Source: Desulfobacterales bacterium (lineage in GTDB: Bacteria > Desulfobacterota > Desulfobacteria > Desulfobacterales > G963662235). From it: a DNA stretch of 64,000 nt. The DNA is taken from positions 182,109-246,108 of the forward strand of contig OY759308.1 in the NCBI GenBank assembly GCA_963662235.1. Reading direction: 5' to 3'. Each line of letters opens with the position of its first letter. Positions within the stretch are counted from its first letter, which is position 1. Below the pieces are notes generated by a model. The model ran no database searches. It was not told the DNA's origin and was given only the letters and a program-made list of their open reading frames with translations. The position numbers and the translations under genes were made by a program. Positions 1 to 64,000 of the stretch are shown here, one piece after another.

Positions 1-831
1 ATAAGAGAAGTGGAAGCTATTGTAAATGTAGTAAGATGTTTTGATGATGACGACATAGTTCACGTAGACAAAAAAATTGACCCTATAAACGACATAGAAA
101 TAATAGAAACAGAACTTGCTCTTGCCGATCTGGCCACCATTCTTAAAAAACAAGAGAATTTAAAAAAACAACTGAAATCTAAAAATAAAGAAATTTATGA
201 TAAAGCTAAATTTTTAGAGCCCATAATCAATAATTTAGAAAAAGTTTTATCGGACGGCAAACCTGCAAGCACTTTAGATTTAACTAAAAAAGAGAAAAAA
301 GCTTTATCCGACTTGCACCTTTTAACTCTGAAAAAAAAAATCTATTGCTGTAATGTAGATGAAGCTTCCTTAAAAAAAGAAAACGATTATGTAAGAAGTG
401 TAAAAGAGTACTCAAAAAAGACCGAAACAGATGTTATAACAGTTTGTGCAAAAATAGAAGCCGAGATTGCAACACTTGAAACAATAAAAGAGAGAGAATT
501 CTTTTTAAACGATTTAGGACTTAAAGAGTCTGCATTAAATATACTAATAAAAAAAGCTTATAAACTTCTTGATTTAAAAACCTTCTTTACAGCAGGACCA
601 AGTGAAGTAAGAGCTTGGACTTTTAAAAATGGCTATACAGCCCAAAATTGTAGCGGTGTTATACATACCGATTTTGAAAAAGGTTTCATCAAAGCTGAAG
701 TTTATCATTACGATACTCTTTTGAAATATGGCTCTGAACAAAAAGTTAAAGAGAGTGGAAACTTACGAATAGAAGGTAAAGAGTATTTAGTAAAAGATGG
801 AGATATCTTATTTTTTAGATTTAATGTATGA
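1..831 (+). CDS. ychF: Ribosome-binding ATPase YchF, C-terminal part (5' end lies outside the window)
   Basis: The reading frame is open from nt 1. The translation ...IREVEAIVNVVRCFDDDDIVHV...TAGPSEVRAWTFKNGYTAQNCSGVIHTDFEKGFIKAEV...RIEGKEYLVKDGDILFFRFNV matches the conserved YchF/OLA1 helical and TGS-like C-terminal regions. Confidence 0.9.
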   Translation: MREVEAIVNVVRCFDDDDIVHVDKKIDPINDIEIIETELALADLATILKKQENLKKQLKSKNKEIYDKAKFLEPIINNLEKVLSDGKPASTLDLTKKEKKALSDLHLLTLKKKIYCCNVDEASLKKENDYVRSVKEYSKKTETDVITVCAKIEAEIATLETIKEREFFLNDLGLKESALNILIKKAYKLLDLKTFFTAGPSEVRAWTFKNGYTAQNCSGVIHTDFEKGFIKAEVYHYDTLLKYGSEQKVKESGNLRIEGKEYLVKDGDILFFRFNV

Positions 832-2573
832 AATTAAAATTTTTAAATAAACAAACACTGTTCCTATTTTTTTTAACTATCCTCACTTTTGCTATCTATT
901 TCCAAGTAGTTAATTTCGATTTTCTAAGCTATGATGACCACACCTATATACTTGATAATGCTAATGTTAAATCTGGTTTTAACTTTAAATCTATAAAATG
1001 GGCATTCACAAAAAGTTATGCTGCAAACTGGCATCCCATAACTTGGTTAAGTCATACCCTTGACTATTTACTATTTAAAGAAAACGCAGGTTATCACCAT
1101 CTTGAAAACGTTTTTTTTCATATAATAAACTCTATTCTACTCTTCTTTGTTATGTTAAAAATTACACGGCGTTCTGGACAAAGTATGTTCATTACGCTCT
1201 TTTTTGCTATACATCCCATTCATGTCGAATCTGTAGCGTGGATAGCAGAACGCAAAGACCTTCTAAGTACACTCTTTGGTTTTGCATCAATATACTGTTA
1301 TCTAAACTACGGAAATACAAAAGAAAAAAAACACTACTTCTATTCATTTCTGTTTTTTGCACTAAGTCTTATGTGCAAATCTATGTTTGTAACCCTGCCC
1401 TTTGTGTTTTTGCTTCTTGATTTATGGCCTCTTAAAAGATTTACAAAATTAAAGGATAAAACTTTCTATACTTTAATAATTGAAAAAATACCTTTTTTTA
1501 CCCTCACTATTTTAATCTCCATAGTTATCTTTATTGCTCAAGTTGAAGGTAAAGCTGTAAAACCTATAGCCGAACTTCCAATAAGTTTAAGGTTTGCAAA
1601 TATGTTTTTCTCCTATGGCAATTATGTTCTAAAAATGGTTGTCCCTCATAATCTTGCTCTTATGACTCAAAACATAGATGTAAAATTCCTGCACCATAAA
1701 TTCATTGTTGAAGCTATTACAAAAACTCTTATTGCACTGAGTCTTATAGTTATCGTCTCTTGTTTTTGTATAAAAAAAATAAAAGAGAAACCTTACTATT
1801 TTGTTGGTTGGTTTTGGTTTTTAGGAACTCTTGTTCCTGTTATAGGATTGGTTCAAATTGGTGCACAAGGTATGGCAGATAGATATACATATTTCCCATC
1901 AATTGGCTTTTCTATTTTTTTTATAACTCTTTTAAATAATGTTTTTGTAAAAATAAAAAAGGAAAGGGTTTTAATTGCAATAGGTCTTATAACTGCTTTT
2001 ATCTTTACTATTCTAACGTACAAACAAATCGGCTATTGGGAAAATACCATTACAATTTTCACAAGAACTATAAAAATCGCTGAAACAGGTAAAAAAGGTT
2101 TTTTTGTAAGCCCTATTGTTCATAGAAGTATGGCGATTGCATATACAAAAGAGCAAAAATTCAAAGAGGCTCAAAGACATCTATGGGTATTATACTCTAA
2201 CGATAAAAAAGATTCTAATACTATATACAACATTGCTCTCATATCTTTAAAATTAAATGAATATGACGTTGCAGAAGATTTTTTCCTAAAAGGAATAAAT
2301 TTAAACAAAAATGATATTGGTGCTTATAATGGATTAGGCATAGTCTATTTAAAAAAAGGAGAGAGAGAAAAAGCTATAGAATATTTTAAAAAAGCTCTTG
2401 AGCTCGACCCAAATAATGTCAATTTCTATATCAATTTAGGTTCTACCCTTGCAAACCTTGGAAAGTATAGTGAAGCTATGGAATATTTTGAAAAGGCATT
2501 GGGCATTGAACCTTATAACCAAGCAGCTATGTATAGTTATCAAAAGATTTTAACTATAATCAAAAAAAAATAA
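828..2573 (+). CDS. Polytopic membrane protein with C-terminal TPR repeats (TMTC/PMT-like glycosyltransferase-fold family)
   Basis: 581-aa ORF whose ATG overlaps the ychF stop (ATGA). The first ~400 aa carry many hydrophobic segments. The C-terminus has TPR repeats (GAYNGLGIVYLKKGEREKAIEYFKKALELDPNN, YINLGSTLANLGKYSEAMEYFEKALGIEP). Confidence 0.6.
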   Translation: MKLKFLNKQTLFLFFLTILTFAIYFQVVNFDFLSYDDHTYILDNANVKSGFNFKSIKWAFTKSYAANWHPITWLSHTLDYLLFKENAGYHHLENVFFHIINSILLFFVMLKITRRSGQSMFITLFFAIHPIHVESVAWIAERKDLLSTLFGFASIYCYLNYGNTKEKKHYFYSFLFFALSLMCKSMFVTLPFVFLLLDLWPLKRFTKLKDKTFYTLIIEKIPFFTLTILISIVIFIAQVEGKAVKPIAELPISLRFANMFFSYGNYVLKMVVPHNLALMTQNIDVKFLHHKFIVEAITKTLIALSLIVIVSCFCIKKIKEKPYYFVGWFWFLGTLVPVIGLVQIGAQGMADRYTYFPSIGFSIFFITLLNNVFVKIKKERVLIAIGLITAFIFTILTYKQIGYWENTITIFTRTIKIAETGKKGFFVSPIVHRSMAIAYTKEQKFKEAQRHLWVLYSNDKKDSNTIYNIALISLKLNEYDVAEDFFLKGINLNKNDIGAYNGLGIVYLKKGEREKAIEYFKKALELDPNNVNFYINLGSTLANLGKYSEAMEYFEKALGIEPYNQAAMYSYQKILTIIKKK

Positions 2574-2590
2574 GACCTTTGCACATAATG
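2574..2590 (-). repeat. Solo MITE terminal repeat (End-B type) directly after the stop codon of the upstream gene
   Basis: GACCTTTGCACATAATGTTTTTT starts one base after the TAA at 2571-2573. It is identical to the reverse complement of the End-B terminus of the full MITE copies (AAAAACATTATGTGCAAAGGTCTC). Confidence 0.6.
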
Positions 2591-2608
2591 TTTTTTATGA
2601 GTGTGATT

Positions 2609-3172
2609 TTAAAATTGACTAATATTAGAAAAATGACTTGGAAAAACTGGTTGGGCAAAATAACAAATATATTCATTATCATTACCTCTTATACGCTTGT
2701 ATGTAAAAGTATGGATAACTATTAATGAACTGTTAAAATTATTGCTATAAAATAGAGACGATATATATTTTGTTTTTTTTGAACTACTTTTTTGGGTATG
2801 AATTTGACCAATCTTACTATCTTCTAAAATATAGAATAAACTATTAAACGAAATTTCGTCATCAGCTTTTTTATTTTTTTCTAAAGAGGTTATAAATTTA
2901 GAACCTAATTGTCTTATAGGGATTTCATTATTGACGAACCATTCTTTATTTTTGTCAAAATATTGTAAAAAAAAAGATTTATTAAACCCTAACAACTCCC
3001 ATTCTAATACCTTCTCTTCATCAGAATAGTCATATACATTTTGAGATATAATTTCATACTCTTCTTTTTTATACGTTACGAAATAGCCTATTTCTAATTG
3101 TTTAAGCCTATCTTCTCCGCAACTATCCCCAACATTGCTTGTAAGGAAAATTTCTGTATATTTTTTAAACAT
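2609..3172 (-). CDS. Hypothetical protein (weak resemblance to DUF4178-type proteins)
   Basis: 187-aa ORF convergent with the upstream gene. No diagnostic motif found. The EEYEIISQNVYDYSDEEKVLEWELLGFN segment recalls DUF4178, but this is not verified. Confidence 0.4.
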   Translation of the reverse strand: MFKKYTEIFLTSNVGDSCGEDRLKQLEIGYFVTYKKEEYEIISQNVYDYSDEEKVLEWELLGFNKSFFLQYFDKNKEWFVNNEIPIRQLGSKFITSLEKNKKADDEISFNSLFYILEDSKIGQIHTQKSSSKKTKYISSLFYSNNFNSSLIVIHTFTYKRIRGNDNEYICYFAQPVFPSHFSNISQF

Positions 3173-3374
3173 AATATTTTATAATCTATCTTATTTTGAT
3201 TATCTAATAAATTTTTTAATCTTTTTATTTTTTATATACATCAAAAAAATTCAACTTTTTTTTTCATTTAAAAGCAATAAATTTATGTTTTAAAAAAATA
3301 AACTTTCATATTTTTTTAAACGAACTTATAAAAAATATTTTATTTATAATGTTAAATTTAAAATAAAGGCAAAA

Positions 3375-4778
3375 ATGGACAATACTATAATAACACGTTT
3401 CCCGCCCAGCCCTACAGGTTATCTCCATATAGGAGGGGCAAGAACAGCAATTTTTAATTGGCTCTATGCAAGAAAAAACAATGGAAAATTAATTTTAAGA
3501 ATAGAAGATACAGATGTTGAACGCTCCACTGAAGAGTCTACAGACTCTATCTTAAAATCACTTGAGTGGCTTGGAATAGATTGGGACTCAGGACCTTTTT
3601 TTCAATCAAAACGACTTGATATTTATAAAGAATATATACAAAAACTTATAGATAATGGCCTTGCATACTACTGTTCTTGTTCAAGCGAAAGGCTTGAAGA
3701 GATAAGACAAAAAGCGATTTCAGAAAACAAAAAACCAAAATATGATGGGGAATGTAGAAATAAAAACCATAAATACAAAGAAGGTATGGTTGTAAGATTT
3801 AAAGCTCCAGCAATCGGAACAACATTAATTCAAGATGAAATAAAAGGTAATATCGAATTTAATAATGAAGAACTTGACGACTTTATCATAGAAAGAAGTA
3901 ACGGTATGCCTACATATAACTTAACTGTTGTTGTAGACGATATCACTATGGGCATAAATTTTGTCATAAGAGGCGATGACCATGTAAATAACACTCCGAA
4001 ACAAATTATGCTGTATGAAGCTTTTGGGGAGAAACTACCAAAATTTGCTCACGTACCAATGGTGCTTGGAGAAGATAAGACAAGATTAAGTAAAAGACAT
4101 GGTGCAGTATCTGTTTATGAATACAAAAAAATGGGGATTACTCCAGATGCAATGCTTAACTATCTTGTAAGGCTTGGATGGTCTTATGGAAATCAAGAGT
4201 TTTTTAACAGAGAAGAACTTATAGAAAAATTTACAATTAAAAATATAGGCAAGTCACCAAGTGTTTTTGATATGCAAAAACTTCTTGCTATCAACTTTGA
4301 ACATATCCAAAAAACTGACAATAAAGAGTTATCCAAACTTCTAAAACCTTTTTTAAAAGAAAAAAATATAGAGATATCAAACGATACAAAACTTTTAGAA
4401 GTAATAGATACAATAAAAAACAGAAGTAAAACGATAGTTGAAATGGCAGATAACTCCATCTGCTATTTTAAAGATATTAAAGAGTATGATGAAAAAGGGG
4501 AAAAGAAATTTTTTAAACCCACCAATTTAGAGCCCATCAAAAGCTTAAGAGATAATTTACAAAAACTTGAAGAGTTTAACAAAGAAGAGCTTCATACAAT
4601 TTTTGAAGGAGTTTTAAAACAGTTTGAAATAGGTTTCAGTAAATTAGCTCAACCAGTAAGACTTGCCCTTACTGGCACAACAAATGGACCAAGCATAACA
4701 GACATTATCTATATTTTAGGCAAAGAGACAACTACTCAAAGATTAGACAAAGTAATTAAAAAAATAGAAAATCTTTAG
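3375..4778 (+). CDS. gltX: Glutamate--tRNA ligase
   Basis: Class I aaRS motifs are present: HIGH-type PSPTGYLHIGGARTA and KMSKS-type RLSKRHG. The 467-aa length is typical of bacterial GltX. Confidence 0.95.
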   Translation: MDNTIITRFPPSPTGYLHIGGARTAIFNWLYARKNNGKLILRIEDTDVERSTEESTDSILKSLEWLGIDWDSGPFFQSKRLDIYKEYIQKLIDNGLAYYCSCSSERLEEIRQKAISENKKPKYDGECRNKNHKYKEGMVVRFKAPAIGTTLIQDEIKGNIEFNNEELDDFIIERSNGMPTYNLTVVVDDITMGINFVIRGDDHVNNTPKQIMLYEAFGEKLPKFAHVPMVLGEDKTRLSKRHGAVSVYEYKKMGITPDAMLNYLVRLGWSYGNQEFFNREELIEKFTIKNIGKSPSVFDMQKLLAINFEHIQKTDNKELSKLLKPFLKEKNIEISNDTKLLEVIDTIKNRSKTIVEMADNSICYFKDIKEYDEKGEKKFFKPTNLEPIKSLRDNLQKLEEFNKEELHTIFEGVLKQFEIGFSKLAQPVRLALTGTTNGPSITDIIYILGKETTTQRLDKVIKKIENL

Positions 4779-4798
4779 CCGTCTGTCCGTCCGTAGAG

Positions 4799-4854
4799 AC
4801 GCAAGATTTTGTGTCTCTACAAGATTTTGCATTTCTACAAGATTTTGCATTTCT
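4799..4854. repeat. Three tandem ~18-bp repeats downstream of gltX; the first unit is part of an 8-bp-stem hairpin
   Basis: ACGCAAGATTTTGTGTCTCT / ACAAGATTTTGCATTTCT / ACAAGATTTTGCATTTCT. GTAGAGAC (4793-4800) pairs with GTCTCTAC (4813-4820). Confidence 0.7.
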
Positions 4855-5118
4855 ACGGCATTTAATCAAACCAATATGAAATTACAATCTGGCGGTGTGC
4901 CCTACGTCATTTAAAAACTATGCACAAAAGTCTTAAAAAAATAATGTTGTTTTTATAGTTATTAATGTCTATTCTACAGGGTTCTTAAAGAAAGATTGGC
5001 AAAGGATATATTTTTATTAACAAAAAGAGAGCTTTAATAAGCTTTATTTAAAACTCTCGAAAACAGTTCAAAAAAGGACGCTTTTATTTTTAAGCGTTCA
5101 GGAAAAGAAAGAAGATTT

Positions 5119-6864
5119 ATGAAAGACGAAACAAAACAACTTACAATGGAAGAAGCTCTTGAAAAATGTGGTAACAATTTTAAAAAAATAGAAGAAGGTG
5201 GAGTAACACAAGGAGTCGTAGTTGCTATCAACAAAGACTCTGTGGTTGTTGATGTAGGTTACAAATCTGAAGGAGAAATTCCAAAAAACGAATTTAAGAA
5301 AAATAGTGACGGTCAAATAGAAGTCAAAATAGGCGACAATGTTGAAGTTATGGTAGAATATTGGGATGAAAGAGAAGAAATTGTCCATATCTCAAAAGAT
5401 AAAGCTGAAAAGATAAAAGCTTTAGAAGATTTAGAACAAAAATTTCAAGACGACGCCATAATAGAAGGTAAAGTAATAAACCGTATTAAAGGCGGTTTTT
5501 CTATAGACGTAAATGGCGTACAAGCCTTCCTTCCTGGTTCTCAAGTTGACTTAAAACCTGTTAAAAATATGAATGAAGTTGTAGGTCAAACTTATGAGTT
5601 TAAAATTCTAAAATTTAATCGTAAGAAAAATAATATCGTCCTTTCAAGAAGAGCAATATTAGAAGAAAAAAGAAATAGTATAAGAGAAAAAACACTTGCC
5701 ATAGCACATGAAGGCAAAGTTATGGAAGGTGTAGTTAAAAATATTACAGAATATGGAGTTTTTGTTGATATAGGCGGAATGGACGGGCTTCTTCATATCA
5801 CTGATATCTCTTGGGGTAGAATTAAAAATCCATCTGAAATATTTTCAGTTGGTGACAAAATTAACGTTAAAATACTTATATTTGATAAAGAGAAAGAGCG
5901 TGTTTCTCTCGGTATGAAACAACTTGTTGTAGACCCTTGGATAGAAATTAATGAAAAATATGAAAAAGATACAAAAGTTACAGGAAAAGTTGTTAGCATA
6001 ACTGATTATGGTGCATTCTTAGAGCTTGAAGAAGGAGTTGAAGGTTTAGTCCATATTTCAGAAATGTCGTGGACCAAAAAAATTCGTCACCCCTCCAATA
6101 TGCTTTCTATAGGCGATGCAGTAGAAGCAGTAATCCTTGATGTTCAAAAAGACGAGAGAAGAATTTCTCTTGGTTTAAAACAAGCTGTTCAAAATCCTTG
6201 GGAGCTTTTAAGCGAAAAATATCCTATCGGTACAATTATTGAGGGACAAATTAAAAATATAACAGACTTTGGTGTCTTTGTCGGTATAGATGATGATATA
6301 GATGGATTAGTTCACATTTCTGACCTTTCTTGGACAAAAAGAATTAAACATCCATCTGAACTCTATAAAAAAGGAGATATCGTACAAGCTGTAGTTCTTG
6401 ATGTTGATAAAGATAATGAGCGTTTTTCACTTGGTATAAAACAAAACCAAGAAGACCCTTGGTCAGGTGTTGAAGATAGATACCCTATAGGTACAGAAGT
6501 AGAAGGTAAAATAACTAATGTAACAGATTTTGGTATTTTCGTTGAACTTGAAGAGGGAATAGAAGGTTTAATTCATATATCTGAAGTGAGTGAAAAAAAG
6601 ATAGAAACTCCTGTTGGCAAATTTAATACAGGCGACACTATCCAAGCTCTTGTAATGAACATAAACTCTCAAGAAAAAAGAATTGGACTTTCAATTAAAC
6701 AGCTTGGATTAGAAACAGAGGAAGACGAAGAAGAGCCAAAACAAGATAAAAAAGAAGCAACAACAGAAGAGATAAAGGATGAAGTAAAAGAAGATACTCA
6801 AACAGAAGCAAAAGATGAAACAAAAGAAGTTGTTAACGAAGAAGAGACAAAAGAAGAAGAGTAG
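5119..6864 (+). CDS. rpsA: 30S ribosomal protein S1
   Basis: 581 aa with six consecutive S1 domains (repeated G.V..I..FG.FV.L..G..GL.HISE pattern) and an acidic, Lys/Glu-rich tail. Confidence 0.95.
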   Translation: MKDETKQLTMEEALEKCGNNFKKIEEGGVTQGVVVAINKDSVVVDVGYKSEGEIPKNEFKKNSDGQIEVKIGDNVEVMVEYWDEREEIVHISKDKAEKIKALEDLEQKFQDDAIIEGKVINRIKGGFSIDVNGVQAFLPGSQVDLKPVKNMNEVVGQTYEFKILKFNRKKNNIVLSRRAILEEKRNSIREKTLAIAHEGKVMEGVVKNITEYGVFVDIGGMDGLLHITDISWGRIKNPSEIFSVGDKINVKILIFDKEKERVSLGMKQLVVDPWIEINEKYEKDTKVTGKVVSITDYGAFLELEEGVEGLVHISEMSWTKKIRHPSNMLSIGDAVEAVILDVQKDERRISLGLKQAVQNPWELLSEKYPIGTIIEGQIKNITDFGVFVGIDDDIDGLVHISDLSWTKRIKHPSELYKKGDIVQAVVLDVDKDNERFSLGIKQNQEDPWSGVEDRYPIGTEVEGKITNVTDFGIFVELEEGIEGLIHISEVSEKKIETPVGKFNTGDTIQALVMNINSQEKRIGLSIKQLGLETEEDEEEPKQDKKEATTEEIKDEVKEDTQTEAKDETKEVVNEEETKEEE

Positions 6865-6875
6865 GCAATAAAAAA

Positions 6876-7766
6876 GTGTTTTCAAGAAAACATCCATATC
6901 TATTTTTTATATTAGTTTTTATTTCTATAACCTCTTTTTCATCTGCTTTAATGTTGTTTTTAGGCAACAATAAAAAAAAAGAGTTTATTAATAGCTCCGA
7001 AACTGTCGGTATAATTGAAATTAAAGGCATTATCGAAGATTCTAAAGAAGTTTTGGAGCTATTAAAAGAACTTAGAGAAAATAACAAAATTAAATCTATA
7101 CTGTTGCGTATAGAATCTCCAGGAGGTGCAGTCGGACCTTCTCAAGAAATTTATCAAGAAGTCCTTAAAACCAAAAAAAAGAAAAAAGTTATAGTCTCAT
7201 TTGGAACTATTGGAACATCAGGTGCTTACTATATTGCCTCTGCAGCGGATGGTATTATGGCTGTTCCCGGAACTGTAACTGGCAGTATCGGTGTTTTAAT
7301 GGTGTATAATAATTTTCAAGAATTATTAAGCAAGATAGGTTTAAGCACTAAAGTTATAAAAAGCGTACAATATAAAGATATAGGCTCTCCAAATCGCCAA
7401 ATGAGTGACGCTGAAAAAAAAATCTTACAAGACTTTGTTGAAAAACTTCATACCCAATTTATAAACGATATCGCATACGGTCGTAATATGGAGCTTCTTA
7501 AAGTACAAGAACTCGCAGATGGTAGAATATATACAGGAGAAGAGGCACGTGACCTTAAATTGATAGACAAATTGGGTAACTATCAAGATGCTATTGAATG
7601 GGCAGGACGAGTTGCAGGTATAAAAGGTAAAATAGACACTTACTATCCTCAAAAGAATCAAAGCTTTATGGAAAAAATCCTTGATATGAAAAGCTTAAGT
7701 AATATCTCTAAAGTTATATTCCATCCAAGTAGTTATGCTGCTTTTCTTTATGCTCCATCTCTATAG
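6876..7766 (+). CDS. sppA: Signal peptide peptidase SppA, 36K type (peptidase S49)
   Basis: GTG start and an N-terminal TM helix. S49 signatures are ESPGGAVGPSQEIYQEV and GTSGAYYIASAADGIMAVPGTVTGSIGV. Confidence 0.85.
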   Translation: MFSRKHPYLFFILVFISITSFSSALMLFLGNNKKKEFINSSETVGIIEIKGIIEDSKEVLELLKELRENNKIKSILLRIESPGGAVGPSQEIYQEVLKTKKKKKVIVSFGTIGTSGAYYIASAADGIMAVPGTVTGSIGVLMVYNNFQELLSKIGLSTKVIKSVQYKDIGSPNRQMSDAEKKILQDFVEKLHTQFINDIAYGRNMELLKVQELADGRIYTGEEARDLKLIDKLGNYQDAIEWAGRVAGIKGKIDTYYPQKNQSFMEKILDMKSLSNISKVIFHPSSYAAFLYAPSL

Positions 7767-7784
7767 AGACCTTTGCACATAATG
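7767..7784 (-). repeat. Solo MITE terminal repeat (End-B type) filling the sppA / next-gene junction
   Basis: AGACCTTTGCACATAATG begins right after the sppA TAG (7764-7766). Its ATG (7782-7784) is the most plausible start of the next CDS. Confidence 0.6.
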
Positions 7785-8729
7785 TTTTTAGATAAAATTT
7801 TTAAAAAAAAGAAACAGAATGTCTTTCCCAAAAAACTTCAAAACAAGATAGTCGCTATTTTAAAAGAGAAGAAAAATTGTAAAAGCAAAAGCGAAGAGAG
7901 AAATTACTTAGAAAATGCCGAAGAGATTTTTTCTGAAATAAGGCTTGCGTTTGATAAAAACAAAAACTCTTTAACAAATAGCGTTATAAACAAAATAGTA
8001 TTAGGCGAGTTCGATAAAGCAGAAAACATTTTAAACAAATCGATTGAAGAAAACGAAAAAAAAACAAACATAAAATTATACGATTTCTATAGATTAGCAC
8101 TCCTTAAAAAATTGGCGTTAGAGTATAAACAAAGCGAGGAATATTATACAAAAGCGTTAAAAATTGAATCTTCTGATACACTTATCCTAAAATCTTATGC
8201 TAACTTATTACTCTCTTACAAAAAACCCAAAACAGCACTTAAATTTTTACTCAAAGCCCTTAAAGAAGAAAAAATAAGGTTCGGAAATAAAAGCCCAATT
8301 ATAGCCGAAAGTTATAGTAAAATAGCTTACGCTTACACACTATTAGAACAAAAAGAAAAAATCTTTTTTTACCTTAAAGAAGCTCTTATTATAAATGAAA
8401 ATACATTTGGAAAGTTTCATATAAAAACAGGCGACTCTTTAAAAGCTATCGCTATGTTTTTTGCAAAATCAGAAGAAGGGAAAAAAAATGCTATTAAGTA
8501 TTTTGAACAAGCCCTTGATATTTACGAAAAAACCTATGGAGAAAAAAATCTTGAAACTGCCTATCTTATGCTCCATTTTGCAAACTTGCTTTACAATTTA
8601 GAAGAAAAAAAAAGTGCTTTAAACTATTTTGAAAAAAGCGAAAAAGTTTTTACAATTTTTTTCGGCCCAGACGACCCTACAACAAAGTATGCTGTATTTA
8701 AAAAAGAGTTAATAGATATGAAAAAATAA
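7782..8729 (+). CDS. TPR repeat protein
   Basis: The ORF track starts at TTG 7773, inside the repeat; I prefer the ATG at 7782 (MFLDKIFKKKK...). Multiple TPR-like helical repeats are present (YSKIAYAYTLLEQKEKIFFYLKEALIINE, AIKYFEQALDIYEKTYGEKNLETA). Confidence 0.6.
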   Translation: MFLDKIFKKKKQNVFPKKLQNKIVAILKEKKNCKSKSEERNYLENAEEIFSEIRLAFDKNKNSLTNSVINKIVLGEFDKAENILNKSIEENEKKTNIKLYDFYRLALLKKLALEYKQSEEYYTKALKIESSDTLILKSYANLLLSYKKPKTALKFLLKALKEEKIRFGNKSPIIAESYSKIAYAYTLLEQKEKIFFYLKEALIINENTFGKFHIKTGDSLKAIAMFFAKSEEGKKNAIKYFEQALDIYEKTYGEKNLETAYLMLHFANLLYNLEEKKSALNYFEKSEKVFTIFFGPDDPTTKYAVFKKELIDMKK

Positions 8730-8839
8730 AAGTTCTATTTCCTTTTACATTTTCAAAACAAACTCTAAAACCACCATATTAAATGATTTAAACCCCTTTT
8801 TTTACCGTCTTAATTTCTTCATTTAACTTATAAACTATG

Positions 8840-8856
8840 TTATGTGCAAAGGTTTA
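8840..8856 (+). repeat. Solo MITE terminal repeat (End-B type), inverted relative to the one at 7767
   Basis: TTATGTGCAAAGGTTT matches the End-B terminus. Together with 7767-7784 it brackets the TPR gene with inverted copies of the same terminus. Confidence 0.5.
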
Positions 8857-8951
8857 TAAAACTTATTTTTCTAAAGCTACTTGCCAAATAGCAAATCAAC
8901 ATTAAATTTTTAAAACGTACAAATAACTTTTTATTAAAAAAGGTAAAAAAA

Positions 8952-11492
8952 ATGGATATAAATAAATATACAATAAAAACAAAAGAGGCCTTAAACAAGG
9001 CTTCTCAAATAGCAATAGAAAATGAGAACCAAGAAATAACTTCTCTGCATCTACTTTATGCTATGCTTAATATAAAAGAGAGTATTGTTACTATCATATT
9101 AAAAAAAACAGAAACTAACTTAAATGAATTAATAGAAAATATAGAAAAAGATCTAAGTAAGCTCCCTAAAGTTAGTAACCATACAAACAACTATATCTCA
9201 TCAGAACTTGCTACCCTGCTTAATAAAGCAGAAAAAATAGCAAACGAGTTCAACGATGACTATGTAAGTTTAGAGCATATTTTTATTGCTATTCAAGACA
9301 ATGAAAAGTGTAAAAAATTTTTCTCATCTTTAAATAAAGACGATATCTTAAAAGCCATAAAAGATATAAGGGGAGATAAAAAAATAGATTCAGACAATCC
9401 AGAAGATAAAATGCAAGTTTTAGAAAAATATACTCGTAACATAACAGGTCTTGCTTTGCAGGGAAAACTTGACCCCGTTATCGGTAGAGATGAAGAGATA
9501 CGCCGTGCAATTCAGATTCTATCCCGTAGAAGAAAAAACAACCCTGTATTGATTGGCGAGCCGGGCGTAGGAAAAACAGCAATAGTTGAAGGCTTGGCAA
9601 AAAGAATTATAGATAGAGATGTGCCTGAAATTTTGCAAAACAAAAAAATTGTAGAGCTCGATATAGGGCTTCTTCTTGCAGGAGCTAAATTTAGAGGAGA
9701 GTTTGAAGAACGCTTAAAAAATCTTTTAAAAGAGGTGGAAAATTCAAACGGAAACATTATTCTTTTTATTGATGAACTGCATACAATAGTTGGAGCAGGA
9801 GCACAATCTGGTGAAGCTGATGCTTCTAATATGTTAAAACCTGCACTTGCAAGAGGCACTTTGCATTGTATCGGTGCTACTACCACAGAAGAGTATAAAA
9901 AATATATAGAAAAAGATGCCGCTCTTGAACGTCGTTTTCAGCCTGTTACGATAAAAGAGCCAAATATACAAGATACCATCTCAATCCTTAGAGGCATTAA
10001 GGAAAAGTACGAAATTCATCACGGTTTAGAAATTACTGATGACGCTTTAATTGCAGCAAGCAAACTTTCAAACAGATATATTCAAGATAGATTTTTGCCC
10101 GATAAAGCGATAGATTTGATAGATGAAGCGTGCTCTTCAATTAGAATGCAAATAGACTCTATGCCTCAAGAGATAGACGATTTGAAAAGAAAAATTGAAC
10201 AACTGGAAATAGAAAAACTCTCTTTTAAAAAAGAAAAAAATAACAAGAAGAAAGAGGCTGAAGAAGAAATAGCTAACTTAAAAGAGAAATATAACGTTCT
10301 TTTTTCAAAGTGGGAATTTGAAAAACAGCTTTTAGAAAATGTGAACATAATCTCAAATAAGATAGAAGACACAAAATCTCAAATAGCAATAGCTCAAAGA
10401 AGTGGCGACTTAAATTTGGTTGCAAAATTACAATATGGAACTCTTTATACTCTTCAAAAAGAACTTGAAGAGGCAAAAAAGAAATTGGCGCAAATTCCTG
10501 AAGATAAACAAATGTTACACAAAAGTGTAAATGAACAAGTTGTAGCGAGTATAGTTTCTAAATGGACAGGCATACCTCTTAATAGATTAGTACGTTCTGA
10601 AATGAGCAAGCTTATTAATATGGAAGAGATAATATCAAAAAAAGTTATAGGACAAAAAGAGGGAATTAAAGCTCTTGCAGATGCGATAAGACGTAATAGA
10701 AGCGGGATTTCTGATGCAAATAAACCTATAGGCTCATTTTTATTTTTAGGACCTACAGGCGTAGGAAAAACATATCTTGCTTCAACATTAGCCGATTTTC
10801 TTTTTAATAATAAAAAAGCCCTAAAACGATTTGATATGTCTGAATTTATGGAAAAACATTCTGTTGCAAGATTAATAGGTGCGCCTCCCGGTTATGTTGG
10901 ATATGAAGAAGGTGGAAAACTAACAGAACTTGTACGAAGAGCACCCTACTCTGTTCTTTTATTTGACGAAATTGAAAAAGCACATAGCGATGTTTTCAAT
11001 ATCTTCTTGCAAATTTTAGATGAAGGACGACTTACTGACGGCAAAGGCAGAACAGTAGATTTTAAAAATACAGTTATAATTTTAACCAGCAATATAGGTT
11101 CAGAAAAAATTTATGAGACTCAAAATTTAAACGACATTAAAGATGATATTTTAGAAGATATAAAAAAATATTTTAAACCAGAATTTATCAACAGATTAGA
11201 TGAAATAGTCCTTTTCCATAAACTAAATAAAGAAGAGATTAAAAAGATTGTAGAGCTTCAATTTGAAATTTTAAAAGAGAAGCTTAAAGAGAAAAACATT
11301 GCTGTTAAAATTACAGATAGTGCAATATCAAAACTTACAGAGGATGGGTTTGACCCTCAATTTGGTGCAAGACCCATAAAACGTACTATCCAAAAAAATA
11401 TAGAAAACCTCATTGCAAAAAAGTATCTTGAAGGTAAGATAAAAGATAAAATTAAAATAGATTTCAAAGACGAAAATTTTGTTATAGACTAA
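8952..11492 (+). CDS. clpB: ATP-dependent chaperone ClpB
   Basis: 846 aa with a Clp N-domain. It has two AAA+ modules ([15 protein letters not shown] with Walker B LFIDELH; [12 protein letters not shown] with [10 protein letters not shown]) separated by a long coiled-coil M-domain. Confidence 0.95.
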
Positions 11493-11500
11493 AATTATAA

Positions 11501-11680
11501 GACCTTTGCACATAGCTCTATTTTTTAATATTTTTGCGGTGCAGTAGTATTTGCATACGTCAAACCCAAAAATATTATAAAAGAGAGCGTTAGTTTTTAG
11601 TGTCATATATATATTATGAACAAGTTATTATTCTACTAAAAAACTGATATTTTTGACAAAAAAATTATGTGCAAAGGTCT
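11501..11680 (+). mobile_element. MITE, subfamily 1, full copy (180 bp)
   Basis: Terminal inverted repeats are GACCTTTGCACATAGC (left) and TTATGTGCAAAGGTCT (right). The internal hairpin is TAATATTTTTG / CAAAAATATTA around the conserved loop GGTGCAGTAGTATTTGCATACGTCAAAC. It lies between clpB and tRNA-Thr. Confidence 0.85.
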
Positions 11681-11693
11681 ACTTCATAAAACA

Positions 11694-11769
<76 letters not shown>

Positions 11770-11961
11770 ATATTAATAGATGTTTTAAGATTTTTTATAA
11801 ATAGTTTTTCGAATGAAAAATCACTACAAGTCACTACATTGTAAAATAACAGTAAATAAACTGATTTGTATCTAAAAAGAGATTTTGCCTTTTAATTTAC
11901 CTCTATTTGTTACAATTTTTTTCTTTGCATTTTCCCTTAAAAGATTTATTATTTGTTCATT

Positions 11962-12171
11962 ATGTTAATTAAAAACAACAAACAAAAAGACAGTTTGGCT
12001 AAATTTTTTTATGATTTAGCGAAGATAGTTGTTGCTATTTTAATCATAGGTCCTGTTACTAAATTGAGTACAGTTCCTGTTTTTTTAATTACAATAGGAA
12101 TAATAGCTTTATTGTTGTTTATTACAATTGCAATCATTTTAGATAATAAGGAGTATAACAAAGATGAATAG
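11962..12171 (+). CDS. Small membrane protein (69 aa), hypothetical
   Basis: ATG at 11962. Two hydrophobic helices (IVVAILIIGPV..., VFLITIGIIALLLFITIAIIL). It is followed by an overlapping 36-aa TM ORF at 12164-12274 with an AAGGAG Shine-Dalgarno sequence. Confidence 0.35.
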   Translation: MLIKNNKQKDSLAKFFYDLAKIVVAILIIGPVTKLSTVPVFLITIGIIALLLFITIAIILDNKEYNKDE

Positions 12172-12374
12172 TGCAACTATAGTCTTTTTATTTCTTTTAG
12201 GTTTTGGCATCATCAGTCTTATATTGGTTTTAACTGATAAAAACTTAAAAACACCAAAATCAAAAAAAACATAAAGATGACGATTTTATGCGGAACGGTT
12301 TGAAACCGTTTCCTGCATACCATTCAAAAACCACCTCAAAAACTATCTTTTTTGAATCTTTATTAAAAAAGGCA

Positions 12375-13241
12375 TTAAAGGCTCAAAAGAAGAAAAAGAC
12401 CTACTAATAAAATCAGAAGAGCTGATACTGTCTCTATTAAAACGTTTATATACAAAAAGCGTTTTGTTTTTTTAACAACTAAGGCTTTTCCCAAAAGAGC
12501 AAATGTCGAAACCAGACAAAGAGACAAAAACATTCCCAAACCTTGAAAAAACGCCGACAAGAACCCAAGCTTTATATAATTTATAGAGATTGCAAAAAGC
12601 ATTATAAGGATAACTCCTGTACAAGGAACTAAGCCTACCGAAAAAGCGGAATAGAGATATGTTTTATCTCTTTTATTTACTTTCTCTACATTTATCTCTT
12701 TTTTAAAAAATTTTAACACATTTTTTAAAAACAGAAACAGTCCAATAAGTGTAATGATAGAGTAACTTATAATTTTAAATTTACTACTTATATCTTCAAA
12801 AGAGCCTGTTATAGTAGTTTTTAAAATGAAATTTAAAAAAAGGATAATAAGAACAGAAAAAAAAATATGCGTAAAAGAGGTAATAGAAGTAAAAATAAGT
12901 GCTTCTTTAAAACTTCTTTTCTCTGCAAGCATAAAAGATAAAGTGAAGAATTTACCGTGTCCTGGCATAAGAGAGTGAAGAAAACCGTATAAAAAAGAGA
13001 CGCCGAGAAAGATTATTAAAAGGTTACTATTTTTTTTTGCTTTTATCTCTCTCATAAAAAACGAGAGTTTTTTATTAAGTTCATACTGATATATTACAAA
13101 CTTTTGAGAAAAAATAGTAGTGGATAAGAATTTATTTTCTTTTGTTTCGATTTTCTCTTTTGCTGTAAAAGGGTTAGCAAAAGCGTTGACTGCAATTAAC
13201 AAAACAACAAAAAACAGAACTTTTTTTGAATTTTTAAACAT
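12375..13241 (-). CDS. NicO/RcnA-like nickel/cobalt transporter permease (COG2215 type)
   Basis: Polytopic membrane protein carrying the family signature HSLMPGHGKF. It is paired with an upstream DUF1007 gene, as is usual for this family. Confidence 0.7.
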   Translation of the reverse strand: MFKNSKKVLFFVVLLIAVNAFANPFTAKEKIETKENKFLSTTIFSQKFVIYQYELNKKLSFFMREIKAKKNSNLLIIFLGVSFLYGFLHSLMPGHGKFFTLSFMLAEKRSFKEALIFTSITSFTHIFFSVLIILFLNFILKTTITGSFEDISSKFKIISYSIITLIGLFLFLKNVLKFFKKEINVEKVNKRDKTYLYSAFSVGLVPCTGVILIMLFAISINYIKLGFLSAFFQGLGMFLSLCLVSTFALLGKALVVKKTKRFLYINVLIETVSALLILLVGLFLLLSL

Positions 13242-13289
13242 TTTTGCTTAATTTAATTATAAAAACCGTCATACTAACTTTCTCATTTT

Positions 13290-13904
13290 TTATGGACGTT
13301 TCATCTCCAAAGTAGTCTCAACAGGGTTGATAGTCATAGCACCATATTTAAAATACTTTTTTTTGTTAACCTTTATCTCTTTTTTTATTTGAAACCCTTT
13401 TGCATTTTTTAAGAAAGTTCCCTTTTTCTTAGCATCAACTAATACAGCATAATAGGTTGGATCGTATTGAGAAAAAACGAACTTTTTTGGGGTTTTTATA
13501 ATGGCAACGTAACAAGGTATAAAGAAAGAGTATCTCACTTTTTTGTCTATAAGAAATGCTCTAAAATTTTTTATATACTGAACCTTAAAAGGTTTTTTAT
13601 CTATTTCAATATCGGTAAAATAGTTATAGTTTTTTAGATAATCAAAATAGTTTTTTTTTATCTCACTTTCCTCGTTCGCTTCAAACTTACCGTTCTTATT
13701 TATATCAAAATCTTCGCTTATCATAACAGAAGAGAACTCATCAAACTCCCAATTTACAAAAACTCCCTCAAGCCCTTTTTCATTAAAAACAAAAACAGTC
13801 TGCTTAGTAATAAACATATGAGGATGAGCACTTAGGTTCCGGGTAGTAAAAAAGAGAGAGACTAATATAAAAAAAACATTAAAATATTGAATAATTTTTT
13901 TCAT
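13290..13904 (-). CDS. DUF1007 periplasmic protein (partner of the NicO-like permease)
   Basis: A signal-peptide-like N-terminus is followed by AHPHMFITKQTVFVFNEKGLEGVFVNWEFDEFSS, the typical DUF1007 start. I prefer the ATG at 13904 (MKKIIQYF...) over 13925. Confidence 0.65.
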   Translation of the reverse strand: MKKIIQYFNVFFILVSLFFTTRNLSAHPHMFITKQTVFVFNEKGLEGVFVNWEFDEFSSVMISEDFDINKNGKFEANEESEIKKNYFDYLKNYNYFTDIEIDKKPFKVQYIKNFRAFLIDKKVRYSFFIPCYVAIIKTPKKFVFSQYDPTYYAVLVDAKKKGTFLKNAKGFQIKKEIKVNKKKYFKYGAMTINPVETTLEMKRP

Positions 13905-13962
13905 AAAATATCTCTTAAAACACATAGTGGAAAAAACTCTTTTCCCAAAAAAACGAACTGTT

Positions 13963-14541
13963 TTATTCTTGATTTTCTTCTATTATTTTTGCCATCCATT
14001 CAGGAATCCTTATTTCATCCTGTGGATAGAACTCCTTTACAAAGGGTTTTATATCAATAACGGGGCTTCCGTTCACAGCATCTAATCCACTTACATACAA
14101 AATGTTTTTCTCCCGTTTGTGCAGTTTTACAACAGTAACAAGAATAGGATTAGGACGCGCTGGGCTACATGTTGAAAAAATTCCAACATTGGGATTTTCT
14201 TTTCTCCCCATAGGATGCACTTTTGTTAAAAGTCGGCTTTTTTCAGGAACCTTGTTTGCCCAATACAAAATTGTAATATGGGAATATTTTTCAATGTCTT
14301 CAATAGTCTCAATCAACTCTTCATTAATAATGATTTCTGAAACTTCCTTGTGCATCTTACGAATATTTCGCCTGACATCATCAAGATCCCCCTTCATTTT
14401 TATACCGTCGTCTTCGGCACTTAGAAAAGGTTTTTTTATCTTATTTTTTATTGTGCCTACTGGTCGAAGCACTATTTGTGATAATTTTTTATTTTGTAAA
14501 GTAGTTACATCTTTTTTAGATTTTTCCAAATTTTCCTCCAT
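13963..14541 (-). CDS. TsaA/TrmO (YaeB) family SAM-dependent methyltransferase-like protein
   Basis: Family motifs are present: VGTIKNKIK..., HITILYWANK, GIFSTCSPARPNPILVTVVKL, GLDAVNGSPVIDIKPF. Confidence 0.75.
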   Translation of the reverse strand: MEENLEKSKKDVTTLQNKKLSQIVLRPVGTIKNKIKKPFLSAEDDGIKMKGDLDDVRRNIRKMHKEVSEIIINEELIETIEDIEKYSHITILYWANKVPEKSRLLTKVHPMGRKENPNVGIFSTCSPARPNPILVTVVKLHKREKNILYVSGLDAVNGSPVIDIKPFVKEFYPQDEIRIPEWMAKIIEENQE

Positions 14542-14592
14542 TAATTTTTGCTATTAGCAACAACATAGAGCTTATCAGAGCTTGACATTTAG

Positions 14593-14789
14593 GAGAGCTT
14601 TGCACAAGCGCATTTTTTAAGAATTTAAAACAAACAATGTTTTTTATTCTTAAGATTTTTTTAAGGGTAAATGCCCTAAAAAGCTTATTATACATAGCTT
14701 GCCTTCTTTTGCCCTTTTTTTTGGTTCGATGTATAAACATACTACTTTACCAAAAAAAAGAACAAAGTCAGGCATTGTTCAAAGCTCTC
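14593..14789 (-). mobile_element. MITE, subfamily 2, full copy (197 bp)
   Basis: Termini are GAGAGCTTTGCACAAGCGC (left) and GCATTGTTCAAAGCTCTC (right). On the minus strand the hairpin is CTTTTTTTTGG / CCAAAAAAAAG around the loop TAAAGTAGTATGTTTATACATCGAA. The flanks read tTTAGg / TTAGGc, a possible 5-bp TSD. The copy sits exactly at the AT-rich / GC-richer compositional boundary. Confidence 0.8.
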
Positions 14790-15914
14790 TTAGGCTAAAA
14801 TTTTGTTGCCCCTCTTAAGAATGCCGTTACCAGTAAATTCATAATAGGCTACATCTGGGGCACAACCCCGACAAAATTGTTGCCCATCGTATTCCACAAT
14901 TCTGTTTGCCATAACACTTTCACCACATTGGGCACAAATAATATTGTCTTCCATGCGGGCATATTCTGGAATAGATGTGTTTACTTCTTTGATAAAAAAT
15001 AGGCTCTCTGGCTTGATGTCGGTCATACGAAAAGCAACTTCTTGAGCAAGCTGAGAGAAACGGGCACGATTTTTTGGTGTGCGTTCTCCTTTTTTTACCA
15101 CCTTGGTAAACATCTTTTGAAATTCTGGGGAGATATCTTGCAGGCGTTCATTAAAATCGGGCTTAACAGCATAACGCACACCATTACCACTGCGGTCGGT
15201 CAAGGTGACAGCGGTTTTGCCATATTCTCGATAAATCAACGAATTGTTGCCAACTGTGCAACCGGTAACAAATTGAATACCATCCACAAAACAACTATTG
15301 ATTTCAACAATTGCCAGCAGCTCTTCCAAACCGTCCGAGATTTCGGAAATATGACTCATAGCATATGTGCCAGCCAACACTCCGATAGCAAGACCTGGAC
15401 AGTAATGCCCGTGTAATTGTCCAGCTTTTAAAAGCAAGGTTTTTATATCTTTGTGTCGTAAGTAGCGAACATATTCTCCGCGAGGATTGCTTTTCAGACG
15501 ATGCTCTTCGATTTTTTTCTGCTCTTCGGTATCCAAACTATTATTATACGGTTTGATATCAAGCACTGGTGTGCCGTCAATAGCATCCAACCCCTTTACT
15601 CGCAACTTACAACCATTTCTTTCCAACAGTTTGACCGTTGTCAGTCCCAAAGCACTCGGTCTTCGTGGACTGCAACACGCAAACACACCTTTTATTGTGC
15701 CGTTGTAGGTTTTCGGCTTCAATACCAATTCCGATGAAGATTGATGAAAATTAAAAATCACCTGAATATAAGGGTTTTCTTCAATACGATACAATCCTTC
15801 CTCAAATTCCTTATGAATGATGATGGTACTCTCCCATTTTCGCATTTCAAATGGATCAGTATGTTTCGTAAAGCGACTTTTGACAACTCCGATTTCTTGA
15901 ATGTGATATGTCAT
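14790..15914 (-). CDS. Fusion protein: TsaA/TrmO-like domain + FmdE-family domain + C-terminal Cys4 zinc ribbon
   Basis: The N-terminal part has IGVVKSRF..., GVFACCSPRRPSALGLTTVKL and GLDAIDGTPVLDIKPY. The C-terminal part has LHGHYCPGLAIGVLAG, FVDGIQFVTGCTVGN and CAQCGES...FCRGC. I prefer the ATG at 15914 (MTYHIQEIG); the longer ORF-track N-terminus overlaps the upstream gene. Confidence 0.75.
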   Translation of the reverse strand: MTYHIQEIGVVKSRFTKHTDPFEMRKWESTIIIHKEFEEGLYRIEENPYIQVIFNFHQSSSELVLKPKTYNGTIKGVFACCSPRRPSALGLTTVKLLERNGCKLRVKGLDAIDGTPVLDIKPYNNSLDTEEQKKIEEHRLKSNPRGEYVRYLRHKDIKTLLLKAGQLHGHYCPGLAIGVLAGTYAMSHISEISDGLEELLAIVEINSCFVDGIQFVTGCTVGNNSLIYREYGKTAVTLTDRSGNGVRYAVKPDFNERLQDISPEFQKMFTKVVKKGERTPKNRARFSQLAQEVAFRMTDIKPESLFFIKEVNTSIPEYARMEDNIICAQCGESVMANRIVEYDGQQFCRGCAPDVAYYEFTGNGILKRGNKILA

Positions 15915-15924
15915 ATTTTTCTCT

Positions 15925-16710
15925 TTATTCTGTAGGGATAATGATAGAATAACCGTGCAGTTCCTCGACTGCCACAGAAACATCATACACAGCAGAAATA
16001 ACTTCGGGCGTAACACATTTTCTATCTCCGGCTGCGAAAATCATACCGTCTTTTAAAAACACAAACTTGTCAGCATATCGCAAAGCCAAGTTAAGATCGT
16101 GCATAGTCATAATGGCAGACACTTCATGTCCCTGAACAATTTTTTTAATCAATGTTAAGATTTCAAGTTGATTTTTTAAATCTAAACTGCTGGTTGGTTC
16201 ATCTAATAATAATACTTCGGGCTGTTGAACCAAAGCCCTGGCAATATTGACTTTTTGCTGTTCACCTCCGCTCATCTCATCTAAATATTGTAGAGATAGT
16301 TGTTCCATATGCAAACTGTCAATAGCACCGTTCACAATTTTTAAATCTTGTTCTGATGTACGCCAAGTGATGTGCGGTCGCCGTCCCAACAAAATTGCAT
16401 CAAACACAGTTATGCGTCCCGGTTGAGTGCGTTGCGAAACATAGCCAATTTTGCGAGCAATCGACATTTGATCAAGTCCCAACACATCCACATTATCCAC
16501 CAAAACAGTTCCAATTTTTGGGCATAAAATAGCGTTCATACATTTAAGCAGTGTGGTTTTACCTACTCCGTTTGGACCTAAAATCGCCAGAAGTTCATGA
16601 TGATTTACAGAAAAATCTATCTCCTTAAGCACTGGTCGACTGCGATATTGAAATGTTACACCGTCCACCGTAAGCACTGCAAAATCTTTCATCTGTTCCT
16701 TATCTTGCAT
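15925..16710 (-). CDS. ABC transporter ATP-binding protein (FecE/FepC/BtuD type)
   Basis: Walker A GPNGVGKTT, signature MSGGEQQKV and Walker B LLLDEPTSSLD are present. It lies in an operon with a FecCD-type permease. Confidence 0.9.
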   Translation of the reverse strand: MQDKEQMKDFAVLTVDGVTFQYRSRPVLKEIDFSVNHHELLAILGPNGVGKTTLLKCMNAILCPKIGTVLVDNVDVLGLDQMSIARKIGYVSQRTQPGRITVFDAILLGRRPHITWRTSEQDLKIVNGAIDSLHMEQLSLQYLDEMSGGEQQKVNIARALVQQPEVLLLDEPTSSLDLKNQLEILTLIKKIVQGHEVSAIMTMHDLNLALRYADKFVFLKDGMIFAAGDRKCVTPEVISAVYDVSVAVEELHGYSIIIPTE

Positions 16711-16723
16711 TAATAATTGCCCC

Positions 16724-17794
16724 TTATCGCCGATAGCCCTTGATAATTAAATAAAGAAACACTGGTGCACCTAAAAACGATGTCAAAATCGCAACTGGTA
16801 GCACATTTGGGGCTAACAGAAGTCGTGCCACAGTGTCTGCGGCTAATAACAACAACCCCCCCAGCACACAACTTCCAGGAATCAAAAAACGGTGATCGTC
16901 ACCGATAAGCCGACGCACAGCATGAGGACACACCAATCCAACAAAACCTATAATGCCTAAAAATCCGATAATGCAAGCTGTAATTAGCGAAGCACAAAGC
17001 ATTCCTATCAGGCGAACTCGTTCAACCGGCACACCTAACCCTTTTGCTTGTTCATCTCCCACATCAATAGCATTGTAATTCCAACTATTCCATATAAAAT
17101 AGAGCGTCACAAGTGTAACTATTCCACTCATCACGCCTAATTCAAGCCAGCTTGTGCGAGCAGTATCGCCGAAAGTCCAAAAGACCATTGCAGCTAATTG
17201 ATTATCATCTGCAAAATATTGTAAAAACATAGTTCCAGCAGTAAACAAAGACCCTAAGGCGACCCCAGCCAATACCATCACTTCGGGCGATGCTTGCCTG
17301 TGTTTGGATATTAGCAAAATCACACCCATCGCCACTATACAAAATATGAACGCCATTAGTGTGGTTAGCGGTAGACTGGTCAGCGTAATCGCATCTGCAC
17401 CAGTGCTATGCATAGCTCCTGTTCCAAGCACCATTACGGAAAATGCCGCACCAAACGCCGCAGCTTGAGAAATGCCCAATGTAAATGGAGAACCAAGCGG
17501 ATTGCGCAGAATAGATTGCATCGACACGCCCGCCACCGATAATCCACAACCTGCAACAATTGCGGTAAGTGCCTGAGGCAACCTGATATTCCAAATTATA
17601 ATATCCCAGCGTTTCGACACACTTTGTCCAATCAAGGTTCTCGCCACATCCAACACAGGAATTCTAACCACGCCAAGAGACACCGATAGAATCAACATAA
17701 ATGTCAGCACCACCAGTCCTATAATAATATAAAGAACTTTTCGGCCAATATACTGCTGATATGCTGTTGGAATTTTTGTATGATCAAGGTGCAT
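16724..17794 (-). CDS. FecCD/BtuC family ABC transporter permease
   Basis: 356 aa, about 9-10 TM segments, with typical motifs RLPQALTAIVAGCGLSVAGVSMQSILRNPLGSPFTLGIS and VAILTSFLGAPVFLYLI. Confidence 0.9.
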   Translation of the reverse strand: MHLDHTKIPTAYQQYIGRKVLYIIIGLVVLTFMLILSVSLGVVRIPVLDVARTLIGQSVSKRWDIIIWNIRLPQALTAIVAGCGLSVAGVSMQSILRNPLGSPFTLGISQAAAFGAAFSVMVLGTGAMHSTGADAITLTSLPLTTLMAFIFCIVAMGVILLISKHRQASPEVMVLAGVALGSLFTAGTMFLQYFADDNQLAAMVFWTFGDTARTSWLELGVMSGIVTLVTLYFIWNSWNYNAIDVGDEQAKGLGVPVERVRLIGMLCASLITACIIGFLGIIGFVGLVCPHAVRRLIGDDHRFLIPGSCVLGGLLLLAADTVARLLLAPNVLPVAILTSFLGAPVFLYLIIKGYRR

Positions 17795-17798
17795 AAGG

Positions 17799-18950
17799 TT
17801 ACTTTGTTTCCACTACAATACGCTGAAATACCGTATTGTTAAACGCTTTGTTCATTTGTGCAAACACCGGTTTGCCCACAAGAAATTCATAGATTTCATC
17901 TGCCTTTATGGCTGGATCAATGTCCTGAAACTGTTTCGGATACAATTTTTTACCAATATAATAGGCATCAGCTAATATGGAACCAAAATTACGGGTGTAC
18001 CAATTATATGGCAAAACACCGTACACATTGTTAGATTTTACAGCTTTCAAAGATTGATATGCTGGATCGTTCTTTAGTTCGTAAATTGCCGTAGCCTTCG
18101 GGTCGGACTGTATAGTAGAAAGATCAACAAACAGCCGTTCTGGGTTCCATTCGATAATTTTCTCTTTGGCAACATCAGCATGCGACAAATTTGCATCACC
18201 CTTCGACGAATCGTACGCCACATTGGCAGCATTGGTAAAAAGAAACGGTGGATACAACGGTTCAGTAGATTGGAAACCATGCGGACCTTTCTTTGCAATA
18301 CCACCGACATAGCAGGAAATCTTGTCGGTCTCCGAAATAGAGCTGGTGCGATTTTGAAGCTCTTTAATGTGAGATTCAAAAAAGGCAATCAGTGCCTCAG
18401 CACGCTCCACTTTTCCCATCACGCGTCCCATAATTCTAAGCGATTGATACATCTGTTTTCGCCCACTACCTGCTAAATCGCCGTATTCCAAAACGATAAC
18501 GGGGATACCAGTTTTTTGTTGTAGCTCTTCCGGATTGTATCCCATTTTCCCATAAGTTTTAAAAATAACCTGAGGTTGTTGTTCAAGTCCAACAATTAAC
18601 TCTGGGTTATCAAACCCACGGAATTCACCAAACAACGGGTATGTTTTGAATTGTGGATTTGCCAAAGCATATGGACGGGCATCAAATTGAGTTTTCTTAG
18701 CTTCAATACTATCAACCGCAACAATGTGGTCTTGAGCCTGAAGGTAGGTAAGATATCGCAAACATCCAGGGCCAGAACAAATTACACGCTTCACTGAAAC
18801 TGGAACGGTTACATTCCGATTCCAACTATCTTCAATTGTTATAGTTTTATCATTTGCGAATGTTTTAACACAAAACAGGCAACTAAGACCTATCCAGATA
18901 CTCAAAACGATTCCACCAATATAACACACCTTCCCAAGTGGTTGTTTCAT
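17799..18950 (-). CDS. Periplasmic substrate-binding protein (class 8 SBP; iron-chelate or corrinoid type)
   Basis: N-terminal signal/TM segment, a RVICSGPG... start and overall FepB/BtuF-like length. It is the first gene of the ABC operon. Confidence 0.75.
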   Translation of the reverse strand: MKQPLGKVCYIGGIVLSIWIGLSCLFCVKTFANDKTITIEDSWNRNVTVPVSVKRVICSGPGCLRYLTYLQAQDHIVAVDSIEAKKTQFDARPYALANPQFKTYPLFGEFRGFDNPELIVGLEQQPQVIFKTYGKMGYNPEELQQKTGIPVIVLEYGDLAGSGRKQMYQSLRIMGRVMGKVERAEALIAFFESHIKELQNRTSSISETDKISCYVGGIAKKGPHGFQSTEPLYPPFLFTNAANVAYDSSKGDANLSHADVAKEKIIEWNPERLFVDLSTIQSDPKATAIYELKNDPAYQSLKAVKSNNVYGVLPYNWYTRNFGSILADAYYIGKKLYPKQFQDIDPAIKADEIYEFLVGKPVFAQMNKAFNNTVFQRIVVETK

Positions 18951-19189
18951 AGCTATCTCCTTTTCTTATTTTTTTCATATCACCTTATATAAGTGCTACT
19001 TTTGAACATTAAATAACAATAAAAATATTTTTTACAATTTAAATTGTTGTTATTATTGGTTTTGTGTCAAAACAAGGAATAACTTTTTAAAAAAAATGGT
19101 GTTTTAAAGGAAGAGAAAAGCGAATAGTTTTAGTGTTTTAGCTCGCTCCCAAGCTCTTAGAGACTGGAACACAATAGTTTTTACAAAAA

Positions 19190-19313
19190 TCCCAAAAACT
19201 CGCTCCCAAGCTCCTGCTTGGGAGCGTATATCTTCTGATAATGTGCGTTTTTTGTCTTGTATGCGTTCCCACAAGCGGGAGCTTGGGAACGAAGTTGGTA
19301 GGGCAAAAATTTT
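19190..19313 (+). repeat. REP-like repeat A (two GC-rich hairpins), direct repeat of 20948-21063
   Basis: Contains CGCTCCCAAGC-tcct-GCTTGGGAGCG and CGTTCCCACAAGC-ggga-GCTTGGGAACG. By eye it is roughly nine-tenths identical to copy B, in the same orientation. Confidence 0.8.
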
Positions 19314-19381
19314 ACTCGTCAAGGCTTTCTATTTTTAAGCACCAAAAATTAAATATTCTTTGAAAAAAACACTCACTCGCT

Positions 19382-20755
19382 TTATTTTTTTTGTTTTTTT
19401 AAATAATCGCTCCACCATAAGCCTTTGTATCTATCATTACATTTTTTTACTTCATAATTTGGTTCAAATAGTTTTGGATTTATATTTTTTAATTTTTCTT
19501 TTAATTCGGGGGCTAAGTTCTTTACATTCCAAAGAGAAAAAACTTTTGATAACTGCTCTGCTGTTAAGTTTTTTGCATTTTTTAAATTTGCCTTGCGAAA
19601 TAATGCATTTTCAAGATGAGATCCCAAAAGGTCTGCTTTTTCAAGATGAGCACAACCAAGGTCTGCATTTTCAAGATGAGCTCCCTCAAGGTTTGCATTT
19701 TCAAGATGAGCTCCCTCAAGGTTTGCATTTTCAAGATGAGCTTCCCAACAAAGGTCTGCATTTTCAAGATGAGCTTCCCGAAGGTCTGCATTTTCAAGAT
19801 GAGCTTCCCGAAGGTCTGCATTTTCAAGATGAGCTTCCCGAAGGTCTGCTTTTTCAAGATGAGCACAACCAAGGTCTGCATTTTCAAGATAAGCGAACAA
19901 AAGGTTTGCATTTTCAAGATGAGCTTCCCAACAAAGGTCTGCATTTTCAAGATGAGCTTCCCAACAAAGGTCTGCATTTTCAAGATGAGCTTCCCAACAA
20001 AGGTCTGCATTTTCAAGATGAGCTTCCCGAAGGTCTGCATTTTCAAGATGAGCTTCCCGAAGGTCTGCATTTTCAAGATGAGCTCCTTTTAAATCAAATC
20101 CATAAAGTTCTCCTACCTCTTTCCCTTTTATTACTTTGGTTTTTTGTGCCCAATCTTCAACAAGTTGTTTTAGTTGTTCTACTGCAGGTTCATATCTTAT
20201 ATTTTTAATTGGCAAAAAAGAAATTATTATCGAAAAAGGATTCCATATAGAAGGTTCATAAGGACAAAGCATATTTTGGACATCGTCAATTCTTGAAAAA
20301 GCAATTTTCATATCTTTTGAAATTTGTGCATAAATTGCATTCATTCTATTTTCAATTTTATCTGCTCTATTTTCATATCTATTTGAAGCAATACCGAAAA
20401 GGGCAACATAAATACCAACTAACCATAAAAAAAAAGTTGCAGGACGGCGATAAGTTGGGAGTTTTTCATCTTCATTTAAAGGCGGTTTTATTTTAGTCCA
20501 AATATAACGAACACCACTAAAATCCCAAACCAACCACTTCCTGTTTTCCCTTACTTTAATAAATTTTATGAATAAAAAAGGAAGTTTAATTATAAACCTG
20601 ATGAATAAAATAAGATATTTAATTGCAAACCTGATGAATAAAAAAGGAAGTTTAATTATAAACCAGATGAATAAAAAAGGGAATTCAATTATAAACAATA
20701 AGGATAGAGCAATGTTCTTAATAAAATCCTTTACAATTGAAAGCACCTTGTTCAT
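19382..20755 (-). CDS. Membrane-anchored pentapeptide-repeat protein
   Basis: 457 aa. The N-terminus has 11-aa hydrophobic repeats (FIIKLPFLFIR x4). The C-terminal half has A(D/N)LxX pentapeptides arranged as AHLENADLRE units. Confidence 0.85.
   Translation of the reverse strand: MNKVLSIVKDFIKNIALSLLFIIEFPFLFIWFIIKLPFLFIRFAIKYLILFIRFIIKLPFLFIKFIKVRENRKWLVWDFSGVRYIWTKIKPPLNEDEKLPTYRRPATFFLWLVGIYVALFGIASNRYENRADKIENRMNAIYAQISKDMKIAFSRIDDVQNMLCPYEPSIWNPFSIIISFLPIKNIRYEPAVEQLKQLVEDWAQKTKVIKGKEVGELYGFDLKGAHLENADLREAHLENADLREAHLENADLCWEAHLENADLCWEAHLENADLCWEAHLENANLLFAYLENADLGCAHLEKADLREAHLENADLREAHLENADLREAHLENADLCWEAHLENANLEGAHLENANLEGAHLENADLGCAHLEKADLLGSHLENALFRKANLKNAKNLTAEQLSKVFSLWNVKNLAPELKEKLKNINPKLFEPNYEVKKCNDRYKGLWWSDYLKKQKK
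19600..20085. repeat. Near-perfect 30/33-nt tandem repeats encoding the pentapeptide-repeat region
   Basis: GGTCTGCATTTTCAAGATGAGCTTCCCGAA and a 33-nt variant (..CCCAACAAA..) are iterated about 15 times with very few substitutions. Confidence 0.9.
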
Positions 20756-20947
20756 TTTTTATTCCTTTTTTTATTGTTTTTTATAGCTTTCTGCTTTGTC
20801 TCTTCTTGCCACTTTTAAACCATCAAATCAACACACTCTTTTTTTAGTTTATTCGTTCAATTCAGCCTTTTTATCAATATAATCTTCCAAAAAATCCCAA
20901 TCTTGTAGAGGTTGTGATATAATAATTTCCCCAAATAAACCAAAAAA

Positions 20948-21063
20948 CCCAAAAAGCTCGCTCCCAAGCTCCTGCTTGGGAGCGTATATCTTCTGATAGT
21001 GTGCGTTTTTTGTTTTGTATGCGTTCCCAAGCAGGAGCTTGGGAACGAAGTTGGTAGGGACAA
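20948..21063 (+). repeat. REP-like repeat B (two GC-rich hairpins), direct repeat of 19190-19313
   Basis: Contains CGCTCCCAAGC-tcct-GCTTGGGAGCG and CGTTCCCAAGC-agga-GCTTGGGAACG. Confidence 0.8.
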
Positions 21064-21121
21064 GAACTTGAAAACAAAATTGGGAGAGGGCAAAAGCTTG
21101 GGAACGAAATTAATTATTTAT

Positions 21122-21586
21122 AATCGTAGGGGCGTATTGCCATACGCCCTCTCAACAATGCAATCACCATCAAAAACAATTGGTGCAATTGTTCGTGGAT
21201 TTTAATCTGCTGTAACAAAACAGATAAATCACTTGATACAAACACTTAGTCAAAAATTGTGGTAACGCAATTATTATGAGAGCTTTGCACATAGCTCTAT
21301 TTTGTAATATTTTTGTGGTGAAGTAGTATATTAATACGTCGAACCCAAAAATATTACAAAAGAGAGCGTCAGTCTTTATAGGGTTTTTAGGAGCTTTTGT
21401 GAAATTATCAAAAGTTGATATTTTATTAAAAACTACTATTTTTTCATAAAAAAACATTATGTGCAAAGCTCTCTATTATGAACATATCATACGCAATGAA
21501 AAAATGAGCATGGGCGTATAGCAATACGCCCCTACGAAAAAACAAATTGTACGGAAATGATTGAATATTACAGGAAGACCTTTAGG
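21122..21586 (+). pseudogene. Decayed RayT-type (REP-associated Y1) transposase C-terminal relic, copy 1, interrupted by a MITE
   Basis: Translates as VGAYCHTP...SPSKTIGAIVRGF*SAVTKQINHLIQTLSQKLW*RNYYE | MITE | HIIRNEK, with in-frame TAA stops. It is bounded by GGGCGTAT-tgcc-ATACGCCC-type hairpins. Confidence 0.7.
21278..21473 (+). mobile_element. MITE, subfamily 1, full copy (196 bp) with 6-bp TSD TATTAT
   Basis: GAGAGCTTTGCACATAGC...CATTATGTGCAAAGCTCTC is flanked by TATTAT at 21272-21277 and 21474-21479. The paralogous uninterrupted site at 47911-47926 reads GCAATTATTATGAACAT. Confidence 0.95.
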
Positions 21587-21960
21587 AAAGGACTCTTTTA
21601 TTGAAGCAATAAAATGTATTTTAAACCTAAGGCTTAAACCACAAAAACCCAAACCTAAAAGGAAAAATAAGTAAGGTGTCCCCAGAATTCTCAGAATGTC
21701 CCACACTTCAAAATAAGATACTTTAGTGTTGAGACCCTGATTCTCTTTCGCCTATCGTCGAGCCCTCTTAATCTTCCTTAAAAGGGAGAGACAAAAATTT
21801 CTTTAGTTTCAAAGCTATTAGGTTTTAATGTATAATTTTTTTCATTCTTTTATAAGTATGCACAAATCTACGCAGGCTATTGGTGACGCATTTCAACTTA
21901 GCATTCTTTTATTAAAAATCATATGCTTGACATTTAATGCATACCGTTATAGTTGTGACT

Positions 21961-22236
21961 ATGATAAAAAATTTTAAATGCAAGCATACACAAGCCCTTT
22001 ATGAAGGAAATAGCCCAAAGCAATTTAGAACTTTTCAGGCACAAGCAGAACGCAAGCTCCAAATGCTTGACAGTGCAGTCGAATTGCTTGATTTACTGTC
22101 TCCACCCGGTAATCGATTTGAAAAATTAGGAGGCGACAGACATGGGCAATACAGCATAAGAATCAATAAACAATGGCGTGTGTGCTTTTCGTGGTCTGAT
22201 GAACCATATAATGTGGAGATAACAGACTATCATTAG
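21961..22236 (+). CDS. higB: HigB-type toxin (RelE/ParE superfamily killer protein)
   Basis: MIKNFKCKHTQALYEGNSPKQF...PPGNRFEKLGGDRHGQYSIRINKQWRVCFSW...NVEITDYH is the typical HigB (COG3549) pattern. The ATG at 21961 is preferred. Confidence 0.85.
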   Translation: MIKNFKCKHTQALYEGNSPKQFRTFQAQAERKLQMLDSAVELLDLLSPPGNRFEKLGGDRHGQYSIRINKQWRVCFSWSDEPYNVEITDYH

Positions 22237-22244
22237 GAGAAACT

Positions 22245-22544
22245 ATGAATAATGTGCGAGCAATCCATCCAGGAGAAATAATCAAAGAAGAGTATTTAAA
22301 ACCATTAAATATGAGTGCTAATGCTTTGGCTATTGCTTTACGCGTGCCGGCACCTCGGATTAATGATGTGATAAGACAAAAGAGAGGAATTAGTGTTGAT
22401 ACTGCCCTTAGATTGGCCAGGTACTTCAACACCACCCCACAATTTTGGATGAATCTGCAAATAAGTTATGACATCAAAATGGCCAAACAAAATGTGCTAA
22501 AAATAGAAAATGAAATTATTCCTTTACAAGCTATAACTGCTTGA
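22245..22544 (+). CDS. higA: HigA-type antitoxin (XRE-family HTH)
   Basis: IHPGEIIKEEYLKPLNMSANALAIALRVPAPRINDVIRQKRGISVDTALRLARYFNTTPQFWMNLQ is canonical HigA/VapI. It starts 8 nt after higB. Confidence 0.9.
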   Translation: MNNVRAIHPGEIIKEEYLKPLNMSANALAIALRVPAPRINDVIRQKRGISVDTALRLARYFNTTPQFWMNLQISYDIKMAKQNVLKIENEIIPLQAITA

Positions 22545-22667
22545 AAATGCAAGAGAAAATATTTTGGAAGACACCTTACTTAATTATTGGCAAAAAGATT
22601 TATATTTCAAATTATGTATAATTTTTTTGATTTTACTATTAAATCTAAACTTACATTTTTTTAAACC

Positions 22668-24116
22668 TCATAAAGAGAGGTTTTTTTTTACAGTTCTTCT
22701 GTCTAATTGAGTAATTTTGCTGACTTCTTCTATTGTTTTATGGCTTTGATATAAAATTTTGCAATATCTTGAAAGAAGCTCTTTGGCGGTTAAATTCTCT
22801 TTTTTAATGGCACTGCAAAACTTTTCCATTTCTCCATAAGAATTTTCAAAATTATCTCCTTTATATTCCCCTTTAAGCAAAATTCTATGCACGCATTGTT
22901 CAAGCTCTTTGACATTTCCATTCCATAAATAAAATTGACCAAGTTGTTCCTTTATCTTTTTTTTTAAGCTTTTTGTAAGTTCTTTATTATATTCAACGCC
23001 AAGTTTAGAAAGGATTGAAATGAGAAGCTCGTCCAATTCTTTTGGTTCTTCTTTAATTCTTTCTCTTAATGGAGGGATTGTAATAATATCGGAACTTAGA
23101 CGAGATAAAAATTCGTCTCTAAAAATTGTGTTTTTTTTGTCTGTGAACAAGCTGTTTTCTGTTGAGGCAATTATTCTGCCCTTAAAATGCTCTTTTTTTC
23201 TACTGCCGACAGGCAAGAATAATCTGTCTTGCAGGAGACTAACAATTTTCATTTGGACGGAAAAAGGGAGCCTCTCAATTTCGTCTAAAAAGATTGCGCC
23301 ATATTGGCTACATTTTTGAAGTACCCCTTCATATTTTTCTTTTTTATTTTCATATCCGAAAATCTCTTTCTCGATATCTTGTGTAGAAAACTCTGATAGA
23401 CTTAAGGCTATGAAAAGCTCATTAAAATTAGCCTGAAATTTTTTTGTTTTTATATCAAATGGAATAAAAGATGAGCTTCCCACAATTCTTGCTGCAAGGC
23501 TTTTTCCTGTGCCTCTTTCGCCTAACATTAAAGTTGAAAAATCTTGCATTTTATTAAGAAGATATTTTTCATATAATTCTATGTCATATGTAAAAACGCT
23601 GTCCCATAAATTTCTTCTTAATTTTTTCATAACATTGCTACTGCCAATGAGTTCTTTGTATATGAAAAAAAATGCTCTTCTCATTTGAAAAAAAAGAGCA
23701 AAATATTTAACAGCATCAATTTTGATGAACCCTTGTTTTTCTAAAAGCCCAATAGCTTCATCGGCAAAATCAACTGTTAGGTTTGTATTGTCTCTAAATT
23801 GCTTATAAATTAATGCATCAAATTTTTTTCTAAACAAAGTGAAGGCTTGAAAAAGCAGGGCATATTTGACCAAAACTTGGTCTTCTTCATCTTCATATAG
23901 AGTGAAATTGCTCCTTTTTTCCTGCTCAAGTTTTACAACTATTTTTTCAATTTCGTATCTGGCGGTTTCTATTCTTTCTACTCTTTTTGCATTCTTAGAA
24001 AGCTTTGATATTTGGCATTCTGTTTCAACAAGTTCATCTGTAAAAGGGTTTGTAAGGCTTGCTTTTTTTACAAGTTTTAAAAATGCTTTTTCTCTTACGC
24101 TTAATTTTATTGCCAT
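22668..24116 (-). CDS. AAA+ transcriptional regulator related to bacterial enhancer-binding proteins but lacking the GAFTGA loop; C-terminal Fis-type HTH
   Basis: Walker A GERGTGKSLAA, Walker B GAIFLDEIERL, arginine-finger region RIIAST and PPLRER are present. FGYENKKEKYEG replaces FGHEKGAFTGA. The C-terminus has TIEEVSKITQLDRRTVKKNL. The ATG at 24116 is preferred because the ORF-track start lies in a MITE fragment. Confidence 0.7.
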   Translation of the reverse strand: MAIKLSVREKAFLKLVKKASLTNPFTDELVETECQISKLSKNAKRVERIETARYEIEKIVVKLEQEKRSNFTLYEDEEDQVLVKYALLFQAFTLFRKKFDALIYKQFRDNTNLTVDFADEAIGLLEKQGFIKIDAVKYFALFFQMRRAFFFIYKELIGSSNVMKKLRRNLWDSVFTYDIELYEKYLLNKMQDFSTLMLGERGTGKSLAARIVGSSSFIPFDIKTKKFQANFNELFIALSLSEFSTQDIEKEIFGYENKKEKYEGVLQKCSQYGAIFLDEIERLPFSVQMKIVSLLQDRLFLPVGSRKKEHFKGRIIASTENSLFTDKKNTIFRDEFLSRLSSDIITIPPLRERIKEEPKELDELLISILSKLGVEYNKELTKSLKKKIKEQLGQFYLWNGNVKELEQCVHRILLKGEYKGDNFENSYGEMEKFCSAIKKENLTAKELLSRYCKILYQSHKTIEEVSKITQLDRRTVKKNLSL

Positions 24117-24145
24117 AATTAGAAAGTTTCCTTGTTCACAAAATC

Positions 24146-24215
24146 GAGAGTTTTGCACAAACGCTAATTTTTTAAAAATTTTACGATAATTGAAACTTTG
24201 AATTTAAAAAATCAA
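24146..24215 (-). repeat. MITE subfamily-2 end fragment (End-B' only)
   Basis: GAGAGTTTTGCACAAACGCTAATTTTTTAAAAATTT...AACTTTGAA aligns with the reverse complement of the right end of the 42016-42211 copy (GAGACCTTTGAACAAACGCTAATTTTTAAAAAATTT...AACTTTGAA). Confidence 0.6.
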
Positions 24216-24314
24216 AGAATCATTTTTTTTAAAAAAACACTTAGATTTAAAGGCTTGTCCTCTTTTGCCCATTTTTCAAGTTCGAAGTATTAATATACAT
24301 CTTTACCCAGTCTA

Positions 24315-27300
24315 TCATAATTTTATAGAATATTTTTTGTCTATTTTGGAGATTTTAATCATTTCAAAATTGTCTATTTCAATAAATACATTACCTGACT
24401 TGTCGGTCAAAATAAGTTTGTAGGTGTTTGTGTTTTCATTATCAGACATTTTTTCAGTTATACAAAAATATTCTTCATTTTTTTTTGGATAGCTATAAAA
24501 TTTCATATTTGCAATTTTTAAGGGAAGAACTAACATATCGGTTTTTAAAAATTCAAATATTCCGCCTGTTTGGAACATTGCATCAACTATTACCACATTG
24601 CTTAAAAATTTTGGTTCTTTTTCATTCTTAAAAAACTCTTTATCCGATTTATCCATAATTTTACTGATTAAAAGTTTGCCGTCATAATGAGAAATTTCTT
24701 CTATTGTTTTAAAAAGCCCCTCCATAAAAAGGCGTTTTGGGTGGTAAATTAAAGATGCCAGATTATCATTAATTTGAAGTTTATTAAATTCAGGTAACGC
24801 TATTTTTTTAGAAGGAAGTTTATTGTTGTCAAAATAAAAAGAACCTTCATAGTGAAGTGTTTCGTTGAATATTTTTTTCTTTTGAAAAAACGAAGTTATT
24901 TTACACTTGCATAAATTATCGTTTAAAACTGCTTCAATCTCTATTTCTTTATCTTTTTCTTTTAAGATTTTAATGCCGTAAGGAATTGAAAAATCAGAGA
25001 CAGCAACAAGCTTTTTGTTTTTTGAATTTAAAAGATAGAAAGCTGCTTCTGCCATTGCCTCTATTCCTGTTGCTCCTAAAAAAATCGGGATATCATCTTT
25101 GCTGTGATCTTTTAGAAACAAGTCATAAGACAAAGAAAGCTTTCTTTTAAATTTTGCTTTGTTTTCATCTATAAAGCTTATTTTATCTAAAAATGGCATT
25201 AGTTTTTCTTGTGCAAGCAACCTGTTTATATCAAATTCATAATCTATCCCTGTAAAAACAGCTTCTATATTATCATCTAAAAGGTCGTCTAAAAAAAACT
25301 TTATTCCATCTTTTGGCTCTAAAAAACTTATTTTCTTTTCTTTGAGAACATATTCAACACTCGATTTTGTTGCCATTCCTATTTTGTTCCATGCTGTCCA
25401 GTCATAAATTTTATATTGTTTTGAAGGGTTTAATGAGGCTTCTTTTTGAACAATTTTACCAAGCATATCGTTTGCAGAAGTATAATCGGTTTGTCCTTCG
25501 TTTCCGAACTTTGCGGTTACAGAAGAAAAAGCGATGAAAAATCTATAATTAGCAAAACTCTTTAAAAGATTAAAAGCTCCCAAAATTTTGGTATCAAAAA
25601 CCTTCGAAAAAGAATCTAACTCTTTTTTTTCTATAAAATTACTCTCCTCTACTCCTGCCGCATGAATTATACCGTCTATGTTTTTTATATCGCTTGCAAA
25701 CTCATCTAACTGTTTTGCATCAATAACAGAAACAGGCTTGTAAATAGTGTCTATATTAAGGCTTCTTAACTCTTCTATATTTTTCTTAACTTCTCTTGCT
25801 CTTTTTATTTTTGCAGCTTGTCTGCTTGCTTCAACAGGTTTCATATTTGGGTTTTCTTGCATTACAAATGAGATAAGTTTGTCATCTTTTATGTTTTGCA
25901 ATTCTTTTTTTTCTTCTATATTACTTCTTCCCAGAATTATAAATTTTGTTTTATATTCTTTGCCAATGTTTTTTAATATCTCAAAGGTTATTCCACTTCC
26001 TCCTCCAGTTACTAAAATCGTATCATTTTGTTTTATAATATTTGTGTTTTCTTGGATTTTGCTTTCCTCAAGTTTTAATACAAATCTTTGTCCGTCTTTA
26101 TAAGCTACTTCAAGCTCATTTGTTTCTGTTTGAATTTCATTAATAAATAAATTGATTGTTTTTTCTACATTTGAGCTGTTTGCAAAATCTACCATTTTAC
26201 AAGAAGTGTTTTTAAATTCCTTATTAATGCTTTTAAGCATTCCGCTTATTCCAGCAAAAACAGGATTAATATCGATGTTTTTTTCAATATATGGAATAAC
26301 AACAGAGTTAAAAGCACAAGATGCTATGATGCCATCTTCTTTATTTATAGAATTTTGCAAAGTTTTGACGATGAGAAAAAAAGACTTTATTGCCTTTGAA
26401 AGCTTAATTGGATTTTGTGTTTTTTCAAAATAGTAATTGATGGGAGCAAAGTGTATAAAACCGTCTATATTGCTGTTTTTTATTTTTTGAAGTTCTTCTT
26501 GGATATTATTTTTATTTTCAAAAAGCTCAAAATTGTTTTTCCCTATTTCAATTATATTTGCATCTGTTTTCTTTGCAAACTCATCAGCAAAACCATAATT
26601 GTCAAAACTTACAAGCAATGTCTTATTCTTTAGTGTTTTTGTTTTGCCTTCTAATTTTTTTGTTACAGGCTTAATCAAAAATCTTTTTACATTCTTTTGC
26701 GTATCTGTTTGTGCTCTTTCATCTTCTTTTTGTTGTGTGTTGGCTATTTTCTCTTGTTTCTCTGAAGTCTCGTTTAAGATAAAATTGGTAAGTTTTTTTA
26801 TTGTGTTAAGTTCAACTAACTTTAAATCTTCTGGGACTTTAAAATTGAATTTTTCTGCAATTTCTCCAAAGATTTCAACTTGCTTAATTGAATCAATTCC
26901 CAAATCTGCTTCCATATCCAAATCATCTTCAAGCATATCAGTTTCATAGCCTGTTTGTTTTGCAATAATTTGCTTTATTGTTTCAATTTGATTTTCATCT
27001 GCTTTTAGAGTTGTTGTATCTTTTTTTTGCTCTACTTCTTTTGGTTCATTTGATGTTAGTGTTTGTGTTGATGAGGTTTTAGCTATTATAAAATCGGTTA
27101 GTTTTTTTATTGTGTTAAGTTCAACTAACTTTAAATCTTCTGGAACTTTAAAATTGAATTTTTCTGCAATTTCTCCAAAAATTTCAACTTGCTTAATTGA
27201 ATCAATTCCCAAATCTGCTTCCATATCCAAATCGTCTTCAAGCATATCAGTTTCATAACCTGTTTGCTTTGCAATAATTTGCTTTATTGTTTCAATTTGA

Positions 27301-30300
27301 TTTCCGCTATTTTCTGAAGTTGTTGCTATCTTATTTTCTTGCTTGGTTTCTTTTTGTGTATTTGTTTTTTCATCACAATCTTCTTTTGAAATTTTACTGC
27401 CGTGAGCTTCAACGCACAATGCGTTATTTGTTATTGTTAAAACAGGTCCTTGACTACCTGAAATATTTTGCAACCATTTATAATAGACATTGTTATTTTG
27501 GATGGTTCCATTTTCAAGTTTTTTTAACATTAGAAAAGCAAAGTGAGAGCCAAAGCCTGCTGCTGTGTGAATGCCATATTCAAAGTCATCATACAGTTTT
27601 TTGTTTAGGCATAAATCTTTAAAATTATCTTCAATATTGATTAAATTTGCAATTGGAGGAATTTGCCCTTTTTGCAAAGCCTTAACAAGAACAGCGTCTT
27701 CAATTCCTGCCCCCAATGTGTGTCCTGTGTAGCCTTTGGTGTTTGCAATGGCTATTTGAGGATAATGATTTGGAAAAGCTTTTCTTAATGCATTTATCTC
27801 AGCATCTGCAGAACCTCCACGCTTTGGAGTGTAGGTTTCATGGGACATAAAAATTAGTTTTTTTGTGTAATAATCTTTATTTAGGTTATGGTTTTTTTCC
27901 ACTCTCTTAACGAATTTCTCCATTTGCACAGCCAAATGATTTACATCTATGTTGAAAGTGTGAAATCCGCTATTGCCAAGATATGAACCAAGTATTTCTG
28001 CCTGACCATTTAATCCTCTTTTTCTAAGGCACTCTTCTTTTTCTATAACAAGCCCAACTGCTCCTGCTCCAAGTATTGTTCCGTTTCTTTCTGCATCAAA
28101 AGGCTTTGCGGCTTCTTCGACTTCTTTTTTGATAGTTGCAGCTCCAAGCGATAAAAATGCAGAGCCAACCCATTGATTTTGAATGGAAGAAGTTACATTG
28201 TCCCCCCCAATAATTATAACTCTTTCACATCTTCCACATCGTATCCAATCGTTTGCTACTCCTATTGCTTGAGTTGTTGAAGCACAAGCTCCATTTAAAA
28301 GAATATTCGGACCTTGTGCTTTTATAAACCTTGCAAGATGAGCAGAGCCTAAAGGGCACATATTTGCTGCAAAATTTCTGTCAAACTGATACGAAGGATA
28401 TTCTTTGTTTCTTTCTTTAACTTTAAAAAACCAATTTGTGATTTGCTTTTTAATATTACTATCTTTAACCGATTCCATTAAATGATAATAAATATTTTCA
28501 AACTCTTCATATGGCTCTACATAGAACTTGTGATAATAAAATCTGTTCATCTCACCCATAACAGTTTCATTATTTGGAAAAGCAGAGCTGACAATTACAC
28601 CTGTTTTACCTTGCATTTCTTTTGGAAGAGCAAAACCCTCTGGAATTTGTTTTCCTAAAGAGGTTTGTTTGTAGTTCATAACAAGAGGAATGTTTGCATC
28701 TTTTAATGCTTCAATTCCTGCAGCAACAGCAAGTGCCATTGCACTGTCATATTTAAACTCAACGCCATATTCGTCATTTAAATCAAAAAAACCTAATTGC
28801 CCTGCAAGTTGGATAACATCTTCTTGATTTTCTATTTCAACAAATCTGGCATTGCCATCGGCTTGTTTAAAAAGTCTGTTTATCTTCTTTTCTGTTATTT
28901 TCTTTTTGTCGTCTTCTGAAATTGGTTCTATGAAGTTTGTGCCGTTTAATATCTTTTCAAAATTATCACTTGAAAAAACCTTTCTTGCTTTTCCAGGAAG
29001 ACCTATTGAAACACCCGAGATGACAATTTTGCCATCATAAAAATTATATTTTTCCATAGAGGCAAGAGCATCTTCTTTTTTGTGCTGTATGAACTCTTTA
29101 TATAAAACTTTATCTAACACTTCTTGATTTTGTTTTTTAAAATCTTCAAAAGCATGGCTCTTGATATATTTTTCATCTTTATCAAAAGAGAGTGTTTCTT
29201 TTTTTTCTTCAAAAGGGGTTTTGTGTATTTTATCTATATAGTTTAAAAAGTTATCAAAGCTTTTTAACTGACCAACTTTAACATCAACTGCAGGTATAGA
29301 ATCGTAATATGCTATATTGATATCTTTGAGAAGGGTTCCAAGAAGTTTATTTGGTCCAATTTCTAAAAAAAGACTTTTTTGAGCTTCATAAACATATTCT
29401 ATGCTTTTTATAAATTCCACAGGTGAGGCTATTTGTTTTGAGAGCAATTCTTTTACTTTTTTTATATCATTTGGATATGGTTTCCCTGTGACATTTGATA
29501 TGATTTTTGAATAATTTGCCGTGTTACTAAAAATATAATCATCAAGGTGTTGCTTCATTTTAAAAGCAGCATCATCAAAAAGATTAGAGTGAAATGCACC
29601 AGAGAGTTTAAGTTTTATAAAAGGTTTTTTTATCGATTTTAAAAAGTTGCAAAATTTGTCAATATTTTCTTTAGTTCCTGATATTGCTGTTTGTTTTTTA
29701 CTGTTTTTGTTTGCGATAAAAACTTCGATTGAGCTTTGTCTTATTAGTTTTTCGCTTTGTCTTTCATCAACAAACAGAACCATTATTTTGCCTTGTGTTT
29801 TGCTTGTGCACTCTTTCATTAAATCTGCTCGTTTTAAAACAAGAGACATAGAAGATTCAAAATCAAGTATGCCATTACAAAAAAGTGCTGTGTATTCTCC
29901 TATGCTATGACCTACAAAATAGTTTGGAATAATATTTTTAGTTTGCCTTAAATGCTCATAAATAGAAGCACTTGATAAAAATATTGAAGGTTGGGTATTT
30001 TCGGTAAGATTTATTTCATTATTGTCAGAAAACATTAAATCTAAAAGAGAATATCCTCGTGATTTTTTAAAAATCTCTTCGCCTTTATCCATTGTTGTGC
30101 GAATCAAAGGATATTCTTTATATAATTCTTGCATCATATAGGCAGATTGAGCTCCTTGCCCAGACAGTAAAATAATGATGTTAGATTTTGTGTGGTTTTG
30201 GTTTTTTGCAATATAAGGCTCGGTTGAAACTGCTTTTTTGGTTTTATCAAAATCTATTGTTTTTTGAAGAATAGGAGAAAAGATTTCTTCTTCTTGATTG

Positions 30301-33300
30301 TCTTTTTGCTCATTTTTTTTGCTTAGAAAGGCAGACATACTTCCTAAAACCATATGTCCGTGATTGCCACCAATTCCATTCACATTGCTTGCTAAATAAA
30401 AATTGTCTTCTATCTTTTTTAAATTTGGATTTGCTTTTAAAATAGAATTTTTTTCTACGATGGAGTTCTCTTTCGAATATGCAAAGTTTGGCAAAATAGC
30501 TTTATTCTTTGTCATAAGAAGTAATTTGTTTAGAACAACAGCAGGATTGGCCGCTTTAAAATATGCAAATTGTGATTTTGTGTTGCCGAAAAAAATGTCG
30601 TTTGGAAAACTTGTTTCAATTGCTTGTTTTTCGACTAAATCAAATAATGGGTTAGATACTCCAAAAACATCAATATATTTTATCTCATTTTTTTTTATAT
30701 TTATTTTTTCGTAACAAGTTTCAATTGCTTTGCTATATGCTTCTTCAGAAGGAGATAAAAGATGCTTTGGGACACTTGAAGAAAAAGAGATACCTTTTAT
30801 TTCACCAATGATATCAAGATTGTTTTCGCAAGCTTTTTTATAAGTTGTTAAAATTTGAACAGCAGCACCTTCTCCCATAACATATCCTTCTGCTCTTTTA
30901 TCAAAAAAATAGTTGTCGTGCGTACTCAAAAGAGAAAGCCTTTTAAAAGCTATAATAACAGCAGGATATAAATTTGCATCAACTCCTCCTGTTATTGCAA
31001 AATCGAGCTGTTTTGTTTTAAGGTTTTCCATGGCTGTTTCAAAAGCAAAGGATGAAGAAGCACAAGAAGCATCTATAACAAAATTTTTGCCATTACAGTT
31101 AAAAAAATTGGCAACTCTTCCAGATACAAGATTTGATAAAAGACCTGTTGTTGTGTCTTCGGTGGTTGGTGAAAATCTTTTTTTAAGATTTGTAAGAAGC
31201 TTGTCTGCTATAATGTTTTTGTTTTCGGCATCAAATTCTTTTATAAATTTTTCTATAAGAGGAAGCCTAACTCTTAAAATATTTTCCGATTGATGTGTCC
31301 CTGATATTGTTCCAAATATAACTCCAATATTATTTCCATATCCAAAAAAATCTTCCATTTTTGCTTGGGATATTGCCTCAGATGTTGCATCAAGTGCAAA
31401 TTTTTGTGCATTGTCTATAAACTTTGCAGTAAATGGTGGAATTTTATATTTTGTGTTATTAAATTTATAATCGTCTATAATTCCTGCTTTGATATTTGGA
31501 ATGTGATATCCAGAAAGTTTATCTTCTTTTGCATAATAGTCGTTATGGAATTTGGAAGAAGGCATTGTATCTGATATTGATGTTTTGCCACTTTTTAGCT
31601 TTTCCCAAAAATCAGAAGAATTTTTCACATTTGGTAAAAGAGTTCCCATTCCAACAGCAACAATTCTGTCTTCATTAAAATCGTAAGATAAATCATTAAA
31701 AATTTGTCTTCTTGTTTTTTTATAAGCATCGGTAAATTCTTCAATAATTGAATGATAGTTAATTCCACCAAAACCATATGAGCTTATTGCAGATGCAAGA
31801 GGCATGTTTTTATTCCATTCTTTTGCTTCTTCAATAATATAGAAGGGAGAATCTTGTAAGTTATGGCTTCTGCTTAATTCTTCAAAAAGACCATTTGGAG
31901 GGAGTGTTTTATTTTTTATTGCAAGGATTGCTTTTATAAGCCCTGCCATGCCAGCCCCACCAAGAAGATGCCCTATTTGTGACTTTATTGAACTTATTCC
32001 GATTTTATTATTTGATTGATTGTAAACAGCTTTAAGGGCTTCAATTTCTGTTATATCTCCCATAATTGTTGAAGTTCCGTGTGCTTCAATAAAATCAATA
32101 TTGTTTAAATCAAAATCGTCTCTTAAATTTTTGATACATCGTTTAAGAGCAAGAACTTGCCCATTTTGGTTTGGTGCAGCTATGGCTTTCCCTTTTCCAT
32201 CAGAGCTTGCACCTAATGCTTTTATTAAAGCATAAATTTTATCTTTGTCTCTTATGGCATCTTTTGCCCTTTTTAAGATAACAACTCCAGCTCCTTCTCC
32301 CATCACAAAACCACTTGCTCTTTTGTCAAAGGGGTATGAGCCTATGTTTGATAATGCTCCAAGTTTGCAAAAACCAACAAAGGGCTCTGGAGCAAGATGA
32401 GAATTGACTCCTCCAATAATTGCCAAATCGCTTTTCCCCGATAAGAGTTCTTTTATTCCACAATCTAAAGCTGCAAAGCTTGTTGCACAAGCTGCATCAA
32501 CTGTGTAGTTTATGCCTTCTGCTCCTAAGTGATGAGCAATTCTGCTTGCTTCTATGTTTAGTGCAACAGTATGAACAGCTTCATATTTTGAACCATCTGA
32601 AAATTTTTCTTTTAAATAGTTTTTCAATTCTTTCTTTTTTTCATCACTTAAAGATTGAAACTCGTCTATTTGGTCTAAATAATACAAGATTTCAGGATAG
32701 CTATATTTGAAATGCAAATTGTTGTTTGTTTCATTGCCAAGGCAGCTTGCAACGATAACAGAGGTGTTTTTTCTTAATTTTTTTTTAAGTTTTGTGTCTT
32801 TTTCAATTATCTTTGCATCAAGTGCTGCTTGGAGGGCTGCTTCTAAAACTAATTGTTGGCTTCTTGAAAGATTTTTTCCTTTATTTTCTTCATAGCCATA
32901 TTTTTTCTCGTCAAATGTAAAAACATTATCTTTTATTACGCCTGCAAGAGAGGTGTAGGTTTTGTCTTCTTTTTTTTTATCTTCATCATAAAAAAGGTGA
33001 AAGTTGCAAAAACGCTCACTGTTATCGTGATTTATATCTATAATTGAATATTTTTTATTTACTATGTTGTTCCAAAAGGCTTCTTTGTCTTTTGCATCTG
33101 GATAAATGCACCCAATTCCAACTATTGCTATTTCATCATTTATGATATTTTTTTCATTCGTAAGAGCTTCTAACGAATTTAGATTTTTGTGAAGGGATTC
33201 TTTGTTGTCAAAATAGTTTTGATGAAGCTCTTTTATAGGCACTGTATAATCTGAAAAAACAACAGAATCGCCTGCCATAAAGTTGCCTTTTTCAAATTGT

Positions 33301-35213
33301 TCTTTTTCGTTAAATTGCTTTAATTCTTTAAAAACATTGTTTTCAAAAATAGGCTGAAATCCTTTTGAGGCAATAAGTAGTGCCCCAATGTTGTCTTGTT
33401 CAAATTCTTTTTTCCTTTTGCCCAAGTCTATGTTGTTTCTGATTCTGTCGTTTTCTCTTTTTAATATATTTTGAGTAAAAGGTGTTTTTATAACTCTTGA
33501 GGGCAAACCAACAGAACTTCCGATTAAAGAAGTTTCTTTGTTTTCTAAAACAACTTTTTGATAAACTGGTTTTATGGCAAGAGATTCTAATATCTCTTTG
33601 GTTGCAAGATAGGCTGTGCCAACTTGAATTCCTATTTTAAAACCTTTTTCATAAAGAAAGGCACTCATTCCGCTTATGAAAAAAGAGGCTGATTTGGTAG
33701 ATATTCCTCCTGCAAAAATAAGAGTGCTTCTGTTAGGGGTTATTTGATTTTCTAAAATTGTTTCAATTGCAAGCTCCCATAGTGTGAAGCTGCTTAATGC
33801 TCCAATATGACCGCCTGCTTCTTTTCCTTCAAATATGAAATTTGTACACTCGTTTTTTACAGCATTTTTCAAAAATGATGGAGTTGGTGTGTGTAGATAG
33901 GTTTTAGTTCCAAGCTCTTCTAATTTTTTTACATTGGCAGGAGAGCCTGCTGCAAAGAGAGCAAAGGGGACTTTGTGTTTTTTTATTATTTTGATATGGC
34001 TTTCTAAAGTTGGATTTAAGGCTTCGATTCCTATCATACCTGCACCAAAAGATTTTAACTTTTCTTCGTTTTTACCTTCTGTAATAATTTTATCTGCCAA
34101 ATTTGAAGGCAAGTTTCCTAATGCAAAGAAAGGCAAAGCTCCATTTTCAAAAACAGATAAGGCAAAATTTGCATTATCGCTTATATTTGCCATAGGTCCT
34201 TGAATGAGTGGGTATTTTGTTTTGTGCTCTTTTGCCAGCGTGCTATTTTCTTGCAACGGGTCAAAATCGTCTATTAGTGCTAATTTTTCGCAAGTTTCGC
34301 TAAATAGATAATGGACTATATCTTTTAGCTTTTTTGATTTTTTTACAAAATGTTTTGCAAAAACAGCATCTTGTCCAAGATAGAAAAGGGATTGCAGGGG
34401 TTCTGTGGAATTATCATTTAATTTTTTTATATTTGATTTTATAACTTCATAAAAAGCATTTTTTGCATCAGGATTGCCAATTAGTTCTAATTCTTTGAGT
34501 TTAAGCTCTTTTGTGATTTTTGTTCCGGGCTTTGAAAAAAATCTGTAATTATACCCAAGGTTTTGTCCTAAAACTTCTGTGTTGTTGTCTTCTAAGTTTT
34601 CGATTAATTTTTTAAAATTTGAAGATAAAGGAGCTTCGTCTGCAAGAAAAAATTGAGAATCTAAAACAATTCCGCTTGCACCACTTGCAAAAATTCCTGC
34701 TGTTGTATGAATGCCAACTCCGCCTTGAACAAAAATTGGAAGTTTTGTTTTTTCTAAATAAGTTTGCATTAGCACAAAAGAAGAAAGACCAGCGCCCCTT
34801 CCTCCTGCCTCACTCCCTTTTATGATAAGAGCGTTTGGAGATATTTTGCCTAACTTTTTTTCAATTTCAATATCAATGGTTTCAATGAAAAAAGGATTTT
34901 TTATGTTTGCATCATCAAATCGCTCGATATCCTCTAATGAATCATAATAAAAAATTATGGCATCTAAATTTCTTATATTTTTTTCTTTTAAAAAATTTAT
35001 AACCTCTTTTTCTTTAAAATTTAATCTTAATCCAAAAAGATGATTTGCGTTTGAAAGCTTTGTAATTGTTTCTGTAATTTCATCACTATCTAAAAACTCA
35101 CAATCTAAAACAGGCAGTAAACCTGCATCATCAATGGCTCTAAAATATTTTTCATCAAAACAAAATGATAAACAAATTGCAGGTAATTTTGAATTTATCA
35201 CTCTTTTAAACAT
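24315..35213 (-). CDS. Single-polypeptide PUFA-synthase-like (secondary-lipid) type I FAS/PKS megasynthase: ER'-ER-KS-KS*(His-less)-AT-KS-ACP-ACP-KR-DH
   Basis: 3632 aa. Positions below were counted on the translation.
- NMO/PfaD-like domains: aa ~1-310 (IKGSEAGGRG, VQGGVGI) and aa ~333-560 (YPLIQGPMA, FEGKEAGGH, FAGGIS).
- KS1, aa ~693-1160: DAACATS (C909), EAHGTST, SQIGHLLG.
- KS2, aa ~1183-1625: DASCASS (C1384), but DVFGVSN and KSQFAYF replace the two His motifs.
- AT, aa ~1678-1965: GQGAQ, GHSIGE, GAFHS.
- KS3, aa ~2062-2565: GACAST, SHETYTP, GYTGHTLG.
- ACPs: serines in DLGIDSI at S2672 and S2775.
- KR, aa ~3063-3285: VTGGGSGIT, YTSAN.
- PKS-type DH, aa ~3340-3632: LKDHSKDDIPIFLG, DAMFQ. 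Confidence 0.85.
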   Translation of the reverse strand: MFKRVINSKLPAICLSFCFDEKYFRAIDDAGLLPVLDCEFLDSDEITETITKLSNANHLFGLRLNFKEKEVINFLKEKNIRNLDAIIFYYDSLEDIERFDDANIKNPFFIETIDIEIEKKLGKISPNALIIKGSEAGGRGAGLSSFVLMQTYLEKTKLPIFVQGGVGIHTTAGIFASGASGIVLDSQFFLADEAPLSSNFKKLIENLEDNNTEVLGQNLGYNYRFFSKPGTKITKELKLKELELIGNPDAKNAFYEVIKSNIKKLNDNSTEPLQSLFYLGQDAVFAKHFVKKSKKLKDIVHYLFSETCEKLALIDDFDPLQENSTLAKEHKTKYPLIQGPMANISDNANFALSVFENGALPFFALGNLPSNLADKIITEGKNEEKLKSFGAGMIGIEALNPTLESHIKIIKKHKVPFALFAAGSPANVKKLEELGTKTYLHTPTPSFLKNAVKNECTNFIFEGKEAGGHIGALSSFTLWELAIETILENQITPNRSTLIFAGGISTKSASFFISGMSAFLYEKGFKIGIQVGTAYLATKEILESLAIKPVYQKVVLENKETSLIGSSVGLPSRVIKTPFTQNILKRENDRIRNNIDLGKRKKEFEQDNIGALLIASKGFQPIFENNVFKELKQFNEKEQFEKGNFMAGDSVVFSDYTVPIKELHQNYFDNKESLHKNLNSLEALTNEKNIINDEIAIVGIGCIYPDAKDKEAFWNNIVNKKYSIIDINHDNSERFCNFHLFYDEDKKKEDKTYTSLAGVIKDNVFTFDEKKYGYEENKGKNLSRSQQLVLEAALQAALDAKIIEKDTKLKKKLRKNTSVIVASCLGNETNNNLHFKYSYPEILYYLDQIDEFQSLSDEKKKELKNYLKEKFSDGSKYEAVHTVALNIEASRIAHHLGAEGINYTVDAACATSFAALDCGIKELLSGKSDLAIIGGVNSHLAPEPFVGFCKLGALSNIGSYPFDKRASGFVMGEGAGVVILKRAKDAIRDKDKIYALIKALGASSDGKGKAIAAPNQNGQVLALKRCIKNLRDDFDLNNIDFIEAHGTSTIMGDITEIEALKAVYNQSNNKIGISSIKSQIGHLLGGAGMAGLIKAILAIKNKTLPPNGLFEELSRSHNLQDSPFYIIEEAKEWNKNMPLASAISSYGFGGINYHSIIEEFTDAYKKTRRQIFNDLSYDFNEDRIVAVGMGTLLPNVKNSSDFWEKLKSGKTSISDTMPSSKFHNDYYAKEDKLSGYHIPNIKAGIIDDYKFNNTKYKIPPFTAKFIDNAQKFALDATSEAISQAKMEDFFGYGNNIGVIFGTISGTHQSENILRVRLPLIEKFIKEFDAENKNIIADKLLTNLKKRFSPTTEDTTTGLLSNLVSGRVANFFNCNGKNFVIDASCASSSFAFETAMENLKTKQLDFAITGGVDANLYPAVIIAFKRLSLLSTHDNYFFDKRAEGYVMGEGAAVQILTTYKKACENNLDIIGEIKGISFSSSVPKHLLSPSEEAYSKAIETCYEKINIKKNEIKYIDVFGVSNPLFDLVEKQAIETSFPNDIFFGNTKSQFAYFKAANPAVVLNKLLLMTKNKAILPNFAYSKENSIVEKNSILKANPNLKKIEDNFYLASNVNGIGGNHGHMVLGSMSAFLSKKNEQKDNQEEEIFSPILQKTIDFDKTKKAVSTEPYIAKNQNHTKSNIIILLSGQGAQSAYMMQELYKEYPLIRTTMDKGEEIFKKSRGYSLLDLMFSDNNEINLTENTQPSIFLSSASIYEHLRQTKNIIPNYFVGHSIGEYTALFCNGILDFESSMSLVLKRADLMKECTSKTQGKIMVLFVDERQSEKLIRQSSIEVFIANKNSKKQTAISGTKENIDKFCNFLKSIKKPFIKLKLSGAFHSNLFDDAAFKMKQHLDDYIFSNTANYSKIISNVTGKPYPNDIKKVKELLSKQIASPVEFIKSIEYVYEAQKSLFLEIGPNKLLGTLLKDINIAYYDSIPAVDVKVGQLKSFDNFLNYIDKIHKTPFEEKKETLSFDKDEKYIKSHAFEDFKKQNQEVLDKVLYKEFIQHKKEDALASMEKYNFYDGKIVISGVSIGLPGKARKVFSSDNFEKILNGTNFIEPISEDDKKKITEKKINRLFKQADGNARFVEIENQEDVIQLAGQLGFFDLNDEYGVEFKYDSAMALAVAAGIEALKDANIPLVMNYKQTSLGKQIPEGFALPKEMQGKTGVIVSSAFPNNETVMGEMNRFYYHKFYVEPYEEFENIYYHLMESVKDSNIKKQITNWFFKVKERNKEYPSYQFDRNFAANMCPLGSAHLARFIKAQGPNILLNGACASTTQAIGVANDWIRCGRCERVIIIGGDNVTSSIQNQWVGSAFLSLGAATIKKEVEEAAKPFDAERNGTILGAGAVGLVIEKEECLRKRGLNGQAEILGSYLGNSGFHTFNIDVNHLAVQMEKFVKRVEKNHNLNKDYYTKKLIFMSHETYTPKRGGSADAEINALRKAFPNHYPQIAIANTKGYTGHTLGAGIEDAVLVKALQKGQIPPIANLINIEDNFKDLCLNKKLYDDFEYGIHTAAGFGSHFAFLMLKKLENGTIQNNNVYYKWLQNISGSQGPVLTITNNALCVEAHGSKISKEDCDEKTNTQKETKQENKIATTSENSGNQIETIKQIIAKQTGYETDMLEDDLDMEADLGIDSIKQVEIFGEIAEKFNFKVPEDLKLVELNTIKKLTDFIIAKTSSTQTLTSNEPKEVEQKKDTTTLKADENQIETIKQIIAKQTGYETDMLEDDLDMEADLGIDSIKQVEIFGEIAEKFNFKVPEDLKLVELNTIKKLTNFILNETSEKQEKIANTQQKEDERAQTDTQKNVKRFLIKPVTKKLEGKTKTLKNKTLLVSFDNYGFADEFAKKTDANIIEIGKNNFELFENKNNIQEELQKIKNSNIDGFIHFAPINYYFEKTQNPIKLSKAIKSFFLIVKTLQNSINKEDGIIASCAFNSVVIPYIEKNIDINPVFAGISGMLKSINKEFKNTSCKMVDFANSSNVEKTINLFINEIQTETNELEVAYKDGQRFVLKLEESKIQENTNIIKQNDTILVTGGGSGITFEILKNIGKEYKTKFIILGRSNIEEKKELQNIKDDKLISFVMQENPNMKPVEASRQAAKIKRAREVKKNIEELRSLNIDTIYKPVSVIDAKQLDEFASDIKNIDGIIHAAGVEESNFIEKKELDSFSKVFDTKILGAFNLLKSFANYRFFIAFSSVTAKFGNEGQTDYTSANDMLGKIVQKEASLNPSKQYKIYDWTAWNKIGMATKSSVEYVLKEKKISFLEPKDGIKFFLDDLLDDNIEAVFTGIDYEFDINRLLAQEKLMPFLDKISFIDENKAKFKRKLSLSYDLFLKDHSKDDIPIFLGATGIEAMAEAAFYLLNSKNKKLVAVSDFSIPYGIKILKEKDKEIEIEAVLNDNLCKCKITSFFQKKKIFNETLHYEGSFYFDNNKLPSKKIALPEFNKLQINDNLASLIYHPKRLFMEGLFKTIEEISHYDGKLLISKIMDKSDKEFFKNEKEPKFLSNVVIVDAMFQTGGIFEFLKTDMLVLPLKIANMKFYSYPKKNEEYFCITEKMSDNENTNTYKLILTDKSGNVFIEIDNFEMIKISKIDKKYSIKL
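26787..27303. repeat. Tandem duplication (309-bp period) encoding the two ACP domains
   Basis: 26787-26995 and 27096-27303 are nearly identical at the nucleotide level. The linkers between them differ. Confidence 0.9.
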
Positions 35214-35429
35214 AATCTTTTGTCCTTATAGTTTTAATTTATTTGCGTAGCTTCTTGCACGCCTATATTGCTTTGTTATTAAAGCAATAAAAATGCACTA
35301 ATCATTTTATGCAAGGTAAGATATTCATTTTTTGTACATTGGTCAAGATTTTTCATAAATGGCTTTTTTAATGGAGGATATAGCGATTGTAGAAAATATG
35401 TTCTTTGAAAAATATAAAGGTAAATTTGA

Positions 35430-35479
35430 AATGGAATTATCTGATAAGATCAAAAAGGGCAAAGAGAGGACTTGACCCC
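35430..35479 (+). mobile_element. Right-end fragment (50 bp) of the IS-like element, abutting the truncated recombinase gene
   Basis: AATGGAATTATCTGATAAGATCAAAAAGGGCAAAGAGAGGACTTGACCCC aligns with 40895-40953, including the terminal repeat. Confidence 0.75.
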
Positions 35480-35886
35480 ATTTATTGATTCTGAAAGAAT
35501 GGTAATAAATATAAAGGGTGCAAAGGGCATGAAAGATAGAATATCTTTGCTTTCGAAGCATTTGCTTGAATTATTACGAAATTACTTCAAAGCATATAAA
35601 CCTAAAAAATATCTCTTTGAAGGTCAAAATGGAGGTAAATATTTGCCAACCAGTGTGGCAAATATTTTAAAGAAAGCGGTACTGAAAGCTGGAATCTGTA
35701 AAACCGTGACTACCACATATGCTACGCCACAGTTTTGCAACTCATCTTCTTGAACAAGGCACTGATTTAAGATATATTCAGGATTTGTTGGGGCATAATA
35801 GTTCAAAAACGACTGAAATTTATACTCATGTATCAAAAAAGGCAATTGATAAGATTAGAAACCCAGTCAATGATTTTTTTGATTGA
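35480..35886 (+). pseudogene. Tyrosine recombinase (XerC/D-like), 5'-truncated and frameshifted C-terminal fragment
   Basis: ...IDSERMVINIKGAKGMKDRISLLSKHLLELLRNYFKAYKPKKYLFEGQNGGKYLPTSVANILKKAVLKAGI.KTVT / frameshift near 35710 / [56 protein letters not shown]. The catalytic-region motifs KDR, H.LRH, LLGH and IYTHV are present. Confidence 0.85.
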
Positions 35887-35980
35887 GGAGATCAAAATGA
35901 TAAAAGAAAAATATATACAATTGTGCTTAGCCCGCCAGTTTGGAGAAATAAACACAATAGAGTTTACACAATCGTTAGCG
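35887..35980 (+). other. attI-like junction, copy 1, ending in core site GTTAGCG (35974-35980)
   Basis: This 94-bp segment follows the recombinase stop and is duplicated at 42278-42371. Strong similarity between the copies falls off just past the GTTAG core. Confidence 0.6.
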
Positions 35981-36047
35981 CCAAGTATAGAAAAAACCGT
36001 GCAACAGTAAATAATAATTGAACCAATATCAGGTAATAAATAAACAA

Positions 36048-39000
36048 ATGAATATAGAATGGAATACATTACGAGCATTTAACGGCGATGTTAAAAATGG
36101 ATTTGAAGAACTTGTTTGTCAATTAGCAAGAGCAGAACAAATTTTAAACAAATCTAAATTCATTAGAGTTGCTGCACCTGACGGTGGAGTTGAAGCGTAT
36201 TGTATCCTTTCTGATAATACAGAATATGGTTGGCAAGCCAAGTTTTTTGCGTCAATGGGCGATTCACAATGGACGCAACTTGATAAATCATTTAAAACAG
36301 CCTTTGCAAAGCACCCTGATTTGGTTAAGTATTACATCTGTATTCCATTAGATAGACAAGATCCGAGAATAACAATTACAAAGGGAAACCGTAAAGGGCA
36401 ACAAGTGAATCACTTTATGGATAAGTGGAACGCGAAAGTAACAGAATGGGAAGCATTTTCAAAATCAAACAACAGAACTATTGAATTTGAATTTTGGGGT
36501 AATTCAGAAATCTTTGAACGCTTAAGCAAAAAAGAAAACGAAGGGAAACTTTACTATTGGTTTGGCAAGGAAGAATTTTCTGATGAATGGTTCAAACAAA
36601 AACTTGATGAGAATATTAAAAATCTTGACAAACGCTACACCCCTGAACTGAATTTTGATTTACCTATTGCCAAGATATTTGACGGAATTAGCAGAGATAC
36701 TTATTTCAACGACCAATTCAATTCATATTTTGATGATTTACTTAGGCATTTTAGAAAAGCTGTTACTCATATTAAAAAAGCAAAGGTAAAAAACTATATT
36801 GATAAAATCAATTCAATAGTCACAACATTCAGACAACAATGTGAGCAAATTGATTTTGCTGAAATAAGTATTATTGACAATATTGGTTTGATATCACTGT
36901 TAGAAAGTGTCAGGAAAATTATTAACGATTTAATTCAAAAATTATATGAAATTGATTTCGCACTCAAAAAAGAAAAGAAAGAAAAAAGTAAATACGAAAG
37001 CGATACAAATAAATTTGGTTGGGATATAGAGCATTTCAGAAAATTGAATAGTTCAATTTATGAGTTTATTAATTTTCTAAATAGCACAACGGTTCTTTTG
37101 TCAAATAACCCTTTTATGCTTTTAACAGGGGAAGCAGGAATTGGAAAATCACATTTACTTGCTGATGTTGCAGTAAAAAGAAATAAACGAAATCAATTCT
37201 CAATTTTATTGCTTGGTCAACATTTCACAGAGGAAGAACCTTGGAGTCAAATCAAAAAACAACTTCAATTAAATTGTGAAAGAGATACATTTCTTTCTTC
37301 GCTAAATGCAAAAGCTGAAACAACACAGAGCAGAATTTTAATTCTGATAGATGCAATAAATGAAGGAAAGGGAAAAGAGTTGTGGAAAAATTATATTGCA
37401 GGTTTCATTACCGCAGTAAAAAAATTTCCAAACATAGGTGTGGTTTTTAGTATTAGAACTTCTTATGAAAAACTTTTAATTCCTAATCCCTTAAAGGAAA
37501 AGGATGAAATTTTAAAAGTCATTCATTATGGTTTCTCATACCACGAATACGAAGCATCAAAACGTTTTTTTGAAAATTTTGGTATTAAACAACCAAGTAT
37601 TCCTTTGCTTCACCCTGAGTTTTCCAATCCGCTATTCCTAAAATTATTTTGCGAGGGATTAAGTAAAAAAGGATTGCACGTAATACCTGACGGTTACGAG
37701 GGCATTTCTACCGTCCTTAATTTTTATCTTGAAGCTATTAACAATACAGTTTCGGAAAAACACAAATTGCCTGAAAACTTAAATCTTACTCAAAAAGTTG
37801 TAAAAAAAATCGCAAGTCAAATTGCTGATACTGATAATACTTACATAAAGTTTGATAATGCGTATAGTACTGTTACTCAATTTGCCAAAGACAACTCAAT
37901 TACCGAACCTGCTCAATTTTTTGAGGATTTAATACGGGAAGGACTTCTTACTCAAAACGTGTATTGGGAAAAAGGTGGAAATCCTTTTAACGGTGTGTAT
38001 ATTTCGTATGAAAGATTCAGTGACCATTTGGTTTGTGCTTACTTGTTGGAAAATCATTTTGACAAAAAGAATCCAACAAGCTCTTTTGCTGTCGGTAATA
38101 AACTACATAGATTGCTTGAAGACCAATATAAATCATATTACAACAAAGGTATTATTGAGGCTCTTTCAATTCAATTACCTGAATTGGCAAACATAGAACT
38201 ATTTGAAGCTGCACCTCACGCAAAGGAATTTAAAATTGTGGCACAGGCATTTGTTGAAAGCATTATTTGGAGAAAAAAAGAAACAATCAATGAGAAACTA
38301 AAAGATTACATAAATGAAGTCGTAATTCAAAAACACGACTTGCATGATGATTTTATTAGCACAATTCTTTTAATTACATCACAGCCGAAACACTATTTCA
38401 ATAGCGATTTCCTTCACAATCATTTGATGAAATTCAGTATGCCTGATAGAGATTCTTGGTGGACACCTTTTATTCATCATCAATACCCAAGCTATTCAGA
38501 TGAAATCACATCTATTCAACGAATGATTGATTGGGCTTGGACAGATGATAAACGAGAGAATATTTCTGACGAATCAATTCGCTTAATGTGTCAAACTTTG
38601 TTTTGGTTTACAACAAGCACCAACAGGGCGTTAAGGGATTCTACAACAAAAGCAATAATTTGTCTTTTAGAAGAACGAATAAGCGTTTTGATACAACTCA
38701 TTAAAACATTTGAACAGGTTAATGACCCTTATGTTTTGCAACGAGTATTTGCGGTTGCGTTTGGTTGTGCTGTTAGAACGAGCAAAACTGAATCTTTAAA
38801 AGAATTAGGAAACTGCATTTATGAATCGGTTTTCAATACGAAAAAAGTAATTCCTGACATTTTGTTAAGGGATTACGCAAGAGGAATTGTTGACTACGCA
38901 GTTTTCAAAGGTATCAAGTTTGAGTTTAATTTAAAGAAAATAAAACCTCCTTTCAAAAGCGATTTGCCAACTTCATTTCCAAGTAATGAAGATATTGAGA

Positions 39001-40316
39001 AGTACGAATATGACTATAAAGCAAAAGAATTCAAAGATTATTATTGGAGTTTGAATTCAATTATTAGTTCTATGAAAACAAATGTCGGAGGTCAGATGTA
39101 TGGTGATTTTGGTAGATATACATTTGAAAGTGCCTTTGATGGTTGGAGAGTGAACGCACAGCTATTAAGCAATTTGGCAGTAAAATGGATTGTTGAGAAA
39201 TATGGCTATGATGTAGAAAAACATGGAAAGTTCGATAGAAAGATTCCATGTGATGGAAGACATTCTCATATGACAGAACGAATTGGGAAAAAATATCAAT
39301 GGATTGCTTTTTATGAATTGCTTGCAAGAGTTTCAGACAACATTCCGTTTTATGAATATTCATATAGCCAAAATGCAAAGCCTGTTGACTATAAAGGACC
39401 TTGGGAGCCGTATGTTAGAGATATTGACCCAACAATTACAATAAAAGGAAATCTTGAAAATAAAAATGAAAAATTTTGGTGGAATCTTGTTGATTACAAC
39501 AATTGGAACCTTCCAAACAAAGAATGGATTTTCAAAACTGATGACTTACCAAATCCTTTGGGTATGATAAGTGTGTTTGACAAAGACGGTATTGAATGGT
39601 TGGTACTTGAAATTCTCAAATCATGGACAGAACCTGCAGACATCGGAGAAGATAAATATGAAAATCCGCATAAAGATTTATGGTATCAAATTAAAAGTTA
39701 TATAACTAATAAAAAAGACCATAAAAAAATTTTGAAGTGGTCAAAAGAAAAAAACTTTATGGGGCGTTGGATGCCAGAATCGACAAATAGGTATCAAATG
39801 TTTAGCAGAGAATATTATTGGTCAGCAGCTAATGAAACATTTAGAGACCCTTATTATAGTGGTGAAAGTTGGTCTAAAATTCACGACAACGAAACACATC
39901 AATTAATTGGCAAAGTTGCCGTAACAACCATTGATTATTTGTGGGAAGAAGAATTTGACGCTTCAAAAGAATCTACGATTAGTTTTTACAAACCCACAGA
40001 AATTCTTTTTAATCTTCTTGATTTACAATATTCAAAAATTGAAGGTCAACTTTTGAATAAAGATGGACAAATGATTTGCTTTGACCCTTGTGCAACATAC
40101 CCAACACATTCGTGCCTTGTGGTAAGAAAAAACGACTTGGTTCAAAAATTAGAAGACAATAACTTGAATATTTTTTGGACTGTCTTAGGCGAAAAACTAA
40201 TTATTGGTGGAGACCATTCAAAACGTAACGAATGGATAGGGCGATTAAATATTTCAGGAGTTATACATTACGAAAAAGAATTACTAAAACATATTCCATA
40301 TTATATTGAAATATGA
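36048..40316 (+). CDS. Avs-like antiviral STAND NTPase with N-terminal Mrr-like PD-(D/E)XK nuclease domain (cassette 1)
   Basis: 1422 aa counted from the ATG at 36048. The N-terminal FEELVCQLARAE...VAAPDGGVEAYC...GWQAKFF fits the Mrr-cat pattern D..(Q/E)xK. The P-loop is LLTGEAGIGKSHLLAD (nt 37128-37151) and Walker B is ILILIDAINEG. A ~900-aa C-terminal region carries no recognisable repeats and is the putative sensor. Confidence 0.65.
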   Translation: MNIEWNTLRAFNGDVKNGFEELVCQLARAEQILNKSKFIRVAAPDGGVEAYCILSDNTEYGWQAKFFASMGDSQWTQLDKSFKTAFAKHPDLVKYYICIPLDRQDPRITITKGNRKGQQVNHFMDKWNAKVTEWEAFSKSNNRTIEFEFWGNSEIFERLSKKENEGKLYYWFGKEEFSDEWFKQKLDENIKNLDKRYTPELNFDLPIAKIFDGISRDTYFNDQFNSYFDDLLRHFRKAVTHIKKAKVKNYIDKINSIVTTFRQQCEQIDFAEISIIDNIGLISLLESVRKIINDLIQKLYEIDFALKKEKKEKSKYESDTNKFGWDIEHFRKLNSSIYEFINFLNSTTVLLSNNPFMLLTGEAGIGKSHLLADVAVKRNKRNQFSILLLGQHFTEEEPWSQIKKQLQLNCERDTFLSSLNAKAETTQSRILILIDAINEGKGKELWKNYIAGFITAVKKFPNIGVVFSIRTSYEKLLIPNPLKEKDEILKVIHYGFSYHEYEASKRFFENFGIKQPSIPLLHPEFSNPLFLKLFCEGLSKKGLHVIPDGYEGISTVLNFYLEAINNTVSEKHKLPENLNLTQKVVKKIASQIADTDNTYIKFDNAYSTVTQFAKDNSITEPAQFFEDLIREGLLTQNVYWEKGGNPFNGVYISYERFSDHLVCAYLLENHFDKKNPTSSFAVGNKLHRLLEDQYKSYYNKGIIEALSIQLPELANIELFEAAPHAKEFKIVAQAFVESIIWRKKETINEKLKDYINEVVIQKHDLHDDFISTILLITSQPKHYFNSDFLHNHLMKFSMPDRDSWWTPFIHHQYPSYSDEITSIQRMIDWAWTDDKRENISDESIRLMCQTLFWFTTSTNRALRDSTTKAIICLLEERISVLIQLIKTFEQVNDPYVLQRVFAVAFGCAVRTSKTESLKELGNCIYESVFNTKKVIPDILLRDYARGIVDYAVFKGIKFEFNLKKIKPPFKSDLPTSFPSNEDIEKYEYDYKAKEFKDYYWSLNSIISSMKTNVGGQMYGDFGRYTFESAFDGWRVNAQLLSNLAVKWIVEKYGYDVEKHGKFDRKIPCDGRHSHMTERIGKKYQWIAFYELLARVSDNIPFYEYSYSQNAKPVDYKGPWEPYVRDIDPTITIKGNLENKNEKFWWNLVDYNNWNLPNKEWIFKTDDLPNPLGMISVFDKDGIEWLVLEILKSWTEPADIGEDKYENPHKDLWYQIKSYITNKKDHKKILKWSKEKNFMGRWMPESTNRYQMFSREYYWSAANETFRDPYYSGESWSKIHDNETHQLIGKVAVTTIDYLWEEEFDASKESTISFYKPTEILFNLLDLQYSKIEGQLLNKDGQMICFDPCATYPTHSCLVVRKNDLVQKLEDNNLNIFWTVLGEKLIIGGDHSKRNEWIGRLNISGVIHYEKELLKHIPYYIEI

Positions 40317-40328
40317 AAGAAAACCAGG

Positions 40329-40459
40329 CGGTAACATCGTATATAAAACATTTGGCAGTCAGTGGGTTATTGAGCTTTCTACTCCGTATCAAAAGTACTT
40401 GTAATTTGACATGAAAGTGTTTCTAAATGCCAAACATTTCATATACGTAACCGTTAGAG
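40329..40459 (+). other. attC-like site of cassette 1 (131 bp)
   Basis: Layout:
- inverse core CGGTAAC (40329-35), then a 3-nt spacer;
- L'' GTATATAAAACATTTGGCA;
- L' TGCCAAACATTTCATATAC (40428-46);
- spacer GTAACC;
- core GTTAGAG (40453-59).
GGCGgTAAC is the reverse complement (one mismatch) of the cassette start GTTAgCGCC at 35974. Confidence 0.75.
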
Positions 40460-40466
40460 AAAAAAC

Positions 40467-40953
40467 AAATAAAGGGGTCAAGTCCTCTCTTGGCTCTTTA
40501 ACTGTTTTTTAATAAAAAATGACATGTCCAGACCATTAAGAATACAATATCCAGATGCATAGTATCACGTAATGAATCGTGGTAGATGAGGTGAAAAGAT
40601 ATTTTTGTCACCGGATGATTTTGAAGATATTCCTGAAACCAAAAACCTTGCACCGGATACTGATAAAATAATATACCATGTATGTAAAGCATACAATGTT
40701 GAAGAATCTATGCTGTATATATCCCGGAGAGGTTGCTTTAATGAACCAAGAAATGTCTGTATCTATTTAGTAAGATATTTAAGGGGTGATACTTTAAAGG
40801 AAACCGGAGTGCTTTTTGGAATTAAAAAACATAGCACTGTCAGCAGTATAATAGATAGGGTCAAGCTTAATATAAAATCCAGTCAAAAATTTAAAAAACG
40901 GATAATGGAATTATCTGATAAGATCAAAAAGGGTCAAGAGAGGACTTGACCTC
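40467..40953 (+). mobile_element. IS-like element, internally deleted non-autonomous copy with decayed Y1-HUH/DnaA_C-like transposase
   Basis: ~20-bp TIRs: GGGGTCAAGTCCTCTCTTGGC (40474-) and CAAGAGAGGACTTGACCTC (-40953). The ORF remnant 40524-40949 reads MSRPLRIQYPDA*YHVMNRGR*GEKIFLS. It is then fused directly to the C-terminal DnaA_C-like HTH part (...RNVCIYLVRYLRGDTLKETGVLFGIKKHSTVSSIIDRV...). Confidence 0.8.
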
Positions 40954-41063
40954 TTCAATTACAAATCATTTCAGCGGACAGCTAATGCTCGCCACTGGAT
41001 TTCACGTCATATGGGAATAAAAATATAGATTGACGATGCCTCCTATTTGTCTTATGTTTAATT

Positions 41064-41348
41064 ATGAAAATATTCAAATGGAATTCAGAAAAAAACGAAA
41101 TTCTTGCAACTAATAGAGGAATTACGTTTGATGAAATAGTTCAAAGAATAAAATCTGGAGCTAAAGTAATCGAAACAGATCATCCAAATAAAGAGAAATA
41201 TCCAAATCAAAAAATAATGATTGTCGATGTGGATGGATATGCTTACTTAGTTCCTTTTGTGATTGATGGTGATGAATACTTTCTTAAAACAATCATTCCT
41301 AGCAGGAAAGCAACAAAGAAATATCTTGAAGGTAAAAATAATGGATAA
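41064..41348 (+). CDS. brnT: BrnT-family toxin (DUF497)
   Basis: FKWNSEKNEILATNRGITFDEIV...YLVPFVIDGDEYFLKTIIPSRKATKKY matches the BrnT pattern (F.WD..KN...HGI.F.E ... RIISAR.AT..E...Y). Confidence 0.75.
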   Translation: MKIFKWNSEKNEILATNRGITFDEIVQRIKSGAKVIETDHPNKEKYPNQKIMIVDVDGYAYLVPFVIDGDEYFLKTIIPSRKATKKYLEGKNNG

Positions 41349-41622
41349 AAAACATAATAAAATAATTCTTGACGATTATGAACAGGAAATACTGGAAGCA
41401 TATGAAAACGGTAAGCTTAGTCCATCGAAATCAGAAACAGACTTTAAGACTATTGCCCAAAATACATTAAAAAAGAATCGAAAAATTAATATAAGAATTT
41501 CAGAAAATGACCTTTCGGCATTACAAAGGAAAGCTGCCAGAGAGGGAATTCCGTATCAAACTTTAATTGGTAGTATACTTCACAAATACGCAAGTGGATA
41601 TATTAAAGAAACTGTTTTTTAA
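41341..41622 (+). CDS. brnA: BrnA-like antitoxin (RHH/CopG-type C-terminus)
   Basis: The ATG at 41341 overlaps the brnT stop. ...KKNRKINIRISENDLSALQRKAAREGIPYQTLIGSILHKYASG is typical of BrnA-type antitoxins. Confidence 0.7.
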   Translation: MDKKHNKIILDDYEQEILEAYENGKLSPSKSETDFKTIAQNTLKKNRKINIRISENDLSALQRKAAREGIPYQTLIGSILHKYASGYIKETVF

Positions 41623-41646
41623 CCAAAAGAGATATAATTAACATTA
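41617..41646 (+). other. Truncated attC-like site of the brnTA cassette (inverse core TTTTAAC overlapping the stop), cut by the next IS copy
   Basis: TTTTAAC (41617-23) versus the expected CTCTAAC, the complement of the cassette-start core GTTAGAG at 40453. Only ~30 nt remain before the IS left end at 41647. Confidence 0.45.
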
Positions 41647-42015
41647 AAATAAAGGGGTCAAGTCCTCTCTTGGCTCTTTAGCTGTTTTTTAATAAAAAAT
41701 GATATGTCCAGACCATTAAGAATACAATATCCAGATGCCTGGTATCATGTAATAAATCGTGGTAGACGAGGTGAAAAGATATTTTTGTCAAAGGAAGATT
41801 ATCAATCTTTTATTATTCTTCTTAAAGAGCTTAACGAAGTATATAATGTTAAAATAGTAGCTTATTGCCTCATGGAAAACCATTACCACCTCCTGATAAA
41901 AACACCTGATGCAAATCTTTCCAGGGCAATGAGACATTTAAATGGTGTCTACACACAGCGATATAATAAACGTCACAATTATGATGGGCAGCTTTTTAGA
42001 GGGCGTTATAAATCT
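41647..42015 (+). pseudogene. IS-like element left part with the N-terminal half of the Y1-HUH transposase, truncated by a MITE
   Basis: The left TIR GGGGTCAAGTCCTCTCTTGGC is at 41654. The ORF from 41704 reads MSRPLRIQYPDAWYHVINRGRRGEKIF...CLMENHYHLLIKTPDANLSRAMRHLNGVYTQRYNKRHNYDGQLFRGRYKS (HUH motif HYH). It ends at the MITE boundary at 42016. Confidence 0.8.
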
Positions 42016-42211
42016 GAGACCTTTGAACAATGTCATTTTTGTTCAATTTGAGGGTAAAGTAGTATATTAATACTTCAAGCCCGAAAATCGGGCAAAACAT
42101 GGCAAGCCTTTTAATATAAGCTTTTTAAAAGAAAAAGTAATGTTTTGTTTTTAAAGTTCAAAGTTCAAATTTAACAAATTTTTTAAAAATTAGCGTTTGT
42201 TCAAAGGTCTC
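42016..42211 (+). mobile_element. MITE, subfamily 2, full copy (196 bp) at a rearrangement junction (no TSD)
   Basis: GAGACCTTTGAACAATG...GCGTTTGTTCAAAGGTCTC. The left flank is transposase coding sequence (aaatct). The right flank is the recombinase 3' end (atactc). Confidence 0.8.
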
Positions 42212-42371
42212 ATACTCATGTATCAAAAAAAGGCAATTGATAAGATTAGAAACCCAGTCGATGATTTTTTTGATTGAGGAGATCAAAATGATAAAAGAAA
42301 AATATATACAATTGTGCTTAGCCCACCAGTTTGGAGGAATAAACACAATAGAGGTTACACAATCGTTAGGG
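42212..42371 (+). pseudogene. Second copy of the recombinase 3' end (last ~20 codons, frameshifted) plus attI-like junction ending in core GTTAGGG (42365-42371)
   Basis: ATACTCATGTATCAAAAAAAGGCAATTGATAAGATTAGAAACCCAGTCGATGATTTTTTTGATTGA... aligns with 35822-35980. Strong similarity falls off just past the GTTAG core. Confidence 0.75.
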
Positions 42372-42414
42372 GCAAGGCAAGGAGCTGCATACAAGAAATG
42401 GGAAACTTACTATA

Positions 42415-45096
42415 ATGGAATATATAAGAAAAAATATTGAACGTAAAATTAACTTTCATGAGTACAATAATAATCAGGAAGAGTTAAAGGTTCTTTATCA
42501 AGCCTATTTAGAGTATTTGATGATATACACTCTTGGATATTTGTGGAATAAGAACTTTTCTATTTGTGATTCTGAAACAAAATCCTACATATTAGACATT
42601 ATACAAAGACCTTCTATTGGTGATATTGAAATGGCTTGTAGGAAATTGGATGTGAATAAAGAAATTTTTAAAAATAGAGCTCTATCTCGTAGGTTCTCGA
42701 AATATCCTCAACTAAGAAATGAAAAAATAGGACATGGATATGTTTTCTCTGACTCTTCTTCTGAATTTGTAGGAGAGTTAAAAGAGTTTTGTGAAAACAT
42801 AAAAAATTCTGAACATACAATTTTTAAAGAGGATATTGATATAATAAAGGTGCTGAAACAGGAGAATGGTGCTTATAAAGGAATTACCTATAAGTCTGAT
42901 GGGTCTGATTATTACCCATGGAGTTTCCCTGTTGGTTCAAAAAAATTTGAAATAGGTGATATATATGGATATCATTCGAATTGTAAATATTTTAAGATAT
43001 CTCCTTTTGTAGAAATCCAAAATGAAAGTGAGTATTACACTTTTAGCTCAATATATGAACCACTATCTGGAAAATGTAAATACAACCGACTATTAAAAAG
43101 TGGAGTAGAATTTTTTGAGAATATTGAGTTCTGCAATTTGGATATTGAATCCGATAATGTAAAAAGAAAAACCAAGAATGGAACAATAATTAGTTTATTT
43201 CAGAAAAACTATACAAAATTTATAGAAACTTCCATTAAAAATAAAGTACTCGACTTTTTATTAAAATCCAAGCATTCGGTTACAGCTACAGTTTGGGGAC
43301 ATGGAGGTGTCGGGAAAACCGCAACAATTCAAAAAATATGTGATGAATTAGGTGCTGGCAATAATCGATATTTTGACTATATAATATTTACGACAGCTAA
43401 GGATAGATTCTACAACTATTTAACAGGTAATATTGAAGAATTAAACGAAAGGATTAACTCATGTGAAGAGTTGATTAAGTCAATTAATCAGGTAATTGTG
43501 AATGAGCCTGTCTTGAATATTGATAATATTACAGGCTTTCAACAAAAAATGTTGGTTATAATAGATGACTTTGAGACATTTGACGATGATGAAAAGTTGA
43601 AAATAGCTGATTTTATCAGAAAACTTGATGCATCAAAACACAAAGTACTAATTACAACAAGAGCAAATATTGTAATAGGTGAGGAAATTAAAACAAACGA
43701 ATTATCTTCTGATGAAACTTCACTGTTTTTAAAACAGGTATTTGCAAATGAGCTTGAAGAGCAAATATCAATAAAACGACATATTGAAGTTTTAGGAAAA
43801 CCCGAAATTAAAGATAAAGTACATTGGTTAACCAGTGGTAGACCTTTGTTTATATATCAATTGGCCTTTATTATTGCTCAAAAAGGTAATGTTGAAGACG
43901 CTTTGGAATTTGATATTAAAAAGTCTGATAATGCAATTGAGTTTCTATATGGAAGAATCTACAATTATTTATCAGATTTGGCAAAAGATATTTTTGTTGC
44001 CATAAGCTTGTTAGTAACAGAAAATGATTTGAGTAATGTGATAAAAAAATTATCCTACATACTAAATATTGAAGGAAATCAAGATGCTTTTGATAGTGCA
44101 ATAAGTGAATTAGTTAAATTGAAAATACTTGAAGTTAAAGAGGATAATTTCTTTTACATATATTCCAAAGAAATCCTTACTATCATGTCCCTGATGTATA
44201 ATAAAAGACCTGATAGTTTTAAAGGGAATTGTAATAGACGTCTCTTGCAAATCAGCAGAGATAAAAAGTTAGATAACGAACAAGCTCTATTGCAGTTTGC
44301 AAATACAAATCGTTATTCAAAGAATGAAGAAGAAGTTGTTAGTTCATATAAACAAATTTTGAATCGGGGAAATGCCCCAAAAAAAGTAAGACTACAGGCG
44401 ATTTTAAACTTAACGGCTTATCTCGTAATTGACCGTGGCAAAAGAGATTCTGCATTAAATATTTTAGAAGAATATTTTTCAAAATTCAATGATAAAGGAC
44501 AATATATCAAAATGATAGCCACATATTATTGGGCTAATGCTTCAGATGACCATAAGGAAAAATCGATTAAAATTTTAGGTGATTTTCTTTCTTCTCATCG
44601 TAACCTAAACGTTGATATAAATCTTGAACTATTAGGATTGCTTCTTACTTATAAAACGATTTTTGCTATTTCTAAGAAAGAAAGATTAAAAGATAGTTTG
44701 CATTATGATGAGATTTCGGGAACAGATTTTTCTAAGGCAAACGAGGCTTTAAAACAAGATTATAGGAATATTATTAAGTATCACGGTTGGCCTCTTTTTA
44801 ATTTTGTTGATTCTATTGATTTTAGTTCAATTTCTTCTGGTTCTAGACAAAATATTGTTACAGGTTTTTATCAGTTTTCAGAACTTTTTACAAGACTTGG
44901 AGATTATAAAAATGCAGCAAAAATTTGCGTATTTGCAATTGATAAATTCCCTGATAATTTTCAGAAGTTATTTCGAGCTAAATTAGGTCGTATTAAAAGT
45001 TTTAACTATAAACCATATGACAAACCTAAATCAAAAGAGATGTCTGATTTTGGTTTAATACTATCTAATGCAATTAATAAAAAGCCCAGCCCCTAA
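42415..45096 (+). CDS. STAND (NB-ARC-like) NTPase with an unassigned ~280-aa N-terminal domain and a helical-repeat C-terminus (cassette 3)
   Basis: 893 aa. Walker A is VWGHGGVGKTATIQKI (nt 43297-43320) and Walker B is MLVIIDDFETFDD. The C-terminal ~350 aa look helical/TPR-like. The N-terminus contains LRNEKIGHG (R-x5-H). Confidence 0.65.
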   Translation: MEYIRKNIERKINFHEYNNNQEELKVLYQAYLEYLMIYTLGYLWNKNFSICDSETKSYILDIIQRPSIGDIEMACRKLDVNKEIFKNRALSRRFSKYPQLRNEKIGHGYVFSDSSSEFVGELKEFCENIKNSEHTIFKEDIDIIKVLKQENGAYKGITYKSDGSDYYPWSFPVGSKKFEIGDIYGYHSNCKYFKISPFVEIQNESEYYTFSSIYEPLSGKCKYNRLLKSGVEFFENIEFCNLDIESDNVKRKTKNGTIISLFQKNYTKFIETSIKNKVLDFLLKSKHSVTATVWGHGGVGKTATIQKICDELGAGNNRYFDYIIFTTAKDRFYNYLTGNIEELNERINSCEELIKSINQVIVNEPVLNIDNITGFQQKMLVIIDDFETFDDDEKLKIADFIRKLDASKHKVLITTRANIVIGEEIKTNELSSDETSLFLKQVFANELEEQISIKRHIEVLGKPEIKDKVHWLTSGRPLFIYQLAFIIAQKGNVEDALEFDIKKSDNAIEFLYGRIYNYLSDLAKDIFVAISLLVTENDLSNVIKKLSYILNIEGNQDAFDSAISELVKLKILEVKEDNFFYIYSKEILTIMSLMYNKRPDSFKGNCNRRLLQISRDKKLDNEQALLQFANTNRYSKNEEEVVSSYKQILNRGNAPKKVRLQAILNLTAYLVIDRGKRDSALNILEEYFSKFNDKGQYIKMIATYYWANASDDHKEKSIKILGDFLSSHRNLNVDINLELLGLLLTYKTIFAISKKERLKDSLHYDEISGTDFSKANEALKQDYRNIIKYHGWPLFNFVDSIDFSSISSGSRQNIVTGFYQFSELFTRLGDYKNAAKICVFAIDKFPDNFQKLFRAKLGRIKSFNYKPYDKPKSKEMSDFGLILSNAINKKPSP

Positions 45097-45222
45097 CACT
45101 TTGTATAAGTAATGGCAGGCAAAGTGCTACATATCAAAATTTGTAGCCCGCTCAAACTGCGTGGCGGTTTGACAGGAAAGTACCACGCAATCTGCTACTA
45201 CTCATACAATTTACCGTTGGGC
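45091..45222 (+). other. attC-like site of cassette 3 (132 bp)
   Basis: Layout:
- inverse core CCCTAAC (45091-97), overlapping the TAA stop, then spacer ACT;
- L'' TTGTATAAGTA;
- L' TACTCATACAA;
- spacer TTTACC;
- core GTTGGGC (45216-22).
GCCCCTAAC is the exact reverse complement of the cassette start GTTAGGGGC at 42365. Confidence 0.8.
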
Positions 45223-45254
45223 ACAAGCAAAAAAACATACTGCAAAATTAGAGC

Positions 45255-46535
45255 ATGAGTGAATTTGACAATATAAAAATAGATGAGCTTCGTAAGGAGA
45301 TTCGGACATTTAATAATGATGAAAATGTACATAGATTAGAAAACTATTACAATTCCAAATCATTACCTGAGATTATGGGTTCGAGTAGAAAAGAATTAGC
45401 TCATAGCAATTTTCTTGCATGGATACTAAACAATGACGAAAGCCACATGCTTCGAGAGTATCCACTCAAGAAATTCTTAGAATTATTGGTTCTTTATAGT
45501 AAAGAAAAACAATTAAAGGCTTACAAAGAACTGTATGACTCAATTATTGTCTCTGACTTTGAATTAGAGAAGACTTTTATTGAAACAGAAAGAGCAATAA
45601 AAGGAGTTGGAAGACTTGATATTTATATTGAAACATCAATAAAATATGAAGATAAACGAAAATTGGTAAGATTAATAGTTGAAAATAAAGTTGGTACAAA
45701 AGAACATAGCGACCAAACTACAAAGTATTATGACTATTATGAAAAAATCAAGAAACAGCAGGATGAAATTAATATTTATGTGTTTCTTACACCTATTTCA
45801 AGTTTAGATTTAATGGAACTTGAAGAACCAGAATGCAGTTGCAAGGAATATATTCAAGTTAATTATCAATCAATCGTAGACTTTTTATTAGAACCTACAC
45901 TTCAAAAAAACATAACAGACAAGACAAAATTTATTATTACAGAATATCTTCAATCTTTAAGCCAGCCGACATTGGATAAAGAAGATGAAGAATATAAACA
46001 AGGATTAATTATGGCTTTAGGCACAGACGAAAGAAATCTCTTGACAAAATTTTGGGATAAAAATCAGAAATTAATACTTGCAGCGCTCTATGCAATTAGT
46101 TCTGATCCTGAACAGGATAAAGACACTAGAGATAGTGCTTCAAATGCTATTGGGAACCTATCTAATTCAGGGAAAAATAAAAGCTTATGTTCTATAAAAT
46201 TTAATGGAGTTGTCGAGGCTGAAAAGATTAAGAAATCTGATATTGGATTTTCAACAATAATGATTCTTGAAAAGAAAAAGCTGATTAATGATGAATCAAT
46301 TGAATTTCTAAAAAATGATAAATCATGTAGTTTCCGATTATTAAAATCAGCAGAAGAGATAACTGAAGGAGAAATAAAATATCGTAGATATAGACATAAC
46401 GAAGAACCCGAGTTGATTTACAATGATATTGGATATTATGTTGCAAGGAATTGGGGGACAAATAATATTGATAAGTTTATTAAAAACATGAAAGATAAAT
46501 TTAAGGAGCTTGAATATATTATACATGAAGAATAA
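45255..46535 (+). CDS. PD-(D/E)XK nuclease superfamily protein (cassette 4)
   Basis: ELAHSNFLAWILNNDESH and GRLDIYIE...LIVENKVGTKEHSDQTTKYY give a D...E-x-K motif. The C-terminal ~130 aa are unassigned. Confidence 0.65.
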   Translation: MSEFDNIKIDELRKEIRTFNNDENVHRLENYYNSKSLPEIMGSSRKELAHSNFLAWILNNDESHMLREYPLKKFLELLVLYSKEKQLKAYKELYDSIIVSDFELEKTFIETERAIKGVGRLDIYIETSIKYEDKRKLVRLIVENKVGTKEHSDQTTKYYDYYEKIKKQQDEINIYVFLTPISSLDLMELEEPECSCKEYIQVNYQSIVDFLLEPTLQKNITDKTKFIITEYLQSLSQPTLDKEDEEYKQGLIMALGTDERNLLTKFWDKNQKLILAALYAISSDPEQDKDTRDSASNAIGNLSNSGKNKSLCSIKFNGVVEAEKIKKSDIGFSTIMILEKKKLINDESIEFLKNDKSCSFRLLKSAEEITEGEIKYRRYRHNEEPELIYNDIGYYVARNWGTNNIDKFIKNMKDKFKELEYIIHEE

Positions 46536-46542
46536 TGCCAGT

Positions 46543-46673
46543 GCCCAACACGCAATAAAAAACATAGGGTGGAAAGTGCTAAATTTGAACGACATAACAT
46601 TTAAGAAACGGTTTGGTAACTTGATAGATAAGTGCTTCGAAGCGTCTTCCGTTTCTTATTGCCACCGTTAGTT
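46543..46673 (+). other. attC-like site of cassette 4 (131 bp)
   Basis: Layout:
- inverse core GCCCAAC (46543-49), then spacer ACG;
- L'' CAATAAAAAAC;
- L' GTTTCTTATTG;
- spacer CCACC;
- core GTTAGTT (46667-73).
GTGCCCAAC is the exact reverse complement of the cassette start GTTGGGCAC at 45216. Confidence 0.8.
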
Positions 46674-46694
46674 GTTATTAAAAAAACCGAACCA

Positions 46695-47579
46695 ATGGAA
46701 CAACATTTTAATTCTTCTGAATACATTAAGCATTTAGCAAATGAATTAATTAGGAATTTTGCTTTTTCAAGATCGGCAACAACACCTGTTTTAGTTGGTA
46801 GTGCCAGAGAAAAAGAAGTAATAAGAAAATTAGAATTATTACTACCAAAATCTATAGGGATTGGCTCTGGGTGTATAATTGATAGTTTTGGGAAAACCAG
46901 TAAACAGATGGATATAGTTTTATTTGAAAAAGATTTATGCCCAGTTTTTTGTATTAATGAATCCTCTGAAACCACATATTATCCGTGCGAAGGGGTTATT
47001 GCTGCTGGAGAGGTTAAAAGTAGCCTGAATTCAAAAGAATTAACAAATATATTTAATAAGGCTCAATCTGTTAAAGAATTAAAGCGGTTTACTGAGCTTG
47101 AGAAAAGTGATTTGTCAGGTTCAGGTTATTATGCATTCAGAAAATATGGAAATAGAACTAGTTTTGCAGGTGCTCCATCGGAAGATTACGACCAAGTTAA
47201 TAAATATACAGACCAAATTTTTTGTTTTGCTCTTTGTGGAGACCTGGAAATAACTGTTGAAACTCTTTCTGAAAAATATGAAAATGAACTAAAGAGAATC
47301 AATTTTATTAATGAGGTTAATCTAATCTCAATTTTGAATTATGGATTGATATTTTATTACAATGAAAAGGATAATACAATTAAAAATAATCTTAAAGATG
47401 GAGACTCCTTTTTTATAACTGGTAAACGTGAAAATAACTTTGAATTCCTTTTGTCTGCTTTACATAATGCAATTAATGATGGGAGAACGGTAAATATTAG
47501 AGCATATAACAGATACATTTCATTAAGCAATAGTGTTTCATTAATTGGTGGAATTAGAAAAAAAATTAACAACAGCTAA
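46695..47579 (+). CDS. DUF6602-like protein with a PD-(D/E)XK-type motif (cassette 5)
   Basis: The ATG at 46695 is preferred (MEQHFNSSEY...). GSAREKEVIRKLELLLPKSIGIGSGCIIDSFGKTSKQMDIVLFEKD...CEGVIAAGEVKSSL gives D...E-V-K. The family assignment is from memory and was not searched. Confidence 0.5.
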   Translation: MEQHFNSSEYIKHLANELIRNFAFSRSATTPVLVGSAREKEVIRKLELLLPKSIGIGSGCIIDSFGKTSKQMDIVLFEKDLCPVFCINESSETTYYPCEGVIAAGEVKSSLNSKELTNIFNKAQSVKELKRFTELEKSDLSGSGYYAFRKYGNRTSFAGAPSEDYDQVNKYTDQIFCFALCGDLEITVETLSEKYENELKRINFINEVNLISILNYGLIFYYNEKDNTIKNNLKDGDSFFITGKRENNFEFLLSALHNAINDGRTVNIRAYNRYISLSNSVSLIGGIRKKINNS

Positions 47580-47703
47580 CAGTGCATATATTTATTGGGG
47601 GTTGAATCGCTAATTTCAAAGTAATTACACTAAATTAGCTCCTTAACGTGGGATAAAGAATTGCTTCGAAATCCCCCAACAAAACATATGCTTAACGTTA
47701 GAG
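47574..47703 (+). other. attC-like site of cassette 5 (130 bp)
   Basis: Layout:
- inverse core AGCTAAC (47574-80), overlapping the TAA stop, then spacer AGT;
- L'' GCATATATTTATTGGGGG;
- L' CCCCCAACAAAACATATGC;
- spacer TTAAC;
- core GTTAGAG (47697-703).
AACAgCTAAC is the reverse complement (one mismatch) of the cassette start GTTAGtTGTT at 46667. Confidence 0.75.
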
Positions 47704-47731
47704 AAATAAAGGGGTCGAGTCCTCTCTTGAC
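47704..47731 (+). mobile_element. Left-end fragment of the IS-like element, immediately after the attC core site
   Basis: AAATAAAGGGGTCGAGTCCTCTCTTGAC matches the left ends at 40467 and 41647. Similarity is lost after ~28 nt. Confidence 0.65.
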
Positions 47732-47763
47732 TCAAAGTCGTACAAACATAGTACAAAATCGTA

Positions 47764-48027
47764 AATCGTAGGGGCGTATTGCCATACGCCCTCTCAACAA
47801 TGCAATCACCATCAAAAACAATTGGTGCAGTTTGTTCGTGGATTTTAATCTACTGTAACAAAACAGATAAATCAATTGATACAAACACTCAGTCAAAAAT
47901 TGTGGTAACGCAATTATTATGAACATATCATACGCAATGAAAAAATGAGCATGGGCGTATAGCAATACGCCCCTACGAAAAAACAAATTGTACGGAAATG
48001 ATTGAATATTGCAGGAAGACCTTTAGG
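47764..48027 (+). pseudogene. Decayed RayT-type transposase relic, copy 2 (uninterrupted; empty site for the 21278 MITE)
   Basis: Collinear with 21122-21277 plus 21480-21586. It shares the same in-frame TAA stops and carries one extra frameshift. It is bounded by the same GGGCGTAT..ATACGCCC hairpins. Confidence 0.7.
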
Positions 48028-48114
48028 GGCTGATAGAATTTCTTAGTGCGAATAATATTGCCCAATAGTAAAAAAAATTATTTCGTTATTTTGCAATCTT
48101 TAAAGAGACACTTA

Positions 48115-48156
48115 CTTCTCAAAAAAAAAGCCGTATTTTTAAAAAAATACGGCTTT
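48115..48156 (-). terminator. Rho-independent terminator after sdhB
   Basis: On the minus strand, AGCCGTATTTTT-tt-AAAAATACGGCT (48129-48154) is followed by a run of about 10 T. Confidence 0.8.
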
Positions 48157-48177
48157 GTAAAAAAAAATTAAAAAATA

Positions 48178-48942
48178 TTATTCAACGCTTGAAGCAAAAC
48201 TTGCCTTTATAAATTCTCGATTTAGTCTTGCAATGTGTGCAATTGGAATTTCTTTAGGGCATTCTGCTTCGCACTCAGTTTCGTTAGTACAATTTCCAAA
48301 GCCACAAGCATCATGTGCTCTTAGCATATTGATTGCTCTTTTTGCAGCCTCTGGTCTTCCTTGAGGAAGAAGTGCCAATTGAGAAACTTTTGCTGATGTA
48401 AAAAGCATAGCTGAAGCGTTAGGGCAAGATGCAACACAAGCACCACATCCGATACATTGAGCAGCATCCATAGCAAGATCAGCGTTTTCTTTTGGGATAA
48501 GAATAGCATTAGCATCTTGTGCTCCACCAGTATTTGCTGAAACATAACCACCTGCTTGTATAATTTTATCAAGCGCACCTCTATCGACTGCTAAATCTTT
48601 TAAAACAGGGAAAGCTTTTGCCCTCCAAGGTTCTATTACTATTGTGTCTCCATCTTTAAAACGTCTCATATGGAGCTGACACAAAGTTGTACCTTTATCA
48701 GAACCATGCGCTCTACCATTAACCATAACGCCACACATACCACATATACCTTCACGGCAGTCATTATCAAAAGCTATTGGGTCTTTGCCTTCAAGAGCTA
48801 ACTCTTCATTTACAACATCAAGCATTTCGAGAAAACTCATATCGGTTGAAATATTTTTTGCCTGATATGTTTCCAAAGCTCCTTTAGCTTTACTATTTTG
48901 TTGTCGCCAAACTTTGAGCGTTAAATTGATAGTCTTTTCCAT
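48178..48942 (-). CDS. sdhB: Succinate dehydrogenase/fumarate reductase iron-sulfur subunit
   Basis: Cys clusters are [22 protein letters not shown] and [12 protein letters not shown]. It overlaps the sdhA stop. Confidence 0.9.
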
Positions 48943-50861
48943 TATTTATAACTCCTTTGTGTTAGTTTGACATTTTCAAATTTTAAAGACTCTTTGTTCA
49001 TCTCTGGAGCCTTGCCATAACCTTTGTAGCCCCAAGCCGCTACATAACAGAAATTTTCATCATCTCTTCTTGCTTCACCTTCATCAGTTTGAAAATCGGT
49101 GTTAAAATGTCCACCGCAAGATTCTTGACGATTTAGAGCATCAACTACCATAAGTTCACCAAATTCAAGAAAATCTGCAACTCTACCAGCTTTTTCAAGG
49201 TTTTGATTAAACTCATCAGCAACACCTGTAACTTTAACATTTTGCCAAAACTCTTCTCTTAGGTTTGCTATCATACCTTGAGCTTTTTTAAGACCTTCAT
49301 TGTTTCTTGCCATTCCGCAATAATCCCACATAATATGGCCAAGAGTTTTATGAAAATCGTCAACAGTTCTTTTACCATTAATGCCCATAAGTTTTTTAAC
49401 TCTATCATCTGTATCTTTTAATGCTTCTTTACATTCTGCAGAATCTTCTGGGACTTTCTTTAGATTTGTACTCTCTTGTGCAAGATAACCTCCGATTGTG
49501 TATGGAATAACAAAATAACCGTCAGCCAAACCTTGCATAAGAGCACTTGCTCCAAGTCTATTTGCACCATGGTCAGAAAAGTTTGCTTCCCCAAGAACAA
49601 AAAGCCCTGGAAGATTACTCATAAGGTTATAATCTACCCAAAGTCCACCCATTGTATAGTGAACAGCAGGATATATCATCATAGGTGTTTTGTAAGGATC
49701 TTGGTCAACTATTTTTTCATACATTTGGAAAAGGTTACCATATTTTTGTCTGATAACATCTTCACCATCTCTTTGAATTGCGTCTTTAAAATCGAGATAA
49801 ACAGCCAAACCAGTTGAACCAACACCTTTTCCTGCATCGCATTGCTCTTTTGCATTTCTTGATGCAACGTCTCTTGGAACAAGATTTCCAAAGCTTGGAT
49901 ATTTTTCTTCCAAATAGTAAAATCTTTCAGATTCTGGAATATCTTCAGGACGTCTTTTGTCTCCTGGTTCTTTTGGAACCCAAACTCTTCCATCATTTCT
50001 TAAACTTTCACTCATAAGTGTAAGCTTAGATTGATAGTCACCATGAACAGGGATACAAGTTGGATGAATTTGAGTAAAACAAGGATTAGCAAAGAATGCC
50101 CCTTTTTTATAAGCAGAATAAGCAGCAGAAACATTAGAGCCCATTGCATTTGTTGAAAGGAAAAATACATTTCCATAACCACCAGTTGCAAGAACAACTG
50201 CATCTGCTGTATGTGTTTCAAGTTCGCCGTTGATAAGGTTTCTAACAACAATACCTCTTGCTTTGCCATCAACAACAATTAAATTAAGCATATCTCTTCT
50301 TGGAAGCATTGTAACTTTCTTTTCTGCAACTTGTCTTGAAAGAGCAGAATATGCACCAAGAAGGAGCTGTTGCCCCGTTTGTCCTCTTGCATAAAAAGTT
50401 CTTGAGACCTGTGCACCACCAAAACTTCTATTTGCAAGAAGTCCGCCGTAATCTCTTGCAAAAGGAACACCTTGAGCAACACATTGGTCTATAATGTTTA
50501 CACTCTCTTCTGCAAGTCTGTGAACATTTGCTTCTCTTGCTCTAAAGTCGCCACCTTTGACTGTGTCGTAAAAAAGTCTATGAACACTGTCACCATCATT
50601 TTGATAGTTTTTGGCAGCATTGATTCCGCCTTGAGCTGCAATACTGTGTGCCCTTCTTGGAGAATCTTGAATACAAAAACATTTTACATTGTATCCAAGC
50701 TCTGCCATAGAAGCAGCAGCAGCTCCACCGCCAAGACCAGAACCTACAACTATAATATTATATTTTCTTTTGTTAGCTGGATTAACCAACTTTAAATCAA
50801 ATTTATACTTTGACCACTTATCGGCCAGAGCTCCCTCTGGGACTCTTCCATCAAGTTCCAT
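48942..50861 (-). CDS. sdhA: Succinate dehydrogenase/fumarate reductase flavoprotein subunit
   Basis: FAD-binding [12 protein letters not shown], then [14 protein letters not shown] and [10 protein letters not shown]. At 639 aa it is the long form that pairs with b558-type anchors. Confidence 0.9.
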
Positions 50862-50873
50862 ATTTTTATCTCC

Positions 50874-51512
50874 TTAAAATTTAATTAATATTGGAAGGAA
50901 ACCAAAACCAACAGCAACTATAAAACTAAACAATAAACCTAACGTTTTTATCGTAGGCATATATTTAGGGTGGTTTGCCCCAAAAGTTTGAAAAGCACTC
51001 CAAAAACCGTGACTTACATGAATTGCAACAACTACTATCGCTGCAACATATGTCCATTTGAAAACAGGATTAGTAAAATAACGCGATACGATATCTGCAA
51101 TTGTATTAACATCTGTTTTTTCAACAAAATGGAAATTTAAAAGATGAAGAACTATAAACCCTAAAATCAAGATACCTGTATAAGGCATAGTTTTTGAGCC
51201 TATACTACTTCCACCTGCACTTTTATTAACTGCATATCTTTTTGACCTTGCTCCAAGATTTTGGAAAAAAAGAGTAAGACCAATAAGAACATGAATAATA
51301 AAAAGGGAAAGAAGAACAATTTCAGCAACGGTAATAACAGGACCGAGAGCGTGAAGATGCTCAGCATAAGCATTAAACAAATCTTTCCCTCCATAAATTG
51401 TAAGATTTCCTATTAAATGAGCAACAAGGAATCCACAAAAACTAAGTCCTGTAAGTGCCATAAGAAGCTTCTTTCCTATTGACGAAGAAAAAGTTTTAAG
51501 CAACCAGTTCAT
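50874..51512 (-). CDS. sdhC: Succinate dehydrogenase cytochrome b (b558-type, 5-TM) anchor subunit
   Basis: 212 aa with five hydrophobic helices carrying conserved His residues (VAHLIGN, IIHVLIG, VLHLLNFH, AIHVSHG). Confidence 0.8.
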   Translation of the reverse strand: MNWLLKTFSSSIGKKLLMALTGLSFCGFLVAHLIGNLTIYGGKDLFNAYAEHLHALGPVITVAEIVLLSLFIIHVLIGLTLFFQNLGARSKRYAVNKSAGGSSIGSKTMPYTGILILGFIVLHLLNFHFVEKTDVNTIADIVSRYFTNPVFKWTYVAAIVVVAIHVSHGFWSAFQTFGANHPKYMPTIKTLGLLFSFIVAVGFGFLPILIKF

Positions 51513-51576
51513 TTTTTATAACTCCTTAAATTTTAGTTTAAAAATAGATTGAAAAGTAGTCTCTTTTTTTCAATGT

Positions 51577-52458
51577 TTAACCGAGTCCAGCAAAAGCTTC
51601 CTTACAAACATCACCTAAAACAGCAAGATTGTCTGCAACTGAAATTCCATTTTGCTTCATTGCTTCAACTTTTGATTGTCCTGTTCCGCTACTACCACTT
51701 ATAATTGCACCTGCGTGTCCCATTCTTTTACCTGGAGGAGCTGTTAAACCTGCTATAAATCCAACAACAGGTTTATTAACATTTGCTTTAATGTATTCTG
51801 CAGCTTCTTCTTCTGCGTTTCCGCCAATTTCACCAATCATAACAATACCTTTTGTGTCAGGATCATCTTTAAATTGGGAAAGGCAATCTATAAAGTTTGT
51901 TCCATTTACAGGGTCGCCACCAATTCCGATACAAGTTGTTTGACCTAATCCAATTGAAGTTAAAGCGTGAACTGCTTCATAAGTTAATGTCCCAGAGCGA
52001 GAAACAACACCAATAGGCCCACCTGGTTTATGGATTGGTCCTGGCATAATGCCTATTTTGCACTCACCTGGAGTTATAATTCCAGGACAATTAGGACCTA
52101 TAAGACGAGAAGATTTTCCCTTCATATAGTTTTTAACTGTCATCATATCCATCACAGGAATACCTTCTGTGATTGCTACAATCATTGGAATTTCAGCATC
52201 AACTGCTTCCATAATTGCATCTGCACAAAATGGAGGAGGAACGAAAACCATTGTGGCATTAGCGCCTGTTTTTTTAACAGCATCTTCAACTGTGTTAAAA
52301 ACAGGGATTCCGTCCATATTTTGACCACCTTTACCGGGAGTGACTCCTGCGACAACATTTGTTCCATAAGCGACACATTGTCTTGTATGAAACTGCCCTT
52401 CAGAGCCTGTGATGCCTTGAACAAGCAGTTTTGTATCTTTATTTATAAATATACTCAC
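51577..52458 (-). CDS. sucD: Succinyl-CoA synthetase alpha subunit
   Basis: [22 protein letters not shown] and GHAGAII (phosphohistidine loop). Confidence 0.95.
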
Positions 52459-52476
52459 TTTTATCTATCTCCTTAT

Positions 52477-53640
52477 TTAAACAAGTTTGGCAACTTTGCT
52501 TGTTGCATCTTTAAGCGTTTCTGCATTAATAATATCTATGCCAGAGTTTGCTAAAATCTCTTTACCTTTTTCAACATTGGTGCCTTCCATTCTGATAACA
52601 AGAGGAACAGAAAGACCAATCTTTTGTGCAGCTTCAACAACACCATTTGCAAGTGTATCGCATCTTAAGATTCCGCCAAAAATATTTATTAAGATAGCTT
52701 TTACATTTTTATCACTTAAAATAATTTGAAAACCATTTGCTATCATTTCTGCATTTGCTCCGCCTCCAACATCCAAAAAGTTAGCTGGTCTTGCTCCTGC
52801 AAACTTAATTGCATCCATTGTCGCCATAGCGAGCCCTGCACCATTTACCATACTTCCAACATTTCCGCCGCCACCGAGATTGATATAATTTAAACCATAT
52901 TTAGAAGCTTCTCTTTCAAGAGGGTCTTCTTCATCTAAATCTCTATATTCAAGAACGTCTTTATGTCGATATAAAGAGTTGCTATCAACATCAACTTTTG
53001 CATCAAGAGCAACAACTTTATCTTCACCAACATAAACAAGAGGATTGATTTCCACCATAGAGCAGTCATATTTTGAAAACATATTGTATAGATTTTTAAC
53101 GAGTCCACTAAGTGCTTTCTTATACTCTTTAGGGACATTAAGTCCTGATGCAAGAGCGTTTAGATGATATGCTCTAATTCCAACGTTTGGGTCTATATAA
53201 ACTTTTATTATTTTTTCTGGAGTTTTTTCAGCAACTTCTTCAATGTCCATCCCACCTTCTTCAGAAGCCATAATAATATTTTTAGCAGTGGCTCTGTCAG
53301 GCAAAATACTAAGATAAAGCTCTTTTCTAATATCCAAACCCTCTTCTATCAAAAGTTTTTGGACAAGCTTGCCTTCAGGTCCTGTCTGTTTTGTCACAAG
53401 CGTCATACCAAGTATTTCATCGATATACTTTTTTGCATCTTCTTTGGTCTTAGCAACTTTAACTCCGCCGCCTTTCCCTCTTCCACCTGCGTGAATTTGG
53501 GCTTTCACAACGACAGGAAAGCTTCCGAGAGCATCTACATTCTGAATTGCTTCTTCTGCAGTAAAAGCAACTTTCCCCTCAGGCACAGGGACATTGGCAG
53601 CTCTAAAAAGCTCTTTTGCCTGATATTCATGTACTTTCAT
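52477..53640 (-). CDS. sucC: Succinyl-CoA synthetase beta subunit
   Basis: [12 protein letters not shown] start at 53640. The ORF-track extension to 53721 runs into the MITE. ATP-grasp motifs are present, plus [20 protein letters not shown]. Confidence 0.95.
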
Positions 53641-53706
53641 ATAATCTCTCCTTAATAAAAAATAAAATTTGAAAATCGTAAATATAAAGTTAAATTTTAT
53701 ACTATT

Positions 53707-53855
53707 GAGACCTTTGCACATAATATTTTTTACAAAAAAATTTACAAAAGCCTATAAAGACTTACGCTCTCTTTTACTTTTGTTTTGGGTTCGACGTATA
53801 AAAATACTACTTCACCACAAAACAAAAGCAAAATAAAGCTATGTGCAAAGGTCTC
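53707..53855 (-). mobile_element. MITE, subfamily 1, short full copy (149 bp) with 6-bp TSD ACTATT
   Basis: GAGACCTTTGCACATAAT...CTATGTGCAAAGGTCTC is flanked by ACTATT at 53701-06 and 53856-61. The hairpin stem is CTTTTGTTTTG / CAAAACAAAAG. Confidence 0.9.
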
Positions 53856-53883
53856 ACTATTATAATAAGTATAAAAAATTTTC

Positions 53884-55044
53884 TTATTTTTTCTTATCTT
53901 TCAAAACTTCATTCGCTATAACTATTTTTTGGACTTCACTCGTACCTTCATAAATTGTAAAAATACGGCAATCTCTATAAAGTCTTTCAACTTTATAATC
54001 TTTACTAAAACCATACCCTCCATGTATTTGAATAGCTTTTCCGCAAATTTCACTTGCAAGTTCTGAAGCGTATAATTTTGCCATTGAAGCCTCTTTTGCA
54101 CAAGGCACACCTCGATCTTTCATTGAGGCGGCATTTAAAATCAAAAGTCTTGCTGCTTCAAGTTTTACAGCCATTTCTGAAATCATAAATCTCAAGCCTT
54201 GAAACTTAGCTATCGGCATTTTAAATTGCTGTCTCTGTTTTGCATACTTAACTGCCTCATCAAACGCAGCAAGAGCAACACCATAAGATTGAGAAGCGAT
54301 ACCAATTCTTCCATCCTCAAGCCCACTCATAGCAACTTTAAAACCTTCTCCTTCTTTGCCAAGAAGCGTAGAAGCAGGAACTTTACAATTATCAAAAATC
54401 AAATCGGTAGTATCTGATGCTCTTAGTCCCATCTTATCTTCTATATTACCAACGCTAAACCCTTTAAAATCTTTAGTAAGTAGAAAAGCAGTCATCCCTT
54501 TGTGACCTGCATTCATATCTGTTTTTGCAATTACTATAAAAACCCCAGATGTAAGCCCACCAGTTATAAATCTTTTTGTACCATTTAAGATATAGTTATC
54601 GCCTTCTTTTTTTGCAGTCATCGACATACCAGCAGGGTCAGAACCAGCCTCAGGTTCTGTTAAAGCAAAAGAAGCAATAACTTCTCCTCTTGCCATAGGC
54701 TTTAAGTATTTCTCTTTTTGTTCATCGGTTCCAAATTTTTTAATTGCTCCACAACCTATTGAGTTATGAACTGACATAATAACAGCCGTTGAAGCACAAG
54801 AGTATGCAATTTCAGATAGTGCAAGAGCATAGCTTACTGTCCCCATCTCTTCACCATCATACTCTTCTGGAACAAGCATACCAAGAAGCCCTAACTCTCC
54901 CATTTTTTTGAGTATATCTTTGGGATACTCTTTATTTTTATCTCTCTCAGCAGCAGAATCTTCAAGCTCTTTTCTTGCAAATTCTTTTGCCATTTTTTGT
55001 ATCATAAGTTGTTCTTTTGTTAGTTGGAATGACATTTTTTTCAC
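53884..55044 (-). CDS. Acyl-CoA dehydrogenase (short/medium-chain, butyryl-CoA dehydrogenase-like)
   Basis: 386 aa with ACAD motifs ALTEPEAGSD and QIHGGYGFSKDYKVERLYRDCRIFTIYEGTSE. Confidence 0.9.
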   Translation of the reverse strand: MKKMSFQLTKEQLMIQKMAKEFARKELEDSAAERDKNKEYPKDILKKMGELGLLGMLVPEEYDGEEMGTVSYALALSEIAYSCASTAVIMSVHNSIGCGAIKKFGTDEQKEKYLKPMARGEVIASFALTEPEAGSDPAGMSMTAKKEGDNYILNGTKRFITGGLTSGVFIVIAKTDMNAGHKGMTAFLLTKDFKGFSVGNIEDKMGLRASDTTDLIFDNCKVPASTLLGKEGEGFKVAMSGLEDGRIGIASQSYGVALAAFDEAVKYAKQRQQFKMPIAKFQGLRFMISEMAVKLEAARLLILNAASMKDRGVPCAKEASMAKLYASELASEICGKAIQIHGGYGFSKDYKVERLYRDCRIFTIYEGTSEVQKIVIANEVLKDKKK

Positions 55045-55070
55045 CTTATAAGATTTTAATTTTTAATTTT

Positions 55071-55925
55071 TTACTTATAGTCATAAAAACCTTTGCCAGT
55101 TTTTCTTCCAAGCCAACCTGCTTCAACATATTTTTTCAAAAGAGGGCATGGTCTATATTTTGAATCTTTAAAGCCATCATATAAAACTTCCATAATAGCA
55201 AGGCAGGTATCAAGCCCTATTAAATCTGCAAGAGTAAGAGGTCCCATAGGATGGTTCATACCAAGTTTCATAACTGTATCTATATCTTCTTTTGTACCAA
55301 CACTATGATAAAGAGCAAAAACAGCTTCGTTTATCATTGGCATAAGTATTCTATTTGAGATAAATCCCGGAAAGTCGTTTGAAAAGGCAGGAGTTTTGTT
55401 AAACTTTTTACTTAGCTCCCAAGTTGTATTAAAAGTTTCATCACTTGTTGCAATTCCTCGTATAACCTCAACAAGTTGCATTAGAGGAACAGGATTCATA
55501 AAGTGCATCCCAATAATTTTTTCTGGTCTTTTTGTTTTAGAAGCTATTGTACCGATTGGTATCGAGGAGGTATTTGTGGATAAGATAGTGGTTTCTTTAC
55601 AAATTTCGTCAAGATCTTCAAAGATTTTAAACTTTATTTTCTCTACTTCACTTGCAGCTTCAACAACAAAATCTACTTCTTCCATATCAGCAAGAGAGGT
55701 CGTAATTTTAATTCTTTCTAAAGCTTCGTCTTTTTCTTGCTCTGTGATTTTCCCTTTTTCAGCAAATTTAGAAAGACTTTTTTTGATAGTTTCAAAGCCT
55801 CTTTCTACAAACTCATCTTTTATGTCACACATAACAACTTTAAGTTTACCATTGAAACTTGCTACCTGAGCAATACCATTGCCCATTTGACCTGCACCCA
55901 CTACACCGAATGTTTGAATAGTCAT
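55071..55925 (-). CDS. hbd: 3-hydroxybutyryl-CoA dehydrogenase
   Basis: Rossmann motif [12 protein letters not shown], plus [17 protein letters not shown] and [11 protein letters not shown]. Confidence 0.9.
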
Positions 55926-55953
55926 AGCTTAATTCTCCTTAAACTTAAGGTTT

Positions 55954-56068
55954 GAGAACTTTGCACGAACGCATTGTTTTTTCTTCTTAAGAATTTTCTT
56001 AAGGGAAAATACCATAGAAAGCTTTCTATTTATAATTCGCCTTCTTTTGCCCTCTTTTTAGATTCAAG
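55954..56068 (-). repeat. MITE subfamily-2 half copy (End-B' half), abutting the next MITE
   Basis: GAGAACTTTGCACGAACGCATTGTTTTTT...GCCTTCTTTTGCCCTC aligns with 14593-14712 and stops where the copy at 56069 begins. Confidence 0.7.
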
Positions 56069-56264
56069 AAGACCTTTGCACATAGCTCTATTTTGCTTTT
56101 GTTTTGTGGTGAAGTAGTATTTTTATACGTCGAACCCAAAACAAAAGTAAAAGAGAGCGTCAGTCTTTATAAAAATTTTATAGCTTTGGGCAAAATTGCC
56201 AAAAGTTAATGTTTTACTAAAAACTACTATTTTCTTCATAAAAAATATTATGTGCAAAGGTCTC
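56069..56264 (+). mobile_element. MITE, subfamily 1, full copy (196 bp)
   Basis: AAGACCTTTGCACATAGCTC...ATTATGTGCAAAGGTCTC. The hairpin stem is CTTTTGTTTTG / CAAAACAAAAG with the conserved loop GGTGAAGTAGTATTTTTATACGTCGAACC. Confidence 0.9.
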
Positions 56265-56275
56265 ACAAAGATATT

Positions 56276-56402
56276 CTAAGTGCAAAGATCTTAAAAACTT
56301 ATAAATACTAATGTTCTTTTTTACAAGATTTTTGGCTTTAATATATAAAAATATTACTAAAACACAAAAATCTTACAAAATTTAAACTGTGTGCAAAGGC
56401 CT
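56276..56402 (-). repeat. Degenerate MITE material: one solo terminus (56276-56292) plus an End-A+hairpin partial copy (to 56402)
   Basis: Both CTAAGTGCAAAGATCTT and CTGTGTGCAAAGGCCT read in the same direction. On the minus strand the partial copy shows GGCCTTTGCACACAG...AAGATTTTTG-loop-CAAAAATCTT. Confidence 0.55.
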
Positions 56403-56418
56403 TAAGTAGCATCTCTTT

Positions 56419-56958
56419 TTACTGCTTATAATTTTTTGCAGCATTATACCCTTCTTCCAGTGCTTTAAAATTAATTTCCTGCTTAGAAGCTGGGATTCTA
56501 TTTGATAGAGCCTTTTTCATAGAACTTAAGGAAACAAGGTTATTACAAAAATAACATATAGCACCAAGAGCTACCACATTAGCTGTTATTTTTAAGCCCG
56601 TTACTTCTTCCGCTATTTTTGTAAAAGGTATTTTTATAGTATTTGTTGTTGGGAAATCTTTAACATAAAATGAATCTACAAGCAAAATCCCCTCTTTTTT
56701 TAAATCTATATAATATGAATCACAAGCGTCCTGACTCATAGCAAGCAAAAGATCGAGGTGAATAGCTTTAGGATAATCGATTTCTTCATCACTTATAACA
56801 ACTTCTGCTTTACTTTTACCGCCTCTTGCTTCTGGTCCATAACTTTGTGTTTGAACAGCTTTTTTGCCCCCATATATTCCTACTGCCTCAGCAAGCAAAA
56901 CACCAGCTAAGATAAGTCCCTGCCCGCCAAATCCAGACAATCTAATTTCATAACGCAT
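56419..56958 (-). CDS. korC: 2-oxoacid:ferredoxin oxidoreductase gamma subunit (Kor-type)
   Basis: IRLSGFGGQGLILAGVLLAEA...SYGPEARGG is typical of OFOR gamma subunits. It is the last gene of a delta-alpha-beta-gamma operon. Confidence 0.85.
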   Translation of the reverse strand: MRYEIRLSGFGGQGLILAGVLLAEAVGIYGGKKAVQTQSYGPEARGGKSKAEVVISDEEIDYPKAIHLDLLLAMSQDACDSYYIDLKKEGILLVDSFYVKDFPTTNTIKIPFTKIAEEVTGLKITANVVALGAICYFCNNLVSLSSMKKALSNRIPASKQEINFKALEEGYNAAKNYKQ

Positions 56959-57009
56959 TTTTATTTTAATCCTTATTAAAAAATTAAATTTTTTCTCAAA
57001 AAATTTAAG

Positions 57010-57858
57010 CTAAACTTTTTTAGCAGCATTTTGTCTTATTGTCTCATATTGTTCGACAAAATTTGGAAGTTTCTCATCTCTTAAAACACCTATAGAAAAC
57101 TTACCTTCCATCTCTTTTTCTGTCATTTTTTCAGCTTTTTCAATTCTTACACCATTCTCTTTATATTTTTTCAACATAGCGATATGGTCGCCTCTCTTAT
57201 TTAGTTTACCAAATTGTGTATGGCATTGTGTAAGAACCTCAACAACAGAAAAACCACTGTTTTCAAAAGCTTTTTGAATTAAATTGGTCAGCATAGCAGC
57301 ATGATAAGTTGTCCCTCTTGCAACAAAACCTGCACCTGCTGTTATTGCAAGTTCAGAAATTTTAAAAGGTTGTTCAATATGAGAATATGGTGCTGTTGTA
57401 GCATAAGAATTTTTAGGCGTTGCAGGAGAATATTGACCTCCAGTCATTCCATATATACTGTTATTCATTATAACCATTGTAATATCTATATTTCTTCTTG
57501 CAGCATGAATAAAATGGTTGCCTCCAATTGCGAGAGCATCACCATCTCCACTTACAACAATCACTTTCAACTTGCTGTTGGCAAGTTTAATACCTGTTGC
57601 AAAAGTAAGAGCTCTTCCGTGAAGAGAGTGAAGTGTGTTAAAATCTAAATAGACTGGCATACGGCTGGAACAACCTATTCCTGATACCATAACCACTTCA
57701 TCTTTTTTATATTCAAGGGCGTGAATAGCACGAACAATAGCACTTAAAACTATACCATGTCCACAACCGGGACACCACATATGTGGAAATTTTTTACTGT
57801 GTCTTAAATATTCGTGTACAATATGTGTTGAATGTTTTAATACATTAGCTTTCATCAT
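57010..57858 (-). CDS. korB: 2-oxoacid:ferredoxin oxidoreductase beta subunit (TPP-binding)
   Basis: WCPGCGHG, GIGCSSR and GDGDALAIGGNHFIHAARRNIDI (TPP motif). Confidence 0.9.
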   Translation of the reverse strand: MMKANVLKHSTHIVHEYLRHSKKFPHMWCPGCGHGIVLSAIVRAIHALEYKKDEVVMVSGIGCSSRMPVYLDFNTLHSLHGRALTFATGIKLANSKLKVIVVSGDGDALAIGGNHFIHAARRNIDITMVIMNNSIYGMTGGQYSPATPKNSYATTAPYSHIEQPFKISELAITAGAGFVARGTTYHAAMLTNLIQKAFENSGFSVVEVLTQCHTQFGKLNKRGDHIAMLKKYKENGVRIEKAEKMTEKEMEGKFSIGVLRDEKLPNFVEQYETIRQNAAKKV

Positions 57859-59015
57859 TACGACCTCCGTATAGCATTTAAAATTTCTGTTGGAGTTATC
57901 ACATTACCGTCATATCTATTAACCTTTTTTAAAGTAGTATAGTTTTTGTTAACTCTATCTACTTCACCGGCAATCTGTCCAAAATTCATCTCAGGAACAA
58001 AAGTAAATTTACTCTTTCTCAAAACTTCTATAACCTCTTTTCCAGGGAAAGGGAAAAGCGTTACAAGTTGCAAAACACCAACTTTGATTCCAATTTCTCT
58101 TGCCATTCTTGCCGCACTTATTGCAGATCTCGTGATAGAGCCATAAACAATAATAGAGATATCTGCATCGTCCATCATATACTCTTTAACGATTTGAATA
58201 TTTTGCTTAGCACGATTTATTTTTCTAAAAATTCTCTCGTTAAAGCTTATAACTTCATTTGGCTTACTTGTTGGGAAACCATAGGCGTCATGAGTCAAAC
58301 CAGTTACATGATATCTATAACCTTCTCCAAAAGGTGACATAGGAGGAACTCCACTTGAGTTATCTTCATAAGGTTTATACCATTCTGGAGGCATTTTGGG
58401 TTTTACTCTATTAAATACCGTATATTCAGATTTGTTTGGGATAGTAAAAACCTCTCTCGTATGCGAAACGATTTCGTCCGATAAGATTATAACAGGCGTT
58501 CTATATTTTTCAGAAAAATTAAAAGCAGTGATTGTGTATCTAAAACATTCTTCAACATTAGCTACAGCAAGAACAATGATTGGGTGATCTCCATGAGTAC
58601 CCCACCTTGCCTGCATAACATCACTTTGTGATGGTGCAGTTGCAATACCAGTACTTGGACCAGCTCTCATAACATTAACAACAACAGTTGGAACTTCCGC
58701 CATACAAGCAAAACCTATTGCCTCTTGCTTAAGAGAAAAACCTGGACCACTTGTTGCTGTCATAGATTTTACACCTGCAAGAGAGGCACCTGTTATAGCT
58801 CCCATACTGGCTATTTCATCTTCCATTTGAATAAATGTACCACCTATCTTAGGGAGCTCAGTTGCCATCGCTTCTGCTATCTCTGTTGCTGGAGTAATAG
58901 GATAACCTGCAAAGAACCTACAACCTGCAGCAATTGCTCCTTCTGCTATTGCTTGGTTCCCTTGTATTAAAACAGGTTTAGCTTCTTCTTGGTTTTTAAT
59001 TGTTTTTGCAGCCAA
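57858..59015 (-). CDS. korA: 2-oxoacid:ferredoxin oxidoreductase alpha subunit
   Basis: GNQAIAEGAIAAGCRFFAGYPITPATEI, SMTATSGPGFSL. Confidence 0.9.
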   Translation of the reverse strand: MAAKTIKNQEEAKPVLIQGNQAIAEGAIAAGCRFFAGYPITPATEIAEAMATELPKIGGTFIQMEDEIASMGAITGASLAGVKSMTATSGPGFSLKQEAIGFACMAEVPTVVVNVMRAGPSTGIATAPSQSDVMQARWGTHGDHPIIVLAVANVEECFRYTITAFNFSEKYRTPVIILSDEIVSHTREVFTIPNKSEYTVFNRVKPKMPPEWYKPYEDNSSGVPPMSPFGEGYRYHVTGLTHDAYGFPTSKPNEVISFNERIFRKINRAKQNIQIVKEYMMDDADISIIVYGSITRSAISAARMAREIGIKVGVLQLVTLFPFPGKEVIEVLRKSKFTFVPEMNFGQIAGEVDRVNKNYTTLKKVNRYDGNVITPTEILNAIRRS

Positions 59016-59018
59016 TTT

Positions 59019-59303
59019 CTATTCCTCCTCTTTTTCTTTAATTTCAATAGCATAATCTGGACATCTCAATTCACATTGTCCGCATCCGATACAAGCATCT
59101 GGGTTAAGTGCCGTTAATTTTTGATTTTCATCAAAACCAAGTACTTCGTTAGGACAAAAAGAGACACAAATTCCACATTGCTTACACCAAATATTATAAA
59201 TAAAAATTTCAAACCTCTTTTTTTTCTTAGGGGGAATGATTTTTGTATCTTGATTCGTTTTCTTAGAAGTACTTTCCTTTTTAACATTCTTTATTTTTTT
59301 CAA
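59019..59303 (-). CDS. korD: 2-oxoacid:ferredoxin oxidoreductase delta subunit (2x[4Fe-4S] ferredoxin)
   Basis: CKQCGICVSFCP and CIGCGQCELRCP. Confidence 0.85.
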   Translation of the reverse strand: MKKIKNVKKESTSKKTNQDTKIIPPKKKKRFEIFIYNIWCKQCGICVSFCPNEVLGFDENQKLTALNPDACIGCGQCELRCPDYAIEIKEKEEE

Positions 59304-59414
59304 TTTTAATTCCTTTTAATTTTAGTTTAAAAGTTATTCTTAAAAAATAATACCCAAACCTTTTTAATTAATTAGAAAGTAAAAAGACACATCAATTTTC
59401 TAATTAAAACAAGA

Positions 59415-59554
59415 TTTTAATACACGAAAAAGAGAGCGTTAGTCTTTATAAAACTTTAGAGGTTTTTCGCCTTTCGGCGAACCCCCTTAATCCCCCTTTA
59501 AAGGGGAAAATGGTAAAAAAAATCTCACGAAAAAACATTATGTGCAAAGCTCTC
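59415..59554 (+). repeat. MITE subfamily-1 partial copy (5'-truncated, right end intact)
   Basis: ...AAAGAGAGCGTTAGTCTTTATAAAACTTTAGAGGTTTTTCGCCTTTCGGCGAACCCCCTTAATCCCCCTTTAAAGGGG...ACATTATGTGCAAAGCTCTC is collinear with the 3' two-thirds of the 59589 copy. Confidence 0.7.
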
Positions 59555-59588
59555 GAAAAAATATAAAATTTAACTGCAATACGTTATT

Positions 59589-59796
59589 GAGAGCTTTGCA
59601 CATAGCTCTATTTTGTAATATTTTTGTGGTGAAGTAGTATATTAATACGTCGAACCCAAAAATATTACAAAAGAGAGCGTCAGTCTTTATAAAGCTTTAG
59701 AGGTTTTTCGCCTTTCGGCGAACCCCCCTTAATCCCCCTTTAAAGGGGAAAATGGTAAAAAAAATCTCACGAAAAAACATTATGTGCAAAGCTCTC
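59589..59796 (+). mobile_element. MITE, subfamily 1, full copy (208 bp) with 6-bp TSD GTTATT
   Basis: GAGAGCTTTGCACATAGC...CATTATGTGCAAAGCTCTC is flanked by GTTATT at 59583-88 and 59797-802. A further solo End-B (CATTATGTGCAAAAGTCTT) follows at ~59817-59838. Confidence 0.95.
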
Positions 59797-60039
59797 GTTA
59801 TTGTTTTTTATAAAAAACATTATGTGCAAAAGTCTTATTAACTAAACATTATATCAAGGATTTCTAATAATTCGGGTGGGTAATAACAAGTAGGTTTTTT
59901 TTTTTCAAGGAATACAATAGAAGATTAAAAAAAAGGGGATATTAAAGAGATAACAAAACAATTTAAACCTTATTCAATATAAATTATTTTGTTTTTTAAG
60001 GAATTTGTGAGGTAAAAAAATTATTTTACAGGATAATAA

Positions 60040-60477
60040 TTATTTTACAGGATAATAATAGAGGTCTCTATCTTCTGGATTTGCATTTATAAACTGAACA
60101 GCTTCTAATTTTTTAGTATTAACAACAATAGGGCTTAAAAGATTTGCAGTTATAGTTTTTTCTTTTTCTTTTTCTTTAATGTTAATAACTACATAAACTT
60201 CTAAGTCTTCTTTATCTTCTTTGTCCCAATTCATATCTTTAATCAAAAGATCAAGATCTACTTTATAATCGTTTTTAAAAATATATGGGCTCATTACAAT
60301 AAGTGCAATTTCAGGGATTTCAATACTTTGAAACCAACAAAAAGGTTTAATATCTTCTCTATCTAAAATTACATATTGATTATAACCACTGAAGCCAGGA
60401 AGACCTTTAGGCATAGTAATTATATTTTTTTCATCAATTTCTATTTCGCCAAACTTTTTTGTGTTAATTTTTTTCAT
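60040..60477 (-). CDS. fliW: Flagellar assembly factor FliW
   Basis: FGEIEIDEKNIITMPKGLPGF...YVILD...F.WFQS pattern. It lies adjacent to csrA. Confidence 0.85.
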   Translation of the reverse strand: MKKINTKKFGEIEIDEKNIITMPKGLPGFSGYNQYVILDREDIKPFCWFQSIEIPEIALIVMSPYIFKNDYKVDLDLLIKDMNWDKEDKEDLEVYVVINIKEKEKEKTITANLLSPIVVNTKKLEAVQFINANPEDRDLYYYPVK

Positions 60478-60495
60478 TGTATAACTACCATAAAT

Positions 60496-60732
60496 TTATT
60501 TTTTATTATTTTTTCCCCATAATTGAACAAATTCTTCAATATTTCCATATTTTCTTGAAGAAAGCAAGTTTTCTCTTACTGTATTATCATACACCTCTTT
60601 TCTTAAAATCAAGATGTCTTTTGGTGCATCAATGCCAATAGTTATGTTGTTTTTCTTTATATCTAAAACTGTTAAAACTATATTTTCACCAATTTTTATT
60701 TTCTCATTTAGTTTTCTAGTTAGTATAAGCAT
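60496..60732 (-). CDS. csrA: Carbon storage regulator CsrA (flagellar-type)
   Basis: MLILTRKLNEKIKIGENIVLTVLDIKKNNITIGIDAPKDILILRKEV. Confidence 0.9.
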   Translation of the reverse strand: MLILTRKLNEKIKIGENIVLTVLDIKKNNITIGIDAPKDILILRKEVYDNTVRENLLSSRKYGNIEEFVQLWGKNNKK

Positions 60733-60796
60733 ACATATCCTTACAAATATCTGAATTCATATCGCCTTGACATATCCTTCAAAAAATTAATTTTTA

Positions 60797-62794
60797 CTAA
60801 AGATAATCCAGAAGACTTAAATTCATAACTTTAACTGTAGCACTAAGTGCTGCTTGATAAGCAGTATCTAACTGCTCTAATTTTAAATACGCCTCAGTAG
60901 CATCTGTGTCTTCAAGGTCTGAACGTTGCGTTTCAACATAAAGTTCAGTTTTGCTCAAAAACGCTTCTCTTCTTTCCACATTATTGTATCTATAACCAAA
61001 TTCCGCAACAACACTATTAACATGGTCAAAATGCATTTCGAATCTGGCAAAAAGTTTAGAAATAGCTTCTGTATCCTCATTATTCATTGCATCCTTAAGA
61101 GCAAAAAGAGAATCAAACATAGTAACACTTATTTTGTTATCGCTTTTAATTGTGCCCATAGAAACATCGCCAGATGTATAACCAAGTGTTGCACCAAGAT
61201 TTTGACCAGTCCCGCCCTCTGCTTTTGACCTATTTTGTCCTGTACCCCATAAAAAATCGAGCTTAGAAAGAGTGTTGCCATTTTCTTTCATAACATATGT
61301 AGAAGAATTTTTATCATAAATAATACTGTAATCGATTGAATTGCCACTCGTTTTTGAAACTTTTTCCATTTCTATTTCGATAGCAAGAGCTAGTTCATCA
61401 CTCGTATATTGTCCTGCTGGGACTGAAATAGTTAAATCTTTTGTCGTACCTGATGAATTAGTTTCTCTAAAATCAAGCTTATTATTTGTAGTATTTAATG
61501 TTATTCGATTAGTACTATCTCGATAAGTTACTTTTGTCCCTAAAAGAGAGTGACTTACATCATCAAAAGTTGTATCAAATCCTAAATCGCTCCCTATAGA
61601 AGTATCCGATTTTGCTTTATCGATATGAAAAGAGACGGCATCACCTGCATCTGCTGCTTCATTTAAATGTATCTCAATTTCTGAACTTCCAGATCCATCA
61701 ATATTTATGTAAATATTTTTACTATCTCCTGTAATATTGTCAGAAGTTATTTCATAACCTGAAGAGTCCACTAATTTCCATTCATAAGATTCTGTACCAC
61801 TTATTTGAGTCCATTCAAGCTTAAAAGGGTTTTTAGTAATTGTCTCTTTTGTTGAAGTAGTTAAATTACTATTATCATTAACTGTAACATTGACATTGTT
61901 TACATTAATGCCTTGCGTAGTAACATCTGTAACCCTACCTTCATAACCACTTTTCCATAAAAAAGAACAGTTTAAAAGGTCTTTGGTTTTACCATCATCT
62001 TGTATAGTTATCTTACCATCGGTAGCGTTATAAGAGACATCATAAGTAACTCCATAACCATTTTCTTTTGAAGCTGCATCAAGAGCTTTTTTTATTTCAG
62101 AAACAATATCTGCAGGTTTATATTGACCATCAGGTATTGTTGCAGTTATAAATTTGTCGGCATTGGGTCCTGTACCTTTTGTCTCTTTAAAAACAATTGT
62201 ATCATTAACACCAAGTGCTACATTAATTTTTTCATTTTCAAAAACTCCACTTCCAGTTTTACTTAAGCCCATAGAAGTCAGATCATCAAGTTTAAGCTGA
62301 AATTCGTTAGAATTACCATTATAAGTTATTTTAGTAGGATTACTTATATTATCTTTAAGAAAAGCTTTTTTATTAGTGTCTGTGCCTGAAAATATATAAT
62401 TGCCATCAACTGTTGAGTTAGAGAGTGTAAAAATTTCTTCCATTAAGCTTTCTACTTCTATCGCCATAGGCCCATATTCAGTTGAAGTCAAATGCCCGTT
62501 AATAGCTTGATTACATAAACTTTTTACCTCTTCTAATGTATTCTCAACTTGAGTTAAAGCGTTCTCCCCTTCTGAAAGCCATCTTTTCCCTAAAGTTAAA
62601 TTCGCATTATATTGCTCTATTCCTATTAAAGTTGATTTTAAATCAAAGATTTCTGTAGTATCTGAAGGATTATCTGCAAGACTATTTATTTTCTTTCCTG
62701 TAGCAATAGAATAGTTTACCTCATAACGCTCTGATGAAATTCTATTTAAATCTTTATTGGCTGTTTTAAAAAAACTTAAACTCGTAATTCTCAT
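60797..62794 (-). CDS. flgL: Flagellar hook-associated protein 3 (FlgL), long form with a large central insertion
   Basis: Flagellin-like N-terminus (MRITSLSFFKTANKDLNRIS...LADNPSD) and C-terminus (...EAYLKLEQLDTAYQAALSATVKVMNLSLLDYL) enclose a ~350-aa Thr/Asn/Gly-rich middle region. Confidence 0.8.
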   Translation of the reverse strand: MRITSLSFFKTANKDLNRISSERYEVNYSIATGKKINSLADNPSDTTEIFDLKSTLIGIEQYNANLTLGKRWLSEGENALTQVENTLEEVKSLCNQAINGHLTSTEYGPMAIEVESLMEEIFTLSNSTVDGNYIFSGTDTNKKAFLKDNISNPTKITYNGNSNEFQLKLDDLTSMGLSKTGSGVFENEKINVALGVNDTIVFKETKGTGPNADKFITATIPDGQYKPADIVSEIKKALDAASKENGYGVTYDVSYNATDGKITIQDDGKTKDLLNCSFLWKSGYEGRVTDVTTQGINVNNVNVTVNDNSNLTTSTKETITKNPFKLEWTQISGTESYEWKLVDSSGYEITSDNITGDSKNIYINIDGSGSSEIEIHLNEAADAGDAVSFHIDKAKSDTSIGSDLGFDTTFDDVSHSLLGTKVTYRDSTNRITLNTTNNKLDFRETNSSGTTKDLTISVPAGQYTSDELALAIEIEMEKVSKTSGNSIDYSIIYDKNSSTYVMKENGNTLSKLDFLWGTGQNRSKAEGGTGQNLGATLGYTSGDVSMGTIKSDNKISVTMFDSLFALKDAMNNEDTEAISKLFARFEMHFDHVNSVVAEFGYRYNNVERREAFLSKTELYVETQRSDLEDTDATEAYLKLEQLDTAYQAALSATVKVMNLSLLDYL

Positions 62795-62813
62795 TTTTTT
62801 TACCTTTTATGTT

Positions 62814-62838
62814 GAGACCTTTGCACATAGCTCTATTT
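62814..62838 (+). repeat. Solo MITE terminal repeat (End-A type) in the flgK-flgL junction
   Basis: GAGACCTTTGCACATAGCTCTATTT matches the first 25 nt of End-A. The flgK TAG stop (62833-35, minus strand) and its last Lys codon lie inside it. Confidence 0.65.
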
Positions 62839-64000
62839 CATATTTAAAAGAGTTGACAACATCTCATCTACAGTCACTATAACTTTTGAAGCTGCTGACC
62901 AAGCTTGTTGAAATTTTATAAGGTCTATCATTTCTTCATCTGACGAAACACTGGAGAAAGAATCTCTTCTTGTAACAAGTCCCTCTAACATAGATTCATT
63001 AAAACTTTTTGAATTTTCAAGAGTTTGATATTTTGTACCAAAATCAGAAATAAAACTATAATAATAAGAATCAAGGGTTTCTTCACTATAGTTACAAACC
63101 ATTTCACCATCAGAATTTATGCTCCATCTTGCAATTGTCGCTTCAGCATCTTTTAAATCGGATATTTTTACTGCATTTTGGCTATCACCCTTTCCAAATG
63201 AACCATCTGAGTAAAGAACTCCTGCATTAATATATTTAACTTCCTTAAGAGTTGTATTAACATTTACATCTTTAATATTTTCTCCAGTAAAAAAAGTATT
63301 GATACCTAAAGTAGCCAAAAGTCCGTTATCATAAGTATCACCTGAATCAAAAGCAAAATAGGTGTTACTACCATCTGTAGGTACAAAAGACATCTTATTA
63401 TCTACTGTAGTCGCCTGCATATTAACACCTGCTGCTTTTGCAACAGCATTAAATCTTTTTTGAAAAGATTGAAACGTCCAGTGCCAATCTTGTTCTCTTT
63501 CAAGTGTTGGATTGCCAGACGTATCTGTAGTTATTGTAAAACTGTCTCCATTATAAACTTGTGCGGCATCAAGAAAAATTGACATACCTTCAAACTCTGC
63601 AAGAACAGTTTTAAGAGGGTCAAGTTTATTCCCCTCAAGAGTTATACTGCCGCTTCTTGCACCATTTTCCCACTCTACCGTAATATCATCTTTACCAATT
63701 GTTCCATTTGAAATTATTTTAAAATTGTAGCTACTTGAAACGACATTCGCTTTGCCTTTAGTATATATATTTAAATTGATAGGTTTACCCATATCGTTTG
63801 TTTGAAGGCTAAAAGTGTTTCCTGCGATAAGCGTTCCATAACCGACATCAAAACTTATTGTACTATTGTTCCCACAATTTACAGTCATATTCCCTGAATC
63901 AGTTATTGTAAATTTACCACTTTTCCCTGCATATGAACCATCAGTATTTATAGCTCTCCAACTTATTGTGGCAGGTGATACCACAATTTTTTTTGCTATT
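62833..64000 (-). CDS. flgK: Flagellar hook-associated protein 1 (FlgK), C-terminal part (5' end lies outside the window)
   Basis: The frame is open to the window edge. The C-terminus ...SVSSDEEMIDLIKFQQAWSAASKVIVTVDEMLSTLLNMK is the conserved FlgK C-terminal helix. Confidence 0.85.
   Translation of the reverse strand, partial: IAKKIVVSPATISWRAINTDGSYAGKSGKFTITDSGNMTVNCGNNSTISFDVGYGTLIAGNTFSLQTNDMGKPINLNIYTKGKANVVSSSYNFKIISNGTIGKDDITVEWENGARSGSITLEGNKLDPLKTVLAEFEGMSIFLDAAQVYNGDSFTITTDTSGNPTLEREQDWHWTFQSFQKRFNAVAKAAGVNMQATTVDNKMSFVPTDGSNTYFAFDSGDTYDNGLLATLGINTFFTGENIKDVNVNTTLKEVKYINAGVLYSDGSFGKGDSQNAVKISDLKDAEATIARWSINSDGEMVCNYSEETLDSYYYSFISDFGTKYQTLENSKSFNESMLEGLVTRRDSFSSVSSDEEMIDLIKFQQAWSAASKVIVTVDEMLSTLLNMK

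Follow-up and report, generated by a model that had tools for sequence, protein, structure and literature searches.

The window analysed here, a 64,000-nucleotide stretch of a Desulfobacterales contig, contains a genuine but decayed integron-style gene-cassette array with phage-defence cargo. An integron-type platform appears to be present as two fragments, A (35484–40459) and B (42217–47703), inside a variable island; we put the probability of this reading at roughly three in four. In both fragments, the 3′ end is all that is left of a tyrosine recombinase gene, which points in the same direction as the array; an attI-like site and then cassettes come after it, each cassette composed of a single defence gene and an attC site. 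An initial annotation of this DNA had described one array of five integron cassettes, with all genes between 36.0 and 47.6 kb on the + strand. The strand holds for all long ORFs, and four of the cassettes are real, with G|TT boundaries and with starts complementary to their own 3′ ends, but they are divided between the two platform fragments, and brnTA is not a cassette. The integron reading is further backed by compensatory changes in the hairpins, better folding of the bottom strand, the attI-like site and integrase remnant ahead of each fragment, and the recurrence of the arrangement in other genomes.

Four attC sites were found, all on the + strand: site 1 (40329–40459, 131 nt), site 2 (45091–45222, 132 nt), site 3 (46543–46673, 131 nt), and site 4 (47574–47703, 130 nt). 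The previously described shared architecture of 130–132 bp is seen at each of them and consists of xxxxAAC, a spacer of 2–3 nt, an imperfect stem of 11–20 bp, a centre of 60–90 nt, a spacer of 5–6 nt, and GTTRnnn. An attC site is defined by an inverse core R″ (RYYYAAC) and a core R′ (GTTRRRY) at its ends; the sites of the window begin with xxxTAAC or xCCCAAC and end with GTTAGnn or GTTGGGC, and AAC and GTT are invariant in all 15 aligned sites. Beyond these invariant triplets, the start of each cassette is complementary to its own 3′ end at 5, 6, 6, and 6 of 7 positions, compared with 1–4 of 7 in non-cognate pairs; the joint chance of such cognate complementarity is about 3e-11 by a binomial estimate. 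This relationship, first pointed out in the initial annotation, holds for the four cassettes and fails for the brnTA row. Exact start/end complementarity of 9–10 nt was found in six other loci (L002, L005, L007, L100, L102, and L106).

The covariance model R2, which was built from other genomes only and contains zero window sequences, although its training set was gathered with a model (R1) that included the window sites, picks out exactly these four sites, as expected if they are attC sites. The scores of sites 1–4 are 84.6 (E 1.9e-19), 80.0, 58.1 (E 1e-12), and 65.9 bits, all on the + strand, with E-values between 1e-12 and 2e-19, which are rough. The next-best match on either strand of the 64-kb window has 17 bits, and the search found no attC match there besides the four; Rfam gave no match in the window.

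In the 15-site alignment, compensatory changes are observed at 16 of the 19 stem pairs. The stem cells pair in 78.5% of cases versus 37% at most with a slid partner, and none of 500 shuffles was as good. The aligned sites have spacers of 2–3 and 5–6 nt and loops of 4–105 nt. The L″/L′ hairpin between the R″/R′ cores is supported by covariation, the spacer is unpaired, and the loop varies. In canonical attC sites, the strand choice is set by a G and a T that bulge out of the bottom strand as extrahelical bases. No consistent bulge was found here, an extra C being present in just 3 of the 30 family sites and in that of blaVEB-1; two A·C mismatches of the top strand (G·T wobbles of the bottom strand) stand instead, at stem pairs 7 (12/15 sites) and 12 (14/15 sites).

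The recombinogenic strand of an attC site is the bottom, better-folding one. Folding predictions gave a more stable bottom strand in 28 of 34 sites (mean difference 2.2 kcal/mol, Wilcoxon p = 1.3e-4). For site 1, the values are −14.7 for the bottom and −12.4 kcal/mol for the top strand, and its L stem of 19 bp has three mismatches, each A·C on the top strand; for site 2, they are −21.5 and −16.1 kcal/mol. The bottom-strand fold of site 4 has a z of −3.8, and its R′ box GTTAGAG adjoins a hairpin of an IS200-like element. Site 3 is the weakest of the four: its L stem of 11 bp was identified by eye, and its minimum-energy structure (z about 0) is an internal hairpin and not the attC fold.

The sites could instead be unrelated intergenic hairpins, such as terminators or REP elements, with boundary complementarity arising by chance. 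In this AT-rich DNA (30% G+C), stem-only matches are indeed frequent (a stem-only scanner at its top threshold gave 15 matches versus 1–10 in shuffles), and REP-like hairpins exist in the region. The stem alone is without significance; the weight is carried by the boundary rule, the position after the stop codon, and the model. The terminator-like matches are hairpins of IS200-like elements and the sdhB terminator; the four sites themselves do not look like terminators. The E-values of 1e-12 or less from the independent model, the restriction of complementarity to cognate pairs, and the stem covariation effectively refute this explanation, whose probability is negligible.

The predicted cargo of the four cassettes, as judged from profile matches, is Avs2, a STAND NTPase, and two PD-(D/E)XK nucleases, in agreement with the defence-type content attributed to the array earlier. 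All lie on the + strand and are numbered as in the initial annotation. Cassette 1 (35974–40455, about 4.48 kb) carries an ORF at 36018–40316, with the likely ATG at 36049; its product is identified as Avs2 by the PADLOC profiles PDLC02164 (1615 bits) and PDLC02162 (1435 bits over residues 11–1419) and is full-length. The cassette starts with GTTAGCGCC and has GGCGGTAAC at its 3′ end, complementary at 5/7 positions beyond the core. Cassette 3 (42365–45218, 2.85 kb) encodes an 893-aa STAND NTPase (42415–45096; Pfam NB-ARC 4e-11, NACHT), and its ends are GTTAGGGGC and GCCCCTAAC (6/7). Cassette 4 (45216–46669, 1.45 kb) encodes a 426-aa PD-(D/E)XK protein (45255–46535; Pfam PDDEXK_4 1e-21), a PDC-S26 candidate according to PADLOC (91 bits), between GTTGGGCAC and GTGCCCAAC (6/7). 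Cassette 5 (46667–47699, 1.03 kb) encodes a DUF6602/NucC-like PD-DExK nuclease with a likely ATG at 46695 and an end at 47579 (Pfam DUF6602 2e-22; PADLOC PD_DExK 109 bits and NucC), between GTTAGTTGTT and AACAGCTAAC (6/7).

The brnTA pair, formerly taken for cassette 2, was rejected. It is part of a non-integron block (40467–41789, + strand; Pfam Bac_DnaA_C, BrnT_toxin, CopG/BrnA, and Y1_Tnp), which is 96.9% identical to positions 16912–15591 of the close relative L107, where neither an att site nor a recombinase is present at the same locus. The block comprises a defective IS200-like element (40467–40960), brnT (41064–41348; BrnT_toxin), brnA (about 41341–41622; CopG/BrnA), and, from 41647 on, the beginning of another IS200-like copy (Y1_Tnp), all on the + strand. 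The truncated site placed at 41617 by the initial annotation has no model match; its TTTTAAC is the stop region of brnA, and the left-end hairpin of the IS200-like element comes next.

Other mobile elements are found at the edges of the fragments. The right-end remnant of an IS200-like element (35430–35482, + strand; Y1_Tnp and DnaA_C HTH, hairpin type GGTCAAG-N6-CTTGACC) truncates the recombinase gene on its 5′ side and was recognised by repeat D4, inverted repeats I1, I2, and I12, and homology to L107 16495–16429. A MITE-like insertion (42008–42219) with terminal inverted repeats of about 17–23 nt (GAGACCTTTGAACAA; inverted repeat I11, 23 nt, 87% complementary) bridges the truncated IS200-like gene and the second recombinase remnant. 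The non-integron right flank (47704–48081; inverted repeat I3) is 93–98% identical to L107 and includes an IS200-like hairpin remnant (47704–47733) and a MITE-like inverted-repeat element (47751–47993), both common to this relative.

Each platform fragment has an attI-like site of about 90 conserved nt on the + strand: copy 1 at 35887–35976, with repeated ACAAT motifs and the crossover G35974|TT, and copy 2 at 42278–42367, with the crossover G42365|TT. The two copies belong to a 151-nt direct repeat (D2) with 96% identity. L001, L002, and 17 metagenomic loci also contain this attI-like sequence, with a similarity that ends exactly at GTT. In other genomes and metagenomes, it precedes at least 17 different sequences with the same GTT start, and eight of the first cassettes after it end in the reverse complement of their own start. 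Judging by this conservation ahead of many different first cassettes, the upstream sequence is the putative attI. Most of the metagenomic copies are accompanied by a recombinase remnant only, or by none; attI and the array persist without the recombinase gene.

The recombinase gene itself is a pseudogene. Copy 1 (35484–35886, + strand; Pfam PF00589) retains the C-terminal portion of about 133 codons (IDSERMV...), with a 1-nt frameshift near 35715, and copy 2 (42217–42277, + strand) retains the last 20 codons or so, recognised from repeat D2 and its translation. The view of the array as decayed is thus borne out: one gene copy is truncated at the 5′ end and frameshifted, about 60 nt are left of the other, and IS200-like and MITE-like elements interrupt the array. 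Copy 1 is about 90–95% identical to P0001 and to the intact 278-aa protein of L091; it matches positions 242–313 of the IntI profile alone, and its best colinear match is XerA.

The intact relatives score 243, 235, and 233 bits against the XerA profile NF040815 (cutoff 220), colinear over positions 1–260 of 263, as is characteristic of XerA-type proteins. Against the IntI profile TIGR02249, they reach 196–215 bits, below the cutoff of 265, in two stretches that skip positions about 197–240. In comparison with VchIntIA (2a3v), 27 residues stand opposite 70 of IntI; the identity with IntI1 is 30%, with gaps opposite IntI1 residues 195–255. The fragment in the window spans the insertion position and has no room for the IntI insertion. 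The IntI-specific additional domain, which Messier and Roy are said to have described in 2001 as an insertion around patch III, is therefore absent in the profile search, in both pairwise comparisons, and in the window fragment. The catalytic residues of tyrosine recombinases are R-K-H-R-H-Y; the fold is recognised by Pfam PF00589 (4e-44 in L007), and the catalytic motifs, including IYTHV, are readable in L091. The enzyme thus has the catalytic fold of an IntI and its location by attI at the array head, without the specific insertion. The integrase linked to the array is most likely not a canonical IntI. The biological role of XerA, dif resolution, is unlikely for it because its genes are multi-copy pseudogenes.

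The arrangement of recombinase, attI, and array head was found in 16 loci, including the window (as remnants), L001, L002, L005, L007, and L091; attC matches lie downstream and co-oriented in 16 loci. The gene is intact in L005 and L007, where attI and cassettes with exact 10-nt start/end complementarity come after it. In a neighbour-joining tree, which is crude, the array-linked recombinases form a single clade, mainly from Bacteroidota, and none of more than 50 recombinases outside it has an array. Within the clade, L031 and L039 have no attC match in 2.7–10 kb downstream; in L023 and L024, the attC sites lie on the opposite strand, upstream of the recombinase.

An alternative explanation is that the cassettes were made and moved by a canonical IntI whose gene lies elsewhere or belonged to a former host, the Xer-like gene being a bystander or belonging to another mobile element. 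CALINs are reported to be common; blaVEB-1, with an attC site of the same family, resides in class 1 integrons, and a canonical IntI elsewhere in the genomes could do the work. The adjacent recombinase gene is dead in the window and fragmentary or missing at most metagenomic attI copies. Against this stand the recurrence of the order in 16 loci of many families, with the first cassette at a fixed GTT 55–110 nt past the stop codon, the restriction of array linkage to one recombinase clade, and the finding that the ±10 kb around the arrays examined contain neither a further IntI1-like gene nor a canonical intI. We consider this explanation unlikely.

Still less probable is that the recombinase gene and the 90-nt attI form a mobile module that inserts at the GTT of existing attC sites, so that the sequences to its right are targets rather than captured cassettes. 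Such a module would account for the two copies in the window and the two in L001, for attC sites upstream of the attI-like unit in L094 and L099, and for the defined 5′ edge that the unit keeps even without the recombinase. However, in L005, L007, and L002, with intact or near-intact genes, and in L001, attC sites are located only downstream, and the upstream sequence is non-array DNA, e.g., the dapB operon in L001. The internal copies in the window can be explained by IS/MITE-mediated rearrangement.

For the integron-type platform, a mechanism can be suggested by analogy with integrons. At G|TT, the recombinase would link attI to the bottom strand of an attC site folded into a hairpin, inserting a circular cassette, and cassettes would be excised through attC × attC exchange. 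As a consequence, each resident cassette would have the TT-proximal half of its R′ box at its start and the complementary R″ box at its end. The cognate enzyme would most likely be the insertion-less Xer/XerA-like recombinase, a short protein of 278 aa in L091, and the conserved A·C mismatches could mark the recombinogenic strand. The boundaries, the covariation of the hairpins, the asymmetry between strands, the conservation of attI ahead of many different first cassettes, the linkage to one clade, the lack of the IntI insertion, and the decay of the recombinase gene were observed directly; catalysis by this enzyme, a single-strand chemistry, and what the mismatches do are inferred from the analogy. 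As the enzyme gene is dead in the window and IS200-like and MITE-like elements split the array, the cassettes would be fixed unless a recombinase acts in trans.

We tentatively propose, at somewhat less than even odds, a second, insertion-less lineage of integron integrases: Xer/XerA-like enzymes of about 280–375 aa in Bacteroidota and other FCB-group bacteria, with attI × attC capture and with attC sites bearing two fixed bottom-strand G·T wobbles instead of bulges. If this is true, folded attC sites can be recombined without the IntI-specific domain, many CALINs are in fact complete integrons, missed since IntI is defined by that domain, and clinically important cassettes such as blaVEB derive from this pool.

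In sedentary chromosomal integrons of the "inverted" group (e.g., Treponema denticola) and in archaeal integrons, the array runs in the same direction as intI, and attI comes directly after that gene. The array described here shares with them the order of integrase, attI, and co-oriented, promoterless-looking cassettes, the G|TT crossover, the attC build (R″/R′ boxes xxxxAAC/GTTRnnn, L″/L′ arms, a spacer that stays unpaired, and a loop that varies), the bottom-strand bias, toxin–antitoxin and defence cargo, and frequent integrase decay. Unlike them, its integrase is XerA-like by score and lacks the IntI insertion, most attC sites have two conserved A·C mismatches instead of bulged bases, the spacers are 2–3 nt versus 5–6 nt, the cassettes are large (up to 4.5 kb), and the array hosts are FCB-group bacteria (Bacteroidota, Ignavibacteria-like, and, as the analysis placed the present genome, a Cloacimonadota-related one).

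IntegronFinder's definition would probably class the window as a CALIN, its category for attC clusters without an integron integrase, since an IntI with the specific domain is absent. Unlike CALINs, the window has a recombinase remnant and attI, and the recombinase is intact in relatives; therefore, the label "lacking integrase" may reflect the definition of IntI and not biology. The recombinase resembles XerA, XerC, and XerD and the insertion-less "Integron-like" tyrosine recombinases carried by IS91/IS3 elements (Smyshlyaev et al., 10.1101/542381) in having a SAM-like N-terminal domain and a catalytic domain without the IntI insertion, and it aligns colinearly with Pyrococcus abyssi XerA (4a8e). 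In contrast to XerA/XerC/XerD, it is multi-copy, often pseudogenised, and always adjoins attI and a cassette array rather than dif; the array loci examined have no IS91 transposase next to them.

The attC site of blaVEB-1 from a class 1 integron (133 bp; L083 1340–1472) scores 70.3 bits against the attC family model, which shows that a class 1 integron has taken up a site of this family. Its spacers are likewise 3 and 6 nt long, its two A·C mismatches stand at the same positions, and its loop has motifs in common with site 2 of the window; in contrast to the window sites, its cassette belongs to a mobile class 1 integron, which has IntI1, and it has one extra bulged C (bottom-strand G). As for the cargo, cassettes of Vibrio chromosomal integrons also encode anti-phage systems, described there as streamlined variants of known systems (Darracq et al., preprint, 10.1101/2024.07.02.601686), whereas the Avs2 of the present cassettes is full-size (1432 aa) and the STAND NTPase has 893 aa; the phylum and the type of integrase also differ.

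The initial annotation had described a shared 3' site of 130–132 nt after each of four genes and had placed all genes between 36.0 and 47.6 kb on the + strand; every long ORF there is indeed on that strand, and the four sites are present at 40329–40459 (site 1), 45091–45222 (site 2), 46543–46673 (site 3) and 47574–47703 (site 4). Each consists of xxxxAAC, 2–3 nt, an imperfect stem arm, a 60–90-nt centre, the complementary arm, 5–6 nt and GTTRnnn. Such stems are not unusual by chance in DNA of 30% G+C: a stem-only scanner returned 15 matches at its top threshold in the window versus 1–10 in shuffled sequences. Stem-only scanners over-produced false positives and were replaced by cassette-chain detection and covariance models. 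The identification of the sites as attCs thus rests on the boundary rule, the R2 covariance model and covariation.

Under the boundary rule, the inverse core at the 3' end of a cassette reappears, reverse-complemented, as the first bases of that same cassette. This holds for 5, 6, 6 and 6 of the 7 bases beyond GTT/AAC in the four cassettes, while non-cognate start/end pairs match at only 1–4 of 7 bases (20 comparisons); the joint chance of the cognate matches is ~3e-11 in a simple binomial calculation. The R2 model was trained on 30 sites from other genomes and contained no window sequence, its training set having been gathered with a model that included the window sites. Run with filters off on both strands of the 64 kb, it found exactly the four sites (58–85 bits, E from 1e-12 to 2e-19), the best remaining match having 17 bits. 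Fifteen sites from six sources were aligned; of the 19 stem pairs, 16 had changed on both sides, and 78.5% of the cells were paired versus no more than 37% when the partner column was slid; the observed covariation values were reached by none of 500 shuffles. An Rfam scan of the window revealed a single tRNA and no attC-type match. A terminator or REP origin of the four sites was considered and rejected. The integron-cassette interpretation is supported, and the finding is real. The mutual identity of the window attCs is only ~50%, which suggests that their origins are diverse. Both attC models also match weakly (17–18 bits, E 0.01–0.03) at 17925–18036 on the − strand, in a stretch of higher G+C content (14–20 kb); this match is probably due to chance.

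Cassettes 1 and 3 are both preceded by a direct repeat of 151 nt (35835–35985 and 42226–42376, 96% identical), which contains the final codons of a tyrosine recombinase gene followed by ~90 nt and ends a few bases past GTTAG. The first recombinase copy (35484–35886) retains 133 codons with one frameshift and is truncated 5' where an IS200-like element abuts it with its right end; the second retains ~20 codons, joined to a truncated IS200-like gene via a MITE-like insertion (42008–42219). Given these two copies of the remnant and its attI, the locus is composed of fragment A (remnant, attI, Avs2 cassette and attC) and fragment B (remnant, attI and three cassettes). Both fragments finish at an attC R' GTTAGAG adjoining an IS200-like hairpin. 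The array described earlier as decayed is accordingly a dead and fragmented one, with truncated recombinase remnants.

IS200-like elements or their remnants (Y1_Tnp N-terminus and DnaA_C-type HTH) occupy 40467–40960, 41647–42013, 35430–35482 and 47704–47733. They carry a hairpin, GGTCAAG-N6-CTTGACC, and the left-end hairpin is found twice 0 or 7 nt past the attC R' GTTAGAG (40453 and 47697), suggesting either targeting of this sequence or a single ancestral junction that was duplicated later. Another MITE-like element, at 47751–47993, has 41-nt inverted repeats around GGGGCGTATTGCCATACGCCC; a related copy is located near 21 kb (20.9–21.2 kb, e.g., 21099–21197), and two copies are present in the close relative L107.

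The cargo was expected to be almost entirely defence-type, and this is what cassettes 1, 3, 4 and 5 carry: Avs2 (4.48 kb, 1615 bits), an NB-ARC/NACHT STAND NTPase (2.85 kb), a PD-(D/E)XK protein matching the candidate system PDC-S26 (1.45 kb) and a DUF6602/NucC-like nuclease (1.03 kb). The sequence comes from a flagellated bacterium that is uncultured and has ~30% G+C; its ClpB has its closest named relatives in Cloacimonadota (only ~60% identity), which makes a placement in this phylum tentative.

The brnTA module, taken previously for a second cassette with a truncated site at 41617, does not belong to the array. The segment 40467–41789, which comprises a defective IS200-like element, brnT, brnA and the start of a second IS200-like copy, is 96.9% identical in L107, whose flanks are 95–98% identical to the window and whose orthologous locus contains no attC, attI or recombinase remnant. 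A truncated attC after brnA was rejected, as there is no model match at this place and the module occurs in L107 without att sites. In L107 (12650–18760), the IS200-like and MITE repeats known from the window enclose genes for two proteins, one of 493 aa with a TIR domain and one of 215 aa. With integron parts absent and other genes present between these repeats, the stretch from the giant gene to sdhB is thus a defence island whose content varies irrespective of integron activity. The giant gene bordering the island on the left is a 3632-aa ORF (24315–35213, − strand), whose L107 orthologue has the polyketide-synthase domains ketoacyl-synt, Acyl_transf_1 and PP-binding.

The ~90-nt sequence following the recombinase codons was also found in the L001 and L002 loci, and a DNA pattern scan of metagenomes revealed 17 further loci with it. 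The similarity reaches ...CAANN|GTT and ends there, and at least 17 different sequences follow the GTT; where enough DNA was available, eight first cassettes have, at their end, the reverse complement of their first bases, followed by an attC-like site. Together, these features are what repeated site-specific insertion at a single point leaves behind, and the ~90 nt behaves as an attI. A short ORF (MIKEKYIQLCLARQFGEINTIEFTQS...) begins within this site and continues past the GTT into the respective first cassette (35897–36010; 42288 onward); many attI copies contain it, e.g., those of L091, L095, L102 and L104. It could encode a leader peptide, as ORF-11 does in attI1, or arise simply because binding sites are conserved.

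The closest homologues of the recombinase are mostly gene fragments on short contigs. The genome-contig scan gave relatives of no more than 65% identity among the matches listed, and close ones came from homologue-encoding contigs and the attI DNA pattern. An intact gene (278 aa, ~95% identical to the window fragment) is found in L091. The L005 (Flavobacteriaceae) and L007 (Winogradskyella ursingii) loci encode intact 375-aa recombinases with a 107-aa N-terminal extension, which is absent from the window-type enzyme of L091. In these two loci, ...tatccaattGTTGT lies 55–65 nt past the recombinase stop codon, and the cassette starting there has a start and a 3' end that are exactly complementary over 10 nt. 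The extension of ~107 aa is common to the flavobacterial-type array recombinases (L005:9539–10669 and L007:9554–10681; also L006, L009, L015, L022 and L029) and has no match in Pfam.

The recombinases score 233–243 bits with NF040815 (XerA type), above the cutoff of 220, whereas their scores with TIGR02249 (integron integrase) are 196–215 bits, below the cutoff of 265, in two pieces that skip the middle of the profile. They align colinearly with P. abyssi XerA. VchIntIA (2a3v) has 70 residues where they have 27, and in the alignment with IntI1 (30% identity) the gaps face IntI1 residues 195–255. The window fragment covers the position of the insertion and does not contain it. Because of the sub-threshold TIGR02249 scores, the shorter segment, the IntI1 gaps and the window fragment, the hallmark IntI domain is absent from these enzymes.

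Co-oriented attC matches are located 3' of the recombinase in 16 loci, mainly of Bacteroidota (Flavobacteriales, Cytophagales, Bacteroidales, Marinilabiliales and Saprospirales). A rough NJ tree places all the array-linked recombinases in one clade, with IntI1 branching elsewhere; no array accompanies any of the more than 50 recombinases outside the clade, many of which have 10 kb of flank. Nearly all clade members without an attC match have less than 1.6 kb of contig downstream, with the exception of L031 and L039. The recombinase clade without the IntI domain thus heads attC arrays, beside a conserved attI that has taken up many different cassettes. Array carriers include Winogradskyella ursingii HL4150, Aquiflexum sp. 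TKW24L, Alkalitalea saponilacus DSM 24412 and Flavobacteriaceae S0862. In two loci, the attCs lie upstream of the recombinase and on the opposite strand (L024, 5777–5906 and 7466–7597; L023, 806–937; all on the − strand), an arrangement that is divergent, as in classical integrons; the clade may thus include both orientations.

The bottom strands, whose folding had been proposed earlier as a check, are predicted to fold more stably than the top strands in 28 of 34 sites (mean difference 2.2 kcal/mol, p = 1.3e-4), in keeping with the top-strand A·C at stem pairs 7 and 12 (12/15 and 14/15 sites, respectively), which become G·T wobbles on the bottom strand. Bulged extrahelical bases, one of the features that define canonical attCs, are mostly missing: an extra C occurs in only 3 of 30 family sites. 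We infer that an enzyme devoid of the IntI helix used for reading extrahelical bases and sites devoid of such bases would go together coherently. The attCs of L005 and L007, from two flavobacterial genera (e.g., L005, 13795–13927; L007, 15323–15457), are 57–77% identical, loops included, and resemble the homogeneous repeats of Vibrio chromosomal integrons, unlike the window attCs (~50%).

The 133-bp attC of blaVEB-1 in a class 1 integron (L083, 1340–1472; K. pneumoniae plasmid CP110729.1) scores 70.3 bits with R2, while the short attCs of aadA1, aadB, aadA2 and cmlA in the same arrays score at most ~9 bits. It has the spacers and both A·C positions of the family and shares loop motifs with window site 2 (45091–45222), with one extra bulged C. 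A class 1 integron has therefore acquired an attC of this FCB-type family, which strengthens the attC identification. It is also compatible with the rival explanation that a canonical IntI, elsewhere or in a former host, made and moved the cassettes, the adjoining Xer-like gene being a bystander or part of another mobile element. No second IntI1-like gene was found within ±10 kb of any array, and we consider this explanation unlikely compared with the Xer-like enzyme as the cognate recombinase.

Integron cassette arrays, decayed integrases, CALINs and defence cassettes have all been described before, and the literature lists integrons of Bacteroidota in general terms; a 2024 preprint counts Bacteroidota among clades earlier found without integrons. 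IntI is defined, in the literature and in IntegronFinder, by the extra domain considered necessary for attC recombination, and Smyshlyaev et al. note insertion-less IntI relatives only in IS91/IS3 elements. The literature searched yielded no description of attC arrays headed by an insertion-less recombinase, and this feature is probably novel. The array is ordinary in kind; the novelty lies in the attached integrase type and the attC variant. If the enzymes are active, the definition of the integron broadens, the puzzle of integrase-less attC clusters is partly explained, Bacteroidota become a large cassette reservoir, and the basis of single-strand, strand-specific recombination (extrahelical bases with the IntI helix versus simple mismatches) becomes testable. 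What the window itself shows is more modest: the array is dead and in pieces, lies in a variable defence island and stands out for its very large defence cassettes, such as the 4.5-kb Avs2.

As for blaVEB, the attC match offers a tangible starting point for tracing an ESBL cassette to its environmental source and points to a Bacteroidota-type cassette pool as its possible origin; the literature searched gave no origin for the VEB attC. The L089 locus does not reveal where the cassette arose, since the 82%-identical VEB homologue on its 65-kb contig carries no attC. Environmental VEB variants with 92% identity (L086–L088) retain this attC. Directly upstream of the variant cassettes, a group II intron reverse transcriptase is encoded in L087 (651–1952) and L088 (870–2171), a position that recalls group IIC-attC introns.

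Follow-up and report, generated by a model that had tools for sequence, protein, structure and literature searches.

The closest described relatives of the protein treated here are KpAvs2 and EcAvs2. KpAvs2 from Klebsiella pneumoniae, with which we compare by its published description, is likewise built of three parts, the N-terminal one being an Mrr-family endonuclease, and its operon also encodes the radical-SAM protein Avap1 and the DUF6375 protein Avap2. It degrades DNA non-specifically, and K71A in the nuclease and K337A in Walker A abolish defence (PMC11564622). A cryo-EM structure of the Avs2 sensor with the terminase exists (PDB 9o4e), and the helical extension takes part in the terminase interface of EcAvs2, the E. 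coli protein. Defence by EcAvs2 is unimpaired by single T1128, R1132, D981 or E1364 mutations (PMC13601566).

Integron cassettes can also carry antiphage genes. The known cassette-borne defence systems are small or 'streamlined', which the published surveys attribute to the limit that cassette size sets on recombination (Darracq et al. 10.1101/2024.07.02.601686; Kieffer et al. 10.1101/2024.07.02.601719). In V. cholerae, no mobilisation was seen of a cassette whose attC sites are 4 kb apart. Integrons have been reported as very rare, almost absent, in Bacteroidota. Here we describe a locus in a stretch of 64,000 nucleotides from a Desulfobacterales bacterium (assembly GCA_963662235.1, contig OY759308.1, positions 182,109 to 246,108 of the forward strand; hereafter the window). 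The Avs2 gene of this locus is carried by an integron-type cassette of 4.48 kb, which has moved among at least four genomes.

Results

In the ORF listing the Avs2 reading frame is open over 36018..40316 (+), and the ATG at 36048 gives a protein of 1422 aa. Orthologs elsewhere begin with the identical residues MNIEWN, in agreement with this start. The motifs quoted in the initial annotation of the window are all present, FEELV at aa 19-23, PDGGVEAY at aa 44-51, GWQAKFF at aa 61-67 and both Walker motifs. That annotation had read the protein as an Avs-type nuclease-STAND-sensor and had named PADLOC as a check. PADLOC, NCBIfam and PDB 9o4e all bore the reading out. Six PADLOC Avs2 models matched at E <= 6e-190, one of which, PDLC02162, scored 1435.6 bits end to end across aa 1-1409. 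The Avs2 equivalog NF041813 of NCBIfam was passed with 1426.6 bits against a cut-off of 1000, and the curated Avs2 models matched the entire protein at E = 0. The EcAvs2 structure was matched at E = 7.1e-261 over aa 177-990 and 1049-1412. Pfam on the entire protein returned only sub-threshold P-loop matches.

Judged by its sequence, the protein is an intact, ordinary Avs2 and a new member of an already known family; it receives this name from standard annotation tools as they stand. The dN/dS ratio against four orthologs was 0.09-0.18 in every domain, which indicates a functional gene. A STAND transcription regulator of the MalT/AfsR type was ruled out by the Avs2 matches at equivalog level. 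The proposal of a single-gene system fits the surroundings; radical-SAM and DUF6375 domains are absent from the neighbouring ORFs scanned, so none of these ORFs looks like an accessory gene from the operon of KpAvs2 (PMC11564622). Rfam and tRNA scans of the island gave no matches. A sigma-70 promoter/terminator scan, whose model does not cover Bacteroidota promoters, stayed at background (27 vs 24.9 expected).

The fold and conserved residues of the N-terminus support its identification as a PD-(D/E)xK 'Mrr-like' nuclease. The AF2 model (pLDDT 88.1, pTM 0.82) has the order alpha-beta-beta-beta-alpha-beta of the PD-(D/E)xK core (H15-29, E35-40, E50-54, E59-64, H72-88 and E92-98), as expected from the nuclease fold suspected earlier. 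The top Foldseek match of this model in the PDB was the EcAvs4 nuclease 8dgf (E 4.6e-4, prob 1.0, TMq 0.55), and the next matches, EcoO109I, Cap4, LmuA, McrC, Card1 and DdmD, are all PD-(D/E)xK nucleases. Although EcAvs4 is the closest N-terminal fold, its sequence identity is just 17-19 %, and the remainder of EcAvs4 is a portal sensor of another family. In a profile alignment, GWQAK lies in the same register as GWQSK of EcAvs4, at Q63/K65. Among 38 homologs, D45, G47, E49, Q63 and K65 are invariant and E20/E21 are at least 90 % conserved. Pfam gave no match on aa 1-190 even at E <= 10, none of the 38 members of the N-terminal alignment matched Mrr_cat (PF04471) at E <= 1, and phmmer of the N-terminus against the PDB returned noise only. 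The Mrr-type assignment of the initial annotation therefore holds for fold and catalytic residues, and 'Mrr-like' is a label from fold and literature rather than a Pfam membership.

Behind the effector, the alignment with EcAvs2 begins at query aa 177 (chain aa 165) and is unbroken to query aa 990. Walker A, GEAGIGKS, occupies aa 361-368 (nt 37128-37151) and Walker B, ILILIDAINEG, aa 430-440 (nt 37335-37367); the aligned EcAvs2 counterparts are GKAGIGKS and VLVFIDAINEG. The Pfam families NACHT, NB-ARC and AAA_22 matched weakly over aa 353-442. Query aa 991-1048 and EcAvs2 chain 967-1109 do not align, the EcAvs2 segment being about 85 aa longer. The C-terminal sensor alone aligned with EcAvs2 1110-1473 at 43.8 % identity (E = 1.7e-100). 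The region after Walker B, about 900 aa in the initial annotation, measures about 980 aa and is no longer 'unassigned': by alignment, the C-terminal ~900 aa correspond to the helical (TPR) domain and the C-terminal sensor of Avs2. The two proteins thus have the helical extension, STAND ATPase, TPR domain and C-terminal sensor in common, with conserved Walker motifs. Their N-terminal effectors are unrelated, and EcAvs2 has an uncharacterised, non-enzymatic-looking domain in place of the nuclease.

The roles of the sensor contact residues were taken from the EcAvs2 study (PMC13601566). Four of the eight mapped contacts are identical (R1071, E1300, E1302 and E1382, equivalent to EcAvs2 R1132, E1362, E1364 and E1444), one is changed conservatively (Y1204 in place of W1266), and three differ (C1068, D1069 and N1401 in place of T1128, R1130 and E1462). 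EcAvs2 D981 falls in the unaligned segment that is shorter here. Because of these three changes and the shorter D981 segment, the protein may not use a bridging ATP as EcAvs2 does.

Table 1. Features of the Avs2 cassette and the adjacent platform (window coordinates).
Feature	Position	Strand	Basis
Tyrosine recombinase remnant, C-terminal ~133 aa, one frameshift	35487..35886	+	Pfam Phage_integrase match
attI-like spacer, 88 nt, 3' of recombinase remnant	35887-35974		
Mobile unit (cassette), 4479 bp	35975..40453	+	Boundaries common to four genomes
Avs2 coding sequence, 1422 aa + stop	36048..40316	+	PADLOC, NCBIfam and PDB matches; dN/dS
N-terminal effector, predicted PD-(D/E)xK (Mrr-like) nuclease, aa 1-176; E20/E21, D45, Q63-A-K65	36048..36575	+	Alignment and AF2 model
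Helical extension between effector and ATPase, ~aa 177-350, C-terminal limit approximate	36576..37097	+	EcAvs2 alignment
STAND NTPase nucleotide-binding core, ~aa 351-441; HD1 and WHD come next	37098..37370	+	Pfam, motifs, EcAvs2 alignment
Remaining STAND module and alpha-helical TPR-type sensor domain, ~aa 442-1048	37371..39191	+	EcAvs2 alignment
C-terminal sensor, beta-rich, aa 1049-1412	39192..40283	+	EcAvs2 alignment
attC-like site of the Avs2 cassette, 133 nt, GGCGGTAAC ... ACCGTTAGAG	40327..40459	+	Hairpin ranking, covariation, conservation

A unit of ~4.48 kb with identical boundaries is present in three Bacteroidota genomes (L001, L002 and L003), with flanks unrelated to those of the window. 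In all four copies the unit starts with CGCCAAGT directly after GTTA(C/G) and ends with GGCGGTAAC...CGTTA(G/C), limits that assume the canonical crossover between G and TT. CGCC at the 5' end of the unit makes the inverted repeat of GGCGGTAAC complete, a pattern expected of a circularised cassette. The attC site 3' of the ORF has RYYYAAC / GTTRRRY heptamers (GGCGGTAAC ... GTTAGAG), one position off the strict consensus. It is kept with the Avs2 gene in L001, L002 and L003, where homology ends at CGTTA(G/C). In the L002 copy another attC precedes the cassette, and the 3' end of a recombinase precedes three copies.

Together with three other attC sites, this site is among the strongest AAC...GTT hairpins in the window, and the arm duplexes of the four have energies of -16 to -26.5 kcal/mol. 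A low-threshold hairpin scan found 43 hairpins vs 24-34 in shuffles, a high background in which only the top ones are meaningful. Compensatory changes were present in 10 of 13 consensus attC pairs across nine sites. Single-sequence folding was weak for three of the four candidates (z = -0.9 to -1.3). As these z-scores are unconvincing, the attC case rests on hairpin ranking, covariation and the comparative boundaries. The initial annotation had placed the gene in an integron cassette of 4.5 kb, and the site-to-site unit agrees with that size. The cassette itself is borne out by the attC-like hairpins and the boundaries identical in four genomes, but the platform beside it is integron-like and not canonical. 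The array around Avs2 contains TA modules and other nuclease-type defence candidates, and other cassettes resemble defence genes. Around the cassettes lie RAYT/DnaA_C pseudogenes and solo REP-like ends.

The recombinase remnant upstream of the cassette matched XerA/XerC/XerD-type NCBIfam models across aa 5-129. It scored 103 bits on the IntI model TIGR02249 (cut-off 265), over aa 62-134 only, which are its last 73 aa. More complete relatives reached 153-207 bits on the same model, below the cut-off of 265, and scored equally well as XerA/XerC/XerD. Their TIGR02249 alignments are split in two stretches that skip model positions ~190-240, which suggests that the IntI insertion is absent. A search for recombinase homologs returned only fragments of at most 240 aa, and neither an intact recombinase nor an intact integron integrase was found in any locus examined. 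In the window and in L001, L003, L011 and L012, the recombinase lies upstream of the cassettes on the same strand, that is, not divergent from the array. An 'inverted-integrase' layout has been described in a minority of integrons. Since the remnant is decayed, Xer-like, co-oriented and sub-threshold for IntI, the platform is integron-like and not a canonical integron.

Discussion

The family to which the protein belongs, the order of its domains, its intact Walker and catalytic motifs, the predicted nuclease fold and purifying selection all point in one direction. With high probability the product of the gene is a functional Avs2 (AVAST type 2), a STAND NTPase sensor of abortive infection that consists of one protein. 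Its activation is drawn here from homology to EcAvs2 and KpAvs2. Without infection, Avs2 would be a latent monomer. When a tailed phage infects the cell, three parts of the protein, its helical extension, TPR domain and C-terminal sensor, would clamp the large terminase at its ATPase domain, probably with the aid of a 'bridging' ATP. The ATP-bound STAND module would then tetramerise and bring four N-terminal domains together. The assembled Mrr-like PD-(D/E)xK nucleases (E20/E21, D45, Q63-x-K65) would cut double-stranded DNA indiscriminately, and this cutting would kill the cell ahead of phage release.

The protein might be an Avs2 that in nature responds to some other phage protein, either in place of the large terminase or in addition to it. 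Several unrelated proteins are recognised by KpAvs2 (PMC11564622; PMC13601566), precedents being Ksap1 and Ksap2 for KpAvs2, of which Ksap1 is a non-terminase, and vs.8 for EcAvs2. The three replaced terminase and bridging-ATP contacts and the shortened D981-containing segment point the same way. Against this, terminase sensing is a property of the whole Avs2 family through redundant contacts, and the residues equivalent to E1362, E1364, E1444 and R1132 are conserved in the present protein. We therefore regard a different trigger as unlikely. A still harder case to make is that of a stranded, non-functional relic in a decaying cassette array. The truncated and frameshifted recombinase and the transposon remnants beside the cassettes would suit a relic, but the 1422-aa ORF is uninterrupted, its catalytic and Walker residues are all intact, and the low dN/dS holds against all four orthologs. 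We consider a relic extremely improbable and retain terminase sensing by a functional Avs2 as the preferred reading.

The boundaries of the unit might also be something other than cassette recombination sites, the locus then being a generic defence island moved by a transposon or by homologous recombination. The lack of an intact integron integrase at the loci examined, a recombinase family under the IntI cut-off and the weak z-scores of three of four sites are what such a route would predict. It would not account for the sharp homology breaks between GTTA and CGCC and after CGTTA in four genomes with unrelated flanks, nor for a 5' end by which the attC inverted repeat becomes complete. The four sites are moreover the top hairpins of the window and show covariation, one copy lies behind another attC and three lie behind the 3' end of a recombinase. 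Movement by such another route is thus very improbable, and we treat the unit as a cassette.

Like the reported cassette-borne defence systems (10.1101/2024.07.02.601686; 10.1101/2024.07.02.601719), this antiphage system consists of a single gene and has an attC-type hairpin as its boundary. It differs from them in its full-length 4.3-kb gene, its Bacteroidota carriers and its Xer-like, co-oriented recombinase below the IntI cut-off. We tentatively suggest, as a possibility that is itself rather doubtful, that Avs2 is cargo of an undescribed integron-like system in Bacteroidota and neighbouring phyla. Such a system would have a compact Xer-type recombinase without the IntI-specific domain, co-directional with the cassettes, and attC sites of ~130 nt, and would mobilise 4.5-kb cassettes, a size well beyond the limit of cassette movement in Vibrio. 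If this is true, cassettes would carry full-length Avs2 from genus to genus, and probably also the array's remaining STAND and nuclease systems.

The protein itself adds little, since the Avs2 family is well studied and its commonest form is the one that has an Mrr-like nuclease. The vehicle may be what counts, as a full-length STAND sensor of 4.3 kb is carried here as a cassette. If the platform is active, integron-type defence 'biobanks' would span a wider range of sizes and of taxa.

Results

The Avs2 gene lies in a large integron-type cassette

Four genes on the + strand at 36–47.6 kb are each followed by a spacer of 130–133 nt. The spacer opens with an RYYYAAC-like box, either at the stop codon or immediately past it, and ends with (A/C)CGTTRRR. 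An unbiased scan of the entire window ranked the four spacer sites as its strongest AAC...GTT hairpins (−16 to −26.5 kcal/mol). Two unrelated sites also reach about −17 kcal/mol, and most of the other hairpins, at −11 to −15 kcal/mol, are as numerous as in shuffled sequence. A comparison of nine sites in four genomes revealed compensatory changes at 10 of 13 consensus pairs.

The decisive evidence for a cassette is comparative. The Avs2 unit recurs in Bacteroidetes bacterium GWA2_31_9 (L001), Lunatimonas lonarensis (L002) and Dyadobacter tibetensis (L003), and in these and the window homology starts exactly at CGCCAAGT after GTTA(C/G) and ends exactly after CGTTA(G/C), with unrelated flanks. 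These shared boundaries support the cassette of about 4.5 kb proposed in the initial annotation, and a 4.48-kb Avs2 cassette has demonstrably moved between Bacteroidota genera. The inverted repeat of the 3' GGCGGTAAC is made complete by the 5' CGCC of the unit, in keeping with circularisation at an attC site. In the window, GWA2_31_9 and D. tibetensis the unit is in first position, after a recombinase gene's 3' end, and in L. lonarensis it comes after another attC. Such flanks are absent from more distant copies (L004, L007 and L009).

Coordinates of features in the window
Feature	Position	Strand	Remarks
Polyketide/PUFA-synthase-like ORF	24315-35213	-	3632 aa, multidomain
Recombinase remnant	35487-35886	+	C-terminal part only, frameshift
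Avs2 cassette	35975..40453	+	4479 bp, by the canonical crossover between G and TT
Avs2 open reading frame	36018..40316	+	unbroken; 1422 aa from ATG 36048
attC-like site, Avs2 cassette	40327-40459	+	
Decayed Y1_Tnp + DnaA_C gene copies	40467-40960; 41647-42051		
BrnT/BrnA-like pair	41064-41622	+	
Second recombinase 3' end + attI-like segment	42213-42371		96 % identical (cf. 35822-35985)
STAND NTPase	42415-45096	+	893 aa
attC-like site, 893-aa STAND cassette	45090-45222		
PDDEXK_4 nuclease gene	45255-46535	+	
attC-like site, PDDEXK_4 cassette	46543-46673		
DUF6602/NucC-like PD-DExK protein gene	46632-47579	+	probable ATG 46695
attC-like site, DUF6602 cassette	47574-47703		
REP-like hairpin copies	35459-35482, 40471-40494, 40933-40956, 41651-41674, 47708-47731		
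Inverted repeat (41 nt)	47751-47791 / 47953-47993		80 % complementary, arms 161 nt apart

The recombinase platform

The platform is integron-like and not a canonical integron. The end of a REP-like element stands in place of the N-terminus of the recombinase. XerA, XerC and XerD models align across the length of the remnant, whereas the IntI model TIGR02249 covers only its last 73 aa (103 bits; cut-off 265). Fuller relatives reach 153–207 bits with TIGR02249, in an alignment split in two that leaves out the IntI-specific insertion region. Recombinase gene and cassettes are on one strand. Two loci of other metagenome-assembled genomes, L011 (7988-15017) and L012 (8001-15654), carry recombinase relatives 81–90 % identical to the remnant, each with a downstream array of toxin-antitoxin and defence-type genes on the same strand (TA, PIN, beta-lactamase, ParB-MTase, GmrSD and AAA_15/DUF3696) and attC-like sites of 129–130 nt. 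Every recombinase copy seen is partial. These loci suggest a widespread integron-like platform with a co-oriented, Xer-type recombinase.

Neighbouring elements

The 893-aa STAND NTPase matches Pfam NB-ARC (4e-11), with no family hit in PADLOC or NCBIfam, and is possibly an Avs-type sensor not yet classified. Upstream of it lies a second recombinase 3' end with an attI-like segment, a duplication that simple cassette insertion does not explain. The PDDEXK_4 cassette gene matches the PADLOC candidate system PDC-S26 (1.9e-26), and DUF6602 is the domain found in 'Damona', an integron-borne system of V. cholerae; both cassettes look like defence genes.

The REP-like hairpin (AAAGGGGTCAAGTCCTCTCTTGGC) has five copies, all inside the island, against none expected by chance. 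They are the inverted ends of decayed Y1_Tnp (IS200/RAYT-like) + DnaA_C gene copies. In two cases the left end of the element abuts an attC GTTAGAG or is no more than 7 nt away from it (GTTAGAG to 40459, element from 40467; GTTAGAG to 47703, element from 47704), which raises the idea of a putative HUH element targeting folded attC sites. A BrnT/BrnA-like toxin-antitoxin pair (BrnT_toxin 5e-6; CopG/BrnA antitoxin 4e-6 in Pfam) lies between two RAYT-like copies and has no attC of its own. Just past the last attC, a 41-nt inverted repeat contains GGGGCGTAT(T/A)GC(C/A)ATACGCCC hairpins. The polyketide/PUFA-synthase-like ORF has tandem duplicated ACP-like segments and ends about 220 nt from the first REP-like end of the island. 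At about 15000-19000, a block of 41–43 % G+C, compared with about 30 % elsewhere, may contain foreign or highly expressed genes.

Family assignment of the Avs2 protein

The protein has the MNIEWN start common to all orthologs in other genomes. All motifs quoted in the initial annotation were located: FEELV (aa 19-23), PDGGVEAY (44-51), GWQAKFF (61-67), Walker A GEAGIGKS (361-368) and Walker B ILILIDAINEG (430-440), after which about 980 aa extend to the C-terminus. Pfam gave only sub-threshold P-loop matches at aa 353-442 (NACHT, 1.9e-4; NB-ARC, 3.6e-3). Six PADLOC Avs2 models match, and PDLC02162 does so end to end (aa 1-1409 against profile positions 1-1360 of 1379, 1435.6 bits). The score is 1426.6 bits for the NCBIfam equivalog NF041813 ('AVAST type 2 anti-phage system protein Avs2'), whose curated cut-off is 1000. 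In the PDB the sole relative is chain A of 9o4e, 'Avs2' (E = 7.1e-261, aa 177-990 and 1049-1412), which appears to be the E. coli Avs2 (EcAvs2)-terminase cryo-EM structure of PMC13601566; that paper cites the accession once, and its T1128, R1130 and R1132 carry the same numbers in the chain. The Avs interpretation was essentially right, and these dedicated resources identify the protein unambiguously as Avs2.

The N-terminal effector and the C-terminal sensor

The PDB and NCBIfam alignments begin only at aa 177-190, so aa 1-176 form a separate module. An Mrr-type nuclease had been proposed here. Pfam found no match in aa 1-190, and none of 38 aligned N-terminal homologs (of 65 retrieved with aa 1-190) reached Mrr_cat. 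The invariant residues of this alignment are F19, L22, Q25, D45, G47, E49, Q63, K65, W75, Q77 and S81; E20/E21 are conserved at ≥90 %. A confident AlphaFold2 model built from it (pLDDT 88.1, pTM 0.82) has its elements in the PD-(D/E)xK core order, alpha-beta-beta-beta-alpha-beta. The top Foldseek match in the PDB is the EcAvs4 Mrr-like nuclease domain (8dgf; E 4.6e-4, probability 1.0, TMq 0.55), followed by EcoO109I, Cap4, LmuA, McrC, Card1 and DdmD, all PD-(D/E)xK nucleases. In a profile search of marginal significance (E = 0.04), GWQAK (Q63, K65) aligned with EcAvs4 GWQSK at equal residue numbers. Fold, invariant residues and Foldseek ranking thus support the predicted nuclease at the level of fold and active site, but not as a member of Pfam Mrr_cat.

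The C-terminal sensor, previously left unassigned from sequence alone, is in fact assignable. EcAvs2 (9o4e) aligns over aa 1049-1412 with 43.8 % identity. EcAvs2 residues that contact terminase or the 'bridging ATP' (PMC13601566) were mapped onto the protein. R1132, E1362, E1364 and E1444 are unchanged (R1071, E1300, E1302 and E1382), W1266 is conservatively replaced by Y1204, and T1128, R1130 and E1462 are changed to C1068, D1069 and N1401. D981 is in an EcAvs2 segment (967-1109) for which the protein has about 85 aa fewer and gives no alignment. With the mapped residues partly kept and partly changed, terminase recognition is a reasonable expectation at the family level, and details of the interface, above all the bridging ATP, may differ from EcAvs2.

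Discussion

The Avs2 gene is under purifying selection, with dN/dS of 0.09–0.18 against four orthologs (L001-L004; 95, 88, 87 and 83 % identical), overall and per domain. The Klebsiella pneumoniae Avs2 (KpAvs2) operon includes accessory genes, whereas none of the neighbouring ORFs scanned resembles these, as no radical-SAM or DUF6375 match was found among them. The window Avs2 therefore looks like a stand-alone system, in agreement with the single-gene system originally suggested. EcAvs2 forms a tetramer with terminase and ATP (PMC13601566). KpAvs2 has an Mrr nuclease that degrades DNA non-specifically in abortive infection, and K71A and K337A abolish defence (PMC11564622). On the model of these two proteins, binding of the sensor to the large terminase of the phage, at its ATPase domain, would be followed by tetramerisation of the STAND module, and the four N-terminal nucleases would assemble and degrade DNA.

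The protein adds a new member to a well-known family already named by standard tools, and its intrinsic novelty is therefore low. The principle of defence genes riding in cassettes is not new either; the literature describes known integron-cassette defence systems as small, 'streamlined' and limited to two genes at most (10.1101/2024.07.02.601686). In V. cholerae, no recombination products were obtained from a cassette with 4 kb between its attC sites, and capture correlates negatively with cassette size (10.64898/2026.03.17.712381). In Bacteroidetes, IntegronFinder 2.0 found integrons extremely rarely. Given these size limits and this rarity, the 4.48-kb Avs2 cassette stands at the unusual end of the range, and it is this cassette and platform context that adds some interest beyond the protein itself.

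Follow-up and report, generated by a model that had tools for sequence, protein, structure and literature searches.

Decayed copies of a TIRtron, a Y1 element with terminal inverted repeats, in the integron-like cassette array of a low-GC relative of the Desulfobacterales

The window, by which we mean the whole 64-kb stretch of DNA analysed here, harbors an island at ~35430-48046, with a PUFA/PKS-type gene on one side and sdhB on the other. The host, which has a GC content of 31% and a SdhA 81% identical to proteins of Desulfobacteraceae MAGs, is assigned to a low-GC relative of the Desulfobacterales. When the island was annotated with Pfam, the gene order was found to be a truncated and frameshifted tyrosine recombinase, a NACHT-like gene, brnTA, and genes for NB-ARC, PDDEXK_4 and DUF6602 proteins (Table 1). 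Four attC-like sites of ~130 nt, one per gene and each running from a YAAC-type core to GTTRRRN, were recognized with a heuristic detector, and within the window they occur only in the island. They all fold end to end, with modest z values of -0.8 to -3.1. The detector is a local-arm score that permits an unpaired spacer, and its sensitivity is limited: inspection by eye revealed long sites and sites with poorly complementary cores that it had missed in another array (L110). For the site following the PDDEXK_4 gene it called 46592-46673, and the start at 46543 (GCCCAAC) was read by eye. A version with core-anchored arms gave nothing, and a looser one (any core, spacing of up to 200 nt) was dropped because it produced 5-10 false matches per 64 kb of shuffled sequence.

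The recombinase at the head of the array is of the IntI/Xer type. The integron-integrase model TIGR02249 aligns to its C-terminal ~72 aa only, and the alignments to Xer models are contiguous. The IntI-specific extra domain is not present in the island recombinase, where just ~25 aa occupy the position of the IntI insertion. A conserved stretch of ~100 nt found 3′ of the recombinase stop ends in ...CAATCGTTAG, beyond which the two copies of the window and two unrelated loci diverge in sequence, and this junction looks like an attI. We call the array integron-like, a description that falls short of the classical definition of an integron. The recombinase loci compared were 35484-35985 and 42213-42376 in the window, 8001-8860 in L109, and 7988-8600 and 11566-12095 in L110. 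At these loci the recombinase, IntI-like at both ends and devoid of the IntI insertion, heads arrays of defence and toxin-antitoxin genes in the same orientation; the conserved stretch finishes with ...CAATCGTT(A/G)G at ~100 nt from its stop, and divergent sequence follows in every locus. A second copy of the recombinase 3′ end lies inside the array in the window and in L110 alike. Among the best 120 matches, the close homologues of the recombinase are all of 238 aa or less and look truncated.

Five ends of one repeat family, belonging to an element that we identify below as a TIRtron, occur within this 13-kb island, against 0.01 expected for GGGGTCAAGTCCTCTCTTG with at most 3 mismatches in 64 kb. 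The left ends correspond to plus-strand matches at 40474, 41654 and 47711 and the right ends to minus-strand matches at 35461-35479 and 40935-40953; all five lie in the island, and no solo end was found elsewhere in the 64-kb window. The three left ends have in common a 30-nt block led by AAATAAA (repeat family D3), which starts at 40467, 41647 and 47704. Whether AAATAAA belongs to the element or to its target was a question put by the first-pass annotation of this DNA, and it is part of the element, since it is common to three left ends in three contexts and ATAAA is present in both contexts of the closest relative. The copy at 47711 reads GGGGTCGAG...TTGAC, and the end sequence of the lineage found in the window can also be written AAAGGGGTCRAGTC. 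The same annotation had listed all five ends, the three left ones with their AAATAAA, and their positions agree with ours; the sequence that it gave for the right end at 35479, CAAGAGAGG, has to be corrected to GGGCAAAGAGAGGACTTGACCCC.

Table 1. Coordinates of the element copies and of the neighboring features of the island (positions in the window)
Feature	Position	Strand	Basis
Remnant of a right end (~50 terminal nt of the element), flush with the truncated recombinase gene	35430-35483	+	Repeat D4, 89% identical to 40904-40960
Tyrosine recombinase (IntI/Xer-like), 5′-truncated, frameshifted, head of the array	35484-35886	+	Pfam Phage_integrase, NCBIfam
attC-like site 3′ of the NACHT-like gene (1432 aa), last heptamer GTTAGAG	40329-40459	+	Arm score 15, end-to-end hairpin fold
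TIRtron copy, 487 bp, internally deleted, pseudogenised, both terminal inverted repeats kept	40467-40953	+	Alignment to intact L002:553-1600
Left terminal inverted repeat AAATAAAGGGGTCAAGTCCTCTCTTGGCTC	40467-40496	+	Small hairpin, z = -2.9
Pseudo-ORF joining ~28 N-terminal codons of the Y1 domain to the ~113 C-terminal codons (DnaA_C-like HTH)	40524-40949	+	Translation
Right terminal inverted repeat AAAGGGTCAAGAGAGGACTTGACCTC, ORF stop TGA inside	40928-40953	+	Repeat match, translation
Second copy, left repeat and first ~104 codons of the Y1-HUH domain, MITE-truncated	41647-42015	+	Repeat D1, alignment, Pfam
Unrelated 196-bp MITE, inverted repeat GAGACCTTTGAACAA	42016-42211	not assigned	Inverted repeat I17
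attC-like site after the NB-ARC gene, CCCTAAC...GTTGGGC	45091-45222	+	Heuristic detector, fold
attC-like site after the PDDEXK_4 gene, GCCCAAC...GTTAGTT, weakest of the four	46543-46673	+	Score 10, fold z = -0.8
attC-like site 3′ of the DUF6602 gene, last heptamer GTTAGAG	47574-47703	+	Arm score 13, fold z = -3.1
30-nt left-repeat remnant, directly 3′ of GTTAGAG	47704-47733	+	Repeat D3, 93% identity

When the 487-bp copy was compared with its intact relative, the two aligned at either end and ~555 bp were missing from the middle. The junction is formed by two similar 13-mers, GGAAGATTATGAA and GGAAGAATTTGAA, which points to a microhomology deletion. The two ends are paired as inverted repeat I5 (40467-40499 with 40928-40960), and the right repeat can form a hairpin, GGTCAAG-N6-CTTGACC, with an MFE of -6.8 kcal/mol (z = -2.5). 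The reading frame at 40524-40952 contains two in-frame stops and joins residue ~28 of the intact protein to residue ~214. Bac_DnaA_C (PF08299) was detected by Pfam at 40605-40949 (E = 1.8e-11) and Y1_Tnp at 41704-42051 (E = 2e-14), the latter in the second copy, whose start is 92% identical to 40467-40625 (repeat D1) and whose alignment stops at ...AAATCT; the HYH is present there and the catalytic tyrosine region is gone. At the head of the array, the recombinase codons IDSER... start at 35484, directly after the right-end remnant, which we take to mark a fourth insertion site, in the recombinase gene and not at an attC. The region of the catalytic tyrosine is absent from all four copies in the window, and HYH alone was kept; none of them is thus able to move by itself, and all four are dead. 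The first-pass annotation had likewise recognized a coding remnant of Y1-HUH and DnaA_C-like type, an internal-deletion derivative with two nonsense codons and the truncation of the three remaining copies, all of which agree with our translations and alignments, and the HMM comparison that it proposed recovered both domains. An exact look-up of the 115-aa Y1 fragment of the window returned no gene on record. The 3′ codons of brnA and the adjoining DNA (AACTGTTTTTTAACCAAAAGAGATAT, 41610-41635) resemble the 5′ leader of the element (40500-40525, 41680-41705), with 81% identity over 26 nt, a resemblance that is perhaps due to chance in AT-rich DNA.

Intact relatives are numerous. Using a composite of the two window remnants as query and a cut-off of E <= 1e-5, we retrieved 4,691 homologous proteins, nearly all of 310-342 aa and with both Y1_Tnp and Bac_DnaA_C; many of them are encoded on contigs of just 1-1.5 kb, a pattern typical of assembly-breaking repeats. 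When one genome per species was scanned, at least 592 genomic loci of the family were found, which span the Desulfobacterota, Nitrospirota, Nitrospinota, Gammaproteobacteria, Omnitrophota, Acidobacteria and others. Plasmids gave four matches, each with less than 40% identity, and the viral contigs searched gave none. The intact elements are ~1.05 kb long and contain one ORF of ~326 aa whose stop codon lies within the right repeat. All 17 intact proteins compared have H60-Y61-H62 and Y119-I-H-x-N-P without variation. The C-terminal domain profile-matches the DnaA domain IV structures 8btg (1.5e-9) and 1j1v (6e-7), and at the helix-turn-helix positions of these alignments the residues of the family differ from those of DnaA. 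Terminal inverted repeats of 26-34 bp (about 27) were found in intact relatives at 51 of the 83 loci covered by the inverted-repeat search, and the flanks were analysed in 53-54 elements re-delimited at the GGGG/CCCC run. The closest intact relative of the window copies (88% identical over the N-terminal half) is present as an identical element at two unrelated contexts, L002 and L003, indicating that the whole unit moves. Deletion derivatives similar to the 487-bp copy seem to be common in the family. Two short ones, at L085 2830-3092 and L102 3202-~3700, have kept both ends and lost most of the gene. An exact-repeat scan of metagenomes returned 16 stretches, mostly chance matches in unrelated, largely GC-rich sequence; the real ends among them are only those of L085/L096, L093, L094 and L097, all with short flanks.

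RAYT-like genes with flanking inverted repeats were named TIRtrons, and their proteins TIRYT, by Di Nocera et al. 2013, who described a GGGGWSAS motif common to the repeats and the occasional occurrence of these as dimers or clusters (PMC3733652). The published set consists of 26 genes, mostly single-copy, and mobility of the whole unit was not claimed (PMC3733652). Quentin et al. 2018 placed 20 of the 26 TIRYT proteins in subclass 2.1 of the TnpA_REP-like HUH superfamily, reported a Bac_DnaA_C-like C-terminus in subgroup 2.1.2 and found GGGG[AT][CG]A[CG] to be unlike a DnaA box (PMC6006769). Among the papers searched, none that appeared after 2018 uses either term. By its sequence, the window element is a decayed member of this class. 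The intact relatives encode a RAYT-like Y1 protein with HUH and catalytic tyrosine (the window copies having HYH only), their genes are bounded by terminal inverted repeats and not by REPs (the 51 loci, and I5 in the window), and the C-terminal HTH extension of the Bac_DnaA_C type (PF08299, 8btg, 1j1v) is that of subclass 2.1.2. The window sequence GGGGTCAA fits GGGGWSAS at 7 of 8 positions, its last base being A and not S; many relatives carry GGGGTCAG, which fits at 8 of 8, and others GGGGTCAA. The repeats sometimes form dimers or clusters, as in the published TIRtrons. Unlike these, the window copies are decayed remnants, and the family goes beyond the published cases in that one unit recurs in unlike surroundings, has given rise to deletion derivatives and is present several times in one island, so that the relatives behave like an insertion sequence. 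A TIRtron is an IS-like element of ~1.05 kb with a single gene, whose product, TIRYT, combines a RAYT-like Y1 HUH nuclease with a DnaA domain-IV-like HTH. The first-pass annotation had described a TIR-bearing element of the Y1 family, as the Pfam matches and the repeats confirm; such elements are not new (PMC3733652, PMC6006769).

The closest relatives of the catalytic domain are the RAYT/REPtrons, with the NCBIfam model REP_Tyr_transpos scoring 67.1 bits, below its cut-off of 80. There too, inverted copies of a short and partly palindromic sequence flank the gene, with GTAG as the conserved 5′ tetranucleotide in REPs and GGGG here. RAYTs are single-copy domesticated genes whose REPs are dispersed in hundreds of copies, whereas the repeated unit here is the gene together with its ends; the genome has GTAG-REP doublets of another kind besides. 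With IS200/IS605 elements such as IS608 and ISDra2, the family shares the Y1_Tnp HUH/Tyr domain, the lack of a target-site duplication and small hairpins at the ends. However, terminal inverted repeats are missing from IS200/IS605 elements, whose two hairpins are subterminal, dissimilar and on the same strand; the insertion point is 3′ of a fixed 4-5-nt target, and their TnpA of ~130-150 aa is devoid of an HTH domain. The present family has near-perfect terminal inverted repeats, no conserved target tetra- or pentanucleotide beyond its own repeat, and intact proteins of 310-342 aa with two domains.

We consider that the feature is best explained, with a probability of roughly 75%, as a dead non-autonomous TIRtron copy, one of four decayed copies of a single lineage in a 13-kb integron-like array whose cassettes are of defence and toxin-antitoxin type, and that its closeness to an attC is not a targeting rule. 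The element would have entered the dispensable array several times, or hopped locally, and would subsequently have been eroded by microhomology deletion, point mutations, the MITE and adjacent deletions. The closeness to attC could reflect tolerated insertion in the short non-coding leader of a cassette, or one junction inherited with a cassette. The copies most likely survive there because the array is dispensable. Since the element type has been known since 2013 and 2018 and the window copies are dead, the finding is largely ordinary: a dispensable cassette array contains decayed representatives of an element class that is known but has been little studied. What is added to the published picture is that the TIRtron family is very large and extends over several phyla, that conservation of the repeat core reaches well past the 26 published cases, and that the elements show IS-like behaviour, in that identical copies lie in different contexts, deletion derivatives and duplicated ends occur, and the target is not duplicated.

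Two of the left ends lie beside a GTTAGAG core (40453-40459 and 47697-47703), 7 nt and 0 nt before AAATAAA respectively, as the first-pass annotation had noted. This association may be real, and its two cases are possibly of one origin. If the junction arose only once and was then copied, the element would have been situated at the 5′ start of a cassette (TTAGAG after a G|TT crossover), which the recombinase moved or duplicated behind a different attC. Such a history would account for the identical GTTAGAG at both junctions, the other cores of the array being GTTGGGC, GTTAGTT, GTTAGCG and GTTAGGG; an AAAAAAC indel could account for the 7-nt difference, and 35835-35985 and 42226-42376 (96% identity) exemplify other duplications in the array with a GTTAG crossover at their end. 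However, the remnant at 47704, of which only 30 nt survive, has 2 mismatches in these 30 nt to the other two left ends, both attC sites are alike over ~20 nt at each end, so that GTTAGAG may simply be their own shared core, and the recombinase is truncated and has no known activity. We regard copying of a single junction as unlikely.

The other reading of the two junctions, put forward in the first-pass annotation as a preference for DNA near attC sites or their cores, is that this TIRtron lineage preferentially inserts at or just 3′ of attC, for example by recognizing the folded single strand or GTTAGAG, which would make it an attC-targeting element comparable to IS1111-attC elements and group IIC-attC introns. 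Several observations speak for it besides the two left ends 0 and 7 nt after GTTAGAG. A third left end lies 23 nt after an R′′-like heptamer, TTTTAAC (41617-41623). According to the first-pass annotation this end interrupts the attC of brnTA; of such a putative site just the heptamer, which overlaps the brnA stop, is present, and the 3′ half is absent. Every copy is oriented like the cassettes, and the closest intact relative (L002) is within a cassette, 81 nt past a clear attC. Y1 HUH enzymes use single-stranded hairpin-forming DNA, as established for IS200/IS605. If the insertions were independent, we estimate that the probability, by position alone, of two of the four in the island lying 0-7 nt from one of four cores would be ~4e-5 for the whole island and ~3e-3 for its native non-coding DNA.

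Among the relatives, however, such a preference is not supported. Mapping of their intact copies, the test by which the annotation had proposed in advance that its claim could be refuted, placed them, at the family level, at unrelated sites: an attC-like site was found within 100 nt of only 1 of the 51 delimited elements, in up to 3 kb of flank per side. The one case is L002, where the element is not at the core and lies past the apparent start codon of the cassette. No attC-like site adjoins the ends in the close relatives L104-L106 and L100-L103. Over the 40 nt that precede left ends, GTTRRR occurs 5 times where 3.8 are expected, which is no enrichment (P = 0.33), and the few cases lack an attC fold; the cores 4-12 nt upstream in L024, L043, L051 and L078 were rejected as attC ends for want of an end-to-end fold in the upstream DNA. 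The right flank of L003 was likewise rejected as the 3′ half of an attC, the matching 5′ half being missing from the left flank. Flanks and rebuilt empty sites are no more structured than control DNA of the same loci. In the window itself, the right-end remnant ending at 35483 adjoins recombinase coding sequence.

The likeness to IS1111-attC elements and group IIC-attC introns is that the copies lie in cassette arrays beside attC and in one orientation. The former have a DEDD transposase guided by a seekRNA and the latter are retro-homing ribozymes, and both insert at a fixed point inside attC in essentially all copies. Here, the protein is a Y1 HUH nuclease with an HTH and not a DEDD transposase, and the distances of 0, 7, 23 (questionably) and 81 nt, together with one copy inside a gene, reveal no fixed position and do not fit a fixed cleavage offset. 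Targeting of attC as a family trait is not supported, and for the lineage in the window we regard it as quite improbable. The narrower idea that the TIRtron lineage with TCCTC(T/C)C repeats in Desulfobacterales has gained a preference for the 3′ boundary of attC in integron-like arrays is equally doubtful. If it were true, this lineage would represent a third, mechanistically distinct class of attC-associated mobile elements and the first with a Y1 HUH enzyme. Integron hairpins would then be linked to HUH transposition, for which the evidence at hand gives no support.

The terminal repeats of the family share the core AAAGGGGTCA(A/G)(G/A)TC, i.e. GGGGTCA(A/G)(G/A)TC, both in the 51 loci and in the 53-54 re-delimited elements. 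Intact copies have a perfect 26-bp terminal inverted repeat, AAAGGGGTCAAGTCCTCCCTTGACTC, ~50 nt 5′ of the ATG, and its inverted partner carries the stop codon. It was foreseen in the first-pass annotation that the GGGGTCAAG repeats might be part of another element merely flanking the Y1 gene, and this is extremely improbable: the distance to the ORF is constant in more than 50 elements of several phyla (about 45-60 nt upstream for most), which together with the stop codon inside the right repeat indicates that the repeats belong to the gene, and repeat and gene recur as one unit in the different flanks of L002 and L003. In the 53-54 elements, positions -1 to -3 outside the GGGG are mostly A on both sides. 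Neither the 51 loci nor the re-delimited elements showed target duplication beyond chance, and in the latter no conserved sequence was found beyond the repeat, the flanks varying among copies. The inner palindrome GTCAAG-N-CTTGAC is frequent yet not universal, and it is the outer box of the repeat that is conserved rather than the hairpin. In 14 of the 54 elements, additional GGGGTC/GACCCC boxes are present no more than 60 nt beyond the ends (19 against 2.4 expected, P ~ 1e-11). Together with the four copies in 13 kb, these extra boxes suggest local re-insertion or end duplication. Partial or complete extra boxes were noted at L010, L018, L026-L028, L052, L056, L059, L061, L067, L070, L079, L082 and L100, the last of which has two complete right ends 55 nt apart.

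These features would be compatible with a mechanism in which the HTH domain of active relatives binds the GGGGTCA box at each end, GGGGTCAAGTC being the candidate double-stranded binding sequence of the DnaA_C-like domain. Such binding at both ends would account for the dependence of these Y1 elements on inverted repeats. The HTH may position a dimer on the two boxes, as suggested by the inverted conserved outer boxes, the DnaA-type HTH that binds double strands and the lack of the Y1 hairpin asymmetry. The HUH/Tyr domain could then cut and rejoin the DNA at or just outside the box, leaving the target unduplicated.

The MITE that truncates the second copy joins it to the recombinase 3′ fragment (Table 1), and its position between two truncated genes suggests recombination between two MITE copies. 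It belongs to a family of ~150-200 bp with the inverted repeat GAGACCTTTG(A/C)ACA(A/T), of which 9 ends were found in the 64-kb window against 0.24 expected. Other members lie at 14593-14789 and 53707-53855, single ends at 7766, 56264 and 62814, and one copy within 21300-21480. A repeated element of ~285 bp, bounded by REP hairpins in inverted orientation that carry a GTAG tag (GTAGGGGCGTATTGCCATACGCCC) and thereby similar to a REPIN doublet, is present at 47765-48046 and 21122-21585, and a MITE has inserted in the copy at 21122. Two assemblies of the same organism from other sequencing runs (L107 and L108) encode an identical SdhB and break off at the REP doublet on the border of the island, 197 nt downstream of the SdhB stop codon, which indicates that the island boundary breaks short-read assemblies.
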